From contig CAWJZV010000036.1 of NCBI GenBank assembly GCA_963847445.1, positions 1 through 31,381 of the forward strand: a stretch of DNA of 31,381 bases, written 5' to 3'. The position numbers were made by a program, and so were the translations under genes. Below are positions 1 to 31,381 of this stretch, in pieces. The notes beneath the pieces were generated by a model. The model was given only the letters and a program-made list of their open reading frames with translations, made no database searches and was not told where the DNA came from. The stretch comes from an uncultured delta proteobacterium. Its GTDB lineage: Bacteria > Desulfobacterota > Binatia > UBA9968. Positions within the stretch are counted from its first letter, which is position 1. Every line of letters begins with the position of its first letter.

Positions 1-142
1 CGGCCGCAGGTTGGGAATGCCTTCGAGCATCCGGTATCGCCGGATCGCCAGGCATCAGATACAGCAAAGTAAAAATCAGCGCCGATATGACCAGCAATAA
101 CGGCACAGTTTGAACCAGACGGCGTAGAACGTAGAGCAACAT
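1..142 (-). CDS. ABC peptide/nickel transporter permease (DppB/OppB family), N-terminal part, truncated by window edge
   Basis: Manual translation from ATG at 142: MLLYVLRRLVQTVPLLLVISALIFTLLYLMPGDP, the typical DppB N-terminus with PGDP motif; lies downstream of a family-5 SBP gene. Confidence 0.85.
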   Translation of the reverse strand, partial: MLLYVLRRLVQTVPLLLVISALIFTLLYLMPGDPAIPDARRHSQPAA

Positions 143-183
143 GTCGTTGGCTATTCAGTAAATCTACCGACCGAGCAACACCC

Positions 184-225
184 GAGCGATTTGAACGGCT
201 TGAACGTTTTTAACGATTGGAACGG
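184..225. repeat. Degenerate 9-nt tandem repeat (TTGAACGNN)
   Basis: gagcgatttgaacggcttgaacgtttttaacgattggaacgg; related arrays at 2924, 14312, 19122 and 23868. Confidence 0.8.
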
Positions 226-233
226 GTCGAATC

Positions 234-1929
234 CTAGGCCTTGTTCCACGAATGGGTATTCCACGAGCTCGAATTCTGCCCGCCGCTCTCCTGGCGCGGC
301 GTGATGCCGGTTAAGCCCTTTTTCACTACGAGAACTTCCGGTGTGAAAAACAGCGGCAGATGCGGCAGCGCCGCGCTAAACATCTTGCAGAATTCGATTT
401 GCAGTTTTTCCGATTGTTCAGGCGTGATGATCGAGTTGATCTCATCGAGGATTGCGTCCTTCTTGGGATCATTCCAGCCGGAAACATTCTCCGGCGCGAA
501 TTTGTTTTCCGCCGTCGGGATGTTCTTGGAGTGAAACCGTTCGGGCCACTCCTCCACGGTGACGTTATGGGAACCGATATACGCGCCCGGCCAGCGGTTG
601 CGATTGTCCGCCGAGTTGAGCAGGCGGTTGGGCATATTTTTGATGTTGGTGCGCACACCGATCTTTTTCCAATAGTCGGCGATGATCGCCTGCGCCTGTT
701 CATGGTCGCGACGCTCGGCGGTGACACGGAATTCGAACTCCATTTTCTCGCCCTTGCCGTTGACGACTACGCCGTCGGCCCCCGGCTTCCAACCTGCTTC
801 CGCCAAGAGTTGTTTTGCCGCGCTCGAGATCGAACTTGTAAATCGTCGACGCCGCCAGGGCTTTGTTGTTGACCTTACGGGCGCGCGATAGCGGTAAATG
901 CGATACCACTTTCTCGCCTTTGAAGAGGTTTTGCACCATCGCATCGCGGTCGATGGCATGCAGCAAAGCGCGCCGCACTCTCACGTCGCTGAACCAAGGA
1001 TTGTCCCGGCTGAGGCTGAGCCAACTCCACGACGCCGGGCTGATCAACACCTTGCCTTTGCCCTGCTTTTCCCATTGATCGCGCAAGATCATCGCGCCGT
1101 CGAACGAGATCGTACTGCGCATACAGATATCGACCTCGCCGGCCATGACCGCGGCGAGATTGGTATTGGTATCTTCAACGGTCTTGTAGGTGATGCGGTC
1201 GATCTTAGGCCGGCCGAGAGCGAAATCGTTGAACGCTTCCAACTCCACGCGGCTGCCTTGATCCCACTCGACGACTTTGAACGCGCCGGCGCCGACAAAG
1301 TTTTTGTTCCAATACGGCAAATTGGCAAAGGCCTTCATGTCGCCGCCTTGAAAAGCGTCAAGTAGAAGGTGCCGCGGAAAAGCGCGCACATGGGTGTATT
1401 GAATCGCGTAGGCTTCATTGTAGAGATCGTTCCAGTGAATCACGATGGTGCGATCGTCGGGGGTCTCGATCTTGGTAATCATCTCCGGCACTAGGCGATC
1501 CGGCATGGGAAATTCCGGATGCTTGGCGATCTGCCAGCCAAACTCAAAGTCTTTCGAAGTATAAGGCTTGCCGTCGTGCCATTTGAGGTTGGGCCGCAGC
1601 TTGTAGACCGTGATCATGGTCTTCTTTTGCACATCGATCTTCCAGGTGCCCTTCTTGACCGACGGCAATTCCTCAGCGAGCACCGGCACGCGCTCGAAGG
1701 TCGTCGGGTTTTGTCCGACTAGGCCGGCGTCGACCATCGACACATGCTCGGTTTCGCGCCGGTTATGATAACCGAGGCTGGTCACCTGCCGCTCGCCGTG
1801 CATGACGATGCGCTTGCGCCCCGGTTGAGCCGCGAATAGCTGCGGCACCCACAGCGCGCCCGCTGCCGTGGCGCCGGTCAGTTTGACGAATTGTCTCCGG
1901 GTCAACGATGATTTTCTGGCATTTTTCAT
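234..1929 (-). CDS. ABC transporter peptide-binding protein (SBP family 5), Tat signal; one frameshift near 820
   Basis: ATG at 1929 with GGAGGA RBS; TRRQFVK twin-Arg signal; LRPNLKWHDG, FSDVRVRRALLHAIDR and AKQLLAEAGW motifs; ORFs 700-1965 and 234-959 join at FDLER/AKQLL. Confidence 0.9.
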
Positions 1930-2010
1930 GAGCGATCCTCCGTAACTGCATGACGATTTCCGCAACCGGTATAACCAATGGCACCGGCGCGGTCAATGCA
2001 AATCGCTAGC

Positions 2011-2049
2011 CCGGGTTGCTTGACAACCCGGCGGCGCTCCAGTTACATA
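2011..2049 (+). promoter_or_regulatory. Putative sigma70 promoter with an inverted repeat over the -35 box, in a divergent intergenic region
   Basis: TTGACA at 2020-2025 overlapped by CCGGGTTG-N5-CAACCCGG (2011-2031); weak -10 near 2043-2049. Confidence 0.4.
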
Positions 2050-2079
2050 AAAAATGATAAATCCCTTAGGAGGCCCATT

Positions 2080-2785
2080 ATGGCTGCCGATTTCGAAGAC
2101 CACTGTTGGAAGGACATCATGACGCCGGAGATTCTCAAGGTGTACACGCCCTACCACCGGGAAACCTACATCGGCCAAAGGCCGGCGCTGCTGGCCATCG
2201 ATCTGTACAATCTCGCCTATGAAGGCGGCGCCAAGGAGCCCCATGATCTGGTCGATAGCTTCAAGAGTTCCTGCGGCGTTTACGCCCACAACGCGATCCA
2301 GCCGACGGAGGAGCTGTTCGCCTGGCGCGCTCGCTGAAAATCCCGATTTTTTACACCACCACGGAAACCCGCAAAGAAGCGAAACCCGACAGCTGGTCTA
2401 CGCGACCAATCGCCAGCGCGTCAAGATCGACCCCGCGGCGTTCGAGATCAAGGAAGAATTCAAACCGCAGCCGGGCGATGTGGTGATCTTCAAGGAACGC
2501 GCGAGCGGCTTTTTCGGCACGCCGCTGGTGGCCCATCTTACGCAATTGGGCATCGACAGCTTGATCGTCTGCGGCGAGAGCACCAGCGGCTGCGTGCGCG
2601 CAAGCTGCGTGGATGGCTATTCATTGGGCTACCACGTGTCCATCGTCGAGGAAATCGTCTTCGATCGAAGCGTCCTTTCGCACAAGGTCAATCTCTTTGA
2701 CCTGCATCACAAGTACGCGGATGTCATGACGCTGGAGGAAGTGAAGGAAGGCCTAAAGCAAGAGCGGCCGAGGAAAACCAGGTAG
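2080..2785 (+). CDS. Isochorismatase/cysteine hydrolase (maleamate amidohydrolase-like); frameshifts near 2320 and 2395
   Basis: AGGAGG RBS; RPALLAIDL, KERASGFFGT and ESTSGCVRAS catalytic motifs; middle segment LARSLKIPIFYTT is in a third frame. Confidence 0.88.
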
Positions 2786-2820
2786 CGCACTCGGCAAGAG
2801 TACGAACAAACGCGCTCCAG

Positions 2821-2892
2821 TGTCATTCTGAGGCGTAGCCGAAGAATCTCGACCGAATTTGGACGAGATCCTTCGCGTTGCTCAGGATGACA
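2821..2892. repeat. REP-like inverted doublet (TGTCATYCTGAG...CTCAGGATGACA)
   Basis: Terminal inverted repeats with internal palindromes; second family member at 18963-19045. Confidence 0.8.
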
Positions 2893-2961
2893 CGAAAGAC
2901 AACGGCGCGTGTGCCAAGTCCCTGACGATTTGAACGATTTGAACCTCCCCCCGAGTAAACC

Positions 2962-3763
2962 ATGCCTTACAGCAAATCGAACGGCGTCAAAATATATTAC
3001 GAAGTGTCGGGCGCGGGGTTGCCCTTCGTGATGATTCACGCCAACCCCTTCGATCATAACCTATGGATGTACCAGATCGCCCGCTTCTCGACTTATTTCA
3101 AAGTCATCGCCGTTGATATCCGCGGTTATGGCCGTTCGGACAAACCGGAAACTCCGTTCAGTTTGGCGGACATGGCAAATGACGTTCTTGGCGTGTGCCG
3201 CGACCAATGGATCAAGGAAGCTGTCATAGGCGGCGTCAGCGTCGGCTCGGGCATCGCCTTGCTCATGGGTTTGGATCATCCGGAGTTCTGCAAGGCGCTA
3301 ATTCTCGTCGGCGGCAGCAGCGGTCCGGGCGGATCCATCGAGGCGCGCGTTCATGGCTACACGAAAACAGGAGTCGAAAAGTATCACATCCAACATCTGC
3401 GGGAATTGGTGGCACCGGGCTTTCCCAAAACCAAGCTCGGGGAAATACCTGCTCAACACTTTCGTCGAACGCGATCCCTGGCTTTCCGGCCAGTCCATTG
3501 GCCAGATTTTTCGCGCCCGCGGCGGCATGGATATGACGCCGCGCCTGGCAACGATGAAGGTGCCGACCCTGGTCATAAATGGCGAGCACGACAATTCGCT
3601 TGCCGGCGGTAAAAAAACCGCGTCTCTGATTCCAGGCGCGGTGCACAAAATTCTGCCCAACACCGGTCACGCCTGCAACATCGAAGACCCGGCCGGCTTT
3701 GATGATTTCGTCATCGAGTTCCTGCGTGCCAACAACTTGATGCCATCCGCTGCCGGCCGCTGA
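2962..3763 (+). CDS. Alpha/beta hydrolase (enol-lactone hydrolase-like); frameshift near 3440
   Basis: DIRGYGRS, GVSVG nucleophile elbow, VPTLVINGEHD and GHACNIEDP; ORFs 2962-3612 and 3353-3763 join at a G/A run. Confidence 0.88.
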
Positions 3764-3858
3764 CCCACAGTGACGCAAGCACACATGCAGTAAGCAACGT
3801 CGAGGGCGCTACGGCGCAACGGTGATGTTGCCAGCCACCGTCTTTCAACATTTCGTAT

Positions 3859-3890
3859 TTGATAGATCGGGCTCAATAAAGTACTTTATT
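3859..3890 (+). promoter_or_regulatory. Putative TA-operon promoter and operator
   Basis: TTGATA-17 nt-TACTTT; perfect 16-bp palindrome AATAAAGTACTTTATT (3875-3890) overlaps the -10 box. Confidence 0.6.
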
Positions 3891-3907
3891 CGGACTGAGG
3901 GGACTTT

Positions 3908-4213
3908 ATGAAAATTAGCGAAGACATCCGACCGGTGACTTATTTAAAGTTCCGCGCCGCAGAGTTGCTCGCCCAGCTCAATGAAACCCGCCGGCCGATT
4001 GTAATTACTCAAAATGGCGCGGCTCGTGCCGTGATGCAGGACCCCGAGAGCTACGAACAAACCAGGGCGGCCATTGGCCTCCTGAAACTTTTGATAGCCG
4101 GTGAAAAGGACATTCGCTCCGGCAACACCGAAGGACAGGAAAAACTTTTCAATCGTTTGGAAAAAAAATTGACGCACCGCAAAAAGGCCCGTGGCGACAG
4201 GAAAACACTATAA
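3908..4213 (+). CDS. Phd/YefM-family antitoxin
   Basis: IRPVTYLK...PIVITQNG Phd-type N-terminus; 101 aa; directly upstream of and overlapping a toxin gene. Confidence 0.9.
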   Translation: MKISEDIRPVTYLKFRAAELLAQLNETRRPIVITQNGAARAVMQDPESYEQTRAAIGLLKLLIAGEKDIRSGNTEGQEKLFNRLEKKLTHRKKARGDRKTL

Positions 4214-4522
4214 AGTCCATTGGACTCACGCAGCTGCGTCGATCTTGAATCGATTATCGATTTCATCGCCCGTGAAAACGTCTCCAACGCTCTCGACATT
4301 CTCGCTCAGCTCCGAAACTGCGCCGCGAACCTTAAATCGTTTCCACTACGCGGCAGGGTCGTTCCAGAGCTCGCGGACATAGGGGTTCATTTTTATCGCG
4401 AGGTTATCAGTGCGCCATGGCGGGTGATCTACCGCGTTGTCGATGGCGACGTTTACGTAATGATGGTGATCGACAGCAGACGCAACGCGGAAGATTTATT
4501 GCTCGAACGATTCACTCGCTAA
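4191..4522 (+). CDS. ParE/RelE-family toxin; frameshift near 4235
   Basis: YKVHWTHAA followed by DLESIIDFIA...FPLRGRVVPEL...WRVIYRV...IDSRRN. Confidence 0.85.
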
Positions 4523-4554
4523 ACTCGCCTCATCGAAACAGGCAGGCTGAGTTC

Positions 4555-5530
4555 CTATTTCAACCCCAACTCGCGCCGCGCTTCGATCAATGGTTGGAAG
4601 TCGACAACCCTAGCAATCGGAATATCGCCGATGCCCTTGTCGAGTTTTCGGATTATCTGAAAATGCTCCTTTAAGCCTACGTCGCTGGCGATACCATCCG
4701 GGCTAAGCGCGCGAACGCGGCCGTAGACATCTTCGGCGACTGTGCGATCGATCTCCCACTCCCGCGCCATGATCTCAACGGTTTCCTTTGGCCGCTCTTT
4801 GGCGAACGCTAGTCCACGCGATAGCGCGCGTAGTAGCCGTTTCACTTGGTCGCGTTTGTCGCGCAGCGTCTTATCCGTGGTGGTGAAACCATTGGCCGGG
4901 AGCTCAGCCACATCGGCCAGCGACAACAATAAATTGAACCCCTTCTGCTTGAGCAGCAGATGGGACGGCGGCGCCGCCACCGTCGCGTCGATAGAACCGA
5001 AGCTAAGTGCGGCGACGCGAACGTTCTCCGTGCCGATCAAGATCATCGTCACGTCGCGCTCCGGGTCGAGGCCGTAGTGGCGCAGGCCGAGGCGCGTGGA
5101 CACTTCGGTGGCGCCGCCGAAGGAGCTGATGCCGATTATCTTTCCCTTGAGATCCTGGACCGATTTCAACTGGGGTTTCGCCATTAGGAAATACAGCGAG
5201 CTGCGCAACGAAAAGAATAGGCTTTTCATCGGGCTGCCCTTGGCCGCCAGACGCAAGCCCGACTCGGCCAAACCATGGTACTCGATATCACCGCCGAGCA
5301 GCGCTGAGTGCGCGATATTTGGCCGTAGGTTGGGAATCTCCAGCTCGAGCCCTTCGTCGCGGAAGAAACCGCGATCGGATCGCCACGTACATCGGCAGGT
5401 AGCCCATGGACTTGGCCGGGATGGCGAGTTTGATTTTCTCGATGCTCTGCGCGGCTTCAACATCCGGCTGCGCAGCAGCCAATACGCACAAGAAGACTAT
5501 CCGACCCATCCGTCCGATGATCCGTCCCAT
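4555..5530 (-). CDS. ABC substrate-binding protein, SsuA/NMT1/TauA family; frameshift near 5380
   Basis: Signal peptide and YLPMYVA (ORF 5288-5530) join RGFFRDEGLE...DLKGKIIGISSFG...GLDPERDV (ORF 4555-5463). Confidence 0.85.
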
Positions 5531-5535
5531 GTGCT

Positions 5536-6612
5536 CTAGATCCGTAAAGCCGTTTGGGATTGTCGGACAGCATCTTTTCGACCATCGTCTGCGAGAGGTC
5601 CTTACGTTCTCTGAATTCCGCGACCATATCTTCCTGGCGCGACGGATCGCCGTGGGGATAGTCGGAACCCCAGGACAAACGAGTCTTCACCTACTAACGC
5701 GGCAATGCCGGTCAAGTCTTCGTCCGGTTCGGCGCTGACGAACACCCTGCCGGTAGTGAAATACTCGATGGGATCCTTGGCTAACTTGCGGCGCATGTTG
5801 TCGCGCCGCACTTGCTTGATCATGAACGGCAGCCACGCCGCGCCGGCTTCGAGAAAACTGAAACGGAGATTGGCAATCTTCTCGAACGCCGCCGAGCTCA
5901 TGATGCTATTGAAGCCCATGACCACCGGCAGGATTGCGCTGTAAAAATTTGTCGTCGCGTCGAAAATGCGCGTCAACGCCGGACAGCCCCAGCCCAGGTG
6001 CACGCAGACCGGCAGATTCAAATCCGCCGCGACTTGATAGAACGGAAACAGGCTTTCATCGCCGAGCAGCTTATCCCACGCCATGCCTGGCAACATGACC
6101 GCGGCGGCGCCGATCTTGGCGGCGCGTTTGATCTCCCTGATCGACTCGTCGACATCGCGGATCGGCACCAGCGCGGCAAAGCGAATGCGTCCCTTGGAGG
6201 CCGCCGCGCACTCGCCGAGAAACGAATTGTAAACGCGCAGCAACGCCGCTTCCAGCTTTAGATCGTCAGCCGTATGCGTCAGGAACAAACTCGGAAACAC
6301 CACCTGCCTGTTGATCTTGACCTTGTCCATGTCGCGAAGGCGCGCCGGCACATCGGTGATCTCCTGAGCGCCGATCGATTCGCGCTTCTGGGTCGCCGCT
6401 TCCATCAGAGTAGGAGTGCGAAAAATCGTCCCGCCCTTGCCGACCAGCTTCGGATAGGTCTCGCCATCGATCAGCCACACGGCGTTGTACCGGCCATAAA
6501 CCGTGTCGCGGTCAAGTCGAACCGGCAACGGCCGCCGCGGCCGAAACTCCTTGTCCAACCGCTCGAACATCGCCTCGGATTCTTCGATATGGGCATCGGC
6601 GTCGATGATCAT
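5536..6612 (-). CDS. Amidohydrolase_2 family protein (LigW/ACMSD-like); frameshift near 5670, 3' end approximate
   Basis: IIDADAH, VCVH and FLEAG motifs; GSDYPHGD...DNPKRLYG continues in the second frame. Confidence 0.88.
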
Positions 6613-6641
6613 GATCCACTGCCAAAAAGTACCGTTTGCAA

Positions 6642-6761
6642 ATCAACCGGGCATTTCGCGATCGGGGTATGAACCCCGCTCGCGACCAAAGGGATGTTCA
6701 ACCCCCCTTTGGAAACCCCAGCAATTTTGTCCCCGCAGCAAGCTAAGGGGAATATTAGATT
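6642..6761. repeat. 120-bp structured dispersed repeat, copy 1
   Basis: Near-identical to 27258-27378, same orientation; three consecutive hairpins. Confidence 0.9.
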
Positions 6762-6857
6762 TACCGATCGACGCGAAAGCACTCCAAATATAAACCAATC
6801 CGGCTCATGAGCTAACAGTTTTGCATATGCGAATTGAAAGCGATTTTCCTTCTATTC

Positions 6858-6980
6858 GTTATTCCCCCGCAGCGGAATCCAGGTGACGGACAGTGTCCGT
6901 CATACCGTTGAAAAACGGTATCCAGGTTGAGGGGATGGACCCCGGTCGTCACCGGGGTGACGATAGAGCCGGCATGACGG
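6858..6980. repeat. Composite CGTC/GTCA-tagged REP-like element
   Basis: Units of GTCA-hairpin-TCCAG, closed by an inverted unit ending TGACG; same layout at 16267, 21118 and 25936. Confidence 0.85.
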
Positions 6981-7048
6981 ATCGATATCCAATGCGAAGA
7001 TCGATTCGCCGGCTCTCCGTCATCCGTCAACGCTATTCCCGCCAGCCG

Positions 7049-8305
7049 CTAGTTGGCCACACGCTTCGCCCCGGGTTTCAGATTCACCTCATAGATGCGA
7101 TTCGTGCTGGTCTGGTGGATCAACAGATTGCCTTCGCGGGTCGGCCGCATATGTCGGAGCATACCGGCGTAAATGTTTCCGGAAGGTATCGCCCAACTTT
7201 GGAATTTTTCGCTGGCAGGATCGAAGCGCACTAGCGCGTCGGGACGCCGGGCAGATTCATTGTACCAGACGATACCGTCGACGACGGCGATGGCATAGGG
7301 ATGGGAGCTCGGACCACTGGGCGAATCCCATTCTTTGTACTGGCCGTTTTTTGGATCCAGCCGGCCGAGGCGGCCAAGGCTCGAGTTGACGTACCAGATC
7401 ATTCCATCGGCAGCGATATCGAGCCGGCGCACTGTGGTCTTTTCGGGCAAGTTGAATTCACGAATTGCCAATGTCTCAGGATCGACCCTGAGCAAACAAT
7501 TGGCGCCGTTGCACGACACCCAAAGCGCGCCGTCAGCGGCGACTTTGATGCCATACGGCCGGGAATTCTTCCGCGGCGAGGTGACGAGCTTGATCTCGCC
7601 CGTCGACGGCACCAACCGGCCAATCATGTTCGAAACTTGCAAGGTGAACCAGAGCGTTCCCTTGGAATCGAACACCGCAGTATGCGGATCTTTGGCGGCT
7701 GGATCGGGCATCTTGTATTCGGTGATCATGCCGGTTTTGGGATCGAGCTTGCCCATGGTGCCGTTGCCATTGCCGGTGTACCAAATATTGCCGTCGCGGT
7801 CGGGCGTCACGCTGTGCGGCAAGGCCTTTTCCGGCAGGGTGTATTCGACAATCTCCCCGGTCTTACGATTGAGCCGACCGACAAGATTGCCATATTGCCC
7901 GCAATACCAGATCGAGCCGTCCGGCGCCTCCACGGGATCGCGTGCCCGCTGGCCCAATTGCGCCACCTTCCATTCACGAAAAGTTATCGACACCGGCCCG
8001 GAGACCAGTGTCGGAGCGAACTTCGCGCTCGGCGGGAAATGGGTTTCAAGATATTTTGTGATGCTGTCGAGTTGCGGCGTCCCCGACAAGTTGATCATCG
8101 TGCCGATGAGGTCCTTCCACTCGTCACGCGTGTAACCGGAGCTGCGCGTAAGCTGATTGAGATCATGGCAGGTGGTGCACGTGCCCTGAACCAGCGGCTT
8201 TCCCTCACCGTCCGGCAACTGCACCGGCGCCTGCGCGCCATCGGCCACCGGCACCAACATAAGCAGATAGACTGCAAAAATTGACGTCAAGATATATTGG
8301 CTCAT
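7049..8305 (-). CDS. Secreted cytochrome c / virginiamycin B lyase (Vgb)-like beta-propeller fusion
   Basis: GGAG RBS before ATG 8305; signal peptide; CTTCH heme motif; repeated P-H/Y-x-x-x-x-x-x-D-G-x-x-W propeller blades. Confidence 0.85.
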   Translation of the reverse strand: MSQYILTSIFAVYLLMLVPVADGAQAPVQLPDGEGKPLVQGTCTTCHDLNQLTRSSGYTRDEWKDLIGTMINLSGTPQLDSITKYLETHFPPSAKFAPTLVSGPVSITFREWKVAQLGQRARDPVEAPDGSIWYCGQYGNLVGRLNRKTGEIVEYTLPEKALPHSVTPDRDGNIWYTGNGNGTMGKLDPKTGMITEYKMPDPAAKDPHTAVFDSKGTLWFTLQVSNMIGRLVPSTGEIKLVTSPRKNSRPYGIKVAADGALWVSCNGANCLLRVDPETLAIREFNLPEKTTVRRLDIAADGMIWYVNSSLGRLGRLDPKNGQYKEWDSPSGPSSHPYAIAVVDGIVWYNESARRPDALVRFDPASEKFQSWAIPSGNIYAGMLRHMRPTREGNLLIHQTSTNRIYEVNLKPGAKRVAN

Positions 8306-8410
8306 AATCTTACTCCTCCGTGATTCGCTCAATGTCACCAACTGCGCACAAAACTTACCATCATTCCGGCTTCGCTGTCGATGGTCAGACTCTTTCACCA
8401 ACTGCAAAGC

Positions 8411-8438
8411 GGAGGGCGGGTTTCAAACCCGCCCCTAC
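8411..8438. repeat. GTAG-tagged REP-like palindrome
   Basis: Minus strand GTAGGGGCGGGTTTGAAACCCGCCC. Confidence 0.75.
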
Positions 8439-8505
8439 CAAACGATCCGAACTTTGCGCTCTTTGCGTACTCTGCGGTAAATACTCCGAGTCCGAATCCG
8501 TCCCA

Positions 8506-9486
8506 TTACCTATATAGCCCGTCGATATAGCCGGACTTGTCGAATTCCTGAATGAAGCGGGCGTCCATAAAGTCGCGCGGATTGGCCGTGCGCGCGGCGG
8601 GGAGTTTTTTCGCCAGCTCGTCCAAAATCGTTTTGAAGCCCTCCGCGGACGGATAGGGTTTGATTTCCGCAGTGCCTTTCAACTGCTGATAGGATTCCTC
8701 CAGCACTTTCTCATCTTTAATCTGCATGTAGCGACCGATGGCGCGCTTGGCCACGGCAGGGTTGGCGCGGATCAATTGCACGCCTTCGAGAATCGATTTG
8801 ACCACGCGGCGAACTATGTCTGGATTTTTGGCGATCAAGCGCTGGGTGGTATTGAGTCCCACCTGTTGAAAGGGAATGTCCATTTCTTCCATGTTGGCGA
8901 ACACGCGAAAGCCGGACTCCACCGCCTTGTTATAATACGGCGGCTGCAGCAAAGCTCCGTCGAAAGTCTTGCCGGCGATCAAGGAGGTCGCGACCACCGG
9001 CGCGGAATCGCCGACTTGAATCAACCTGACATCGCGGTCGGGATCGAGACCGAGCTTGTTGATCAGCAAACGCATGGTGGCATCGTTGACCGTGCCGTAA
9101 CGGGTAACCCCGAGCACCTTGCCCTTCAAATCCGCCAGCGTGCGAATCTCCGGGCGAACCACCAAACGGTAATTGAGCTTCTGTTGAAAGCTCACAATCA
9201 TCACCAGATCCGCTCCTTGCACCCGCGCCGGCGCCATCAAGCTGGCCGAATAGCTGCCCATCTCGATCTCGCCCGCGATCAGCGCCGACTGGCCGAGATT
9301 GTTGCGCAGGAACAGCACCTCAGGGTTGAGACCGTTTTTCTCCAGGAGCTTACCTTCCTGCGCCACCCACAGCATCGCGGTCGCCGGACTTAATCCAGAG
9401 TAGCCGATGCGAAGCTTGTCGGCGGCAAGGAGTGCTTGCGGCAGAAGCACTAAGAGCAACAGCGAAATTTTAGTAATTCGTATCAT
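8506..9486 (-). CDS. ABC substrate-binding protein, SsuA/NMT1 family
   Basis: Intact 326-aa ORF; signal peptide; DLKGKVLGVTRYGT and GLDPDRDV; paralog of 13252-14277. Confidence 0.9.
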   Translation of the reverse strand: MIRITKISLLLLVLLPQALLAADKLRIGYSGLSPATAMLWVAQEGKLLEKNGLNPEVLFLRNNLGQSALIAGEIEMGSYSASLMAPARVQGADLVMIVSFQQKLNYRLVVRPEIRTLADLKGKVLGVTRYGTVNDATMRLLINKLGLDPDRDVRLIQVGDSAPVVATSLIAGKTFDGALLQPPYYNKAVESGFRVFANMEEMDIPFQQVGLNTTQRLIAKNPDIVRRVVKSILEGVQLIRANPAVAKRAIGRYMQIKDEKVLEESYQQLKGTAEIKPYPSAEGFKTILDELAKKLPAARTANPRDFMDARFIQEFDKSGYIDGLYR

Positions 9487-9596
9487 TACTGCGATGGTTG
9501 CGAAGACTTAGGTTTGCATGCGTAATGCCAACGGCAAGTGACTCTAAGGATGGTCTGGTATGGTTTCGACTTTTCGCTCGTGAGTTAGACTTTGAT

Positions 9597-9857
9597 TTAG
9601 CGATAGGCTTCTCGCCGATGGCGGATTCTGACTATATCGACAATCCGTTTCCGATCGTCGACGCTGAAAATAACTCGGTAGTCGCCAATTCGGATACGCC
9701 ACAGGTTCTGTTCGCCTTGCAGTTTACGAGACCCGGAAGGCCTTGGTTCTTGGGCGAGAGCTTCGATCCGCGATATCACTCGCCGCACGATGGAACCGTC
9801 GAGTGTCTCCAGCTCCCGGCGCGCCGAACGCGCAAACGTGACCGCATAATCAGCCAC
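9597..9857 (-). CDS. RelE/ParE-family toxin
   Basis: YAVTFARSARREL...PRPSGSRKLQG...WRIRIGDYRVIF...IRHRREAYR. Confidence 0.92.
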   Translation of the reverse strand: MADYAVTFARSARRELETLDGSIVRRVISRIEALAQEPRPSGSRKLQGEQNLWRIRIGDYRVIFSVDDRKRIVDIVRIRHRREAYR

Positions 9858-10048
9858 CGTGAACCTAGCTTACCCCGCCGGCGTAATCTCCGCTTAACGG
9901 ACTCTAGTGCCTCACGTGGCTCGTCGTGGCGCTGACGCGCCACAGAAGCGTCGTAGAAGTCCTCCCAGACTTCGGAATGCTTCTTCAGATCGATCACCAC
10001 CGCGGTCTTTTCACCTAGTTCGTTTACGACAAACTGAACACCTTTCAC
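9850..10048 (-). CDS. Small putative antitoxin upstream of the RelE toxin; 3' end uncertain
   Basis: GGAGG RBS and GTG start; VQFVVNELGEKTAVVIDL...WEDFYD pattern typical of toxin-adjacent small proteins; as assembled the ORF runs to 9776, probably through an indel near the toxin start. Confidence 0.7.
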
Positions 10049-10127
10049 AGTAACACCTCCAAACCTGTTTAGTTTACCGTTGAGTCAGAGAGAAGTCGAA
10101 CTCAATTGGCGACGAGAAGTTGTTACG

Positions 10128-11832
10128 CTACGTTGTTCTCACCCATATCGACTGAGCTTCGGCATCTTGGCAGATACGGCATGGTATCGGCCTCCTATCG
10201 CCAGGTTCCTCAGCGCTCGTGCTGACAACCGTAACTTCGAAGTCGGCGCCATGCCGCTCTCGGTTGAGCACTTCAACCCGCTCGCCATTGGGCAAGCGCA
10301 CGATATGGCTTTCTCCCGGCGCGACGAAATCATTGCAGCGCATGCCAACCGTGAGATCCTCGGGACGAGATCCGCAGCGCAGCACACTCACCGGTTCATG
10401 GCCGGTGGCCACTGAAGCGTCCACCGCGTAGATCAACAAACCTTTGTCGCGAAATGTTTCGTTATCACCGACAGGCTGGGCAATTTCAACGATGTAGAGT
10501 TGCGAAGAATGCTCGCTCGGCACAACGATCATTTTGACGCCTTGAGCCGACTCCAGGGTCGTCAACCGCACCGAGAGCTCACCCGAGCTGAAATAGATCA
10601 GCTGCGACTCGTCGAGCCAGCCGAGCTTGTACTTATGCCACCCGAGAAAATGCCAGCCTATGATCCAGATCACACATGATGTCCCAAGCGCCGGTTGGCG
10701 TCAGCCACGCACCGGCCGCGTCGGGATGAAACCGATACAAATCCGGCAATCCAAATAAATGGCCAGTTTCATGCACGAGAACGCGAAATCCCCGATGGTA
10801 ACTGTCGCGGCCAAAAGTCACGACATGGTGCACCGCGCCATTGTTGGTCGTGATCGGAATCCCCGCGCTCAAAGTCGGAGACAGGTCCAATATTCCGACA
10901 TAAGGGGCGTCTTCGGGTGTTTCAGCCGCCACGATATAGGCGATATCATAGCGCGCAAAATCGATCTCGTCGGCGGTAAATAGTCCCAGCGCCGTGGTGA
11001 TATACGACGCATGTTCGGCACCATCACTGCGAATCTTGTCGTAAGCAGTCGCCGCGCGCGGCATCCGGCGCCACTCCGGGACCGGGGTGTCGACGGAGAA
11101 GCGCAACCGGCCGTAAGATTCCCGGCGGAACCATTCCACCGATTCGCCCACGATACTCTGGCGAGCCTTATCCGGCGATGCCGTGCCCGGCACGTCGGGA
11201 AAATCGACGAACACCATCACCGCCTTGACCTCGCCGATGGCAGGCTGATCGATGCGCCGTGGTTCGCTCGTCTCGTTGAGATTTTCGTTATGAATCGGAT
11301 CCAGCTCCGGCACGAAGTCACAGGCGACGTTGTCGATCTCCCACACCGGCAGCCGCGCGCTCGGCTGATATGCCGAGACGACCTGGTCGCCGATCATCGC
11401 CTCCCAATAGTCCCCGGAAAAAGAATCCAGGACGGTCTGGCCAGCCGGATCGAGAACCTGAATCAGCAGGGTTTCGCCATCTTCGCCTGCCGTACATAAA
11501 AGCCGCACCGATTCGGAACGATGATTTTCAACCAGGAACCGACAATGGTGGCCATTCTCGGGGTCGCCACTAGGCAAGCGCCATTCGCGCAACTCCTCGG
11601 AGACACCAAACTCGCCGACCACGTCCGCGCCGACCTTTGCCACCAGGCAGTCCGTCACCCACAATGGAATGTTTATTTCTTCCCCGGAACCCAGCTCCAC
11701 GACCAACACTTCTTCGAAAGTATTTGGGTCCATCCGGAAGATCGAAACCGCCACCGATTTCTCGTTGATAATCGAGATGTCGATCTTCGGAACCGCACCG
11801 CTCTCGTCGACGTGAACTGATTCTTGCGCCAT
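10128..11832 (-). CDS. M6 (immune inhibitor A)-like zinc metalloprotease with duplicated N-terminal module; frameshift near 10650
   Basis: AAGGAG RBS before ATG 11832; VFVDFPD, ESYGRL, HETGHLFGLPDLY and WDIM; second frame continues GWHKYKLGWL. Confidence 0.88.
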
Positions 11833-12316
11833 AGCGTTCTCCTTCAAAAGCTATGCAATGACTCTGTTGTACGGCTCGACTACAGAACAGCGAGATGCGT
11901 TGACAAGGCAATTCCGAGTCCGCTTTACAGTTTCCTTACGGCACTGGCGACGGCCGCCGCCGCCCGAACCATTGGTCCAGGAGTCGAACGGCGACAAAAA
12001 CCCTTCGATTGAGCCATCGGCACCGTTTATCATGATCGTCGCCTCGCGACTTTCCGATGGACACGTCATACTAGACTGCGCTGGTAGATGACAAGCATCT
12101 TGGCGAGATCACGCCGAACGACTAAAGAACCCGCCCATCTTACGGAAATGCTTTCGAAACGTCGCAGCTTTTTTTCATTTGTTTAAATAGGAAGGCCTGG
12201 CCCCAATACCCTGAAATGGACGCCGCCGATCGTCGATTTAATCACTCGTCTAACGATGTCGGGATTTCGCTCGATGCATTTTTGTGGGGTGTTCAATCCC
12301 GTCTGCTTTCTTCATC

Positions 12317-12865
12317 CTAACGAGAGTGCGGCAGGACAAAATTGAACCCTTGTGCTACGTGGCCTCCACCCGCGGCGCAACGCCCTTTAGCGGGGTATCC
12401 GTCGTAAAACATCGCGTGGCATTTGTTGCAGAACCGCCAATCCGTTTGTGCCTTTGGCGTTCCTCGAACATTGTGTGGAAGCACATAACGGAATGTATTA
12501 TCTGCTACGTGGCCTCCCCCAGTCGGACAACGTCCTTTTTCCCGATATCCGTTGAAAAACATCGCTTGGCACTTATTACAGCAGCGCCAATTCCTTTGGG
12601 CGGTTGATGTTTCTTGACCATCGAATGGCAGGCGAAATTGGTAACCTTGAGCTGCGTGGGTTCCACCAGCCGCACAGCTATTGGGGTTGGCATCGGTGTA
12701 AAACATTACATGGCACTTATTGCAGAAGCGCCAATAGGGTCGATCTTTAGTTACGGTTAAAGTTGCGCTTGCCCTGCTAAGCGGCCACGTTGCCCCGAGA
12801 ACGAATATACCCCCAGCAAGTTGTAATAGTCGGCGTCTGGACAACTCTGGGATTCCATGCAACAT
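12317..12865 (-). CDS. Tat-exported protein with three Cys/His repeats, function unknown
   Basis: GGGAGGG RBS; SRRRLL signal; three copies of WRxCNKC(H/Q)xMF-x-C-x-x-GGxH-x-FxLP. Confidence 0.85.
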   Translation of the reverse strand: MLHGIPELSRRRLLQLAGGIFVLGATWPLSRASATLTVTKDRPYWRFCNKCHVMFYTDANPNSCAAGGTHAAQGYQFRLPFDGQETSTAQRNWRCCNKCQAMFFNGYREKGRCPTGGGHVADNTFRYVLPHNVRGTPKAQTDWRFCNKCHAMFYDGYPAKGRCAAGGGHVAQGFNFVLPHSR

Positions 12866-13251
12866 AAAAAATTCCCTCCCAATTAATGTTGAGACTCTCC
12901 CGAACAATTTCGACTTCCAAATCACCGATACTGCCAACTAGATCCCCTAACCCACAGAGAAAGCAATGCGAATACCAACTCGATCGCGGTAAACATGACT
13001 TCGGCATCATAATGATTTCAAGACGATGGAGTGATCGCTCGCCATGATGGCGAGGTATGACGAAACGGTGGTTGCACTCTTCAGCAACTGCGGTTGACTC
13101 CCGCACCTGAAGTTTTCCAAGGCGCGGTAAGCTGGACTACAGGCAGGCGCAGTAGCTTAGCGAATTGACAGTTTCGATTTGGAAAGGAATCGCATGACCC
13201 ACGCTGGCTCCCCAACAAACATAATGTGGGCGTAACGTTTTCGTCGGACGG

Positions 13252-14277
13252 CTATTTATACAGCCCGTCTATGTACCCGGACTTGTCCAGCTCCTCGATG
13301 AAACGCGTGTCGACAAAATCCTTCGCGTTGGCGGTCTTGGCGGCGGGGAGGCGCTTGCCGGCTTCTTCGAAGATCGGTTTGAAGCCGTCGAGGTTCGGAT
13401 AAGGCTTGGGTTGGATGAAGCTGCGCAGCAGTTGATAGGAATCTTCCAAGTCGCGCTCGTCTTTGATCTGCATATGTTTGCCGATGGCGCGCTTGGCGGC
13501 GGCGGGATTGTTGCGCATAAAATGGATGCCGTCGATCATCGATTTAATCACTCGCCGAACAATGTCGGGATTTCGTGCGATGAATTTCTGGGTGGTGTTC
13601 AAACCCGTCTGCTGCAAGACGATGTCCATTTCCTGCATGTTCAACAGGACACGCATCCCCATGGCCGCCAATTTTTTGTCATAGGGCGGCTGCATGATCG
13701 CGGCGTCGATGGATTTGCCCACGGCAAGCGAATTAACCAGCACGGGCACATCGCCGCTTTGCACCAGGATCGACATCCTTCTCCGCGTCGAATCCAAGGC
13801 CGCGACAACAACAAGTCGCGTCGTCCAGTCGCTCACCGTGCCGAAACGCGTGACTCCGACCCGCTTGCCCCTGAGATCGGCAACCGAGCGAATCTCCGGC
13901 TTGACCACCAGACGATAGATCGGCTTATGCAGAAAGCTCAGCAGCATGACCACGTCGGCGCCCTGCAATCGCGCCGGCGTGAGCAAGCTGGCCGAGTAGA
14001 CACACATCTGAATCTCGCCGGCGATCAACGCCGTCTGTCCCAAGGTGGTTTGCAAGTAGAGAACTTCGGCGTCGATGCCGTTCTTTTCGAACAGCCGGCC
14101 CTCCTGAGTCACCCACAACATGGAGTTGGTGATCGTCGCGCCGGAGTAGCCGATGCGCAGCTTGTCGGCGGCAAAGCTCGGTTGCGCGGTCAAAGAAAGA
14201 ATAACAACGGCGACGGCGATCAAGAGAAATACGGCGAATGAACATCGGAGTCGTACCCTCACCCTTCCCTCTCCCAT
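13252..14277 (-). CDS. ABC substrate-binding protein, SsuA/NMT1 family; start uncertain (possibly ATG 14245)
   Basis: Close paralog of 8506-9486 (ADKLRIGYSG...LDKSGYIDGLY); locally garbled by compensating indels near 13770-13815. Confidence 0.88.
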   Translation of the reverse strand: MGEGRVRVRLRCSFAVFLLIAVAVVILSLTAQPSFAADKLRIGYSGATITNSMLWVTQEGRLFEKNGIDAEVLYLQTTLGQTALIAGEIQMCVYSASLLTPARLQGADVVMLLSFLHKPIYRLVVKPEIRSVADLRGKRVGVTRFGTVSDWTTRLVVVAALDSTRRRMSILVQSGDVPVLVNSLAVGKSIDAAIMQPPYDKKLAAMGMRVLLNMQEMDIVLQQTGLNTTQKFIARNPDIVRRVIKSMIDGIHFMRNNPAAAKRAIGKHMQIKDERDLEDSYQLLRSFIQPKPYPNLDGFKPIFEEAGKRLPAAKTANAKDFVDTRFIEELDKSGYIDGLYK

Positions 14278-14293
14278 CGGAATGGGCGAGGGT
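14255..14293. repeat. CCCTC-type palindromic repeat
   Basis: ACCCTCACCCTTCCCTCTCCCATCGGAATGGGCGAGGGT. Confidence 0.65.
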
Positions 14294-14311
14294 AAGAGAG
14301 TGACATCGGTC

Positions 14312-14353
14312 GGAAACGTTTTGAACGATTTGAACGGCTTGAACGTTTTGAAC
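14312..14353. repeat. 9-nt tandem repeat (TTGAACGNN)
   Basis: ggaaacgttttgaacgatttgaacggcttgaacgttttgaac. Confidence 0.85.
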
Positions 14354-14355
14354 TC

Positions 14356-15409
14356 TTAATCTTTTATTAATTTAGTCACCGACCGCGTCGAGCCGCCTTC
14401 CGGCGTGCTCTGGCCCCAGACGTGAATGTACTGCGACTGCGAGCCGTCGCCGCCGGCGACGATGACGAGAATATCCTCGGGCTTGTCGGTGACCGGGATG
14501 ATGCTGTCGCGAGTCAGCTTAAGATCGGAGCGGCGCTTGACCCGCTGGAAGAAGGTTTCGTCGGGCAAGTCTTTCATCCGGTACGCGGCGCGCTCCCAGA
14601 CGAACTTCTGCACGTCCTTTTTGCTGAAGCCGTCGTCGGCGATGATCTTGGCATGCTCCGGGCAGATGACCATGATCGCCTCAGGGCCGGAAGGTCCTTC
14701 CATTTTCTGGGCGAAGTTGATCAGCACCCCTTCGGCTTTCGAGCTGTCCAGGTCGGAGGCGCGGATCGACGCATCGGCGCTGATCGCCGTCACCGTGCTT
14801 TGCTCGGCTTTGAAACCGCGCTCGACATGGAGCGGCTCCCAGGGACTCGCTTCCTCGTTTTCGCCGACGCAAATGGAATATTTTCCCGGGCCAGCCCAGC
14901 GTCGCCTTGCAGGTCGTGCCTGGATAAGAACCGCCGATGTTGCGCTTCACCAACTGCACGAAGCGGCCGATGGTGGCGTTGGCGCGCCAGCCTTCGCCAA
15001 GTGCGTTGGAGCCGCCGTTGACGTTCAATTGCTGGCGCACCGGGCCGTTGATGATGATCATCACCGCCGGCCCGCCGGTGGTGGCTTGCAGGGCGTAGAG
15101 ATTCAACTTGGGATCGGTGATCGCTTCCACCGCGGCGATCAGTGTCGGCATGTACTCGGGCTTGCAGCCGGCCATGACGCCGTTGATGGCGATTTTTTCC
15201 ACCGTCGCTTGCGCCCAGCGCGGCGGTACCGCGCCGATCACTTCATCCGCTTTGCGCTTGGTCGCCGCCAACATTTGCGCGACGCGCGCTTCGGTGGGCG
15301 GGATGATCGGCAGGCCATCGGACCAGCCTTTTTCTTCGAAGAAGGCCTGCGCCTCCCAAATGTCATCCGGTATTTCGACTCGTTCCGCTGCCAATGCTGC
15401 CGTTGCCAT
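14356..15409 (-). CDS. Conserved protein with GWSDGLPIIPPT motif (UGSC-associated partner); frameshift near 14880
   Basis: DGLPIIPPT, EKIAINGVMAGC, RANATIGR; after the shift ENEEASPWEPLHVERGF...ICPEHA...ILVIVAGG. Confidence 0.8.
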
Positions 15410-15447
15410 AAATTCCACCCTTCAAAATTAGACTCGCAATCTCTATT

Positions 15448-15532
15448 CGTCATTCCCGCGAAAGCGGGAATCCAGGTTTGTTGCCGGCGAACCGAAGGCA
15501 AAGATGGATACCGGCCTGCGCCGGTATGACGG
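15448..15532. repeat. CGTC-tagged REP doublet
   Basis: CGTCATTCCCGCGAAAGCGGGAATCCAG...TGGATACCGGCCTGCGCCGGTATGACGG. Confidence 0.88.
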
Positions 15533-15619
15533 ACTAGGAATGGAAACAAAAAAAAGTCTCGGATTCCGAGTCCGCTGTTCAATACGAAACTCGAAACCCG
15601 AAACTTGAAATTATCTCTG

Positions 15620-16171
15620 CTAGGCGACCTTCGCCCGCGCCGCCTCGGGCGCAAGCAGAATATTCACCAGCTGATCAAATGCCGCGTCGGCCTTCTTGTT
15701 CACTTCTTCGATCTTGACCGTGCCGATGGGATGCTGCACCACCAACACCGGATGATCCGGCGCTCCGAAAGCTTCCTTCTCGGACTTTGCCAATGCGGTG
15801 AAGGCGTGGGTGATCAACGTGATCGCGAACCGTCCGCGCTTTTGGATCTCGAGTGAGTCGTGGACACTCCACGACGTGCAGGAGCCTCAATCACCGAGGC
15901 CGCAAATGACGAAGTCGGCTTGCGACGCGAGTTCGTCGAGATACTGTTTGGGCGCTCCTTGCTGGGCGGTCAGCTTGCGCCGCGTGACCATGCCGGCGAC
16001 GCCGTATCTTTCTTTCAACAATTCCGCGAAGCGCTCCGCCAATTTGTCGGCGTTGGGTTTGCTGTTATCGAGCAGCCCCACCACTTTGCCGCGCAGATCG
16101 GTGAACTGGGCTATACCCGCGATTTTCGCCGCCGAGCTCTGCGCTTTCCCTTCCGGGCTGAGAACAATCAT
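15620..16171 (-). CDS. UGSC-family selenoprotein (183 aa, Sec at TGA 15887-15889)
   Basis: AGGAGGA RBS; ORFs 15887-16171 and 15620-15817 share a frame and are separated only by TGA; readthrough gives GLGD-U-GSCTSWSVHD; hairpin follows the TGA. Confidence 0.9.
15857..15875 (-). promoter_or_regulatory. Putative bacterial SECIS hairpin
   Basis: mRNA GUCGUGGA-GUG-UCCACGAC, starting 11 nt after the UGA. Confidence 0.75.
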
Positions 16172-16266
16172 TTAATGTCCTCCTCCTGTTAAATTTGCCA
16201 CCACTGTAATCGACTGCTACTCACTGTGTCAAAACTAGTTGCGACTATACGCTCTCTTATTCATCT

Positions 16267-16380
16267 CGTCATTCCGGCGTGGGCCGGAATCCAGGTGACG
16301 GACGGCGTCCGTCATACCGTTGGAGAACGGTATCCAGGTGGATGATGGGGTCTGGATGCCGGCCTGCGCCGGCATGACGG
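16267..16380. repeat. Composite CGTC-tagged REP-like element
   Basis: Two tandem forward units plus one inverted unit ending CATGACGG. Confidence 0.88.
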
Positions 16381-16408
16381 ATCACGACTCATCGCTTCCA
16401 ACAAAAGA

Positions 16409-17497
16409 CTACAGCGCATAGAACGCCTTCGGATTGTCGTAAAGAATTTTCTGCACCGCCGACTGCGGGATATCGCCCTTGTCGGCGCGGGCTTGCAACT
16501 CCTTGCGGAACTCCAGCTCCATCGACGGATCGCGATGGGTATAGTCCGAACCGACCATCAAATTATCCTCGCCGACGGTTTTAATGATAAGCGGCAGGTC
16601 CTCGTCCACCTGGCAGGTGACCCAGATCCGGTTGTCCTTGAAGACATTGCTCGGAATATCGATCAGCGGCACGCCGAGAACACCGACCGACTCGCGCCCC
16701 TGCTGCTTGATCGCCTGCCGTTTCAAATCGTACGCCACGAACGGCGTCCACATGGAGCCCGCTTCGATGCAGCCGATGCGCAGCTTGGGAAACTTCATCG
16801 GGATCTTGTGCAAGACCAATCCGAGCACACCGTTGATCGCCGCCCCCTTGGTGCGCATAAACTGGCCATGGGAGAACTCCCGCGCCGGTGAAAAATCCGG
16901 AATTCCGGAGCCGGTATGAATGCAGATCGGCAGATCAAGCTTTTCCGCCGCCGCATAGAGAGGTTCGAAATAGGGATCGGCGGGATACTTCCCCGCTTCG
17001 CGGTCACCCTTTTTTATGACGCCGCAGGCGCCATGCTCTTTCGCCCAGGTCAGCTCTTCCAGCACCGTATCGATTTTCTGCACCGGCGGCATGCAGATCC
17101 AGCGCAAGCGGCCGCCCGAATGACTGCAACGCTCGCCCAACCAGCGATTGTAGCTTTTCCGCGTCGCCGTGCTCGCCTCGGGATTCTCCGACGCTTCCAT
17201 TAGAAACAAAGTCGGATAAATCACCTGAACATCGGTTCCGAGCTCATCCATATGTTTGAGCCGGGCATCGATGTCAAGCAGCTCGCGGGTCTCAACAGTG
17301 GTACCGGAATCCTTGTCACTGCGGATGAAGCGCACTTGACGCTTGCCCTCGATCACCCAATAACGGGCCGGCGGCAGTTTCGGATCGGGGTTGGATGGAT
17401 ACGCGGTCGTCGGCTTGTAGGCCAGATCGCCGCCGCTCATGAACTCCCAAGTGGCATCGGTTTCGTCGATATGTGTGTCAGCGTCAATTATGCGCAC
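16409..17497 (-). CDS. Amidohydrolase_2 family protein
   Basis: IIDADTH, ICIHTG, CIEAG, GSDYTHRD, DNPKAFY. Confidence 0.92.
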   Translation of the reverse strand: MRIIDADTHIDETDATWEFMSGGDLAYKPTTAYPSNPDPKLPPARYWVIEGKRQVRFIRSDKDSGTTVETRELLDIDARLKHMDELGTDVQVIYPTLFLMEASENPEASTATRKSYNRWLGERCSHSGGRLRWICMPPVQKIDTVLEELTWAKEHGACGVIKKGDREAGKYPADPYFEPLYAAAEKLDLPICIHTGSGIPDFSPAREFSHGQFMRTKGAAINGVLGLVLHKIPMKFPKLRIGCIEAGSMWTPFVAYDLKRQAIKQQGRESVGVLGVPLIDIPSNVFKDNRIWVTCQVDEDLPLIIKTVGEDNLMVGSDYTHRDPSMELEFRKELQARADKGDIPQSAVQKILYDNPKAFYAL

Positions 17498-17632
17498 GGT
17501 GGCTTCTCCTTAGGATCGGATTAATTACTTCATTGCTTAATACGGATTGGCGGTTTTTTAAAGAGCTGCGGACCTAGCGCGGCATCCCGCCCGTCAAAGA
17601 CGCTTTAGGCACGCTTAAAGCCCACTCAGAGT

Positions 17633-17765
17633 CCTTCGACGTTCGAGAAGCCTCACGGAGGGTTCCTCGGCGGCCTTAGTTCCGGCCCGTGAGGAATCAG
17701 GACGAACGGAGATCAATTTGAAATCGTTGAAATAAATCCGTTCATGCTGAGCCTGTCGAAGCATG
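17633..17765. repeat. TTCGAC/GTCGAA-type palindromic element with internal hairpin insert
   Basis: CCTTCGAC...TCAGGACGAACGGA...TCCGTTCATGCTGAGCCTGTCGAAG inverted arms. Confidence 0.7.
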
Positions 17766-17788
17766 CTCCACCTTTTCTCAGCAGTCTG

Positions 17789-18871
17789 CTACAACCCATA
17801 AAATGCTTTAGGATTGTCGTAGAGGATCTTCTCCACCGCCGTCTTGGGAATCTCGCCCCGGTCGGCTCGTTGTTGCAATAGCGTGCGAAACTCCAACTCC
17901 ATCGACGGGTCGCGGTGTGTATAGTCGGAGCCGACGATCAGATTGTCCTCGCCGACATATTGCAGGATGTACGGCAGATCCTCATCGACCTGGCAGGTGA
18001 CGTAGATGCGGTTTTCCTGGTAGACGTTGCTCTTGATTATCGTCGGCGGTCCGCCCAGGACGCTCACCCGCCCGGTGCGCGACTTCATCCGCCGGCGCAG
18101 GTCATAATCGACAAAGTTGACCCAGGAAGCGCCCGCTTCGATGCAACCGAAGCGCAACTTGGGGAACTGCGCCGGAATGTTGTTGACGATCAAGGTCTCG
18201 ATACCGTTGACCGCCGCGGCTTTAGTGCGCCAGAACTGCGCTAAAGAAAAATCCCGCGCCGGCGAAAAATCGGGGATTCCCGAACCGGTGTGAATGCAGA
18301 TCGGCAGGTCGAGCTTTTCCGCCTCCGCGTAAAGCGGCAGAAAGTATGGATCGGTGATCCATTTGTCGGCCTCGCGGTCGCCCTTCTTCAAGACGCCGCA
18401 CGCGCCATGCTCCTTGGCGAAGCGCAGCTCTTTGATGGTCTCGTCCATATTGTGCAGCGGCGGCAGGCACACCCAGCGCAACCGGCCCGCCGATCGTCCG
18501 CAGCGATCGGCAAGCCAGCGGTTGTAGCTACGGCGCAGCGCGCTGGACACTTCGGGCTTCTCGGTCGCCTCCATGAGAAAAACCGTCGGGTAGATGACTT
18601 GAATATCGGTGCCGAGCTGGTCCATGTGTTTGAGCCGGACTTGGACATCCAGCAGTTCCCGCGATTCCACCACCGTCCCCGATTCTTCGTCGCCGCGGAT
18701 AAAACGCAGCTGGCGCCGCCCATCGATCAGCCAATAACGGGTCGGGACTTTGGTCGGATCGGGATTGGCGGGGTACTGCGTCGTCGGTTTGAACCTTAGA
18801 TCGTCGCCCGTCATGAACTCCCAAGTGTCCTCGGTTTCATCGATATGCGTATCGGCGTCTATGATTCCCAT
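17789..18871 (-). CDS. Amidohydrolase_2 family protein, tandem paralog of 16409-17497
   Basis: GGAGG RBS before ATG 18871; IIDADTH, ICIHTG, GSDYTHRD. Confidence 0.92.
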   Translation of the reverse strand: MGIIDADTHIDETEDTWEFMTGDDLRFKPTTQYPANPDPTKVPTRYWLIDGRRQLRFIRGDEESGTVVESRELLDVQVRLKHMDQLGTDIQVIYPTVFLMEATEKPEVSSALRRSYNRWLADRCGRSAGRLRWVCLPPLHNMDETIKELRFAKEHGACGVLKKGDREADKWITDPYFLPLYAEAEKLDLPICIHTGSGIPDFSPARDFSLAQFWRTKAAAVNGIETLIVNNIPAQFPKLRFGCIEAGASWVNFVDYDLRRRMKSRTGRVSVLGGPPTIIKSNVYQENRIYVTCQVDEDLPYILQYVGEDNLIVGSDYTHRDPSMELEFRTLLQQRADRGEIPKTAVEKILYDNPKAFYGL

Positions 18872-18962
18872 GATGATTCCCTCCGATTCGTAAATAGCCT
18901 CGCCCCGATCCCAACGTTTCTCACTAGAGAGACTGTGGAGCAATGCGCGGGAGTCCGAGTTC

Positions 18963-19045
18963 TGTCATCCTGAGTGTAGCGAGAAGATCTCGTCTTGTCT
19001 GCCACTTACGAAGACGAGATTCCTCGGCTTCGCCTCGGAATGACA
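18963..19045. repeat. REP-like inverted doublet (same family as 2821-2892)
   Basis: TGTCATCCTGAG...AGATCTCGTC...GACGAGATTCCTCGGCTTCGCCTCGGAATGACA. Confidence 0.8.
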
Positions 19046-19168
19046 GTTGCGACACACCCTCCAGTCGGTGAACGGAATAGGCAACGTTTTTTCGACGAAT
19101 AAACCAAGCTGAATTTCTGACCTTGAACCGTTGAACTTTTGAACCTTGAACCCTAACGCGCTCACGCG

Positions 19169-19570
19169 TTAGATATCCCCGAACTGTTTCTGATTTTTCA
19201 TCTTCTCGTTCTGCGCTGGATCGAGGTAGATCGTCGGCCCGCCGAAGCCTTCGGCGCGGTTGCCGAGCAGCGCCATGACGCCGTCGCCGGTATTCTTGAT
19301 ATCGTAGTAATACTTCGCCGGCAGCAGCACCACGCTGCCCTTTTCGACTTTTGTCCGGCTGCCGTCGCGATGGACGATATGGCCCGACCCTTCGATGACC
19401 GTAAAAGTTTCATCGGTGTTGTGGTAGTGCAGGCCGTTGGTTCCTTCGCCGGGCATATAGACATTTAACCAGACACGGAAATTCTCCGTGCCCATCAGAT
19501 TGAAATACATTTTCGGTTTGCCCGATTTGACGGTTTCGTCGATCTTATCTTGCAGTGTCGCCAGTTCCAT
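19169..19570 (-). CDS. Cupin-domain protein
   Basis: GGAGG RBS; LHYHNTDETFTVIEGSG cupin motif 1. Confidence 0.9.
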   Translation of the reverse strand: MELATLQDKIDETVKSGKPKMYFNLMGTENFRVWLNVYMPGEGTNGLHYHNTDETFTVIEGSGHIVHRDGSRTKVEKGSVVLLPAKYYYDIKNTGDGVMALLGNRAEGFGGPTIYLDPAQNEKMKNQKQFGDI

Positions 19571-19777
19571 TGTCGTCCTCCAGTGCTTTCATACCCCTTT
19601 TTAATACAACCCCGCCACAACAGTCAAAATCGGCAGAAAGTTTTGAACGACTTGAATGAGTAGTTAGCGTGCGCCGCTCTCCGGGTGGACAGGACCGAAC
19701 AATCCAGAGACAATGATCGAGACTACCAGCAACAAGAATCGCCAGTGATCAAGCATTGCGAACCTCCTTCTCGGGCC

Positions 19778-19868
19778 AAATCTCCCCTAACCCCTCTTTG
19801 TCAAAGAGGGGAAACGCTCATTCACAGGATACCTCCCCCTTTGAAAAAGGGGGAATGAGGGGGATTTT
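19778..19868. repeat. Palindromic doublet (CCCC(T)CTTT...AAAG(A)GGGG type)
   Basis: AAATCTCCCCTAACCCCTCTTTGTCAAAGAGGGG...TCCCCCTTTGAAAAAGGGGGAATGAGGGGGATTTT. Confidence 0.75.
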
Positions 19869-19910
19869 CCGAACAATCAGAATAAACCCATTCAACCGCA
19901 TGGATGCCTA

Positions 19911-21030
19911 TCACACCTCGCCAAACAGCCGGATCGGATTATCGTATAGAATCTTCTGCTTCTGCCGCTCGGTGATATCCGTGCGCGCCAACAGCTCCCG
20001 CGCGGCGTTCTCGCGTCCTTCGCCATGCGGATAGTCCGAGGAAAACAACAATTGACCTTCGCCCGAGCAGCGCGATTTCTTGGGTCATCAACGGATCCTC
20101 CATCTCGCCGCAGATAAAGAAGCGGCCCGACTTGAGACACTCTTTCATCGCCGTCTTAGGCATCTTCGCTTCTAATATTTGCGGCTGGATCTCGCGGTCG
20201 CGCGGAATGTAGTGATCGATACGCCCGGCCATGTAGAACAGCCACTCGGCGCCAAATTCCATAAAAGCGATGCGCAGATCGGCATAGCGGTCCATCATGC
20301 CGCGGCCGAGCAACGCGACGAACGCCATCTGCGCCGGCAAGGCCATGCTCAAGGCGTGGGCGTCGAGAAAAGTTTCGACGCAACTATCGAAGGCCGGGAA
20401 GCTCGCCGCCATATGCACACAAAGCGGCAATTGGCAGCGCGCAAACTCATCCCAGAAGTCATTGAACATCTCATCGCTCAGCATCTTGTCGCGGGCGGTG
20501 CCAAACACCACCGCCGCCGAGGCGCCGAGCTTGAGCATTTCCTCCAGCGCGGCGATGGACTCACGCGGATGACGCAGCGGAATCAACCCGGCCCATTTCA
20601 ACCGCTTGGCGTAGGGTTTGGTTTGGCGCGCGATGAATCGGTTGAAGGCGCGAAACAACGCCGCTTCGAATCGCGGATCGGCGGTCCAGCGGGCGTATAG
20701 CGTCGACGGAAAGAGAAATTGCACGTCGATGCCCAAACGGTCGAGATCGCGAATGCGCGCATCGGCATCGACCAGAGTGAGCGAGCCGCGATCGGTGCCT
20801 TCGACCACCCAACGCGGCGGGTTCGCCGGTTGCAGTCCCGGCCCCAGCGCATGGGGTTCCATGCGGCCGTCGGTCAACCATCCCGCGGTAAACGCCGCCA
20901 GCTCCGCGCCATCGTGAACCAGTGCCGGGCGCGGCCGCCGCGCCGCGAACTCCTTGGGCAAATCTTCCCACATCTGCGGCGCCACATTGACATGCGCGTC
21001 AGCGTCATAGATTCGATAACCGTCGATCAT
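19911..21030 (-). CDS. Amidohydrolase_2 family protein; frameshift near 20062
   Basis: YDADAH, LCVH, FMEFG; after removing one extra base reads GEGQLLFSSDYPHGE...DNPIRLFGEV, stop at 19911. Confidence 0.88.
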
Positions 21031-21117
21031 TGGCGTTCTCCCACAATATGATTTGGCCCGTTAAACCACGCGCTCCGAAGCGCTGTCAACGCCAAGCTGC
21101 ACCAGGGGTCGCTTACC

Positions 21118-21250
21118 CGTCATTCCCGCGGACGCGGGAATCCAGGTGACGGACAGCGTCCGTCATACCGTTGAAGAACGGTATCCAGGTTACGGGGCAT
21201 GGGGATGGACCCCGGTTTTCACCGGGGTGACGATAGAACGGGAATGACGG
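21118..21250. repeat. Composite/nested CGTC-tagged REP-like element
   Basis: Same architecture as 6858-6980; outer CGTCATTCCCG...CGGGAATGACG inverted ends. Confidence 0.9.
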
Positions 21251-21343
21251 ATTATGCAGTGCGACGCTGCGTTGACACAAATCGCGGCTGGGTGTTAAGC
21301 CAACGGTGATCATTCGATTTGCTTGCTTGGGAGAACACTCATC

Positions 21344-22384
21344 ATGGACGGAGTTGAAGTCATAGACGCCGACGGTCATGTCTTGGAGACCGACGCGGAG
21401 CTGGAAGAATACTTCGACGGCGAGTACACCGGCCACCGGCGCTCGGGAGTTTTTTCAATCTTTCCCTCTCTCGACGGTTGGCCGCGCGGCTTCGTCCGGG
21501 GTTTGAATAAAGTCACGCGCATCTCCGCCAAGGAGTGGATCGAGTTTATCGATGGTTCGCAGATCAGCGCCGCCGTGCTCTATCCCACCGCCGGCCTCTC
21601 CTTCGGTCTTATCCAAGATCCCGACTGGGCCTGCGTGGTCGCGCGCATGTACAACAACTGGCTGGCCGACCGCTACTGCAAAGTCGACCCGCGGCTGAAA
21701 GGCGTCGCCATGCTGCCGGTGCACAACCCGCAGGAAGCGGCGAGTGAACTTCGCCGCGCCGTCAAAGAACTCGGCATGGTCGCCGGTCTGCTGCCGGCGG
21801 TGACGATGCTCAACAAAGGCTACGGCCACCAAGACTTTCACCCGATCTACAAGGCAGCCGAAGCGCTCAACGTGCCGCTGACCGTGCACGGCGCCGTCAG
21901 CCGCGGCTTGGGATTCGATTTTCTCCAAACCATGTCGATGATCCACACTCTCGAACATCCGCTCGCGCAGATGATCCAGCTTACCAGCGTGGTCCTGGAC
22001 GGCGTGTTCGATTTATTTCCCAAGCTGAGAATCGGCTTTCTCGAAGCCGGCGCCGGCTGGATTCCCTACATGATGGACCGCATGGACGAGAAATTTCACA
22101 TCGACCGCAAGCGCAAACATTTCCCATTGAGCGTCAAACCGAGCGAATACTTCAAGCGCGGCAACATCTATGTCACCTGCGAGACCGACGAAAAGACTCT
22201 CGACGCCGTCGTCCGCGAGCTCGGCGAAGATCATGTCATGTACCCGACGGATTTTCCCCACGAACGCCAGGCCGGCGAATTCGCCGTCGACATCCCCGAG
22301 TTCTGGCAGCGCCGAGATTTATCCGAGCAAGCCAAGCGCAAGATCCTCAGCGAGAACGCCAAACGGTTCTACGCGCTGCAATGA
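21344..22384 (+). CDS. Amidohydrolase_2 family protein
   Basis: VIDADGH, LTVHG, FLEAG, PTDFPHE, ENAKRFY; TTGACA upstream at 21272. Confidence 0.92.
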   Translation: MDGVEVIDADGHVLETDAELEEYFDGEYTGHRRSGVFSIFPSLDGWPRGFVRGLNKVTRISAKEWIEFIDGSQISAAVLYPTAGLSFGLIQDPDWACVVARMYNNWLADRYCKVDPRLKGVAMLPVHNPQEAASELRRAVKELGMVAGLLPAVTMLNKGYGHQDFHPIYKAAEALNVPLTVHGAVSRGLGFDFLQTMSMIHTLEHPLAQMIQLTSVVLDGVFDLFPKLRIGFLEAGAGWIPYMMDRMDEKFHIDRKRKHFPLSVKPSEYFKRGNIYVTCETDEKTLDAVVRELGEDHVMYPTDFPHERQAGEFAVDIPEFWQRRDLSEQAKRKILSENAKRFYALQ

Positions 22385-22570
22385 AGTAATCGTCCCAAGG
22401 CGATACAAAACCCATTGGAGCAGCATCGCCGCAAATCGAGAGCCGCGAGTGCTCCCGATCCCCATGTATTTGGCAAAGGCCGAGCGATGTCGAGGCCGCA
22501 AGGGTCGGGAAAGCGCAGATGATTTTCTCGAACGAAGTGAACTTATTAAAATTCATGATACAATAGTGTT

Positions 22571-23858
22571 TTGGAAACTAGACACTTGGACGATGAACTA
22601 ACAGCGCCGCTCGACACCGCAACCACCGCAAGTTCCGCACGCTCTCGCTTGCGCACCTTTTCGTCGTTGCGCCACGCCGACTTTCGTTATCTCTGGACCG
22701 GCACGGTGATGATGAGCGCCGGCCAGTGGGTGCAGCAGGTCACGTTGGGCTGGCTGCTCTACGATCTCACCGGCAATTCGGTGCTTCTCGGCGCGCTCAA
22801 CGGCCTGCGCGCGCTGCCGTTCCTGGTCACCGGACCGATGGCGGGGGTTGCCGCCGATCGAATGGACCGAAGAAAACTATTGATCGGCACTCAATGGGTG
22901 TTGATCGCCACCGCCGTGATCTTCGGCGGCTTGGTCTGGTCGCCGTACTTACATGTCTGGCATATTTTTGTTTTCACCCTGATCACCGGCGTCGCTTGGA
23001 CGATCACCGAGCCGGTGCGCATGAGTTTGATTCCCAGTGCGGTGCCCAAAGGCGAACTCGCCAACGCCGTGGCGCTCAACTCCGGCGGTTTCAATATGAT
23101 GAAAGTGATCGGCCCGGCGTTGGGCGGAGCGCTGATCGCCTGGGTTGGCGCGGCGGAGAATTTTTTCGTCCAAGGCTGTGGCCTACGCCGGCGTGCTGTG
23201 GATGATTTATCGAATGAATGTCCCGCCCCAGCGGGCCGAGGCCAGACACACTTCAGCTCTGGCCAATCTCAAAGAGGGTTTCGCTTATGTCTGGTCGACG
23301 CCGGCGGTATTCGCCCTCATGGCGCTCGCTTACGTGCCGCGGATATTCGCCGTGCCCTATCAAACCCTCATGCCGGTGTTTCAAAAGGACGTGCTCAAGA
23401 TCGGCCCGGAAGGATTGGGCTTACTCATGGCCGCCCCCGGTATCGGCGCTGTAATGGCAATTTTGACCCTGGCGTCGATGGGCAACCGCATCAAGCGCCA
23501 GGGGCGCTTTTTGGTCGGCAGCATTTTCGTCCTCGGCGCGGCGATCATGCTGTTCTCGCAGATCACCTGGTTTCCGCTGGCCTTGGTGACGTTGGTGATC
23601 GTCGGCATGTTTCAGATGTTTTTCCTCGCCAGCACCGCCACCATGCTGCAAATGATCGTGCCCGACGAACTGCGCGGCCGGGTATTGAGTCTTTACATGC
23701 TCGACCGCGGCTTCATGCCGCTGGGCGCGCTGTTCGCCGGCACCTCCGCCCACTTTCTCGGCGCGCCCACGACAGTCGCGATCATGGGCGCCATCGTCAT
23801 CGTCCTCACCGCTCTGGTCGCGTGGCGCATCCCGGCGATCCGACAACTGGAATCTTAG
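22571..23858 (+). CDS. MFS transporter (EntS/MFS_3-like); frameshift near 23178; start uncertain
   Basis: FSSLRHADFRYLWTG, GVAADRMDRRKL motif A, VPDELRGRV; multiple hydrophobic segments across two joined ORFs. Confidence 0.88.
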
Positions 23859-23867
23859 AACCCTAAG

Positions 23868-23911
23868 CCGTTCCAGTCGTTCAAAACGCTTCGGAGCCGT
23901 TCAAATCGTCC
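23868..23911. repeat. 9-nt tandem repeat (CGTTCAANN)
   Basis: ccgttccagtcgttcaaaacgcttcggagccgttcaaatcgtcc, reverse complement of the 184 and 14312 arrays. Confidence 0.75.
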
Positions 23912-24001
23912 GGACAGGGTCGGAGGTTTCCTGGACATTTTTGTTTGCTTAGAGTATTGAGGTGGACCGTAACAAAGCGAGACAGTTCACGAGGAGAAGC
24001 C

Positions 24002-24805
24002 ATGCCAGCGAATACTTCAGTGCGTTTATTAGCGTTAATACTTTGTCTAGTTTTCAGCGCGGCACAATTCGCGCGCGCCGCGGAAGAGTTTCAGCCCCAG
24101 GTCGGCCAGGACGGCAAGGACGTTATATGGGTGCCGACGCCGCAAGGTCTGGTCGACAAGATGCTCGACATGGCCAAGGTCACGCCCAAGGATTACGTCA
24201 TCGATCTCGGCTCCGGCGACGGCCGCACCGTCATCACAGCAGCCAAGCGCGGTTCCAAGGCTCTCGGCATCGAATACAACCCCGACATGGTGGAACTATC
24301 GAAAAAAGCGGCGGCCAAGGAAGGCGTAAGCGACAAGGCAAGTTTCGTCAAAGCCGATCTCTTCGAGAGCGACTTTTCCCAGGCTCAGGTGATCACCATG
24401 TTCCTGCTCTCCAGCATCAATTTGAAGCTGCGGCCGAAAATCCTCGATCTCAAACCGGGCACGCGCATCGCCTCGAACACCTTCGACATGGGCGATTGGA
24501 AGCCTGATGAAACCGCTAGCTTGCCCGGCTGCAACTCCTGGTGTACCGCGCATCTGTGGATCGTGCCGGCAAAAGTGGCGGGGACCTGGACATTATCCCA
24601 AGGCGAATTGACCCTGAAACAGACCTTTCAGAACATTACCGGCACGCTTAAGTCTGGCAACGTTGAAACCCCGGTGACCGGAAAATTGAACGGCGAGCAG
24701 ATTTCTTTCACCGCCGGCACGACCGAATACAGCGGCCGGGTCGCCGGCAATGCCATCGAAGGCATGGTAAAAAACGGTGCCAAGTGGACGGCGACACGGC
24801 GCTAG
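24002..24805 (+). CDS. Class I SAM-dependent methyltransferase with N-terminal signal peptide
   Basis: AGGAG RBS; hydrophobic leader ending ARA-A; WVPTP, VIDLGSGDGR, LKPGTRI. Confidence 0.9.
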   Translation: MPANTSVRLLALILCLVFSAAQFARAAEEFQPQVGQDGKDVIWVPTPQGLVDKMLDMAKVTPKDYVIDLGSGDGRTVITAAKRGSKALGIEYNPDMVELSKKAAAKEGVSDKASFVKADLFESDFSQAQVITMFLLSSINLKLRPKILDLKPGTRIASNTFDMGDWKPDETASLPGCNSWCTAHLWIVPAKVAGTWTLSQGELTLKQTFQNITGTLKSGNVETPVTGKLNGEQISFTAGTTEYSGRVAGNAIEGMVKNGAKWTATRR

Positions 24806-24830
24806 TCAACACACTAGAAAAATTCTATCT

Positions 24831-24901
24831 CACCACGAAGGCACGAAGGGCACGAAGTTCGGAAATATTACCAACTTCGCGATCTTCGTGCCTTCGTGGT
24901 G
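24831..24901. repeat. Inverted repeat built from CACGAAG units
   Basis: CACCACGAAGGCACGAAGGGCACGAAG...CTTCGCGATCTTCGTGCCTTCGTGGTG. Confidence 0.8.
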
Positions 24902-25030
24902 CATAATTTCCGTACATTTGCTTGCCCCAGCGGCCACTCTAAGCGGATCTTCCTTACTGCGAATTAATTTCTTCGGCCTCTCCACTATTCTAATTTCGAC
25001 TGCTATATTTCCCCGCTAAGGAGGATCGCA

Positions 25031-25846
25031 ATGGATCTAAAGAAATTAACCGCTAGTGTGTTCGTCAGCGCCGCGCTGGTCATCAACGTCGCCGGCAACG
25101 TCAGCTTCGCCCAACCGGCGAAGGAATTCCAGCCGGAGGTCGGCCAGGCCGGCAAGGATGTCGTCTGGGTGCCAACGCCGCAAGCGCTGGTCGATAAGAT
25201 GTTGGAAATGGCCAAAGTCACGCCCAAAGACTACGTCATCGATCTCGGCTCCGGCGACGGCCGCACCGTGATCACGGCGGCGAAGAAGGGCTCCAAAGCC
25301 CATGGCATCGAATACAACCCTGACATGGTTGAGATCTCCAAAAAAGCCGCGGCCAAGGAAGGCGTCAGCGATAAAGCCACCTTCGCCAAAGCGGATTTAT
25401 TCGAGAGCGACTTTTCCCAGGCCCAGGTCATCACCATGTTCTTGCTGCCGAGCATCAATTTGAAATTGCGGCCGAAGATCCTCGATCTGAAGCCCGGCAC
25501 GCGCATCGTCTCCAACTCTTTCGACATGGAAGATTGGAAACCGGATCAGACCGAACGGGTCGAAGGCTGCACCAACTGGTGCACCGCTCACCTGTGGATC
25601 GTTCCCGCCAAAGTGCAGGGCACCTGGAAAACCCCCCAGGGCGAGATCGCGCTCAAACAGACCTTTCAAAACATCACCGGCACGATCAAGAACGGCAATG
25701 TCAGCACGCCGATCAACGGCAAGCTGAACGGTGAAGAAATCAGCTTCAGCGGCGCCGGCGTCCAATACACCGGGCATGTTCACGGCAATAGCATGGAGTT
25801 CAATGGCGGCGGTGCCAAGCTAACCGCGACGCGCGCAGCTAAGTAA
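25031..25846 (+). CDS. Class I SAM-dependent methyltransferase with signal peptide, tandem paralog
   Basis: AAGGAGG RBS; leader ending SFA-Q; VIDLGSGDGR; highly similar to 24002-24805. Confidence 0.92.
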   Translation: MDLKKLTASVFVSAALVINVAGNVSFAQPAKEFQPEVGQAGKDVVWVPTPQALVDKMLEMAKVTPKDYVIDLGSGDGRTVITAAKKGSKAHGIEYNPDMVEISKKAAAKEGVSDKATFAKADLFESDFSQAQVITMFLLPSINLKLRPKILDLKPGTRIVSNSFDMEDWKPDQTERVEGCTNWCTAHLWIVPAKVQGTWKTPQGEIALKQTFQNITGTIKNGNVSTPINGKLNGEEISFSGAGVQYTGHVHGNSMEFNGGGAKLTATRAAK

Positions 25847-25868
25847 TCGAGCTACAGCAGCCAGCAAT

Positions 25869-25906
25869 AAAGACGCGCACTCCCCAAGGATGCGCGTCTT
25901 TTTTTT
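25869..25906 (+). terminator. Rho-independent terminator
   Basis: AAAGACGCGCA-loop-TGCGCGTCTTT followed by a T-run, 22 nt after the stop codon. Confidence 0.85.
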
Positions 25907-25935
25907 GTCGGGTGGGTGGCGCTTTCTCATGGTTT

Positions 25936-26011
25936 GTCACCCCAGTGAAGACCGGGGTCCCATCCCATCCCCTCAGCCTGGATACCGTTCTTCAACGGTA
26001 TGACGGACGCT
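25936..26011. repeat. REP doublet, inverted copy of the inner part of 21118-21250
   Basis: GTCACCCCAGTGAAGACCGGGGTCC...CTGGATACCGTTCTTCAACGGTATGACGGACGCT. Confidence 0.85.
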
Positions 26012-26112
26012 GACAGGACGAGAGACGAGGGTCAGGCATTGACACATCGTTAGTTAGCTCGATTTGTTTAGAAGGCAAGTCTGTCCTTACCCCGGCAAAA
26101 TAACCGGGGACG

Positions 26113-27192
26113 TCACCGCGCCGGCAGCGGTCCGGCGCCGACGAGTTTCTTGAATAGCTCGATCACCTCCCGGTCGCGCGGGATTTCTTTGATCGCCTTT
26201 TCATGGTTTTCCGGCAGCAGCGGCGTTGCCTCGTCGCCGCTCATCTTTTTATATTCACGCGAGAAATCGGGATCCTGAAACGTCTTGCGGAAGGCGGCCT
26301 GGATGATTTCGACGCGATCCTTCGGTGTTCCCGGCGGCAGCACGAACGGCGTGCCGGCGATTCTAAAAGCGCGCGCCATATTGGCCAGCTTGCGATCTAG
26401 ATCCGATTTGGCAAAGCTCTCGATCTCCCGCAACTGGGCGAATTGCGGATGCTTGTTGCCTTTGGGAACTTCGAGGATCGCATGGAAGTCCACCGGCGAA
26501 CCTTTTTCGAGCCACTCTTTGTTACGCTGCGCAATGGAGTCGGCGCCGGTCGCGCGCGCATCGATCTCGCCGCGAATAAGCGCTGGGTCGAGCTCGGCGC
26601 CGCTGTAAGCGGCCACGAACCTGGGTTCCTTTAGACCCAACAAGTAAGCGAAGAGACGGCCTTCGTTGTAAGTGACGAAACCAACCGACTGAGCGCCGAT
26701 GCGCACCCCTGATGCCGCTTGCAATTTCTCGACGCTGTTAAACCCCGCCTGTTGTCGGCTGAGAAAGACGGCGTGATAGGAGCTGTAGGGCGAACCAAGA
26801 TAGGAGAACTTATCGATATCGTATTGCACTCCAGCCTCGCCGAGGATGGCGGAAGAAATCATGCCGATACTCGGATTGCCGATGGTGAGCCCGTCAGGCT
26901 TCGCGGTTCGGTAGAGATGATTGGCGGCCATTCGCCCGCCCGCGCCGGGCATGTATTCCATGATGACGGTGGGATTGCCGGGAAGATATTTTTGCAGAAA
27001 TGGCACTAAGGCCTTGGTTCGCAAATCTCCCGAGCCGCCGGGATCGCGCCCCTGGATGATGGTGACGGTCTTTCCTTGGAAGAACGGCGCTTGCGCATGG
27101 GTCGGTTCTACGGCTGAGCACATTAAGGCGATTGCCGCGGCAGCGAACGCGAATAGCCGCACGGATCGCGACAAATAAGGCCAATGCTTCAT
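26113..27192 (-). CDS. Tripartite tricarboxylate transporter binding protein (Bug/TctC family)
   Basis: FFQGKTVTII-x-G-x-x-PGG-x-x-D, MPGAGG, KPDGLTIG, PPGTPKDRV; GGAGG RBS. Confidence 0.9.
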   Translation of the reverse strand: MKHWPYLSRSVRLFAFAAAAIALMCSAVEPTHAQAPFFQGKTVTIIQGRDPGGSGDLRTKALVPFLQKYLPGNPTVIMEYMPGAGGRMAANHLYRTAKPDGLTIGNPSIGMISSAILGEAGVQYDIDKFSYLGSPYSSYHAVFLSRQQAGFNSVEKLQAASGVRIGAQSVGFVTYNEGRLFAYLLGLKEPRFVAAYSGAELDPALIRGEIDARATGADSIAQRNKEWLEKGSPVDFHAILEVPKGNKHPQFAQLREIESFAKSDLDRKLANMARAFRIAGTPFVLPPGTPKDRVEIIQAAFRKTFQDPDFSREYKKMSGDEATPLLPENHEKAIKEIPRDREVIELFKKLVGAGPLPAR

Positions 27193-27257
27193 GGCTCCTC
27201 CAGTTTTAGCTTCTTACCTTTGAAAGACTACACAGTGAGAAACCGCGCCGATCAATG

Positions 27258-27378
27258 ATCAACCGGGCATTTTCGCGATCGGGGTATGAACCCCGCTCGC
27301 GACCAAAGGGGATGTTCAACCCCCTTTGGAAACCCCAGCAATTTTGTGCCCGCAGCAAGCTGCGGGGAATATTAGATT
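27258..27378. repeat. 120-bp structured dispersed repeat, copy 2
   Basis: Near-identical to 6642-6761. Confidence 0.9.
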
Positions 27379-27394
27379 CAACTTTTTCATCGCT

Positions 27395-27787
27395 TTAACT
27401 CGTCTTCGCTCCCGGACCGGCGTAAATCTCCAACTTATTGCCGTCGGGATCGAGGAAGTATGCCTGCGGTCCCCAAAACACGCCGGTGTTGCGGTCTTCG
27501 ATATTGAACACTTCGACACCATGCTGGCGCAGATGGTCGATGGACGACTGGAACTCGTCCGGCTTCACCTTGAACGCATGATGCACCGGCGTGCTCTTGT
27601 TGGTGTCGTATTTGAGCGGTTCGTCGCCCTTGGCGAGGATCAAATAGTCGTCGCCGGTCTGGAGAAAGACCATGCGCGGCGACTGCTCGACCACTTTTAA
27701 ATTGAGCACGCCTTCATAGAATTTGCGGCTGCGATCCAAATCTGTCACCGCCAGACTAAAATGCAGCATGCCTTGAGTCTTTAACAT
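27395..27787 (-). CDS. VOC/glyoxalase family protein
   Basis: GGAGG RBS; HFSLAVTDLDRSRKFY, HHAFKV, YFLDPDGNKLEI. Confidence 0.92.
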   Translation of the reverse strand: MLKTQGMLHFSLAVTDLDRSRKFYEGVLNLKVVEQSPRMVFLQTGDDYLILAKGDEPLKYDTNKSTPVHHAFKVKPDEFQSSIDHLRQHGVEVFNIEDRNTGVFWGPQAYFLDPDGNKLEIYAGPGAKTS

Positions 27788-27830
27788 CTTGTTTCCTCCC
27801 TTGCCTAGTGGCTGTTGCCTAGTTATCGAA

Positions 27831-28871
27831 TCAATCTTCCACCACCTGCACCGCCGCCTCGACACCGTTGCCTTTGAGAATCTCGACATACTCGCGTTGG
27901 ATCGCCGGATCTTCGTCGGCCATCGGGATCATCGTCCAGGCCGGATTGCGGAATCGGTCATGGCTGTATTTAGGACTATCGCCGCGCATGGCGAAGTGGC
28001 GCATGTTGCCTTTGCCGGTGTTGAAGTGGCCATGCCACATGAGATCGTTGGGCGAATAGACCGTGCCGACTTTAAAATCATGGCGCTGGCGCTCCTCGCC
28101 ATCGCGCCACAACACCACGTAGCCCTCGCCCTGGGTTATGATGATCACCGCGCCCGGCCCATGGCGATGAAAAGTGCTGCGGCAGCCCGCCGGAAACTCC
28201 GACACATGGCAGCCATAAGTCGTGTCCGCCAGCGTGTAGCGCATATGCTTGACGTTCTTGCCCTTCATCGGGAAATCGTCAAGCGGAAAGTGATTGACGT
28301 CCGGGACTAAATTGGTCTCCCAGTAACGGTCGGTGACATGTTTGTTGTAGCGCAGGAACTCGTCGCCCTCGTGAAAGCGGTCGCGGAAGTTGAACGGATT
28401 GCGAAAAATAAAGTCTTCATTGTGAAAAATATTGATCATCGCCGGACAAGTCGTGCCGACGAACAGCCGGATCGGCTCGCTGCCCGAACCGTTGAAATGG
28501 ATGTAGGTGGAATTCAATGGAATGGCAAAGATCGCCCCCGGCCCCCACTCGAAGGTGACTTTCGACTTCTCATCCTGCCAGACCGTCGTAGCGCCGCGCC
28601 CTTTGGCGACGTAAACGATCTCTTCGAATAAATGGCGTTGCGGCAAGGTCTGGCTGCTCGGCGGGATCTCGCAAACGTATGCATCGGTGCGCTGCTGGTT
28701 GGAGAGATTGAGATAGCAGCCGAGTACTCCCATGCGCTCCCACTTGCCCAGCTCCAGGGTAGTCACGTCATTGACGACATTGCCCCGGACGATGGGTATC
28801 CCCTCTTTTTGCTGCAATAGATCGTACGGTGTCGGCCCAAAGTCCAAGTGTTCGCGAAACGGCAATAGCAT
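27831..28871 (-). CDS. Bicupin protein (gentisate 1,2-dioxygenase-like fold)
   Basis: Two cupin motifs: QRHLFEEIVYVAKGRG...HFN and FHRHGPGAVIIITQGEG...WHGHFN. Confidence 0.82.
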   Translation of the reverse strand: MLLPFREHLDFGPTPYDLLQQKEGIPIVRGNVVNDVTTLELGKWERMGVLGCYLNLSNQQRTDAYVCEIPPSSQTLPQRHLFEEIVYVAKGRGATTVWQDEKSKVTFEWGPGAIFAIPLNSTYIHFNGSGSEPIRLFVGTTCPAMINIFHNEDFIFRNPFNFRDRFHEGDEFLRYNKHVTDRYWETNLVPDVNHFPLDDFPMKGKNVKHMRYTLADTTYGCHVSEFPAGCRSTFHRHGPGAVIIITQGEGYVVLWRDGEERQRHDFKVGTVYSPNDLMWHGHFNTGKGNMRHFAMRGDSPKYSHDRFRNPAWTMIPMADEDPAIQREYVEILKGNGVEAAVQVVED

Positions 28872-28986
28872 CGATTTTTCTCCTCAGTGGTTTCAACTCT
28901 CATACCACGATCCACGGTCACGATCACGCGCTATTTACGACCATTGCCTGTTGCCTGGGACATGCCCTGTCCCCTATATTCGCCTC

Positions 28987-29385
28987 ATGAAAGACAGCCT
29001 GCGCCCCGGCCTCACTCGCACCGCATCCTATCAAACCACCATCGACATGCGCGCGCGCCAGCTCAAAGCCGATGTCTTCTCGACCCCGTCGATGATTAGC
29101 TTGATGGAGCGGACTTGTACTGACCTTACGGAACCCTTTTTAGACGAAAACGAACAGACCGTCGGCATTCACATCGACGTGCGCCACCTGGCATCGACCC
29201 GCATCGGCCAAAGCGTCACCATGAATGCGGCGATTATCGAAGTGAAAGGCCGAAAGATTCGCTATTCAGTGGATGCGTTCAATGACGCGGGCGTGAAGAT
29301 CGGCGCGGGCACCCAATGGCGCGCGGTGGTCGACACCCAACGCTTCGCCGGTGGCATCGAGCAGGAGGTTGACCATGGGCATTAG
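28987..29385 (+). CDS. Hot-dog thioesterase, fluoroacetyl-CoA thioesterase (FlK)-like
   Basis: VFSTPSMISLME, TVGIHIDVRHLAST; Thr/Glu/His triad pattern. Confidence 0.88.
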   Translation: MKDSLRPGLTRTASYQTTIDMRARQLKADVFSTPSMISLMERTCTDLTEPFLDENEQTVGIHIDVRHLASTRIGQSVTMNAAIIEVKGRKIRYSVDAFNDAGVKIGAGTQWRAVVDTQRFAGGIEQEVDHGH

Positions 29386-30457
29386 GATTTCAACTATCGG
29401 AGTTCTCTCATTCCTACTGCTCTCAGCCATCGCGCCGGCACTGCTCCCCGCGCAAAGCGAAGAAAAACTCCTCGACGAGATCAACCAGTTAACCGAAGCC
29501 GAGCGTCAAACAAGGCTGGTCAATGGCGCCAAGAAAGAAGGCGCGGTCAACTGGTATGTGGCGATGAATCGCGTCTTCGCCAACGATCTCGTCAATGGCT
29601 TTCAAGCCGAGTACCCGTTTCTCAAGGTCAACACCTTGACCGGCAGCGGCGGTTCGCTGCTCAATCGTGTGCTCACGGAAAGCCGCGCGCGCTCCCATCA
29701 ATTCGACGTTTTTAACACCCGCAGCATGACCGTCAACACGCTCAAAAAGGCCGGCGCCATCATGCGCTACAAGTCGCCCTATCGCAGCGGCCTGCGCGAC
29801 GGCTTCGCCGATAAGGAGGGCTATTTGAATGGCATTTTTGCCACGCCGTTGGTGTTCCTGTTCAATACTAAGATGATTTCCCGCAAAGAGGCGCCGAGCA
29901 CCATCGAAGATTTGCTCCATCCTAAGTGGGCCGGCAAGATGGCCCTCGACGACGAGTCCTACGACTGGTTGGCGGCATTGATCGACCATTACGGCGAAGC
30001 CAAAGGCTTGGAGCTGGCCACCCGGCTCGGCCAACAAAAGCTGCAAGTGCGGCGCGGCCCCTCGTTGATCACGCAACTGGTCGCCGCCGGCGAATTTTCC
30101 TTGCAGATCGACAGCCATCATCAGGAAGTCATCAGTAAGAAGAAGGCCGGCGCGCCCGTCGACTATATTTTCCCCCAACCTTTCGTGCCGGCGAAATCTT
30201 TAATACCGATCTACATGTCGGCCCGTCCGCCCCATCCCTACGCGGCGGCGCTACTCGCCGACTTTCTCATGTCGCGCAAAGGCCAGGAAATCATGCATGG
30301 CCATGGCCGCTGGGTCGGGCACAAGAATATCGCGACCAAAGGGCCGGACGATGTCGGCGAGCGCAAGGTCATGATCCCATCGGCGGAAAAATGGGGCGAC
30401 CGTTACAACGAACTGATCGGCTGGTACAACAAATTGCTATTGCGCCAAGGCGCCTAA
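29375..30457 (+). CDS. ABC extracellular solute-binding protein (iron/polyamine type)
   Basis: AGGAGG RBS; signal peptide; AKKEG-x-V, DLLHPKWAGK, PHPYAAALLADFLMSRKGQ. Confidence 0.9.
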   Translation: MGIRISTIGVLSFLLLSAIAPALLPAQSEEKLLDEINQLTEAERQTRLVNGAKKEGAVNWYVAMNRVFANDLVNGFQAEYPFLKVNTLTGSGGSLLNRVLTESRARSHQFDVFNTRSMTVNTLKKAGAIMRYKSPYRSGLRDGFADKEGYLNGIFATPLVFLFNTKMISRKEAPSTIEDLLHPKWAGKMALDDESYDWLAALIDHYGEAKGLELATRLGQQKLQVRRGPSLITQLVAAGEFSLQIDSHHQEVISKKKAGAPVDYIFPQPFVPAKSLIPIYMSARPPHPYAAALLADFLMSRKGQEIMHGHGRWVGHKNIATKGPDDVGERKVMIPSAEKWGDRYNELIGWYNKLLLRQGA

Positions 30458-30531
30458 GCAGCGTAAATAAGGAACAATCCCGCGGCACGGCGGGCGAATC
30501 CGGTCGGAGCAAATTGGCTTGACGTATTATT

Positions 30532-30610
30532 GTAGGGAGGTGGAGGCGCGGAGCGCCGATACCCACCGTCGGCAGAATGATCGGTATCGCTGCTGCTCAA
30601 CCCATCCTAC
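30532..30610. repeat. Degenerate GTAG-tagged REP doublet
   Basis: GTAGG...GATACCCA...GGTATCG...ACCCATCCTAC. Confidence 0.6.
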
Positions 30611-30683
30611 GCCGGAATCGCAGCGCGCCCGAGCTTCGAGAAGCAGATTGTGGTAAATAACTAAATCAATCCAGGAGGTCTTT

Positions 30684-31244
30684 ATGAAATTATTTACTTA
30701 CCGGCCTTGACCCTACGCCCACAGGACAAGGATTGTCCTGGCGGAAAAAAATCTCTCGTACGAGACCATCGAGTGCGATTTGAAAAATAAATCCAAGGAA
30801 CTGCTCGAGCGCAATCCCTACGGCAAAGTGCCGGTGCTCGAAGACGACGGCGCGGTGATCTACGAGTCGGCGGTCATCGACGAGTATCTCGACGAAAAAT
30901 ATCCGGCTGTTCGATTGATGCCCAGCGACCTAGCCGAGCGCGCCCGCGTGCGCATTTGGGTCGACTACTGCAACACCCGGCTCCAGCGCGCCGGCGGCAT
31001 TGTCGCCCACGACTACAAAGTCGAACAGTCCAAGGCCGAGATCGTTGAATACTTGAAGTTTCTCGAAGGCCACATGCGCGGGCGCGACTATATCGCCGGC
31101 GACTACTCGCTTGCCGATATCACCTTCATCCCGTTTTTCACCCGGCTGGAACGCTATCAAGCGGCCATCGGTGATGATCTGCCGAATGTCAAAGCGTGGG
31201 TGAAACGGTTGTTGGATCGTCCAGCGGTGCAGCCGACTCTATAG
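30684..31244 (+). CDS. Glutathione S-transferase (omega/Cys-type), predicted selenoprotein (Sec at TGA 30708-30710, 186 aa)
   Basis: AGGAGG RBS and ATG 30684; MKLFTYRP-U-PYAHRTRIVLAEK is in frame with NPYGKVPVL...ESAVIDEYLDE...YSLADI. Confidence 0.9.
30722..30740 (+). promoter_or_regulatory. Putative bacterial SECIS hairpin
   Basis: CAGGACAA-GGA-UUGUCCUG, starting 11 nt after the UGA. Confidence 0.75.
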
Positions 31245-31293
31245 GCTAGGCTCAGCGAGTCATGAGAGTGCCCTAAACAATATAGCGCCGACT

Positions 31294-31374
31294 CCGTCAC
31301 GCCGGTGGAAACCGGCATCCAGGCGGAGGGGTGTCTAGTCCGAAGTCGGATTCCGGCCTACGCCGGAATGACGG
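31294..31374. repeat. CGTC-tagged REP doublet
   Basis: CCGTCACGCCGGTGGAAACCGGCATCCAG...GGATTCCGGCCTACGCCGGAATGACGG. Confidence 0.85.
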
Positions 31375-31381
31375 AAACGCG

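Follow-up and report, generated by a model that had tools for sequence, protein, structure and literature searches.

The UGSC family of selenoproteins has been without an assigned function since its first mentions in about 2007, and the available parts of reviews from 2022 and 2026 list its function as unknown (PMC9312934, PMC13188914). It ranks with the most abundant selenoprotein families of ocean and freshwater metagenomes: the accessible part of one survey counts 255 genes in the GOS ocean and freshwater metagenomes and describes it as the most used family in the non-marine samples (PMC2398784). The window analysed here, a stretch of 31,381 nucleotides from an uncultured delta proteobacterium, carries a UGSC gene followed on the same strand by a gene for a larger protein. 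A sequence-only reading of this locus had proposed a two-subunit selenium-dependent redox enzyme acting on imported small molecules. The present analysis opens the question of function to direct test, with UGSC as the small part of what would be a fixed two-part enzyme. The module in the window belongs to a widespread kind of two-gene unit whose members almost always occur together, and the two proteins probably form one redox enzyme. The window itself carries one more ordinary copy, in which the partner gene probably contains a sequencing error.

The UGSC gene lies at 15620–16171 on the minus strand and encodes 183 amino acids; its position and strand, and those of the partner gene (also minus), had been read correctly. 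The protein belongs to the family by both Pfam PF24696 (1e-44, 153.1 bits, cut-off 25) and NCBIfam NF041046 (4.6e-39, 133.8 bits, cut-off 125). An in-frame TGA at 15887–15889 (minus strand) is read as selenocysteine 95 within the motif G-D-U-G-S-C-T-S-W, giving the U(or C)-G-S-C signature as G-D-U95-G-S-C98. C98 is invariant across 42 UGSC sequences, and 62 of the 66 UGSC genes adjoining partner homologues have one in-frame TGA at the same place.

A hairpin just downstream of the UGA is what defines a bacterial SECIS element. In the window such a SECIS-like hairpin (15857–15875, minus strand) starts 11 nt after the UGA, with an 8-bp stem GUCGUGGA/UCCACGAC and a GUG loop. Over 65 distinct UGSC genes, 88.7% of cells at these positions pair, versus 79.6% in shuffles; none of 500 shuffles matched this level, and positions slid along the genes pair at 16.7–51.5%. 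One pair is GC in 34 sequences, CG in 31 and never broken. The case for the hairpin stands on this covariation and not on stability: in free energy, the 42 nt that follow the UGA are unremarkable beside other windows of the same genes (16% of 67 genes fall in the most stable tenth), and the 68-nt stretch examined in the window has a z-score of 0.35. The genome encodes tRNA-SeC(tca) and a selA-selB-selD cluster, with selA and selD over cut-off, selB present as four frame-split pieces and selA likewise divided across frames in the same assembly. The conserved, covarying hairpin together with this machinery makes selenocysteine decoding of the UGSC TGA credible. An Rfam scan of 14000–16500 returned nothing relevant. 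Upstream of the gene, at 16203–16232 (minus strand), a consensus scan picked out a promoter-like site, TTGACA-18-TACAGT, which matches at 10 of 12 positions; a match of this kind is not evidence of function.

The partner gene occupies 14356–15409 on the minus strand. The motifs that had been read in it (DGLPIIPPT, VMAGC, RANATIGR and CPEH) are all found. The prediction of a gene for roughly 350 residues holds as to its existence, but in the window it is not one open frame: frame 0 ends in ..TLGWPGK, and the remainder, from YSICVGENEE.. to the stop and including CPEH, continues in the +1 frame. Together the two frames span positions 1–177 and 173–352 of the family model, and the N-terminal 178-residue query is 96% identical to the homologue P0001. 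Full-length similarity and the motifs DGLPxxPPT, VMAGCxPEY, RANAxIGR and KYxxCxxENEE place the protein in its family. This is the family called 'Unknown_1', as the motif AVNGVMAGC(R/K)PEYMP is common to it and to the 'Unknown_1' alignment in Figure S1A of PMC2398784.

The +1 shift falls at 14881–14890 (minus strand), in the homopolymer tract TTTTCCCGGG. The corresponding site in intact 350-residue homologues reads TLGWPGKYSICVGENEE, and the extra base is therefore placed in this tract. It might be a real frameshift of the strain, leaving the partner a pseudogene and this copy of the module dead. The base is present in the window as given; other window genes also look split, such as SBP_bac_5 at 234–959 and 700–1965; and the genome could make up for the loss with a second, fused copy and with a partner copy that stands unlinked. 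We nevertheless regard a pseudogene as improbable. None of the five public contigs spanning the site has the base, the omitted letter falling at 14885 (three contigs) or 14888 (two); these contigs come from three runs (X1–X3) of one study, which possibly include the window's own source, while a contig from run X4 stops at 14889, short of bridging the site. The insertion lies in a homopolymer, there are no further defects, and the two frames jointly match intact homologues closely. Moreover, selA and selB, which the many TGA-containing genes of this genome need, are equally frame-split, so indel errors fit better than decay. With every bridging contig free of the extra base, it is probably an assembly error, and the module is therefore probably intact in the organism.

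Between the two genes lies a 210-nt spacer (15410–15619, minus strand). It contains the core of a high-copy palindromic repeat (15453–15470, minus strand), of which a 23-mer has 109 approximate copies in the genome, and a terminator-like hairpin with a T-run (15558–15570, minus strand). Contig depth over 15439–15505 is about 1600–1860 in runs X1–X3 and 390 in X4, versus about 5–20 in the two genes. In RNA runs, at most 0.09 of the sampled words were found.

The statement in the sequence-only reading that the two families are often adjacent or fused holds. Partner loci were compared across many phyla: at 66 of the 79, UGSC is encoded on the partner's strand, and at 62 of these the genes are at most 300 nt apart or share one open frame, with both gene orders occurring. 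Within 151 genomes of the phylum, the families are present in exactly the same 18, and a same-strand partner match lies within 700 nt of 50 of the 55 UGSC matches. Paralogues grow in step, one genome having 14 UGSC and 13 partner matches. This pairing is far above chance. Fusion points the same way: 44 of 66 partner representatives of at least 385 residues carry a UGSC domain, 40 at the N-terminus and 4 at the C-terminus. A thioredoxin-fold AhpC-TSA/Redoxin domain occurs on two of the 66, and a ferredoxin-thioredoxin reductase catalytic chain on two, one of the latter being UGSC + partner + FeThRed_B. The window's own genome also encodes a 554-residue fused Sec form, besides an unlinked UGSC gene (contig C15) and an unlinked partner gene (contig C26). 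No UGSC gene lies within 4 kb at 13 of the 79 loci, three of which have a fusion of the partner with a thioredoxin fold. Among 13 full-length non-Sec fusions, four have neither Sec nor Cys at the U position and no C98 but keep the partner residues C82, C180, R149 and E183; the partner can thus apparently dispense with UGSC redox chemistry. One of these four, P0136, has W in place of U, perhaps through a TGA translated as Trp, as happens in other gene calls from these sources.

The wider neighbourhood is less constant. An NMT1-type SBP gene (13252–14277, minus strand) does follow the partner gene, and two Amidohydro_2 genes (16409–17497 and 17789–18943, both minus) precede the UGSC gene, as had been read. 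The proposed action on imported small molecules finds no support in the recurrence of these neighbours. A phmmer comparison of seven window neighbours over the 79 partner loci found the NMT1 SBP at 5, Amidohydro_2 at 3 and cupin at 0. Clustering of 442 flanking ORFs yielded no conserved third gene, the largest cluster (TctC receptors) reaching 8 of 79 loci, and a Pfam scan of 77 of 155 immediate neighbours, covering loci L004–L042 only, was heterogeneous. In the window's genome, each of the three UGSC or partner loci has NMT1 and Amidohydro_2 genes beside it; as that genome has about 297 NMT1-like and about 121 Amidohydro_2-like loci, this is not counted as evidence. Conservation of the pair does not extend to its SBP and amidohydrolase neighbours.

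The partner family is large, with 5621 clusters at E ≤ 1e-3. Its near-invariant residues are D31-G-L-P-x-x-P-P-T39, C82, R142, N144, R149, C180 and E183; among 150 representatives, C82 is kept in 146, R149 and E183 in 149 each, and C180 in 134. The conserved cysteines are thus C82 (VMAGC) and C180 (KYxxC). A Cys/His pocket built on CPEH finds no support: that cysteine is not conserved, and the family consensus there is VLxPEHA.

Pfam and NCBIfam gave nothing consistent for the two window fragments or across the 74 aligned members. A PDB sequence search returned no match for P0001 and two noise matches (E 0.28 and 0.34) for the family profile. P0001, used as a stand-in for the partner, is modelled with a pLDDT of 94.6 and a pTM of 0.93, and Foldseek of this model against the PDB gave no match at E ≤ 1e-3. 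VIA-align over 48,161 chains found none at Z ≥ 5, the best being CetZ (Z 4.2) and 7xky_A (Z 4.1, 181 aligned, rmsd 5.3). The latter, a class I fumarate hydratase, was also the best Foldseek candidate, yet it was rejected as a relative at E 1.1e-3 and TM 0.22/0.25. Fe-S hydro-lyases and Toblerone-fold amidohydrolases recurred as weak rows and were too weak for use. In the ESM Atlas the partner met only unnamed clusters with automatic 'thioredoxin' names, and skipping UGSC left no named cluster. The partner therefore has no convincing solved fold in these searches and no Pfam or NCBIfam family.

UGSC, by its AlphaFold model (pLDDT 90.8), is built of five beta-alpha units, and U95 sits at the N-terminal end of helix 96–111. 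Its strongest structural matches resemble flavodoxin or CheY (VIA Z up to 11.0, Foldseek TM up to 0.51); the 50 matches listed are flavodoxin-, CheY- or Rossmann-like, with thioredoxin absent among them. UGSC thus models as flavodoxin-like and probably not thioredoxin-like. Its selenium module has relatives elsewhere. A profile of 42 UGSC sequences aligned by hhalign with six full-length GRDB-family proteins, which are uncharacterised paralogues of the phylum rather than the studied clostridial enzymes, at a probability of 94.9% (E 4.4e-8, 95 columns), with the Sec residues and the HP motifs in register, the match being limited to GRDB-like residues 329–427. Single GRDB-family sequences gave E 1e-3 and 2e-4, negative controls 0.1–0.7%. 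UGSC also shows the GRDB Sec-module pattern, strand-T-U-G-x-C/x-T-helix-..-HP. On these profile comparisons the Sec module of UGSC is homologous to that of the GrdB family.

Complex prediction was run on stand-ins for the window proteins, P0001 for the partner and P0273, a natural Cys form 78% identical, for UGSC. An ipSAE of 0.85 was obtained in all three runs, against 0.00 for the best of three controls, with 137–141 contacts, at least 97% contact agreement and a partner pLDDT of 86–87. Of solved complexes, 116 of 157 attain this mark, as do 2 of 215 mismatched pairs; the rates are approximate here because our own alignments were used. The predicted interface comprises UGSC residues 1–11, 95–97, 99–101 and 104 and partner residues 37–40, 75–76, 79, 105–111, 157–160 and 165–169. 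As to a contact between U-x-x-C and the partner's conserved Cys/His pocket, which had been posed as a check, U95 is in the predicted interface, and M79 is among the named partner residues, but C82 and C180 are not. The sequence-only reading had staked itself on co-occurrence across genomes and on an interface; the former was found and the latter predicted. Its central proposal, a two-subunit selenium-dependent redox enzyme, is supported by adjacency and fusion, co-occurrence, the UGSC domains and a predicted complex that passes its controls.

Gene linkage, fusions, co-occurrence, the predicted interface and fold, and a Sec module homologous to that of the GrdB family together make it reasonably probable that UGSC and its partner are the two subunits of one Sec/Cys redox heterodimer, which thioredoxin-type donors would supply with electrons. 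The partner would be the large subunit and would carry the substrate pocket, lined by the near-invariant C82, R149, E183, C180, R142 and T111. UGSC would be the small, flavodoxin-like subunit, its N-terminal strand (with the invariant P6) packing on the P-P-T motif of the partner, and docking would bring the U95-G-S-C98 loop to the entrance of that pocket. The selenolate might then reduce a substrate held by the partner, or an intermediate or disulfide linked to Cys82; C98 would resolve the product, giving a selenenylsulfide, which thioredoxin-type donors would re-reduce. Which way the electrons flow, and what C82 and C180 do, is inferred. Several observations count against the heterodimer: the terminator-like hairpin between the two genes, the 13 of 79 loci without a nearby UGSC gene, the unlinked UGSC and partner copies, and the redox-dead fusions. 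The absence of C82 and C180 from the named interface residues, the use of stand-ins in folding the complex, the uncharacterised state of the GRDB paralogues compared and the partner's lack of similarity to GrdB, GrdE or PrdA weigh on the same side.

Some of these would sit well with a different division of labour, in which UGSC would do no more than shuttle electrons, as a dedicated thioredoxin-like carrier, and the partner would be a self-sufficient Cys enzyme, with C82 catalytic and C180 resolving, as in methionine sulfoxide or arsenate reductases; UGSC would re-reduce the partner disulfide and never meet the substrate. The two near-invariant partner cysteines favour such a scheme, as do thioredoxin-fold or FTR-B modules on the partner, sometimes without a nearby UGSC, the four fusions with a redox-dead UGSC domain and intact partner cysteines, and the U-x-x-C at a helix N-terminus, as in CxxC oxidoreductases. 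We judge it rather unlikely, though worth keeping in view. A general shuttle needs no copy per paralogue, whereas UGSC and partner copies multiply one for one; the large predicted interface, with strand addition, looks more like that of a permanent subunit; in the GrdB family, to which the Sec module is homologous, Sec acts on substrate; and the predicted fold is flavodoxin-like and probably not thioredoxin-like. The pair might even be no reductase at all, serving as a carrier or chaperone for reactive sulfur, selenium or soft-metal species, or with UGSC as a regulatory or structural subunit. The analysis turned up no substrate, no cofactor site and, at the loci examined, no conserved metabolic neighbour; some fusions keep redox-dead UGSC domains, and in the fold searches the partner has no recognisable enzyme fold. 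Repeated fusion with thioredoxin-fold and FTR-B modules, however, points to electron supply, the costly Sec codon is retained in 62 of the 66 UGSC genes beside partner homologues, and invariant R149 and E183 beside C82 resemble a catalytic pocket, which makes a non-reductase very unlikely.

The heterodimer could be carried one step further, to a doubtful but specific proposal of a new selenoenzyme class: a GrdB-type Sec module may have moved onto a large subunit of undescribed fold and there, in Stickland-like fashion, reductively cleave a carbon-heteroatom bond of some small organic acid or amine, with C82 as covalent anchor or pyruvoyl precursor, in aerobic soil, freshwater, marine and sponge-associated bacteria whose paralogues would each be tuned to a different substrate. 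The large subunit brings in thousands of sequence clusters that domain libraries leave unnamed and for which no solved structural relative was found. Natural Cys forms (UGSC P0273; the UGSC-partner fusions P0221 and P0170) would permit expression without selenocysteine machinery. Cultured bacteria that carry the system, according to the 2008 paper (PMC2398784) or to the present analysis, include Hyphomonas neptunium, Sphingomonas wittichii and Robertmurraya sp.

Known systems share some of these features. The UGSC/Unknown_1 fusion, together with a Cys that is conserved, is already noted in the available part of an earlier study (Zhang & Gladyshev, PLoS Genet 2008, PMC2398784); relative to that part, which describes the fusion only, the present analysis adds the near-obligate neighbourhood of the separate genes, the size of the partner family and the flavodoxin-like model of UGSC. 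Thioredoxin, peroxiredoxin-like and DsbA-like selenoproteins have, like UGSC, a U/C-x-x-C at a helix N-terminus and likely exchange thiol or selenol with disulfide, and genuine thioredoxin-fold domains are sometimes fused to the partner; unlike these oxidoreductases, UGSC has a predicted topology of five beta-alpha units.

A further likeness is to GrdB/GrdE, protein B of glycine/sarcosine/betaine reductase, and to PrdB/PrdA of D-proline reductase, each a two-gene unit of a large subunit and a U-x-x-C Sec subunit. The catalytic cycle of the GrdB/PrdB enzymes, as given in the accessible part of a review, closes in a selenenylsulfide that a dithiol donor reduces. The C-terminal 100 residues of UGSC resemble the Sec-bearing C-terminal module of the GRDB family (..ILTSTUGT(C/G)TRCGA..EIE+xGIPV..HP..), so that its selenium module appears kin to that of glycine and proline reductase. 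Unlike GrdB, UGSC is without the GRDB domain of about 345 residues N-terminal of Sec, and Pfam GRDB (PF07355) gave no match to it at E ≤ 0.1. Nor is the partner related in sequence to these proteins: its profile has a probability of 0.7% against the N-terminal part of GrdB and 0.2% against five GrdE-like proteins of the same genome (GrdE/PrdA, PF09338), and by sequence it does not belong with the proproteins of that family, whose self-cleavage at a Cys yields a pyruvoyl group. No GrdA, GrdC or GrdD genes are linked to the pair, and any pyruvoyl-forming self-cleavage of the partner, at G81-C82, is hypothetical. The hosts differ as well: Grd and Prd systems belong to amino-acid-fermenting clostridia, whereas UGSC and its partner are carried by soil, aquatic and sponge-associated bacteria.

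The UGSC selenoprotein family and its partner, a family of proteins of about 350 residues, show about the tightest linkage possible for a pair of gene families. With a 74-sequence partner alignment (A1) as query, a pattern scan gave 79 partner loci, spanning Binatia, Methylomirabilota, Poribacteria, Chloroflexota, several proteobacterial classes, Acidobacteriota, Entotheonella and one Bacillota isolate; UGSC was sought there with a purpose-built profile in ORFs from all six frames, TGA not counting as a stop. A same-strand UGSC gene accompanies the partner at 66 loci: within 300 nt at 48 (31 downstream of the partner, 17 upstream), farther apart at 4, and in one open frame at 14, which is the most that could be fusions, since a genuine TGA stop would have been passed over as well. 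An in-frame TGA is present in 62 of these 66 genes; at the other 13 loci, no UGSC was found within 4 kb. In a sample of 151 genomes of the phylum, the genomes matched by PF24696 and those matched by the partner profile are the identical 18. Same-strand partner matches lie within 700 nt of 50 of the 55 UGSC matches; two are farther away and three UGSC matches have none, two of the three having open frames of ~590–600 aa, in a genome for which the partner search scored only 13/18 candidates.

The fusion survey covered the best 150 partner-family representatives, 66 of them at least 385 aa long. A UGSC domain is found on 44 of the 66 (40 N-terminal, 4 C-terminal); 28 of the N-terminal fusions begin just past the Sec position, meaning a gene call cut at TGA, and the four C-terminal ones are cut at Sec. 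AhpC-TSA/Redoxin occurs on 2/66 and the ferredoxin-thioredoxin reductase catalytic chain on 2/66, one of which combines UGSC, partner and FeThRed_B; 19/66 carry no recognisable extra domain. The sequence-only reading had put forward that the two families are often adjacent or fused, and loci, phylum genomes and long representatives all bear this out.

Paralogues occur within this genome. A fused 554-aa UGSC–partner selenoprotein on contig C24 (34485–36059; locus L003, 343–2007, minus strand; ..VGVGHUSTCAP..) has Ala at the otherwise near-invariant C82 (VMAGARPEY). An unlinked UGSC gene (C15:55975–56484) and an unlinked partner gene (C26:62979–64034) lie away from the ends of their long contigs, and NMT1 substrate-binding protein (SBP) and Amidohydro_2 genes adjoin both; in the close relative at locus L004, the counterparts of these two genes, a second UGSC and a second partner, stand in tandem with the first pair. 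A short partner form of 315–316 aa (338 aa in L029) occurs at L006, L008, L011, L013, L014 and L029, five of them Poribacteria MAGs. It matches model positions 1–283 only, has no UGSC within 4 kb, and its neighbours include CBS-domain and PhyH+HEAT proteins.

The window pair is an ordinary member of this known but uncharacterised association. The UGSC gene (15620–16171, minus strand; 183 aa, G-D-U95-G-S-C98, TGA read as Sec) scores 153.1 bits against Pfam PF24696 and 133.8 bits against NCBIfam NF041046 (cut-off 125). After a 210-nt spacer follows the partner gene on the same strand, with its ATG at 15409 and its stop at 14356. The spacer contains a terminator-like hairpin (15558–15570) and a stretch (15439–15572) of a high-copy intergenic palindromic repeat, which also lies at 14300–14366 and 16243–16300. 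The repeat core, TTCCSGS-N-SCSGGAA, lies at 15453, 16272, 21123 and 31351. Repeat contigs reach a depth of about 1600–1860 in sequencing runs X1–X3 and 390 in X4, against about 5–20 in genes, and a 23-mer has 109 matches (≤3 mismatches) in the 7.19-Mb genome; the element looks like a REP-type repeat.

The partner motifs quoted in the sequence-only reading are all present, but they are split between two frames rather than held in a single open one. Frame 0 makes sense up to ..TLGWPGK, and the +1 frame continues from YSICVGENEE.. through to the end. In intact 350-aa homologues, of which the closest shares 96% identity over the N-terminal 178-aa query, this site reads TLGWPGKYSICVGENEE, and the window's TTTTCCCGGG (14881–14890) therefore has one base too many. 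Logan contigs from four public runs (X1–X4; three samples, one study), placed on 14300–16300, bear on whether the frameshift is real and the gene a strain-private pseudogene. All contigs bridging 14881–14890 omit one letter, 14885 in three (X1, X2, X3) and 14888 in two others that diverge more (X1, X2), and either omission restores LGWPGKYS; the X4 contig, ending at 14889, is uninformative. These runs are mutually non-independent and may include the window's own source. Elsewhere in the assembly, the selA-selB-selD cluster (C14:191492–195726) has selA broken into two pieces in different frames and selB into four, yet the genome holds many TGA-containing genes that require both; an SBP_bac_5 gene is likewise split (window 234–959 / 700–1965). 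Such splits suggest many indel errors, and, since the bridging contigs lack the base and selA and selB are split yet needed, the partner frameshift is very probably a homopolymer indel error.

Selenocysteine decoding is further indicated by an RNA hairpin, conserved with compensation. Its 8-bp stem, GUCGUGGA-GUG-UCCACGAC (15857–15875), starts 11 nt past the UGA; its stability is nothing out of the ordinary. The share of cells that pair across 65 distinct UGSC genes is 88.7%, versus 79.6% in shuffles (0/500 reach the observed value) and 16.7–51.5% in slid registers. One pair, broken in none, is G-C in 34 and C-G in 31 of the sequences, a swap that links a synonymous site to a codon change between Trp and Cys. 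The genome has a tRNA-SeC (aragorn) besides the C14 cluster, whose selD contains an in-frame TGA. Public UGSC gene calls often give Trp for the Sec codon (..GDWGSCTSW..; P0270–P0275, P0296–P0298, P0313), apparently from an alternative genetic code at gene calling; protein databases therefore mix true Cys forms with mis-called Sec forms.

Structure prediction supports binding of UGSC to the partner. The inputs were a partner alignment headed by the intact homologue P0001 and a UGSC search-hit alignment headed by P0273, a natural Cys form 78% identical to the window UGSC. The ipSAE was 0.85 in 3/3 runs (best of the three controls, 0.00), with 137–141 contacts, at least 97% contact agreement and a partner pLDDT of 86–87. 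In the tool's calibration, 116/157 solved complexes and 2/215 mismatched pairs reach the mark, rates that apply only roughly because our own alignments were used; no like complex has been solved, so the result is unlikely to reproduce a known structure. In the predicted interface, the UGSC N-terminal strand 1–11 (with invariant P6) lies on partner 8–15 and P37-P-T39, and UGSC 95–97, 99–101 and 104 face partner 75–76, 79, 105–111, 157–160 and 165–169. U95 of the U-x-x-C motif is in the predicted interface; the partner residues named do not include the conserved C82 and C180.

The partner belongs to a large family, with 5621 clusters (50% identity) at E ≤ 1e-3 and 1389 at E ≤ 1e-30, and its proteins are called 'hypothetical' in source databases; of the 74 members compared with Pfam and NCBIfam, not one fits a model. 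Although the P0001 model is confident (pLDDT 94.6, pTM 0.93), no solved structure resembles it convincingly (best Foldseek E 1.1e-3, TM 0.22–0.25; VIA, no Z ≥ 5 among 48,161 chains). Among 150 representatives, C82 is conserved in 146, R149 and E183 in 149 each and C180 in 134, along with D31-G-L-P-x-x-P-P-T39, T111, R142 and N144; the Cys of CPEH is not conserved. Six proteins of 709–741 aa (P0123, P0125, P0148, P0183, P0229, P0244) match the partner in 2–4 stretches at both ends (e.g. 13–324, 383–701), which suggests two tandem partner domains; they match no Pfam family, and all six have Val for C180 in the aligned copy. The UGSC model (pLDDT 90.8) has five beta-alpha units, with U95 starting helix 96–111. 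Structurally it is matched by generic folds of the flavodoxin, CheY or Rossmann type (VIA Z up to 11.0, 146 chains with Z ≥ 8), with no thioredoxins among the matches listed.

No third conserved gene was found at the 79 partner loci. The 77 immediate neighbours scanned, out of 155 (loci L004–L042), have mixed Pfam content, the largest flanking-ORF cluster (TctC receptors) reaches only 8/79 loci, and the window's neighbours seldom recur (NMT1 SBP 5/79, Amidohydro_2 3/79, cupin 0/79). NMT1 and Amidohydro_2 genes flank all three UGSC/partner loci of this genome, which has about 297 of the former and about 121 of the latter. The earlier suggestion of action on imported small molecules finds no support in genes so rare at partner loci and so abundant across the genome.

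A heterodimeric Sec/Cys redox enzyme is the reading we lean towards. The partner would bind the substrate, and UGSC would supply the U-x-x-C pair where the pocket opens, to be recycled by thioredoxin-type modules. It is rather doubtful, though conceivable, that the partner is instead a self-sufficient two-cysteine enzyme with UGSC as a private reductant only. That alternative is kept alive by two observations against Sec as the obligatory catalytic nucleophile: 4/13 full-length non-Sec fusions are without both redox residues and retain C82, C180, R149 and E183, although one has W at the U position and may be a TGA read as Trp; and among the 13 loci with no nearby UGSC, three have a fused thioredoxin fold and six carry the short form.

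A 'UGSC/Unknown_1' fusion was printed in 2008, and supplement 1 of that paper aligns the partner motif VMAGC(R/K)PEYMP (PMC2398784). In the parts of the UGSC selenoprotein literature open to full-text search, no function, gene-neighbourhood survey, fold or GrdB link was found; relative to those parts, the linkage strength, the predicted heterodimer, the predicted non-thioredoxin fold and the GrdB-module homology are new. The predicted flavodoxin-, CheY- or Rossmann-like fold runs contrary to the thioredoxin likeness suggested in PMC2398784.

Glycine/proline-reductase-like selenoprotein genes are also numerous in this Binatia-class genome: at least six GRDB-family genes (PF07355) have a Gly_reductase-family neighbour (GrdE/PrdA-like, PF09338) (C24:72830–75270, C32:4647–7130, C42:220744–223227, C17:213655–216057, C4:63161–68295, C25:2206–4590). 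The three GRDB genes read past the Pfam match have an in-frame TGA in ..ILT(S/A)T-U-G... Aligning 42 UGSC with six full-length GRDB-like proteins (hhalign) gave Prob 94.9% and E 4.4e-8 over 95 columns, UGSC 76–177 on GRDB-like 329–427, with the Sec residues of the two families aligned and their HP motifs likewise; controls were flat (partner/GRDB-like 0.7%, partner/GrdE-like 0.2%, UGSC/GrdE-like 0.1%). The partner is thus unrelated in sequence to the other parts of the selenoprotein B family. At the profile level, UGSC has its Sec module in common with that family, as compared here through uncharacterised GRDB paralogues and not the studied clostridial enzymes: the GRDB-family tail ..AVILTST-U-G-T-(C/G)-T-R-C-G-A..EIE+xGIPV resembles UGSC ..VIxGLGD-U-G-S-C-T-S-W-S..ELEKRGxP.

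What the first reader, a model, noticed from the sequence alone, without database searches (positions are those of the whole stretch)
15620..16171. Hidden UGSC selenoprotein: in-frame TGA forms a U-x-x-C redox motif
Seen: two small ORFs are one reading frame interrupted only by TGA at 15887-15889. Readthrough gives GD-U-GSCTSWSVHD...HP, followed by an 8-bp hairpin. Established: UGSC-motif proteins are a predicted selenoprotein family of unknown function with CGSC homologs. Standard gene callers would split this gene.
Basis: partly seen in the sequence, partly recalled or inferred. Interest (0 to 1): 0.85.

Follow-up and report, generated by a model that had tools for sequence, protein, structure and literature searches.

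The report
UGSC selenoprotein gene with partner enzyme
The stop codon inside this small gene is almost certainly read as selenocysteine, which makes it an ordinary member of the already catalogued UGSC selenoprotein family, encoded as usual next to a large uncharacterised partner protein.

Summary
A minus-strand frame, 16171 to 15620, has 183 sense codons and is broken only by TGA at 15887-15889, giving GD-U-GSCTSWSVHD. An 8-bp hairpin starts 11 nt after the TGA.

The read-through protein passes the curated cut-offs of Pfam PF24696 (UGSC) and NCBIfam NF041046, "UGSC family (seleno)protein". The TGA is not an error or a nonsense mutation:
- Both other UGSC genes of this genome carry it.
- So do 82 of 84 matches in 37 related genomes. 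The other two are fragments that miss the column.
- So do 84 of 84 motif occurrences in 80 loci from several phyla.

The hairpin meets the four published bacterial SECIS criteria. Its codons are frozen (Ser AGT in 100 of 100) and it shows compensatory changes.

selA, selB and selD (itself with a Sec codon) are present. No intact tRNA-Sec gene is in this 92%-complete, indel-rich assembly, only two remnants beside an integrase.

Function is inferred, not shown. The fold model is flavodoxin-like. The gene is followed by, or fused to, an unnamed ~350-residue family in 106 of 116 cases. A complex model puts the U-x-x-C motif in the interface (0.81; best control 0.00).

The family is known, and this scan has reported it many times on other DNA.

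The parts
16203..16232 (-). sigma-70-like promoter match (TTGACA, 18 nt, TACAGT) upstream of the gene
   Evidence: 10 of 12 hexamer positions. This is a consensus match only; 4 sites were found in the region against 1.5 expected.
16179..16187 (-). ribosome-binding site AGGAGGAGG, 7 nt before the ATG
   Evidence: Read directly.
15620..16171 (-). UGSC family selenoprotein gene: 183 sense codons including Sec95, then TAG
   Evidence: PF24696 153.1 bits; NF041046 133.8 bits, above the cut-off of 125. The AF2 model is a single domain spanning the TGA, pLDDT 89.9.
15887..15889 (-). in-frame TGA, read as selenocysteine (U95) of the U-G-S-C motif
   Evidence: Cys stands at this column in Cys-form homologues.
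15857..15875 (-). bacterial SECIS hairpin: 8-bp stem, loop GUG (or 7 bp with loop AGUGU), loop starting 19 nt after the UGA
   Evidence: -11.1 kcal/mol. Frozen codons; 98.9% of 800 cells paired, 4 of 8 pairs with changes on both sides, 0 of 500 shuffles reach this. Criteria come from the PMC13188914 Fig. 2 legend.
15548..15570 (-). terminator-like hairpin CTCGGAATCCGAG followed by a T run, 50 nt after the stop
   Evidence: pattern match only (8 found, 4.4 expected). Contigs of two runs carry one more base in the run (table 4, place 15547).
14356..15418 (-). partner gene (~350 aa, unnamed family), next gene downstream. It is split into two frames here by one extra base in a C run near 14885-14890. 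The likely start is the ATG at 15409.
   Evidence: intact orthologue P0002; single 1-nt insertion; contigs of 3 runs all lack that base; no Pfam or NCBIfam hit; conserved adjacency.

Best explanation
The gene at 16171-15620 (minus strand) is a genuine member of the UGSC (seleno)protein family. Its single in-frame UGA is recoded to selenocysteine by SelB and tRNA-Sec, guided by the hairpin that starts 11 nt downstream. That hairpin also encodes the conserved peptide T-S-W-S-V-H-D.

Shown here: family membership, conservation of the TGA, a SECIS that meets the published criteria, and the presence of selA, selB and selD.

Inferred: the protein is a small alpha/beta, flavodoxin-like domain. Sec95 and Cys98 sit at the end of strand 3 and the start of helix 3. 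There they can cycle between selenol/thiol and selenenylsulfide, as a CxxC pair does at the helix end in thioredoxin.

Inferred: it does not act alone. It is the redox subunit of a two-part enzyme whose large subunit is the next gene (14356-15418). That gene belongs to a very large unnamed family with an invariant Cys and no solved structural relative. The substrate is unknown. The neighbours (solute-binding proteins, Amidohydro_2, MmgE/PrpD, CoA-ligase-like, aconitase) point loosely to organic-acid catabolism. The electron source is probably a thioredoxin-type system.

The confidence given is for the gene being a real UGSC-family Sec gene that is decoded as Sec in this organism. The two-subunit model alone I put at about 0.6.
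For: Family.

TGA conserved:
- 3 of 3 copies in this genome.
- 82 of 84 matches in relatives; the 2 others miss the column.
- 84 of 84 in 80 loci labelled Binatia/'delta proteobacterium', Chloroflexota/Dehalococcoidia, Burkholderiales and others.
- TGA is an ordinary stop here: it ends 996 of 2383 open frames of at least 350 codons.

SECIS:
- 8-bp stem, 3-nt loop with G first then U, 19 nt from the UGA, -11.1 kcal/mol. The criteria are 3-9 nt loop, 4-16 bp stem, G in the first two loop positions, 16-37 nt spacing and energy of -7.5 or lower (PMC13188914).
- In 100 distinct sequences the hairpin codons are frozen: Ser AGT 100 of 100, Ser TCG 98, Thr ACG 87, His CAC 94, Asp GAC 92. The two codons before it vary freely: Gly GGC 43/GGG 39/GGA 9/GGT 9; Ser TCG 47/TCC 43/TCT 7/TCA 3.
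- 4 of 8 pairs show compensatory changes, and 0 of 500 shuffles reach this.

Machinery:
- selA scores 569.8 bits.
- selD scores 360.3 bits and has its own in-frame TGA at SAG-U-AAK.
- selB is found in pieces.
- The frame breaks in these genes are six 1-nt insertions relative to three relatives whose genes are whole.

Reads: contigs of other runs cover the codon and no difference is listed there. One metatranscriptome contig spans 15781-15958.

Fold: pLDDT 89.9, five beta-alpha units. Best matches are flavodoxin-like, CheY-like and Rossmann-like chains.

Partner:
- Of 116 UGSC genes examined, 78 have the partner as the next gene on the same strand, 28 are fused to it, 5 are cut by a contig end and 5 have none.
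- The partner is also fused to CxxC thioredoxin-like domains (P0198, P0223, P0269).
- Complex model: ipSAE 0.81 in each of 3 runs, best of 3 controls 0.00. That mark was reached by 58 of 80 solved complexes and 2 of 110 mismatched pairs. At least 96% of contacts are shared between runs and the partner pLDDT is at least 84. The counts hold only roughly because my own alignments were used. UGSC residues 95-97, 99-101 and 104 lie in the interface.
Against: - No intact tRNA-Sec gene is in this assembly. The best RF01852 score is 45 bits (gathering score 47), on a tRNA-Ser. ARAGORN's 'tRNA-SeC' at C2:139122 is not supported by Rfam.
- Only the first 23 nt (C4:239464-239486) and the last 28 nt (C12:77575-77602, beside a tyrosine integrase) of the genus's tRNA-Sec are found. 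The middle 44 nt are missing.
- selB does not reach its cut-off as one match.
- The 66-nt fold is not better than shuffles.
- No Rfam family matches the hairpin.
- The loci were picked by the peptide that the hairpin encodes, so amino-acid conservation there is partly by selection. Codon choice is not.
- Only 40 of 168 read-level differences were shown, so an unlisted variant at the codon cannot be fully excluded.
- The complex model used a Cys-form stand-in (P0275, 78% identical) and a partner from a relative (P0002), with unpaired alignments.
- The partner's invariant Cys82 is not itself in the confident contact list.
- A thioredoxin-reductase-like gene lies beside the pair in only 1 of 12 loci scanned (L085).
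- Nothing here shows selenium in the protein or any activity.
Confidence: 0.85

Rival explanations
1. The gene is a true UGSC selenoprotein gene, but this strain can no longer decode it. Its tRNA-Sec gene was destroyed when an integrase-bearing island inserted there, so the UGSC genes and selD are recent relics.
For: - Only 23-nt 5' and 28-nt 3' remnants of tRNA-Sec are found, on two contigs. The 3' one lies 48 nt from a tyrosine integrase gene.
- The 5' remnant differs at 2 positions from a same-genus tRNA-Sec, and one change breaks an acceptor-stem pair.
- selA, selB and selD have broken frames in the assembly.
Against: - All four TGA-bearing genes (3 UGSC, selD) keep open frames on both sides of the codon.
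- The frame breaks are all single-base insertions. The same kind of break in the partner gene is contradicted by contigs of three other runs.
- Integration at a tRNA normally restores the gene at the other end of the island.
- The assembly is 91.8% complete in 48 contigs, so an intact copy may be unassembled.
- 7 of 13 genomes of the genus searched, this one included, hold a 75-77 bit tRNA-Sec.
Confidence: 0.08
2. The TGA is a real stop: a nonsense mutation in a pseudogene, or two separate small genes.
For: Table 11 gives two ORFs. Gene callers report halves.
Against: - The codon is conserved across phyla.
- The sequence after it is conserved as protein.
- The second piece has no start codon at the junction.
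- One compact domain spans the codon in the model.
Confidence: 0.02
3. The TGA is an assembly or sequencing error for TGC or TGT.
For: The assembly is error-prone.
Against: - Its errors are 1-nt insertions, not substitutions.
- The same TGA is in two paralogues and in every relative that covers the column.
- Contigs of other runs cover the place and no difference is listed there.
Confidence: 0.01
4. TGA is read as another amino acid (Trp or Gly) under a variant genetic code, or by plain read-through without selenium.
For: Some database entries show W at the column.
Against: - TGA ends 996 of 2383 long frames in this genome.
- Homologues have Cys, not Trp, at the column.
- A conserved SECIS, selA, selB and selD are present.
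- The W forms sit on roughly 0.9-1.3 kb contigs. I take them to be TGA read as Trp by the gene caller. That is my inference; no call shows which code was used.
Confidence: 0.01

Closest known systems
UGSC family (seleno)protein (NCBIfam NF041046, Pfam PF24696; 'UGSC-containing protein' of Zhang and Gladyshev)
   Same: - Scores above both curated cut-offs.
- Has the U-G-S-C motif at the family's column, with Cys-form homologues.
- The function is unknown in print (passages).
- A fusion with a conserved 'Unknown_1' domain is reported (PMC2398784).
   Different: - Nothing material for the gene itself.
[quoted passage not shown] My model is five beta-alpha units with flavodoxin-like matches.
- I could not see Fig. 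S1A of that paper, because supplements are closed. That 'Unknown_1' is the partner family found here is therefore likely but unchecked.
Selenoprotein B of glycine/sarcosine/betaine reductase and D-proline reductase (GrdB, PrdB; Pfam PF07355)
   Same: - A Sec in a UxxC motif (PrdB is listed as UxxC in GOS Table 2).
- A selenoprotein that works with a second, larger catalytic protein encoded beside it. The mechanism of those enzymes is recalled, not from a call.
   Different: - No PF07355 hit at E up to 0.1.
- The partner has no Pfam or NCBIfam family.
- There is no evidence of a pyruvoyl group.
- This is an analogy of working principle only.
Thioredoxin-type CxxC/UxxC redox proteins
   Same: - Two redox residues two positions apart at the start of a helix.
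- The partner family is fused to CxxC thioredoxin-like domains in other lineages (P0198, P0223, P0269), as if these domains and UGSC were interchangeable suppliers of the redox pair.
   Different: - The predicted secondary-structure order is beta-alpha repeated five times.
- None of the 50 best VIA rows is described as a thioredoxin-fold protein.
Bacterial SECIS consensus model (bSECIS)
   Same: All four constraints of the model are met.
   Different: - The hairpin is unusually uniform in sequence across phyla.
- It also codes for a conserved peptide, T-S-W-S-V/I-H-D.

Membership tests
UGSC family (seleno)protein (NF041046 / PF24696) | Profile score above the curated cut-off | tested here: met
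   NF041046 133.8 bits against 125. PF24696 153.1 bits against 25.
UGSC family (seleno)protein (NF041046 / PF24696) | U or C, then G-S-C, at the family's motif column | tested here: met
   Alignment A1 of 30 sequences. The column holds U (read from TGA), C, or W where a caller read TGA as Trp. S stands there in two divergent fusions.
UGSC family (seleno)protein (NF041046 / PF24696) | Selenium actually incorporated at residue 95 | not testable with these tools
   Needs 75Se labelling or mass spectrometry.
Bacterial selenoprotein gene (Sec decoding) | SECIS: apical loop of 3-9 nt and upper stem of 4-16 bp | tested here: met
   Loop GUG (3 nt) with an 8-bp stem, or AGUGU with 7 bp. Criterion from PMC13188914.
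Bacterial selenoprotein gene (Sec decoding) | SECIS: G in one of the first two loop positions, usually followed by G or U | tested here: met
   The loop starts G-U. These two columns are invariant in 113 sequences.
Bacterial selenoprotein gene (Sec decoding) | SECIS: 16-37 nt between the UGA and the apical loop, and energy of -7.5 kcal/mol or lower | tested here: met
   19 nt; -11.1 kcal/mol for the hairpin alone.
Bacterial selenoprotein gene (Sec decoding) | selA, selB and selD in the same genome | tested here: met
   - selA 569.8 bits and selD 360.3 bits, both above their cut-offs.
- selB is found in four pieces of 178.8, 91.2, 58.3 and 22.5 bits in shifted frames, none above 242.25 alone.
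- The shifts are 1-nt insertions absent from three relatives.
Bacterial selenoprotein gene (Sec decoding) | tRNA-Sec (selC) in the same genome | tested here: inconclusive
   - No match reaches the gathering score.
- Only 23-nt and 28-nt remnants are found, on two contigs.
- The assembly is 91.8% complete.
- 15 of 21 related genomes searched, this one included, hold a 73-78 bit tRNA-Sec.
Thioredoxin fold | Fold match to thioredoxin-like structures | tested here: inconclusive
   Not among Foldseek's listed matches or the 50 best VIA rows. Those are flavodoxin-like, CheY-like and Rossmann-like, with Z from 10.8 down to 8.6. An absence from a list does not exclude a fold.
GrdB/PrdB selenoprotein B (PF07355) | Sequence match to the family profile | tested here: not met
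   Only PF24696 is reported at E up to 0.1.

The most novel reading that the evidence does not exclude
UGSC and the unnamed ~350-residue protein encoded after it, or fused to it, are the two subunits of an undescribed selenium-dependent enzyme. Its large subunit has a fold without a solved relative and an invariant cysteine. UGSC supplies a selenol/thiol pair that thioredoxin-like domains supply in other lineages. This would finally give a function to one of the commonest environmental selenoproteins.
Probability: 0.6. Interest if true: 0.6.

Novelty: new member of a known kind. Interest (0 to 1): 0.3.

Why it matters
For annotation: the gene should be called as one 183-codon selenoprotein gene, not as two fragments. 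The partner gene, selA, selB and selD in this assembly are broken by single-base insertions that look like assembly errors.

For biology: the UGSC family has been known since 2007-2008 and is abundant, yet it has no function. What makes it testable is the near-constant pairing with one large unnamed family, the swap with thioredoxin-like domains, and a complex model that puts the Sec motif in the interface. That lead is not specific to this window. A fusion was already printed in 2008, and this scan has reported the pairing many times on other genomes (714 findings in at least 440 genomes).

Tried and rejected
- Rfam scan of 15500-16300 at E up to 10 gave only two chance microRNA rows and no SECIS family.
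- The 66-nt fold around the codon has z = 0.09, so it is not informative.
- ARAGORN's tRNA-SeC at C2:139122-139203 (82 nt, anticodon at position 30) is rejected. Rfam gives nothing there at gathering level.
- PDB by sequence found nothing for UGSC (best E 0.087, a designed protein) or for the partner (best E 0.15, ATP synthase epsilon).
- Partner fold searches:
  - Foldseek gave no match at E of 0.001 or lower. The best is class I fumarate hydratase 7xky_A (E 1.8e-3, TM 0.25).
  - VIA over 48,161 chains gave a best Z of 6.1 (rmsd 5.9, 83 aligned), covering residues 214-339 only.
  - A second look at Foldseek's list gave a best Z of 5.9, on chorismate-mutase-like chains over residues 209-339.
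  - The first ~200 residues were barely tested by these lists. I therefore do not claim a new fold, only that no relative was found.
- The Atlas gave clusters auto-named 'Thioredoxin family protein' without any common Pfam family. The recognition value was below the usual mark.
- The search for related loci with the 30-row alignment failed for lack of a conserved stretch. It was repeated with a 9-row alignment.
- Neighbourhood as a guide to the substrate: 12 diverse loci gave a mixed set (TctC and other binding proteins, MmgE/PrpD, CoA-ligase-like, Amidohydro_2, aconitase, one TrxR-like gene). No single conserved third gene emerged.
- Sequencing runs: RNA runs hold only small shares (0.06-0.09). 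One RNA contig spans the codon, but contigs cannot show level or strand. I make no claim of expression or habitat.

Full report
**1. The observation**

The gene lies on the minus strand. ATG at 16171-16169 is preceded by AGGAGGAGG at 16187-16179. It opens a frame that ends at TAG 15622-15620 and is interrupted only by TGA at 15889-15887, codon 95.

- Read with TGA=U it gives 183 residues with the motif ...ICGLGD-U-GSCTSWSVHD....
- Table 11 splits it into 15887..16171 (94 aa) and 15620..15817 (65 aa, from an internal TTG).
- Starting 11 nt after the TGA, the RNA can form GUCGUGGA-GUG-UCCACGAC (window 15875-15857). This is 8 bp and -11.1 kcal/mol on its own.

**2. Family**

- The read-through protein scores 153.1 bits on Pfam PF24696 'UGSC family' (cut-off 25).
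- It scores 133.8 bits on NCBIfam NF041046 'UGSC family (seleno)protein' (cut-off 125).
- I read only passages found by term search. They describe the 'UGSC-containing protein' as follows:
  - a predicted selenoprotein of unknown function (PMC1976440);
  - one of the most abundant selenoprotein families in ocean and especially non-marine aquatic metagenomes, with a UxxC motif, 255 Sec forms and 21 Cys forms, 'likely' a Trx-like fold, and a fusion to a conserved domain called Unknown_1 (PMC2398784);
  - still uncharacterised in 2022 and 2026 reviews (PMC9312934; PMC13188914).
- A search of the held library for 'UGSC' with 'selenoprotein' listed 9 papers. None has a title or abstract start that reports a function.

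**3. Is the TGA real and meant?**

- This genome holds three PF24696 matches and each has exactly one in-frame TGA:
  - the window's gene;
  - a 188-residue paralogue on C15, also with U-G-S-C;
  - a 554-residue protein on C24 with H-U-S-T-C.
- In 41 genomes of the same order (this one included), 37 have the family. Of 84 matches, 82 have exactly one TGA. The two without are contig-end fragments covering profile positions 100-171 and 2-80, which miss the Sec column.
- A scan of one genome per species found at least 596 loci. In the best 80, all 84 motif occurrences have TGA. Their record labels are Binatia or 'delta proteobacterium', Chloroflexota/Dehalococcoidia, Burkholderiales/Betaproteobacteria, Acidiferrales, Rhodospirillaceae and Streptomyces-labelled bins.
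- That set was picked by the peptide SCTS[WY][SV][VI]HD just after the codon, not by the codon itself.
- TGA is an ordinary stop in this genome: it ends 996 of 2383 open frames of at least 350 codons.
- Cys stands at the column in true Cys forms (P0275, P0291, P0312, P0314, P0317).
- Gene callers do split the gene. 34 of 51 database relatives cover at most 57% of the query. Of 16 near-full-length ones fetched, 10 carry W at the column, 5 carry C and 1 is frameshifted.

**4. The SECIS**

The published bacterial model asks for four things (PMC13188914 Fig. 2 legend):

| Criterion | Model | This hairpin |
|---|---|---|
| Apical loop | 3-9 nt | GUG, 3 nt |
| Upper stem | 4-16 bp | 8 bp |
| UGA to loop | 16-37 nt | 19 nt |
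| Energy | -7.5 kcal/mol or lower | -11.1 kcal/mol |

The hairpin meets all of them.

I aligned 113 copies (100 distinct). Before the count I left out L026 (unpublished genome), L015 (a different hairpin) and L084 (cut by a contig end).

- Codons inside the hairpin are frozen: Ser AGT 100 of 100, Ser TCG 98, Thr ACG 87, His CAC 94, Asp GAC 92.
- The two codons just before it vary freely: Gly GGC 43, GGG 39, GGA 9, GGT 9; Ser TCG 47, TCC 43, TCT 7, TCA 3.
- For the 8-bp stem, 98.9% of 800 cells pair.
- 4 of 8 pairs show changes on both sides (8 cells). Examples are G-C to A-U by synonymous TCG>TCA with CAC>CAT, and ACG>ACA with GAC>GAT.
- 0 of 500 shuffles reach these values. Slid controls pair in 17.8-51.8% of cells.
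- The divergent paralogue class (L015, which is this genome's C24 copy) has a different hairpin at the same distance, with loop GGUC.

Against this: the 66-nt fold is no better than shuffles (z 0.09), and Rfam has no matching family.

**5. Sec machinery**

- selA (569.8 bits), selB and selD (360.3 bits) lie together on C14:191.5-195.9 kb.
- selD has its own in-frame TGA at ...KSAG-U-AAKLGPGD..., so the genome encodes at least four Sec codons.
- All three genes have broken frames in this assembly. Aligned to three same-genus genomes, the breaks are six single-base insertions. In those genomes selA (463 aa), selB (644-665 aa) and selD are whole.
- The window's partner gene has the same kind of break: one extra C in a C run near 14885-14890. 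Contigs of three other public runs all lack that base (table 4). I therefore read these breaks as assembly errors.

tRNA-Sec is the weak point.

- ARAGORN's 'tRNA-SeC' on C2 is not supported.
- The best RF01852 score is 45 bits, on a tRNA-Ser, below the gathering score of 47.
- 15 of 21 related genomes searched (this one included) hold a 73-78 bit tRNA-Sec. That includes 7 of 13 of the genus.
- This genome has only the first 23 nt (C4:239464-239486, with the native upstream flank) and the last 28 nt (C12:77575-77602, with the native downstream flank).
- The 28-nt piece lies 48 nt from a tyrosine integrase gene. That is the usual picture of an island integrated at a tRNA.
- The middle 44 nt were not found.
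- The assembly is 91.8% complete with 6.9% contamination. An intact copy may be missing from the bin. It is also possible that this strain has lost it.

**6. Reads**

- Twenty runs hold part of 14300-16300. The best DNA holders share 0.56-0.58 of the sampled words.
- Four runs were laid at 90% likeness.
- DNA contigs cover the codon, for example X1 record 8 (15863-16300, 2 other letters).
- One metatranscriptome contig (X15 record 12) spans 15781-15958.
- No difference at 15887-15889 is among the 40 of 168 rows shown.
- These are contigs, so they show presence only.

**7. What the protein looks like**

- AF2 with a 30-row alignment gives pLDDT 89.9 and pTM 0.83. The model is one domain of five beta-alpha units.
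- Sec95 and Cys98 sit between strand 87-93 and helix 96-111.
- Foldseek's 33 matches at E of 0.001 or lower include flavodoxin-like FMN reductases (AzoR, WrbA, SsuE), flavodoxins, receiver domains and G domains, at TM 0.33-0.51 in the rows shown.
- VIA's best rows run from Z 10.8 (8s7v_H, rmsd 4.7, 138 aligned) down to Z 8.6. They are Rossmann-like, flavodoxin-like or CheY-like chains, and none is described as a thioredoxin fold.
- This does not settle the fold class, but it does not support the 'Trx-like' guess in print.

**8. The partner**

- The next gene (14356-15418) is intact in a relative as P0002, 350 aa.
- It has no Pfam or NCBIfam family and no PDB relative by sequence.
- It is very common. 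7171 of 8000 scored candidates match at E of 0.001 or lower, and all the names given are 'hypothetical protein'. There are 5580 representatives of 50%-identity clusters at E of 0.001 or lower.
- In a 68-row alignment D31, P34, G81, C82, G122, R149, E183 and G319 are invariant. C180 is conserved in at least 90% of rows.
- The AF2 model is confident (pLDDT 95.4, pTM 0.93), but no solved chain matches it well (see Tried and rejected).

Context of 116 UGSC genes (32 from relatives, including this genome's three, and 84 from other species):

| Arrangement | Count |
|---|---|
| Partner is the next gene on the same strand | 78 |
| Fused to the partner | 28 |
| Cut by a contig end | 5 |
| No partner within 1.5 kb (L014, L016, L123, L124, L141) | 5 |

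One adjacent case, L026, is from the unpublished genome G005.

- This genome also shows the fused form (C24) and an orphan pair: UGSC on C15 and the partner on C26:63015-64031.
- Other fusion partners of the same domain are CxxC thioredoxin-like modules (P0198, P0223, P0269), UGSC-like modules with C, S or I at the Sec column, and a second copy of the domain itself (P0125, P0186).

**9. Do they bind?**

- A complex model used the partner (P0002 with its alignment) and a Cys-form UGSC (P0275, 78% identical to the window's protein, with 13 relatives).
- It scored ipSAE 0.81 in each of three runs. The best of three controls scored 0.00.
- That mark was reached by 58 of 80 solved complexes and 2 of 110 mismatched pairs. 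These counts hold only roughly because my own alignments were used.
- The runs share at least 96% of contacts, and the partner pLDDT is at least 84.
- The UGSC N-terminal strand (residues 1-11) lies on partner residues 8-15 and 37-43.
- UGSC residues 95-97, 99-101, 104 and 123-134 face partner residues 61-79, 103-111 and 153-169.
- The model supports binding; it does not show it. Cys82 itself is not in the confident contact list.

**10. How it most likely works**

Shown:
- a Sec-coding gene of a known family;
- a conserved SECIS;
- a conserved gene pair, often fused.

Inferred:
- UGSC is the small redox subunit of a two-part enzyme. Its Sec/Cys pair cycles between reduced and selenenylsulfide states. 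It is re-reduced by a thioredoxin-type system.
- Support for the reductant is thin. The partner is fused to thioredoxin-like domains in some lineages. A thioredoxin-reductase-like gene follows the pair in 1 of 12 loci scanned (L085).
- The working principle resembles selenoprotein B of the glycine and proline reductases. This is recalled knowledge and an analogy only: no PF07355 match was found.
- The substrate is unknown. Neighbours here and elsewhere are solute-binding proteins, Amidohydro_2, cupins, MmgE/PrpD, CoA-ligase-like proteins and aconitase. This suggests organic-acid catabolism at best.

**11. Novelty**

- The gene is a new member of a known family.
- The pairing with the partner goes beyond what I could read in print (one sentence on a fusion). 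It is not new to this scan, where earlier agents reached the same reading on many other genomes.
- I reached it independently before looking, and their notes are not evidence.
- Interest is low to moderate.

Noticed in passing
G000 C4:239464-239486 and C12:77575-77602 (loci L148, L149): The genus's tRNA-Sec gene is present only as a 23-nt 5' piece and a 28-nt 3' piece on two contigs, each with its native flank. The 3' piece lies 48 nt from a tyrosine integrase gene (L149:3151-4341, minus strand). This looks like an island integrated at selC. The middle 44 nt are not in the assembly.
   Followed up: partly
window 14885-14890; G000 C14:192732-195735: The assembly carries many single-base insertions that break reading frames: one in the partner gene (contradicted by contigs of three other runs) and six in selA, selB and selD relative to three relatives. 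Several other window genes also appear as overlapping ORF pairs in two frames, for example 234-959 with 700-1965, 10128-10673 with 10633-11847, and 27395-27889 with 27831-28871.
   Followed up: partly
window 15447-15477, 15505-15534, 16266-16296, 16309-16339, 16353-16381; also about 14300-14366: Palindromic REP-like repeats flank the UGSC gene on both sides. In metagenome contigs these bins reach summed depths of 1600-7900, against about 10 for the genes, so the element is highly repeated. A REP-associated-transposase-like ORF lies next to the partner paralogue on C26 (about 65201-64245). I identified that ORF by eye, not by a profile.
   Followed up: partly
G000 C2:139122-139203: ARAGORN calls an 82-nt 'tRNA-SeC' with the anticodon at position 30. 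Rfam finds nothing there, and the sequence looks like coding DNA. It is probably a false positive that could mislead an automatic check for selC.
   Followed up: yes
window 3908-4519: A Phd/YefM antitoxin gene (3908-4210) is followed by a ParE toxin gene (4220-4519). This is an ordinary type II toxin-antitoxin pair.
   Followed up: no
G000 C15:55975-56484 and C26:63015-64031: A second UGSC gene has no partner beside it, and a stand-alone partner paralogue (42% identical to P0002) has no UGSC beside it. Both lie next to NMT1-like binding-protein genes. They may work together in trans.
   Followed up: partly
window 5605-6612, 16409-17497, 17789-18943, 21323-22384 and 4555-5463, 8506-9486, 13252-14277: The window is rich in paralogous Amidohydro_2 genes (four) and NMT1/THI5-like binding-protein genes (three). 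It also has cupins, a glyoxalase-family gene, an FlK-like thioesterase and a GST. This looks like a catabolic region of unknown substrate.
   Followed up: no
window 10131-11847, 12320-13106, 19942-21030: Long minus-strand ORFs have no Pfam family. Two of them are apparently split by frameshifts. They are not related to the partner family by tblastn.
   Followed up: no

What the first reader, a model, noticed from the sequence alone, without database searches (positions are those of the whole stretch)
30684..31244. Selenocysteine glutathione S-transferase (U-P-Y-A active site)
Seen: a strong RBS and ATG 96 nt upstream of the listed ORF restore the missing GST N-terminus. TGA is codon 9 and a hairpin follows it. 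Established: omega/Cys-class GSTs use a catalytic Cys in CP(F/Y)A. Sec-containing GST-like proteins have been predicted from metagenomes but are little characterised. Inference: a natural seleno-GST acting as a deglutathionylase, reductase or peroxidase.
Basis: partly seen in the sequence, partly recalled or inferred. Interest (0 to 1): 0.85.

Follow-up and report, generated by a model that had tools for sequence, protein, structure and literature searches.

The report
Selenocysteine glutathione transferase gene, confirmed
This gene encodes a glutathione-transferase-like enzyme whose catalytic residue is selenocysteine, written as a TGA "stop" codon; the reading is well supported, but this kind of selenoprotein was already predicted from ocean metagenomes and has never been tested at the bench.

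Summary
AGGAGG (30673-30678) and ATG 30684 open a 186-codon frame that ends at TAG 31242-31244. TGA is codon 9 (30708-30710), and an 8-bp hairpin with loop GGA follows at 30722-30740. Read through, the product is a complete GST (Pfam GST_N_3 1e-22, GST_C 1e-13; AlphaFold pLDDT 95.8).

The TGA is neither an error nor a nonsense mutation. In 41 related genomes, 57 of the 58 matches of 50% identity or more carry exactly one TGA. All 40 loci I extracted have it at the same codon. A Cys form exists (P0107). Synonymous variation collapses over the hairpin codons. Two distant homologues have different-sequence hairpins at the same spot.

Sec aligns with the catalytic Ser13 of Tau GSTs and, by offset, with Cys32 of GSTO1.

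The relatives have intact selB (35 of 40) and tRNA-Sec (29 of 40). This assembly has selA, selB and selD with single-base frameshifts and only fragments of tRNA-Sec. It is generally frameshift-ridden, so that is probably noise, but this is unproven.

GST-like selenoproteins were predicted in 2005 and 2008 and remain uncharacterised. This is a new member of a known kind.

The parts
30673..30678 (+). Shine-Dalgarno sequence AGGAGG, 5 nt before the start codon
   Evidence: Read directly. A purine-rich RBS at the same distance is present in the homologous loci.
30684..31244 (+). Coding sequence of the 186-residue GST-like selenoprotein (ATG 30684, Sec codon 9, stop TAG 31242-31244)
   Evidence: Translation with TGA=U. 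Pfam GST_N_3 1e-22 (residues 3-75) and GST_C 1e-13 (113-180). AlphaFold model pLDDT 95.8, pTM 0.90. Foldseek best matches are bacterial SspA-like, Tau and Omega GSTs, TM 0.83-0.93. 38 gapless 186-codon homologues.
30708..30710 (+). In-frame TGA read as selenocysteine (U9, motif R-P-U-P-Y-A)
   Evidence: TGA at the same aligned codon in 40 of 40 loci. Cys in P0107. Aligned with Ser13 of Tau GSTs. No difference at this place in an independent contig.
30722..30740 (+). SECIS-like hairpin: stem 30722-30729 / 30733-30740, apical loop GGA 30730-30732, starting 11 nt after the TGA
   Evidence: RNAfold. 95.5% of cells paired, with 3 pairs changed on both sides. Codon entropy 0-0.66 bits at codons 13-19, against 1.2-2.4 at other conserved Arg, Leu and Val codons. 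Hairpins of different sequence sit at the same distance in L073 and L094.
30780..31244 (+). The 154-aa ORF from TTG that gene callers report. It is the C-terminal five-sixths of the same gene, not a separate product.
   Evidence: the ORF listing. Most database homologues are N-truncated in the same way, at 129-177 aa. Residues 1-32 upstream are nearly invariant across 28 aligned proteins.

Best explanation
Window 30684-31244 is a working-type gene for a 186-residue cytosolic GST-fold selenoprotein.

Shown:
- The UGA at codon 9 is conserved with its flanks.
- It is followed by a conserved hairpin of the bacterial SECIS type.
- The lineage has SelA, SelB, SelD and tRNA-Sec.

Inferred: SelB·GTP·Sec-tRNA(Sec) binds the hairpin while the ribosome is at the UGA and inserts selenocysteine.

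Sec9 sits at the N-terminus of helix alpha1. This is the position of the catalytic Ser of Tau GSTs and the catalytic Cys of Omega GSTs. The glutathione-site residues are invariant (cis-Pro in K48-V49-P50; E61-S62).

Inferred mechanism: the selenolate is the redox nucleophile of a glutathione-dependent oxidoreductase.
1. It is oxidised, either by a hydroperoxide to E-SeOH (and then by GSH to E-Se-SG), or directly by a glutathionylated or disulfide substrate to E-Se-SG.
2. A second GSH regenerates E-Se- and releases GSSG.

I rate a GPx-like hydroperoxidase and an Omega-like thiol-transferase/deglutathionylase or reductase about equally likely. Classical conjugation (the CDNB type) is unlikely.
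For: Gene and recoding:
- Searches give the anatomy.
- 57 of the 58 matches of 50% identity or more, in 38 of 41 genomes of one order, carry exactly one TGA.
- TGA is at the same codon in 40 of 40 extracted loci, with an upstream start and RBS.
- 38 loci are gapless at 186 codons.
- two alleles in this genome differ at 15 synonymous and 3 nonsynonymous codons, which indicates purifying selection. TGA ends 633 of 1444 long ORFs, so it is a normal stop here.
- the Cys form P0107 is 74% identical to a Sec paralogue.

SECIS.

Machinery:
- selA scores 570 bits and selD 360 bits with its own in-frame TGA. selB is in pieces beside them.
- Among the 40 relatives, selB is intact in 35 and over cut-off in 36. 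tRNA-Sec is over cut-off in 29 of the 40, and in 21 of the 22 high-quality genomes.

Fold and site:
-.
- U9 aligns with Ser13 of soybean Tau GSTs in the printed alignment.
- Chemical conversion of that Ser13 to Sec gave high hydroperoxidase activity and abolished CDNB activity (PMC10812501, abstract and passages read).
Against: - No biochemical or proteomic evidence exists for any member, and no 75Se or mass-spectrometry data.
- Single-sequence folding of the hairpin is not significant (z -0.7 to -1.8).
- Covariation inside the main clade is thin: the stem is mostly conserved rather than compensated, with 4 doubly changed cells of 312.
- No conserved gene neighbour points to a substrate.
- In this assembly no intact tRNA-Sec was found.
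- In this assembly selA, selB and selD carry 1, 4 and 1 single-base insertions relative to G003.
- RNA evidence is only contigs of a relative in one metatranscriptome. These begin after the TGA.
Confidence: 0.8

Rival explanations
1. The gene family is a real selenoprotein family, but in this particular strain the gene is a recent fossil. An integrative element destroyed tRNA-Sec, and the Sec genes (selA, selB, selD, fdhA) are decaying. UGA9 would now terminate translation after 8 residues.
For: - Only a 23-nt 5' piece (C4:239464-239486, 2 mismatches, one breaking an acceptor pair) and a 24-nt 3' piece (C12:77579-77602) of tRNA-Sec are present. Both lie inside contigs.
- A tyrosine integrase gene adjoins the 3' piece. 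The DNA beside the 5' piece is absent from three close relatives.
- The sel genes have 1.36 frame switches per kb, against 0.33 per kb in 34 neighbouring genes.
- The FdhA-like gene with a TGA has at least 6 frame switches in 3.3 kb, while rpoB and rpoC have none in 8 kb.
Against: - The assembly is noisy everywhere: 13 of the 34 other genes compared are frame-split too.
- All 7 lesions of the sel region are single-base insertions at non-homopolymer sites. That looks technical rather than mutational.
- The GST itself is intact in two alleles, which differ 15:3 synonymous to nonsynonymous.
- The genome is 91.8% complete with 6.9% contamination, so an intact selC may be unassembled and the junctions may come from a minor strain.
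Confidence: 0.15
2. The TGA is a nonsense mutation or a sequencing error in an ordinary Cys- or Ser-type GST gene, making it a pseudogene.
For: The assembly has many errors. Gene callers stop at the TGA and report a 154-aa ORF.
Against: - TGA is at the same codon in 40 of 40 loci from related genomes, down to 35% protein identity, and in a SAR324 MAG.
- A second allele in the same genome has it.
- An independent contig shows no difference there.
- The assembly's errors are indels, not substitutions.
Confidence: 0.01
3. UGA9 is translated, but not as Sec. It would be read either by a reassigned code (TGA = Trp or Gly) or by near-cognate read-through that inserts Cys or Trp.
For: One database protein (P0020) shows W at this place, evidently from a gene call under a TGA=W code.
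Against: - TGA ends 633 of 1444 ORFs of 400 codons or more.
- rpoB and rpoC have no internal stops.
- A SECIS-type hairpin under RNA-level constraint follows the codon.
- The lineage keeps selA, selB, selD and tRNA-Sec.
- The homologous residue is Cys or Ser, never Trp, in true open frames.
Confidence: 0.02
4. The real product is the 154-residue protein from TTG 30780. The upstream ATG-to-TGA stretch would be a short leader ORF.
For: That is what ORF finders and most database entries give.
Against: - The 154-aa product would lack strand beta1, helix alpha1 and strand beta2 of the thioredoxin-like domain (model).
- Residues 9-22 are the most conserved stretch of the protein.
- TTG 30780 has no counterpart as a start in many homologues. 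Their truncated database calls begin at different places, giving lengths of 129-177 aa.
Confidence: 0.02

Closest known systems
GST-like selenoprotein family predicted from marine metagenomes (Zhang, Fomenko & Gladyshev 2005, PMC1088965: 4 Sargasso Sea sequences, COG0625; Zhang & Gladyshev 2008, PMC2398784: 12 GOS sequences; listed in the 2026 review PMC13188914 under PF13409)
   Same: GST fold. An in-frame TGA paired with Cys in homologues. A bacterial SECIS-type hairpin with G in a small apical loop directly downstream. No experimental characterisation.
   Different: I could not compare sequences with the published examples, because none was available to the tools. Whether this soil clade (record titles: Candidatus Binatia, Thermodesulfobacteriota or 'delta proteobacterium' MAGs) is the same subfamily is therefore untested. 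A SAR324 MAG homologue (44% identity) with TGA at the same place is a possible bridge. In this order the gene occurs in most genomes and often as two paralogues.
Omega-class GST (human GSTO1-1, PDB 1eem; catalytic Cys32 in C-P-F-A)
   Same: E 8.6e-26, with query 2-183 on chain 25-213, so U9 falls on residue 32 by offset. Foldseek TM about 0.90, 33% identity. U-P-Y-A matches C-P-F-A. The expected chemistry is a mixed (seleno)sulfide with GSH.
   Different: Sec replaces Cys. There is no N-terminal extension: the protein starts 8 residues before U, whereas the GSTO1 match starts at residue 25. It is 186 residues against 241. The residue-by-residue alignment to GSTO1 was not printed. The role of Cys32 is recalled knowledge.
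Tau-class plant GSTs (soybean GmGSTU, PDB 4chs, 2vo4) and their semisynthetic seleno-derivatives
   Same: These are the best sequence matches among solved structures (E 5.5e-29, about 36% identity). U9 aligns with the catalytic Ser13 in W-P-S-P-F. Replacing Ser13 by Sec chemically yields a strong GSH peroxidase that has lost CDNB activity (PMC10812501).
   Different: The natural Tau enzymes use Ser and conjugate electrophiles. They are plant proteins of about 219 residues. The seleno-forms are man-made.
Bacterial SspA-like GST homologues (PDB 4hoj, 4qq7, 6v91) and NCBIfam SspA NF007016
   Same: Top Foldseek matches (TM 0.83-0.89) and top NCBIfam hit (86.9 bits).
   Different: The score is far below the SspA cut-off of 314 bits. 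SspA is an RNA-polymerase-associated protein without a catalytic Cys or Sec (recalled).
Glutathione peroxidase (GPx)
   Same: Sec as the redox centre, with GSH as the likely reductant. The inferred cycle is the same: E-Se- / E-SeOH / E-Se-SG.
   Different: A different family. GPx has no GST C-terminal helical domain, and no GPx Pfam hit was found here. The resemblance is functional and inferred only.

Membership tests
Bacterial selenoprotein (general criteria of Zhang et al. 2005) | In-frame TGA conserved among homologues, with conserved sequence on both sides | tested here: met
   40 of 40 loci have TGA at the same codon, with conserved M-K-L-x-x-x-x-x-U-P-Y-A-H-R-T-R.
Bacterial selenoprotein (general criteria of Zhang et al. 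2005) | Cys-containing homologues aligned with the TGA | tested here: met
   P0107 (186 aa, cluster of 149 members) has Cys at the position. It is 60% identical to this protein and 74% identical to a Sec paralogue. Only one Cys-form cluster was inspected. The paper's filter asked for at least two.
Bacterial selenoprotein (general criteria of Zhang et al. 2005) | Stem-loop immediately downstream of the UGA with a small apical loop containing G (bacterial SECIS) | tested here: met
   An 8-bp stem with loop GGA starts 11 nt after the UGA. It is conserved and partly compensated, with synonymous sites frozen. Loops GAU and GGC on different stems occur in L073 and L094.
Bacterial selenoprotein (general criteria of Zhang et al. 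2005) | Sec machinery (selA, selB, selC, selD) in the same genome | tested here: inconclusive
   selA, selB and selD are present as one cluster on C14, but with 1, 4 and 1 single-base insertions. selC is present only as two fragments. The assembly is noisy in general. In the 40 relatives, selB is over cut-off in 36 and tRNA-Sec in 29.
GST superfamily (cytosolic, thioredoxin-like N-domain plus helical C-domain) | Both Pfam GST domains over their cut-offs, and the GST fold | tested here: met
   GST_N_3 80.7 bits (cut-off 22) and GST_C 51.5 bits (cut-off 20.7). Model pLDDT 95.8 with beta-alpha-beta-alpha-beta-beta-alpha followed by helices. Foldseek gives 924 PDB matches at E<=0.001, with GSTs at the top.
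GST superfamily | Glutathione-site residues (cis-Pro after Val; Glu-Ser at the start of helix alpha3) | tested here: met
   K48, V49, P50 and S62 are invariant and E61 is at least 90% conserved in 28 sequences. Their role is recalled from GST literature. No ligand was modelled.
Omega-class GST | Catalytic Cys in C-P-F/Y-A at the N-terminus of helix alpha1 | tested here: not met
   The position holds Sec (TGA), not Cys. The motif is otherwise the same, U-P-Y-A. This makes it functionally analogous rather than a member by this criterion.
Omega-class GST | N-terminal extension of about 20 residues preceding strand beta1 (recalled feature) | tested here: not met
   The protein begins 1 residue before strand beta1. 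The match to GSTO1 starts at chain residue 25.
Tau-class GST | Catalytic Ser (Ser13 in GmGSTU4-4) | tested here: not met
   U9 aligns with that Ser. Ser-type paralogues of 42-44% identity do exist in the same genome.
SspA (NCBIfam NF007016) | Score over the curated cut-off of 314 bits | tested here: not met
   86.9 bits.

The most novel reading that the evidence does not exclude
These proteins are natural glutathione peroxidases built on a GST scaffold. They would be an independent, bacterial invention of Sec-based hydroperoxide reduction, and nature's counterpart of the semisynthetic seleno-GSTs that chemists made by putting Sec at exactly this residue. They are kept as one to three paralogues per genome throughout a whole order of soil and sediment bacteria, where they would be a main selenium-dependent antioxidant system.
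Probability: 0.35. Interest if true: 0.6.

Novelty: new member of a known kind. Interest (0 to 1): 0.4.

Why it matters
Most database entries for this gene are wrongly truncated at the N-terminus. Of the 120 best homologues listed, nearly all are 129-177 aa and lack the catalytic residue. Annotation of this whole clade therefore hides a selenoenzyme.

The clade gives a large, clean comparative set: 40 loci, two to three paralogue groups, a Cys form, and a well-defined SECIS. That makes a long-predicted but never-assayed selenoprotein family directly testable by comparing Sec, Cys and Ser variants on one small soluble scaffold.

It also bears on why enzymes adopt Sec. Chemists have shown that Sec at this very position turns a GST into a peroxidase (PMC10812501).

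It is not a new kind of system. The family, the recoding mechanism and the fold are all known.

Tried and rejected
1. ARAGORN's 'tRNA-SeC' at C2:139122-139203 and an odd 92-nt 'tRNA-Gly' on C8 have poor cloverleaves and no Rfam match even at E<=1, so I treat them as false positives. The best Rfam tRNA-Sec hits in G000 (45 bits against a cut-off of 47) are tRNA-Ser genes. My own motif scan for an anticodon loop plus T-arm found nothing convincing. Rfam found nothing in the sel operon locus.

2. Gene neighbourhood. Clustering ORFs from 23 loci found no neighbour shared by more than 8 loci apart from the GST and its antisense shadows. The flanking genes in the window and on C22 are solute-binding proteins and hydrolases. 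This gave no functional lead.

3. Sequencing runs. No run held more than 0.44 of the sampled words, and all were Logan contigs rather than raw reads.
- A pile-up of the source sample could not be made.
- Only one contig (X5, record 22) bridges the TGA with at least 31 letters on both sides.
- RNA contigs of run X17 cover 30711-31048 in pieces, at 90-99% likeness. They start after the TGA and may come from a relative or from DNA in the library, so I draw no conclusion on expression.

4. My first attempt to classify indels by spanning ORFs was muddled by clustered compensating gaps and by long off-frame ORFs. I replaced it with the isolated-indel list and the gene-based census.

It was corrected.

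7. I did not ask for supplementary files. The sequences behind the 2005, 2008 and 2026 listings of GST selenoproteins, probably in supplements or accessions, were not compared with this protein.

8. I ran no complex prediction. I make no binding claim beyond the usual GST dimer, which I did not test.

Full report
**1. The observation**

The window is a whole contig (G000:C36) of a 7.19-Mb, 48-contig genome rated 91.8% complete and 6.9% contaminated. At its 3' end the sequence reads AGGAGG (30673-30678), five bases, then ATG (30684). Eight sense codons follow, then TGA (30708-30710), then an open frame to TAG (31242-31244). The ORF list gives only the 154-aa piece from TTG 30780.

Read with TGA=U, the 186-residue product is a complete GST. 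It matches GST_N_3 at 1e-22 over residues 3-75 and GST_C at 1e-13 over 113-180, with weaker glutaredoxin and CLIC N-domain matches. Eleven bases after the TGA lies an 8-bp hairpin, CAGGACAA-GGA-UUGUCCUG (30722-30740). On its own it is not statistically unusual (z -1.77 and -0.68). Whether it means anything had to come from comparison.

**2. The TGA is conserved, not accidental**

I searched 41 genomes (G000 and 40 relatives: 24 of the same genus, 16 of two other families of the order) in six frames with stops read through. All 41 matched.
- Of the 58 matches with 50% identity or more, 57 carry exactly one TGA. The 58th starts at query residue 15, past the site.
- 38 of the 41 genomes have at least one such gene. 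G001, G004 and G036 have only the 35-46% Ser-type paralogues.
- I extracted 40 loci: the 20 handed back plus 20 fetched. In all 40 the TGA is at the same aligned codon, in U-P-[Y/F/W]-[A/C]. Each has an upstream start (30 ATG among the 38 close ones, the rest one codon off an ATG) and a purine-rich RBS.
- 38 of the loci are gapless at exactly 186 codons.
- One of the 40 loci (L042) comes from G005, which is marked unpublished. No claim depends on it alone.
- A SAR324 MAG found by the genome-collection scan (44% identity) also has TGA there.

Inside G000 the end of contig C22 overlaps the window's last 2.47 kb at 97.7% identity, in inverted orientation. Indels are confined to non-coding stretches. 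This second allele keeps the TGA and differs from the window's gene at 15 synonymous and 3 nonsynonymous codons. TGA is an ordinary stop in this genome, ending 633 of 1444 ORFs of 400 codons or more. rpoB and rpoC have no internal stops.

In the protein database nearly all close homologues are N-truncated calls of 129-177 aa. One has W at the site, evidently from a TGA=W call. One cluster (P0107, 149 members) is a full-length 186-aa protein with Cys at the site. It is 60% identical to this protein and 74% identical to a Sec paralogue. The Ser-type paralogues in the same genome (42-44% identity) have S-P-N-C there.

**3. The hairpin behaves like a SECIS**

Over the 40 loci, 95.5% of the cells of the 8-pair stem are standard pairs, against 25-51% when the 3' partner is slid by 1-3 columns. 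Three pairs show changes on both sides, for example A-U to G-C in L025. The stem is mostly conserved rather than covarying.

The stronger signal is at synonymous sites. Codons 13-19 (H-R-T-R-I-V-L; CAC AGG ACA AGG ATT GTC CTG) have codon entropies of 0 to 0.66 bits. Other equally conserved Arg, Leu and Val codons of the same genes have 1.2 to 2.4 bits. The mean is 0.61 for codons 10-20 against 1.23 for 66 conserved codons elsewhere.

Two distant homologues have stems of different sequence with a small G-containing loop at the same distance from the UGA. These are AAGUGCG-GAU-CGCACUU in L073 (35% identity) and AGAACGA-GGC-UCGUUCU in L094. [quoted passage not shown]

**4. Sec machinery**

On C14 of G000, selA (570 bits), selB and selD (360 bits, with its own in-frame TGA in S-A-G-U-A-A-K) lie in a row. 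selB is broken into five frame pieces, and selA and selD each have one shift near the C-terminus. Aligned with the 92-96% identical locus of G003, every lesion is a single extra base in G000 at a non-homopolymer site. There are seven in 6.4 kb, one of them in the next gene.

No intact tRNA-Sec was found.
- The Rfam hits are tRNA-Ser, and ARAGORN's call is a false positive.
- Blasting the relatives' tRNA-Sec found only its first 23 nt (2 mismatches) at C4:239464-239486, joined to the conserved upstream flank.
- Its last 24 nt are at C12:77579-77602, joined to the conserved downstream flank.
- A tyrosine-integrase gene adjoins the 3' piece.
- The DNA next to the 5' piece is missing from three close relatives.
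This looks like an integrative element in selC.

Among the 40 relatives, selB is over its cut-off in 36, full-length in one frame in 35, and tRNA-Sec is over its cut-off in 29. In the tool's tallies, which count G000, 22 of 22 genomes at high quality have selB and 21 of 22 have tRNA-Sec. The lineage is plainly a Sec user.

Is G000 itself losing the trait?
- Against: the assembly is noisy in general. Of 37 long ORFs of a G003 contig with a counterpart of 80% identity or more in G000, 16 are frame-split in G000. Leaving out selA, selB and selD, 13 of 34 are split, at 0.33 switches per kb. Isolated single-base indels occur all along the contig. The third GST paralogue also has one. The GST alleles show purifying selection.
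- For: the density is about four times higher in the sel genes (1.36 per kb). It is high in the FdhA-like selenoprotein gene (at least 6 switches in 3.3 kb) and zero in rpoB and rpoC. The selC fragments lie inside contigs.

I put real decay at about 0.15. Only reads can settle it.

**5. What the protein is and how it probably works**

The AlphaFold model built from 28 aligned sequences is confident (pLDDT 95.8, pTM 0.90). It shows the GST topology, with U9 at the start of helix alpha1. The nearest solved structures are bacterial SspA-like GST homologues, plant Tau GSTs and human Omega GSTs, with TM 0.83-0.93 and 26-36% identity.

In the printed HMMER alignment, U9 falls on Ser13 of the soybean Tau enzymes (W-P-S-P-F). 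From the reported ranges (query 2-183 on chain 25-213) it falls on residue 32 of GSTO1, the catalytic Cys of C-P-F-A by recalled knowledge. K48-V49-P50 and S62 are invariant, and E61 is at least 90% conserved. These are the usual glutathione-site residues (recalled).

So Sec occupies the catalytic position of a glutathione-binding scaffold. The committed mechanism is a GSH-dependent redox cycle through a selenenyl-sulfide, E-Se-SG. It is entered either from a hydroperoxide via E-SeOH (GPx-like) or from a glutathionylated or disulfide substrate (Omega-like). It is closed by a second GSH.

The peroxidase option has unusual indirect support. Converting Ser13 of GmGSTU4-4 and of a shuffled variant to Sec produced enzymes that reduce cumene hydroperoxide and H2O2 with GSH and have lost CDNB activity (PMC10812501, abstract and passages). 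That paper's reference list shows earlier seleno-GSTs of the same kind. Nothing in the neighbourhood narrows the substrate.

**6. Comparison with what is known, and novelty**

GST selenoproteins are on record in three places:
- Four sequences in the Sargasso Sea set (PMC1088965, tables read).
- Twelve in the GOS set (PMC2398784, table passage).
- An entry in the 2026 review of prokaryotic selenoproteomes, which says the functions of these families remain largely uncharacterised (PMC13188914, passages).

A full-text search for Binatota plus selenocysteine found one unrelated paper. I searched no further, so I do not claim that the soil clade is unreported.

The protein is not an Omega, Tau or SspA member by their defining features (see the membership table). 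It works like a Cys-GST with Sec. I file it as a new member of a known kind. The comparative support is now strong, and the biochemical claim is still open.

**7. Verdict**

- Genuine selenoprotein gene family: about 0.97.
- Full best explanation, including the mechanism class: 0.8.
- Functional in this very strain: about 0.8.
- Interest: 0.4.

Noticed in passing
G000 C4:239464-239486 and C12:77579-77602 (outside the window); integrase at C12:77653-78855 (-): tRNA-Sec is present only as a 23-nt 5' fragment and a 24-nt 3' fragment. Each is joined to the flank it has in relative G003. A tyrosine integrase (Arm-DNA-bind_2 plus Phage_integrase) and a DUF6094/ResIII gene lie next to the 3' fragment, and strain-specific DNA lies next to the 5' fragment. 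It looks like an integrative island in selC with loss of the middle of the tRNA.
   Followed up: partly
G000 C14:191468-195930 (selA-selB-selD) and the gene after it: There are seven single-base insertions relative to G003, all at non-homopolymer sites: selA 1, selB 4, selD 1, next gene 1. selD has its own in-frame TGA (S-A-G-U-A-A-K).
   Followed up: yes
G000, about 47 kb of C14, C39 and C33 compared with G003 contig C11: The assembly is frameshift-ridden. 16 of 37 long conserved ORFs are split into different frames (20 switches), while rpoB and rpoC (8 kb on C34) are intact. Gene calls from this genome will be badly fragmented.
   Followed up: yes
G000 C34:150014-153297 (-): A formate-dehydrogenase-alpha-like gene has an in-frame TGA at 152726-152728, in the part of the model where Sec is expected. 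The gene alternates between two frames at least six times.
   Followed up: partly
window 28908-31379 and G000 C22:72734-75204 (reverse strand): The ends of two contigs overlap over 2.47 kb at 97.7% identity, with indels only in non-coding DNA. This is either two strain alleles of one locus or a recent inverted duplication. It gives a second copy of the seleno-GST gene (98% protein identity).
   Followed up: partly
window 30466-30663, core 30530-30626; window 31300-31381: A 198-nt block upstream of the GST gene is missing in G003 and in an independent soil contig, where 17 other letters stand instead. Its roughly 100-nt core recurs 16 times in G000 at 81-85% identity. The contig's last 80 nt hit 35 places in G000 and have very high depth in metagenome contigs. 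These are short dispersed repeats (REP/MITE-like) that probably broke the assembly here.
   Followed up: partly
G000 C30:194070-194640 (+); also G003:C32, G014:C18, G015:C4 and others: A second seleno-GST paralogue group (54-58% identity, motif T-U-P-Y-A, I-E-V-D-L) is present in many of the same genomes. The G000 copy has a frameshift near codon 162. A third, distant type (35% identity, U-P-W-C) occurs in G033.
   Followed up: partly
G000 C30:177587-178174 (+) and C15:90988-91563 (-): Ser-type GST paralogues (42-44% identity) have S-P-N-C or S-T-N-C where the selenoprotein has U-P-Y-A. Sec-, Cys- and Ser-forms of one scaffold therefore coexist in this group of bacteria.
   Followed up: no
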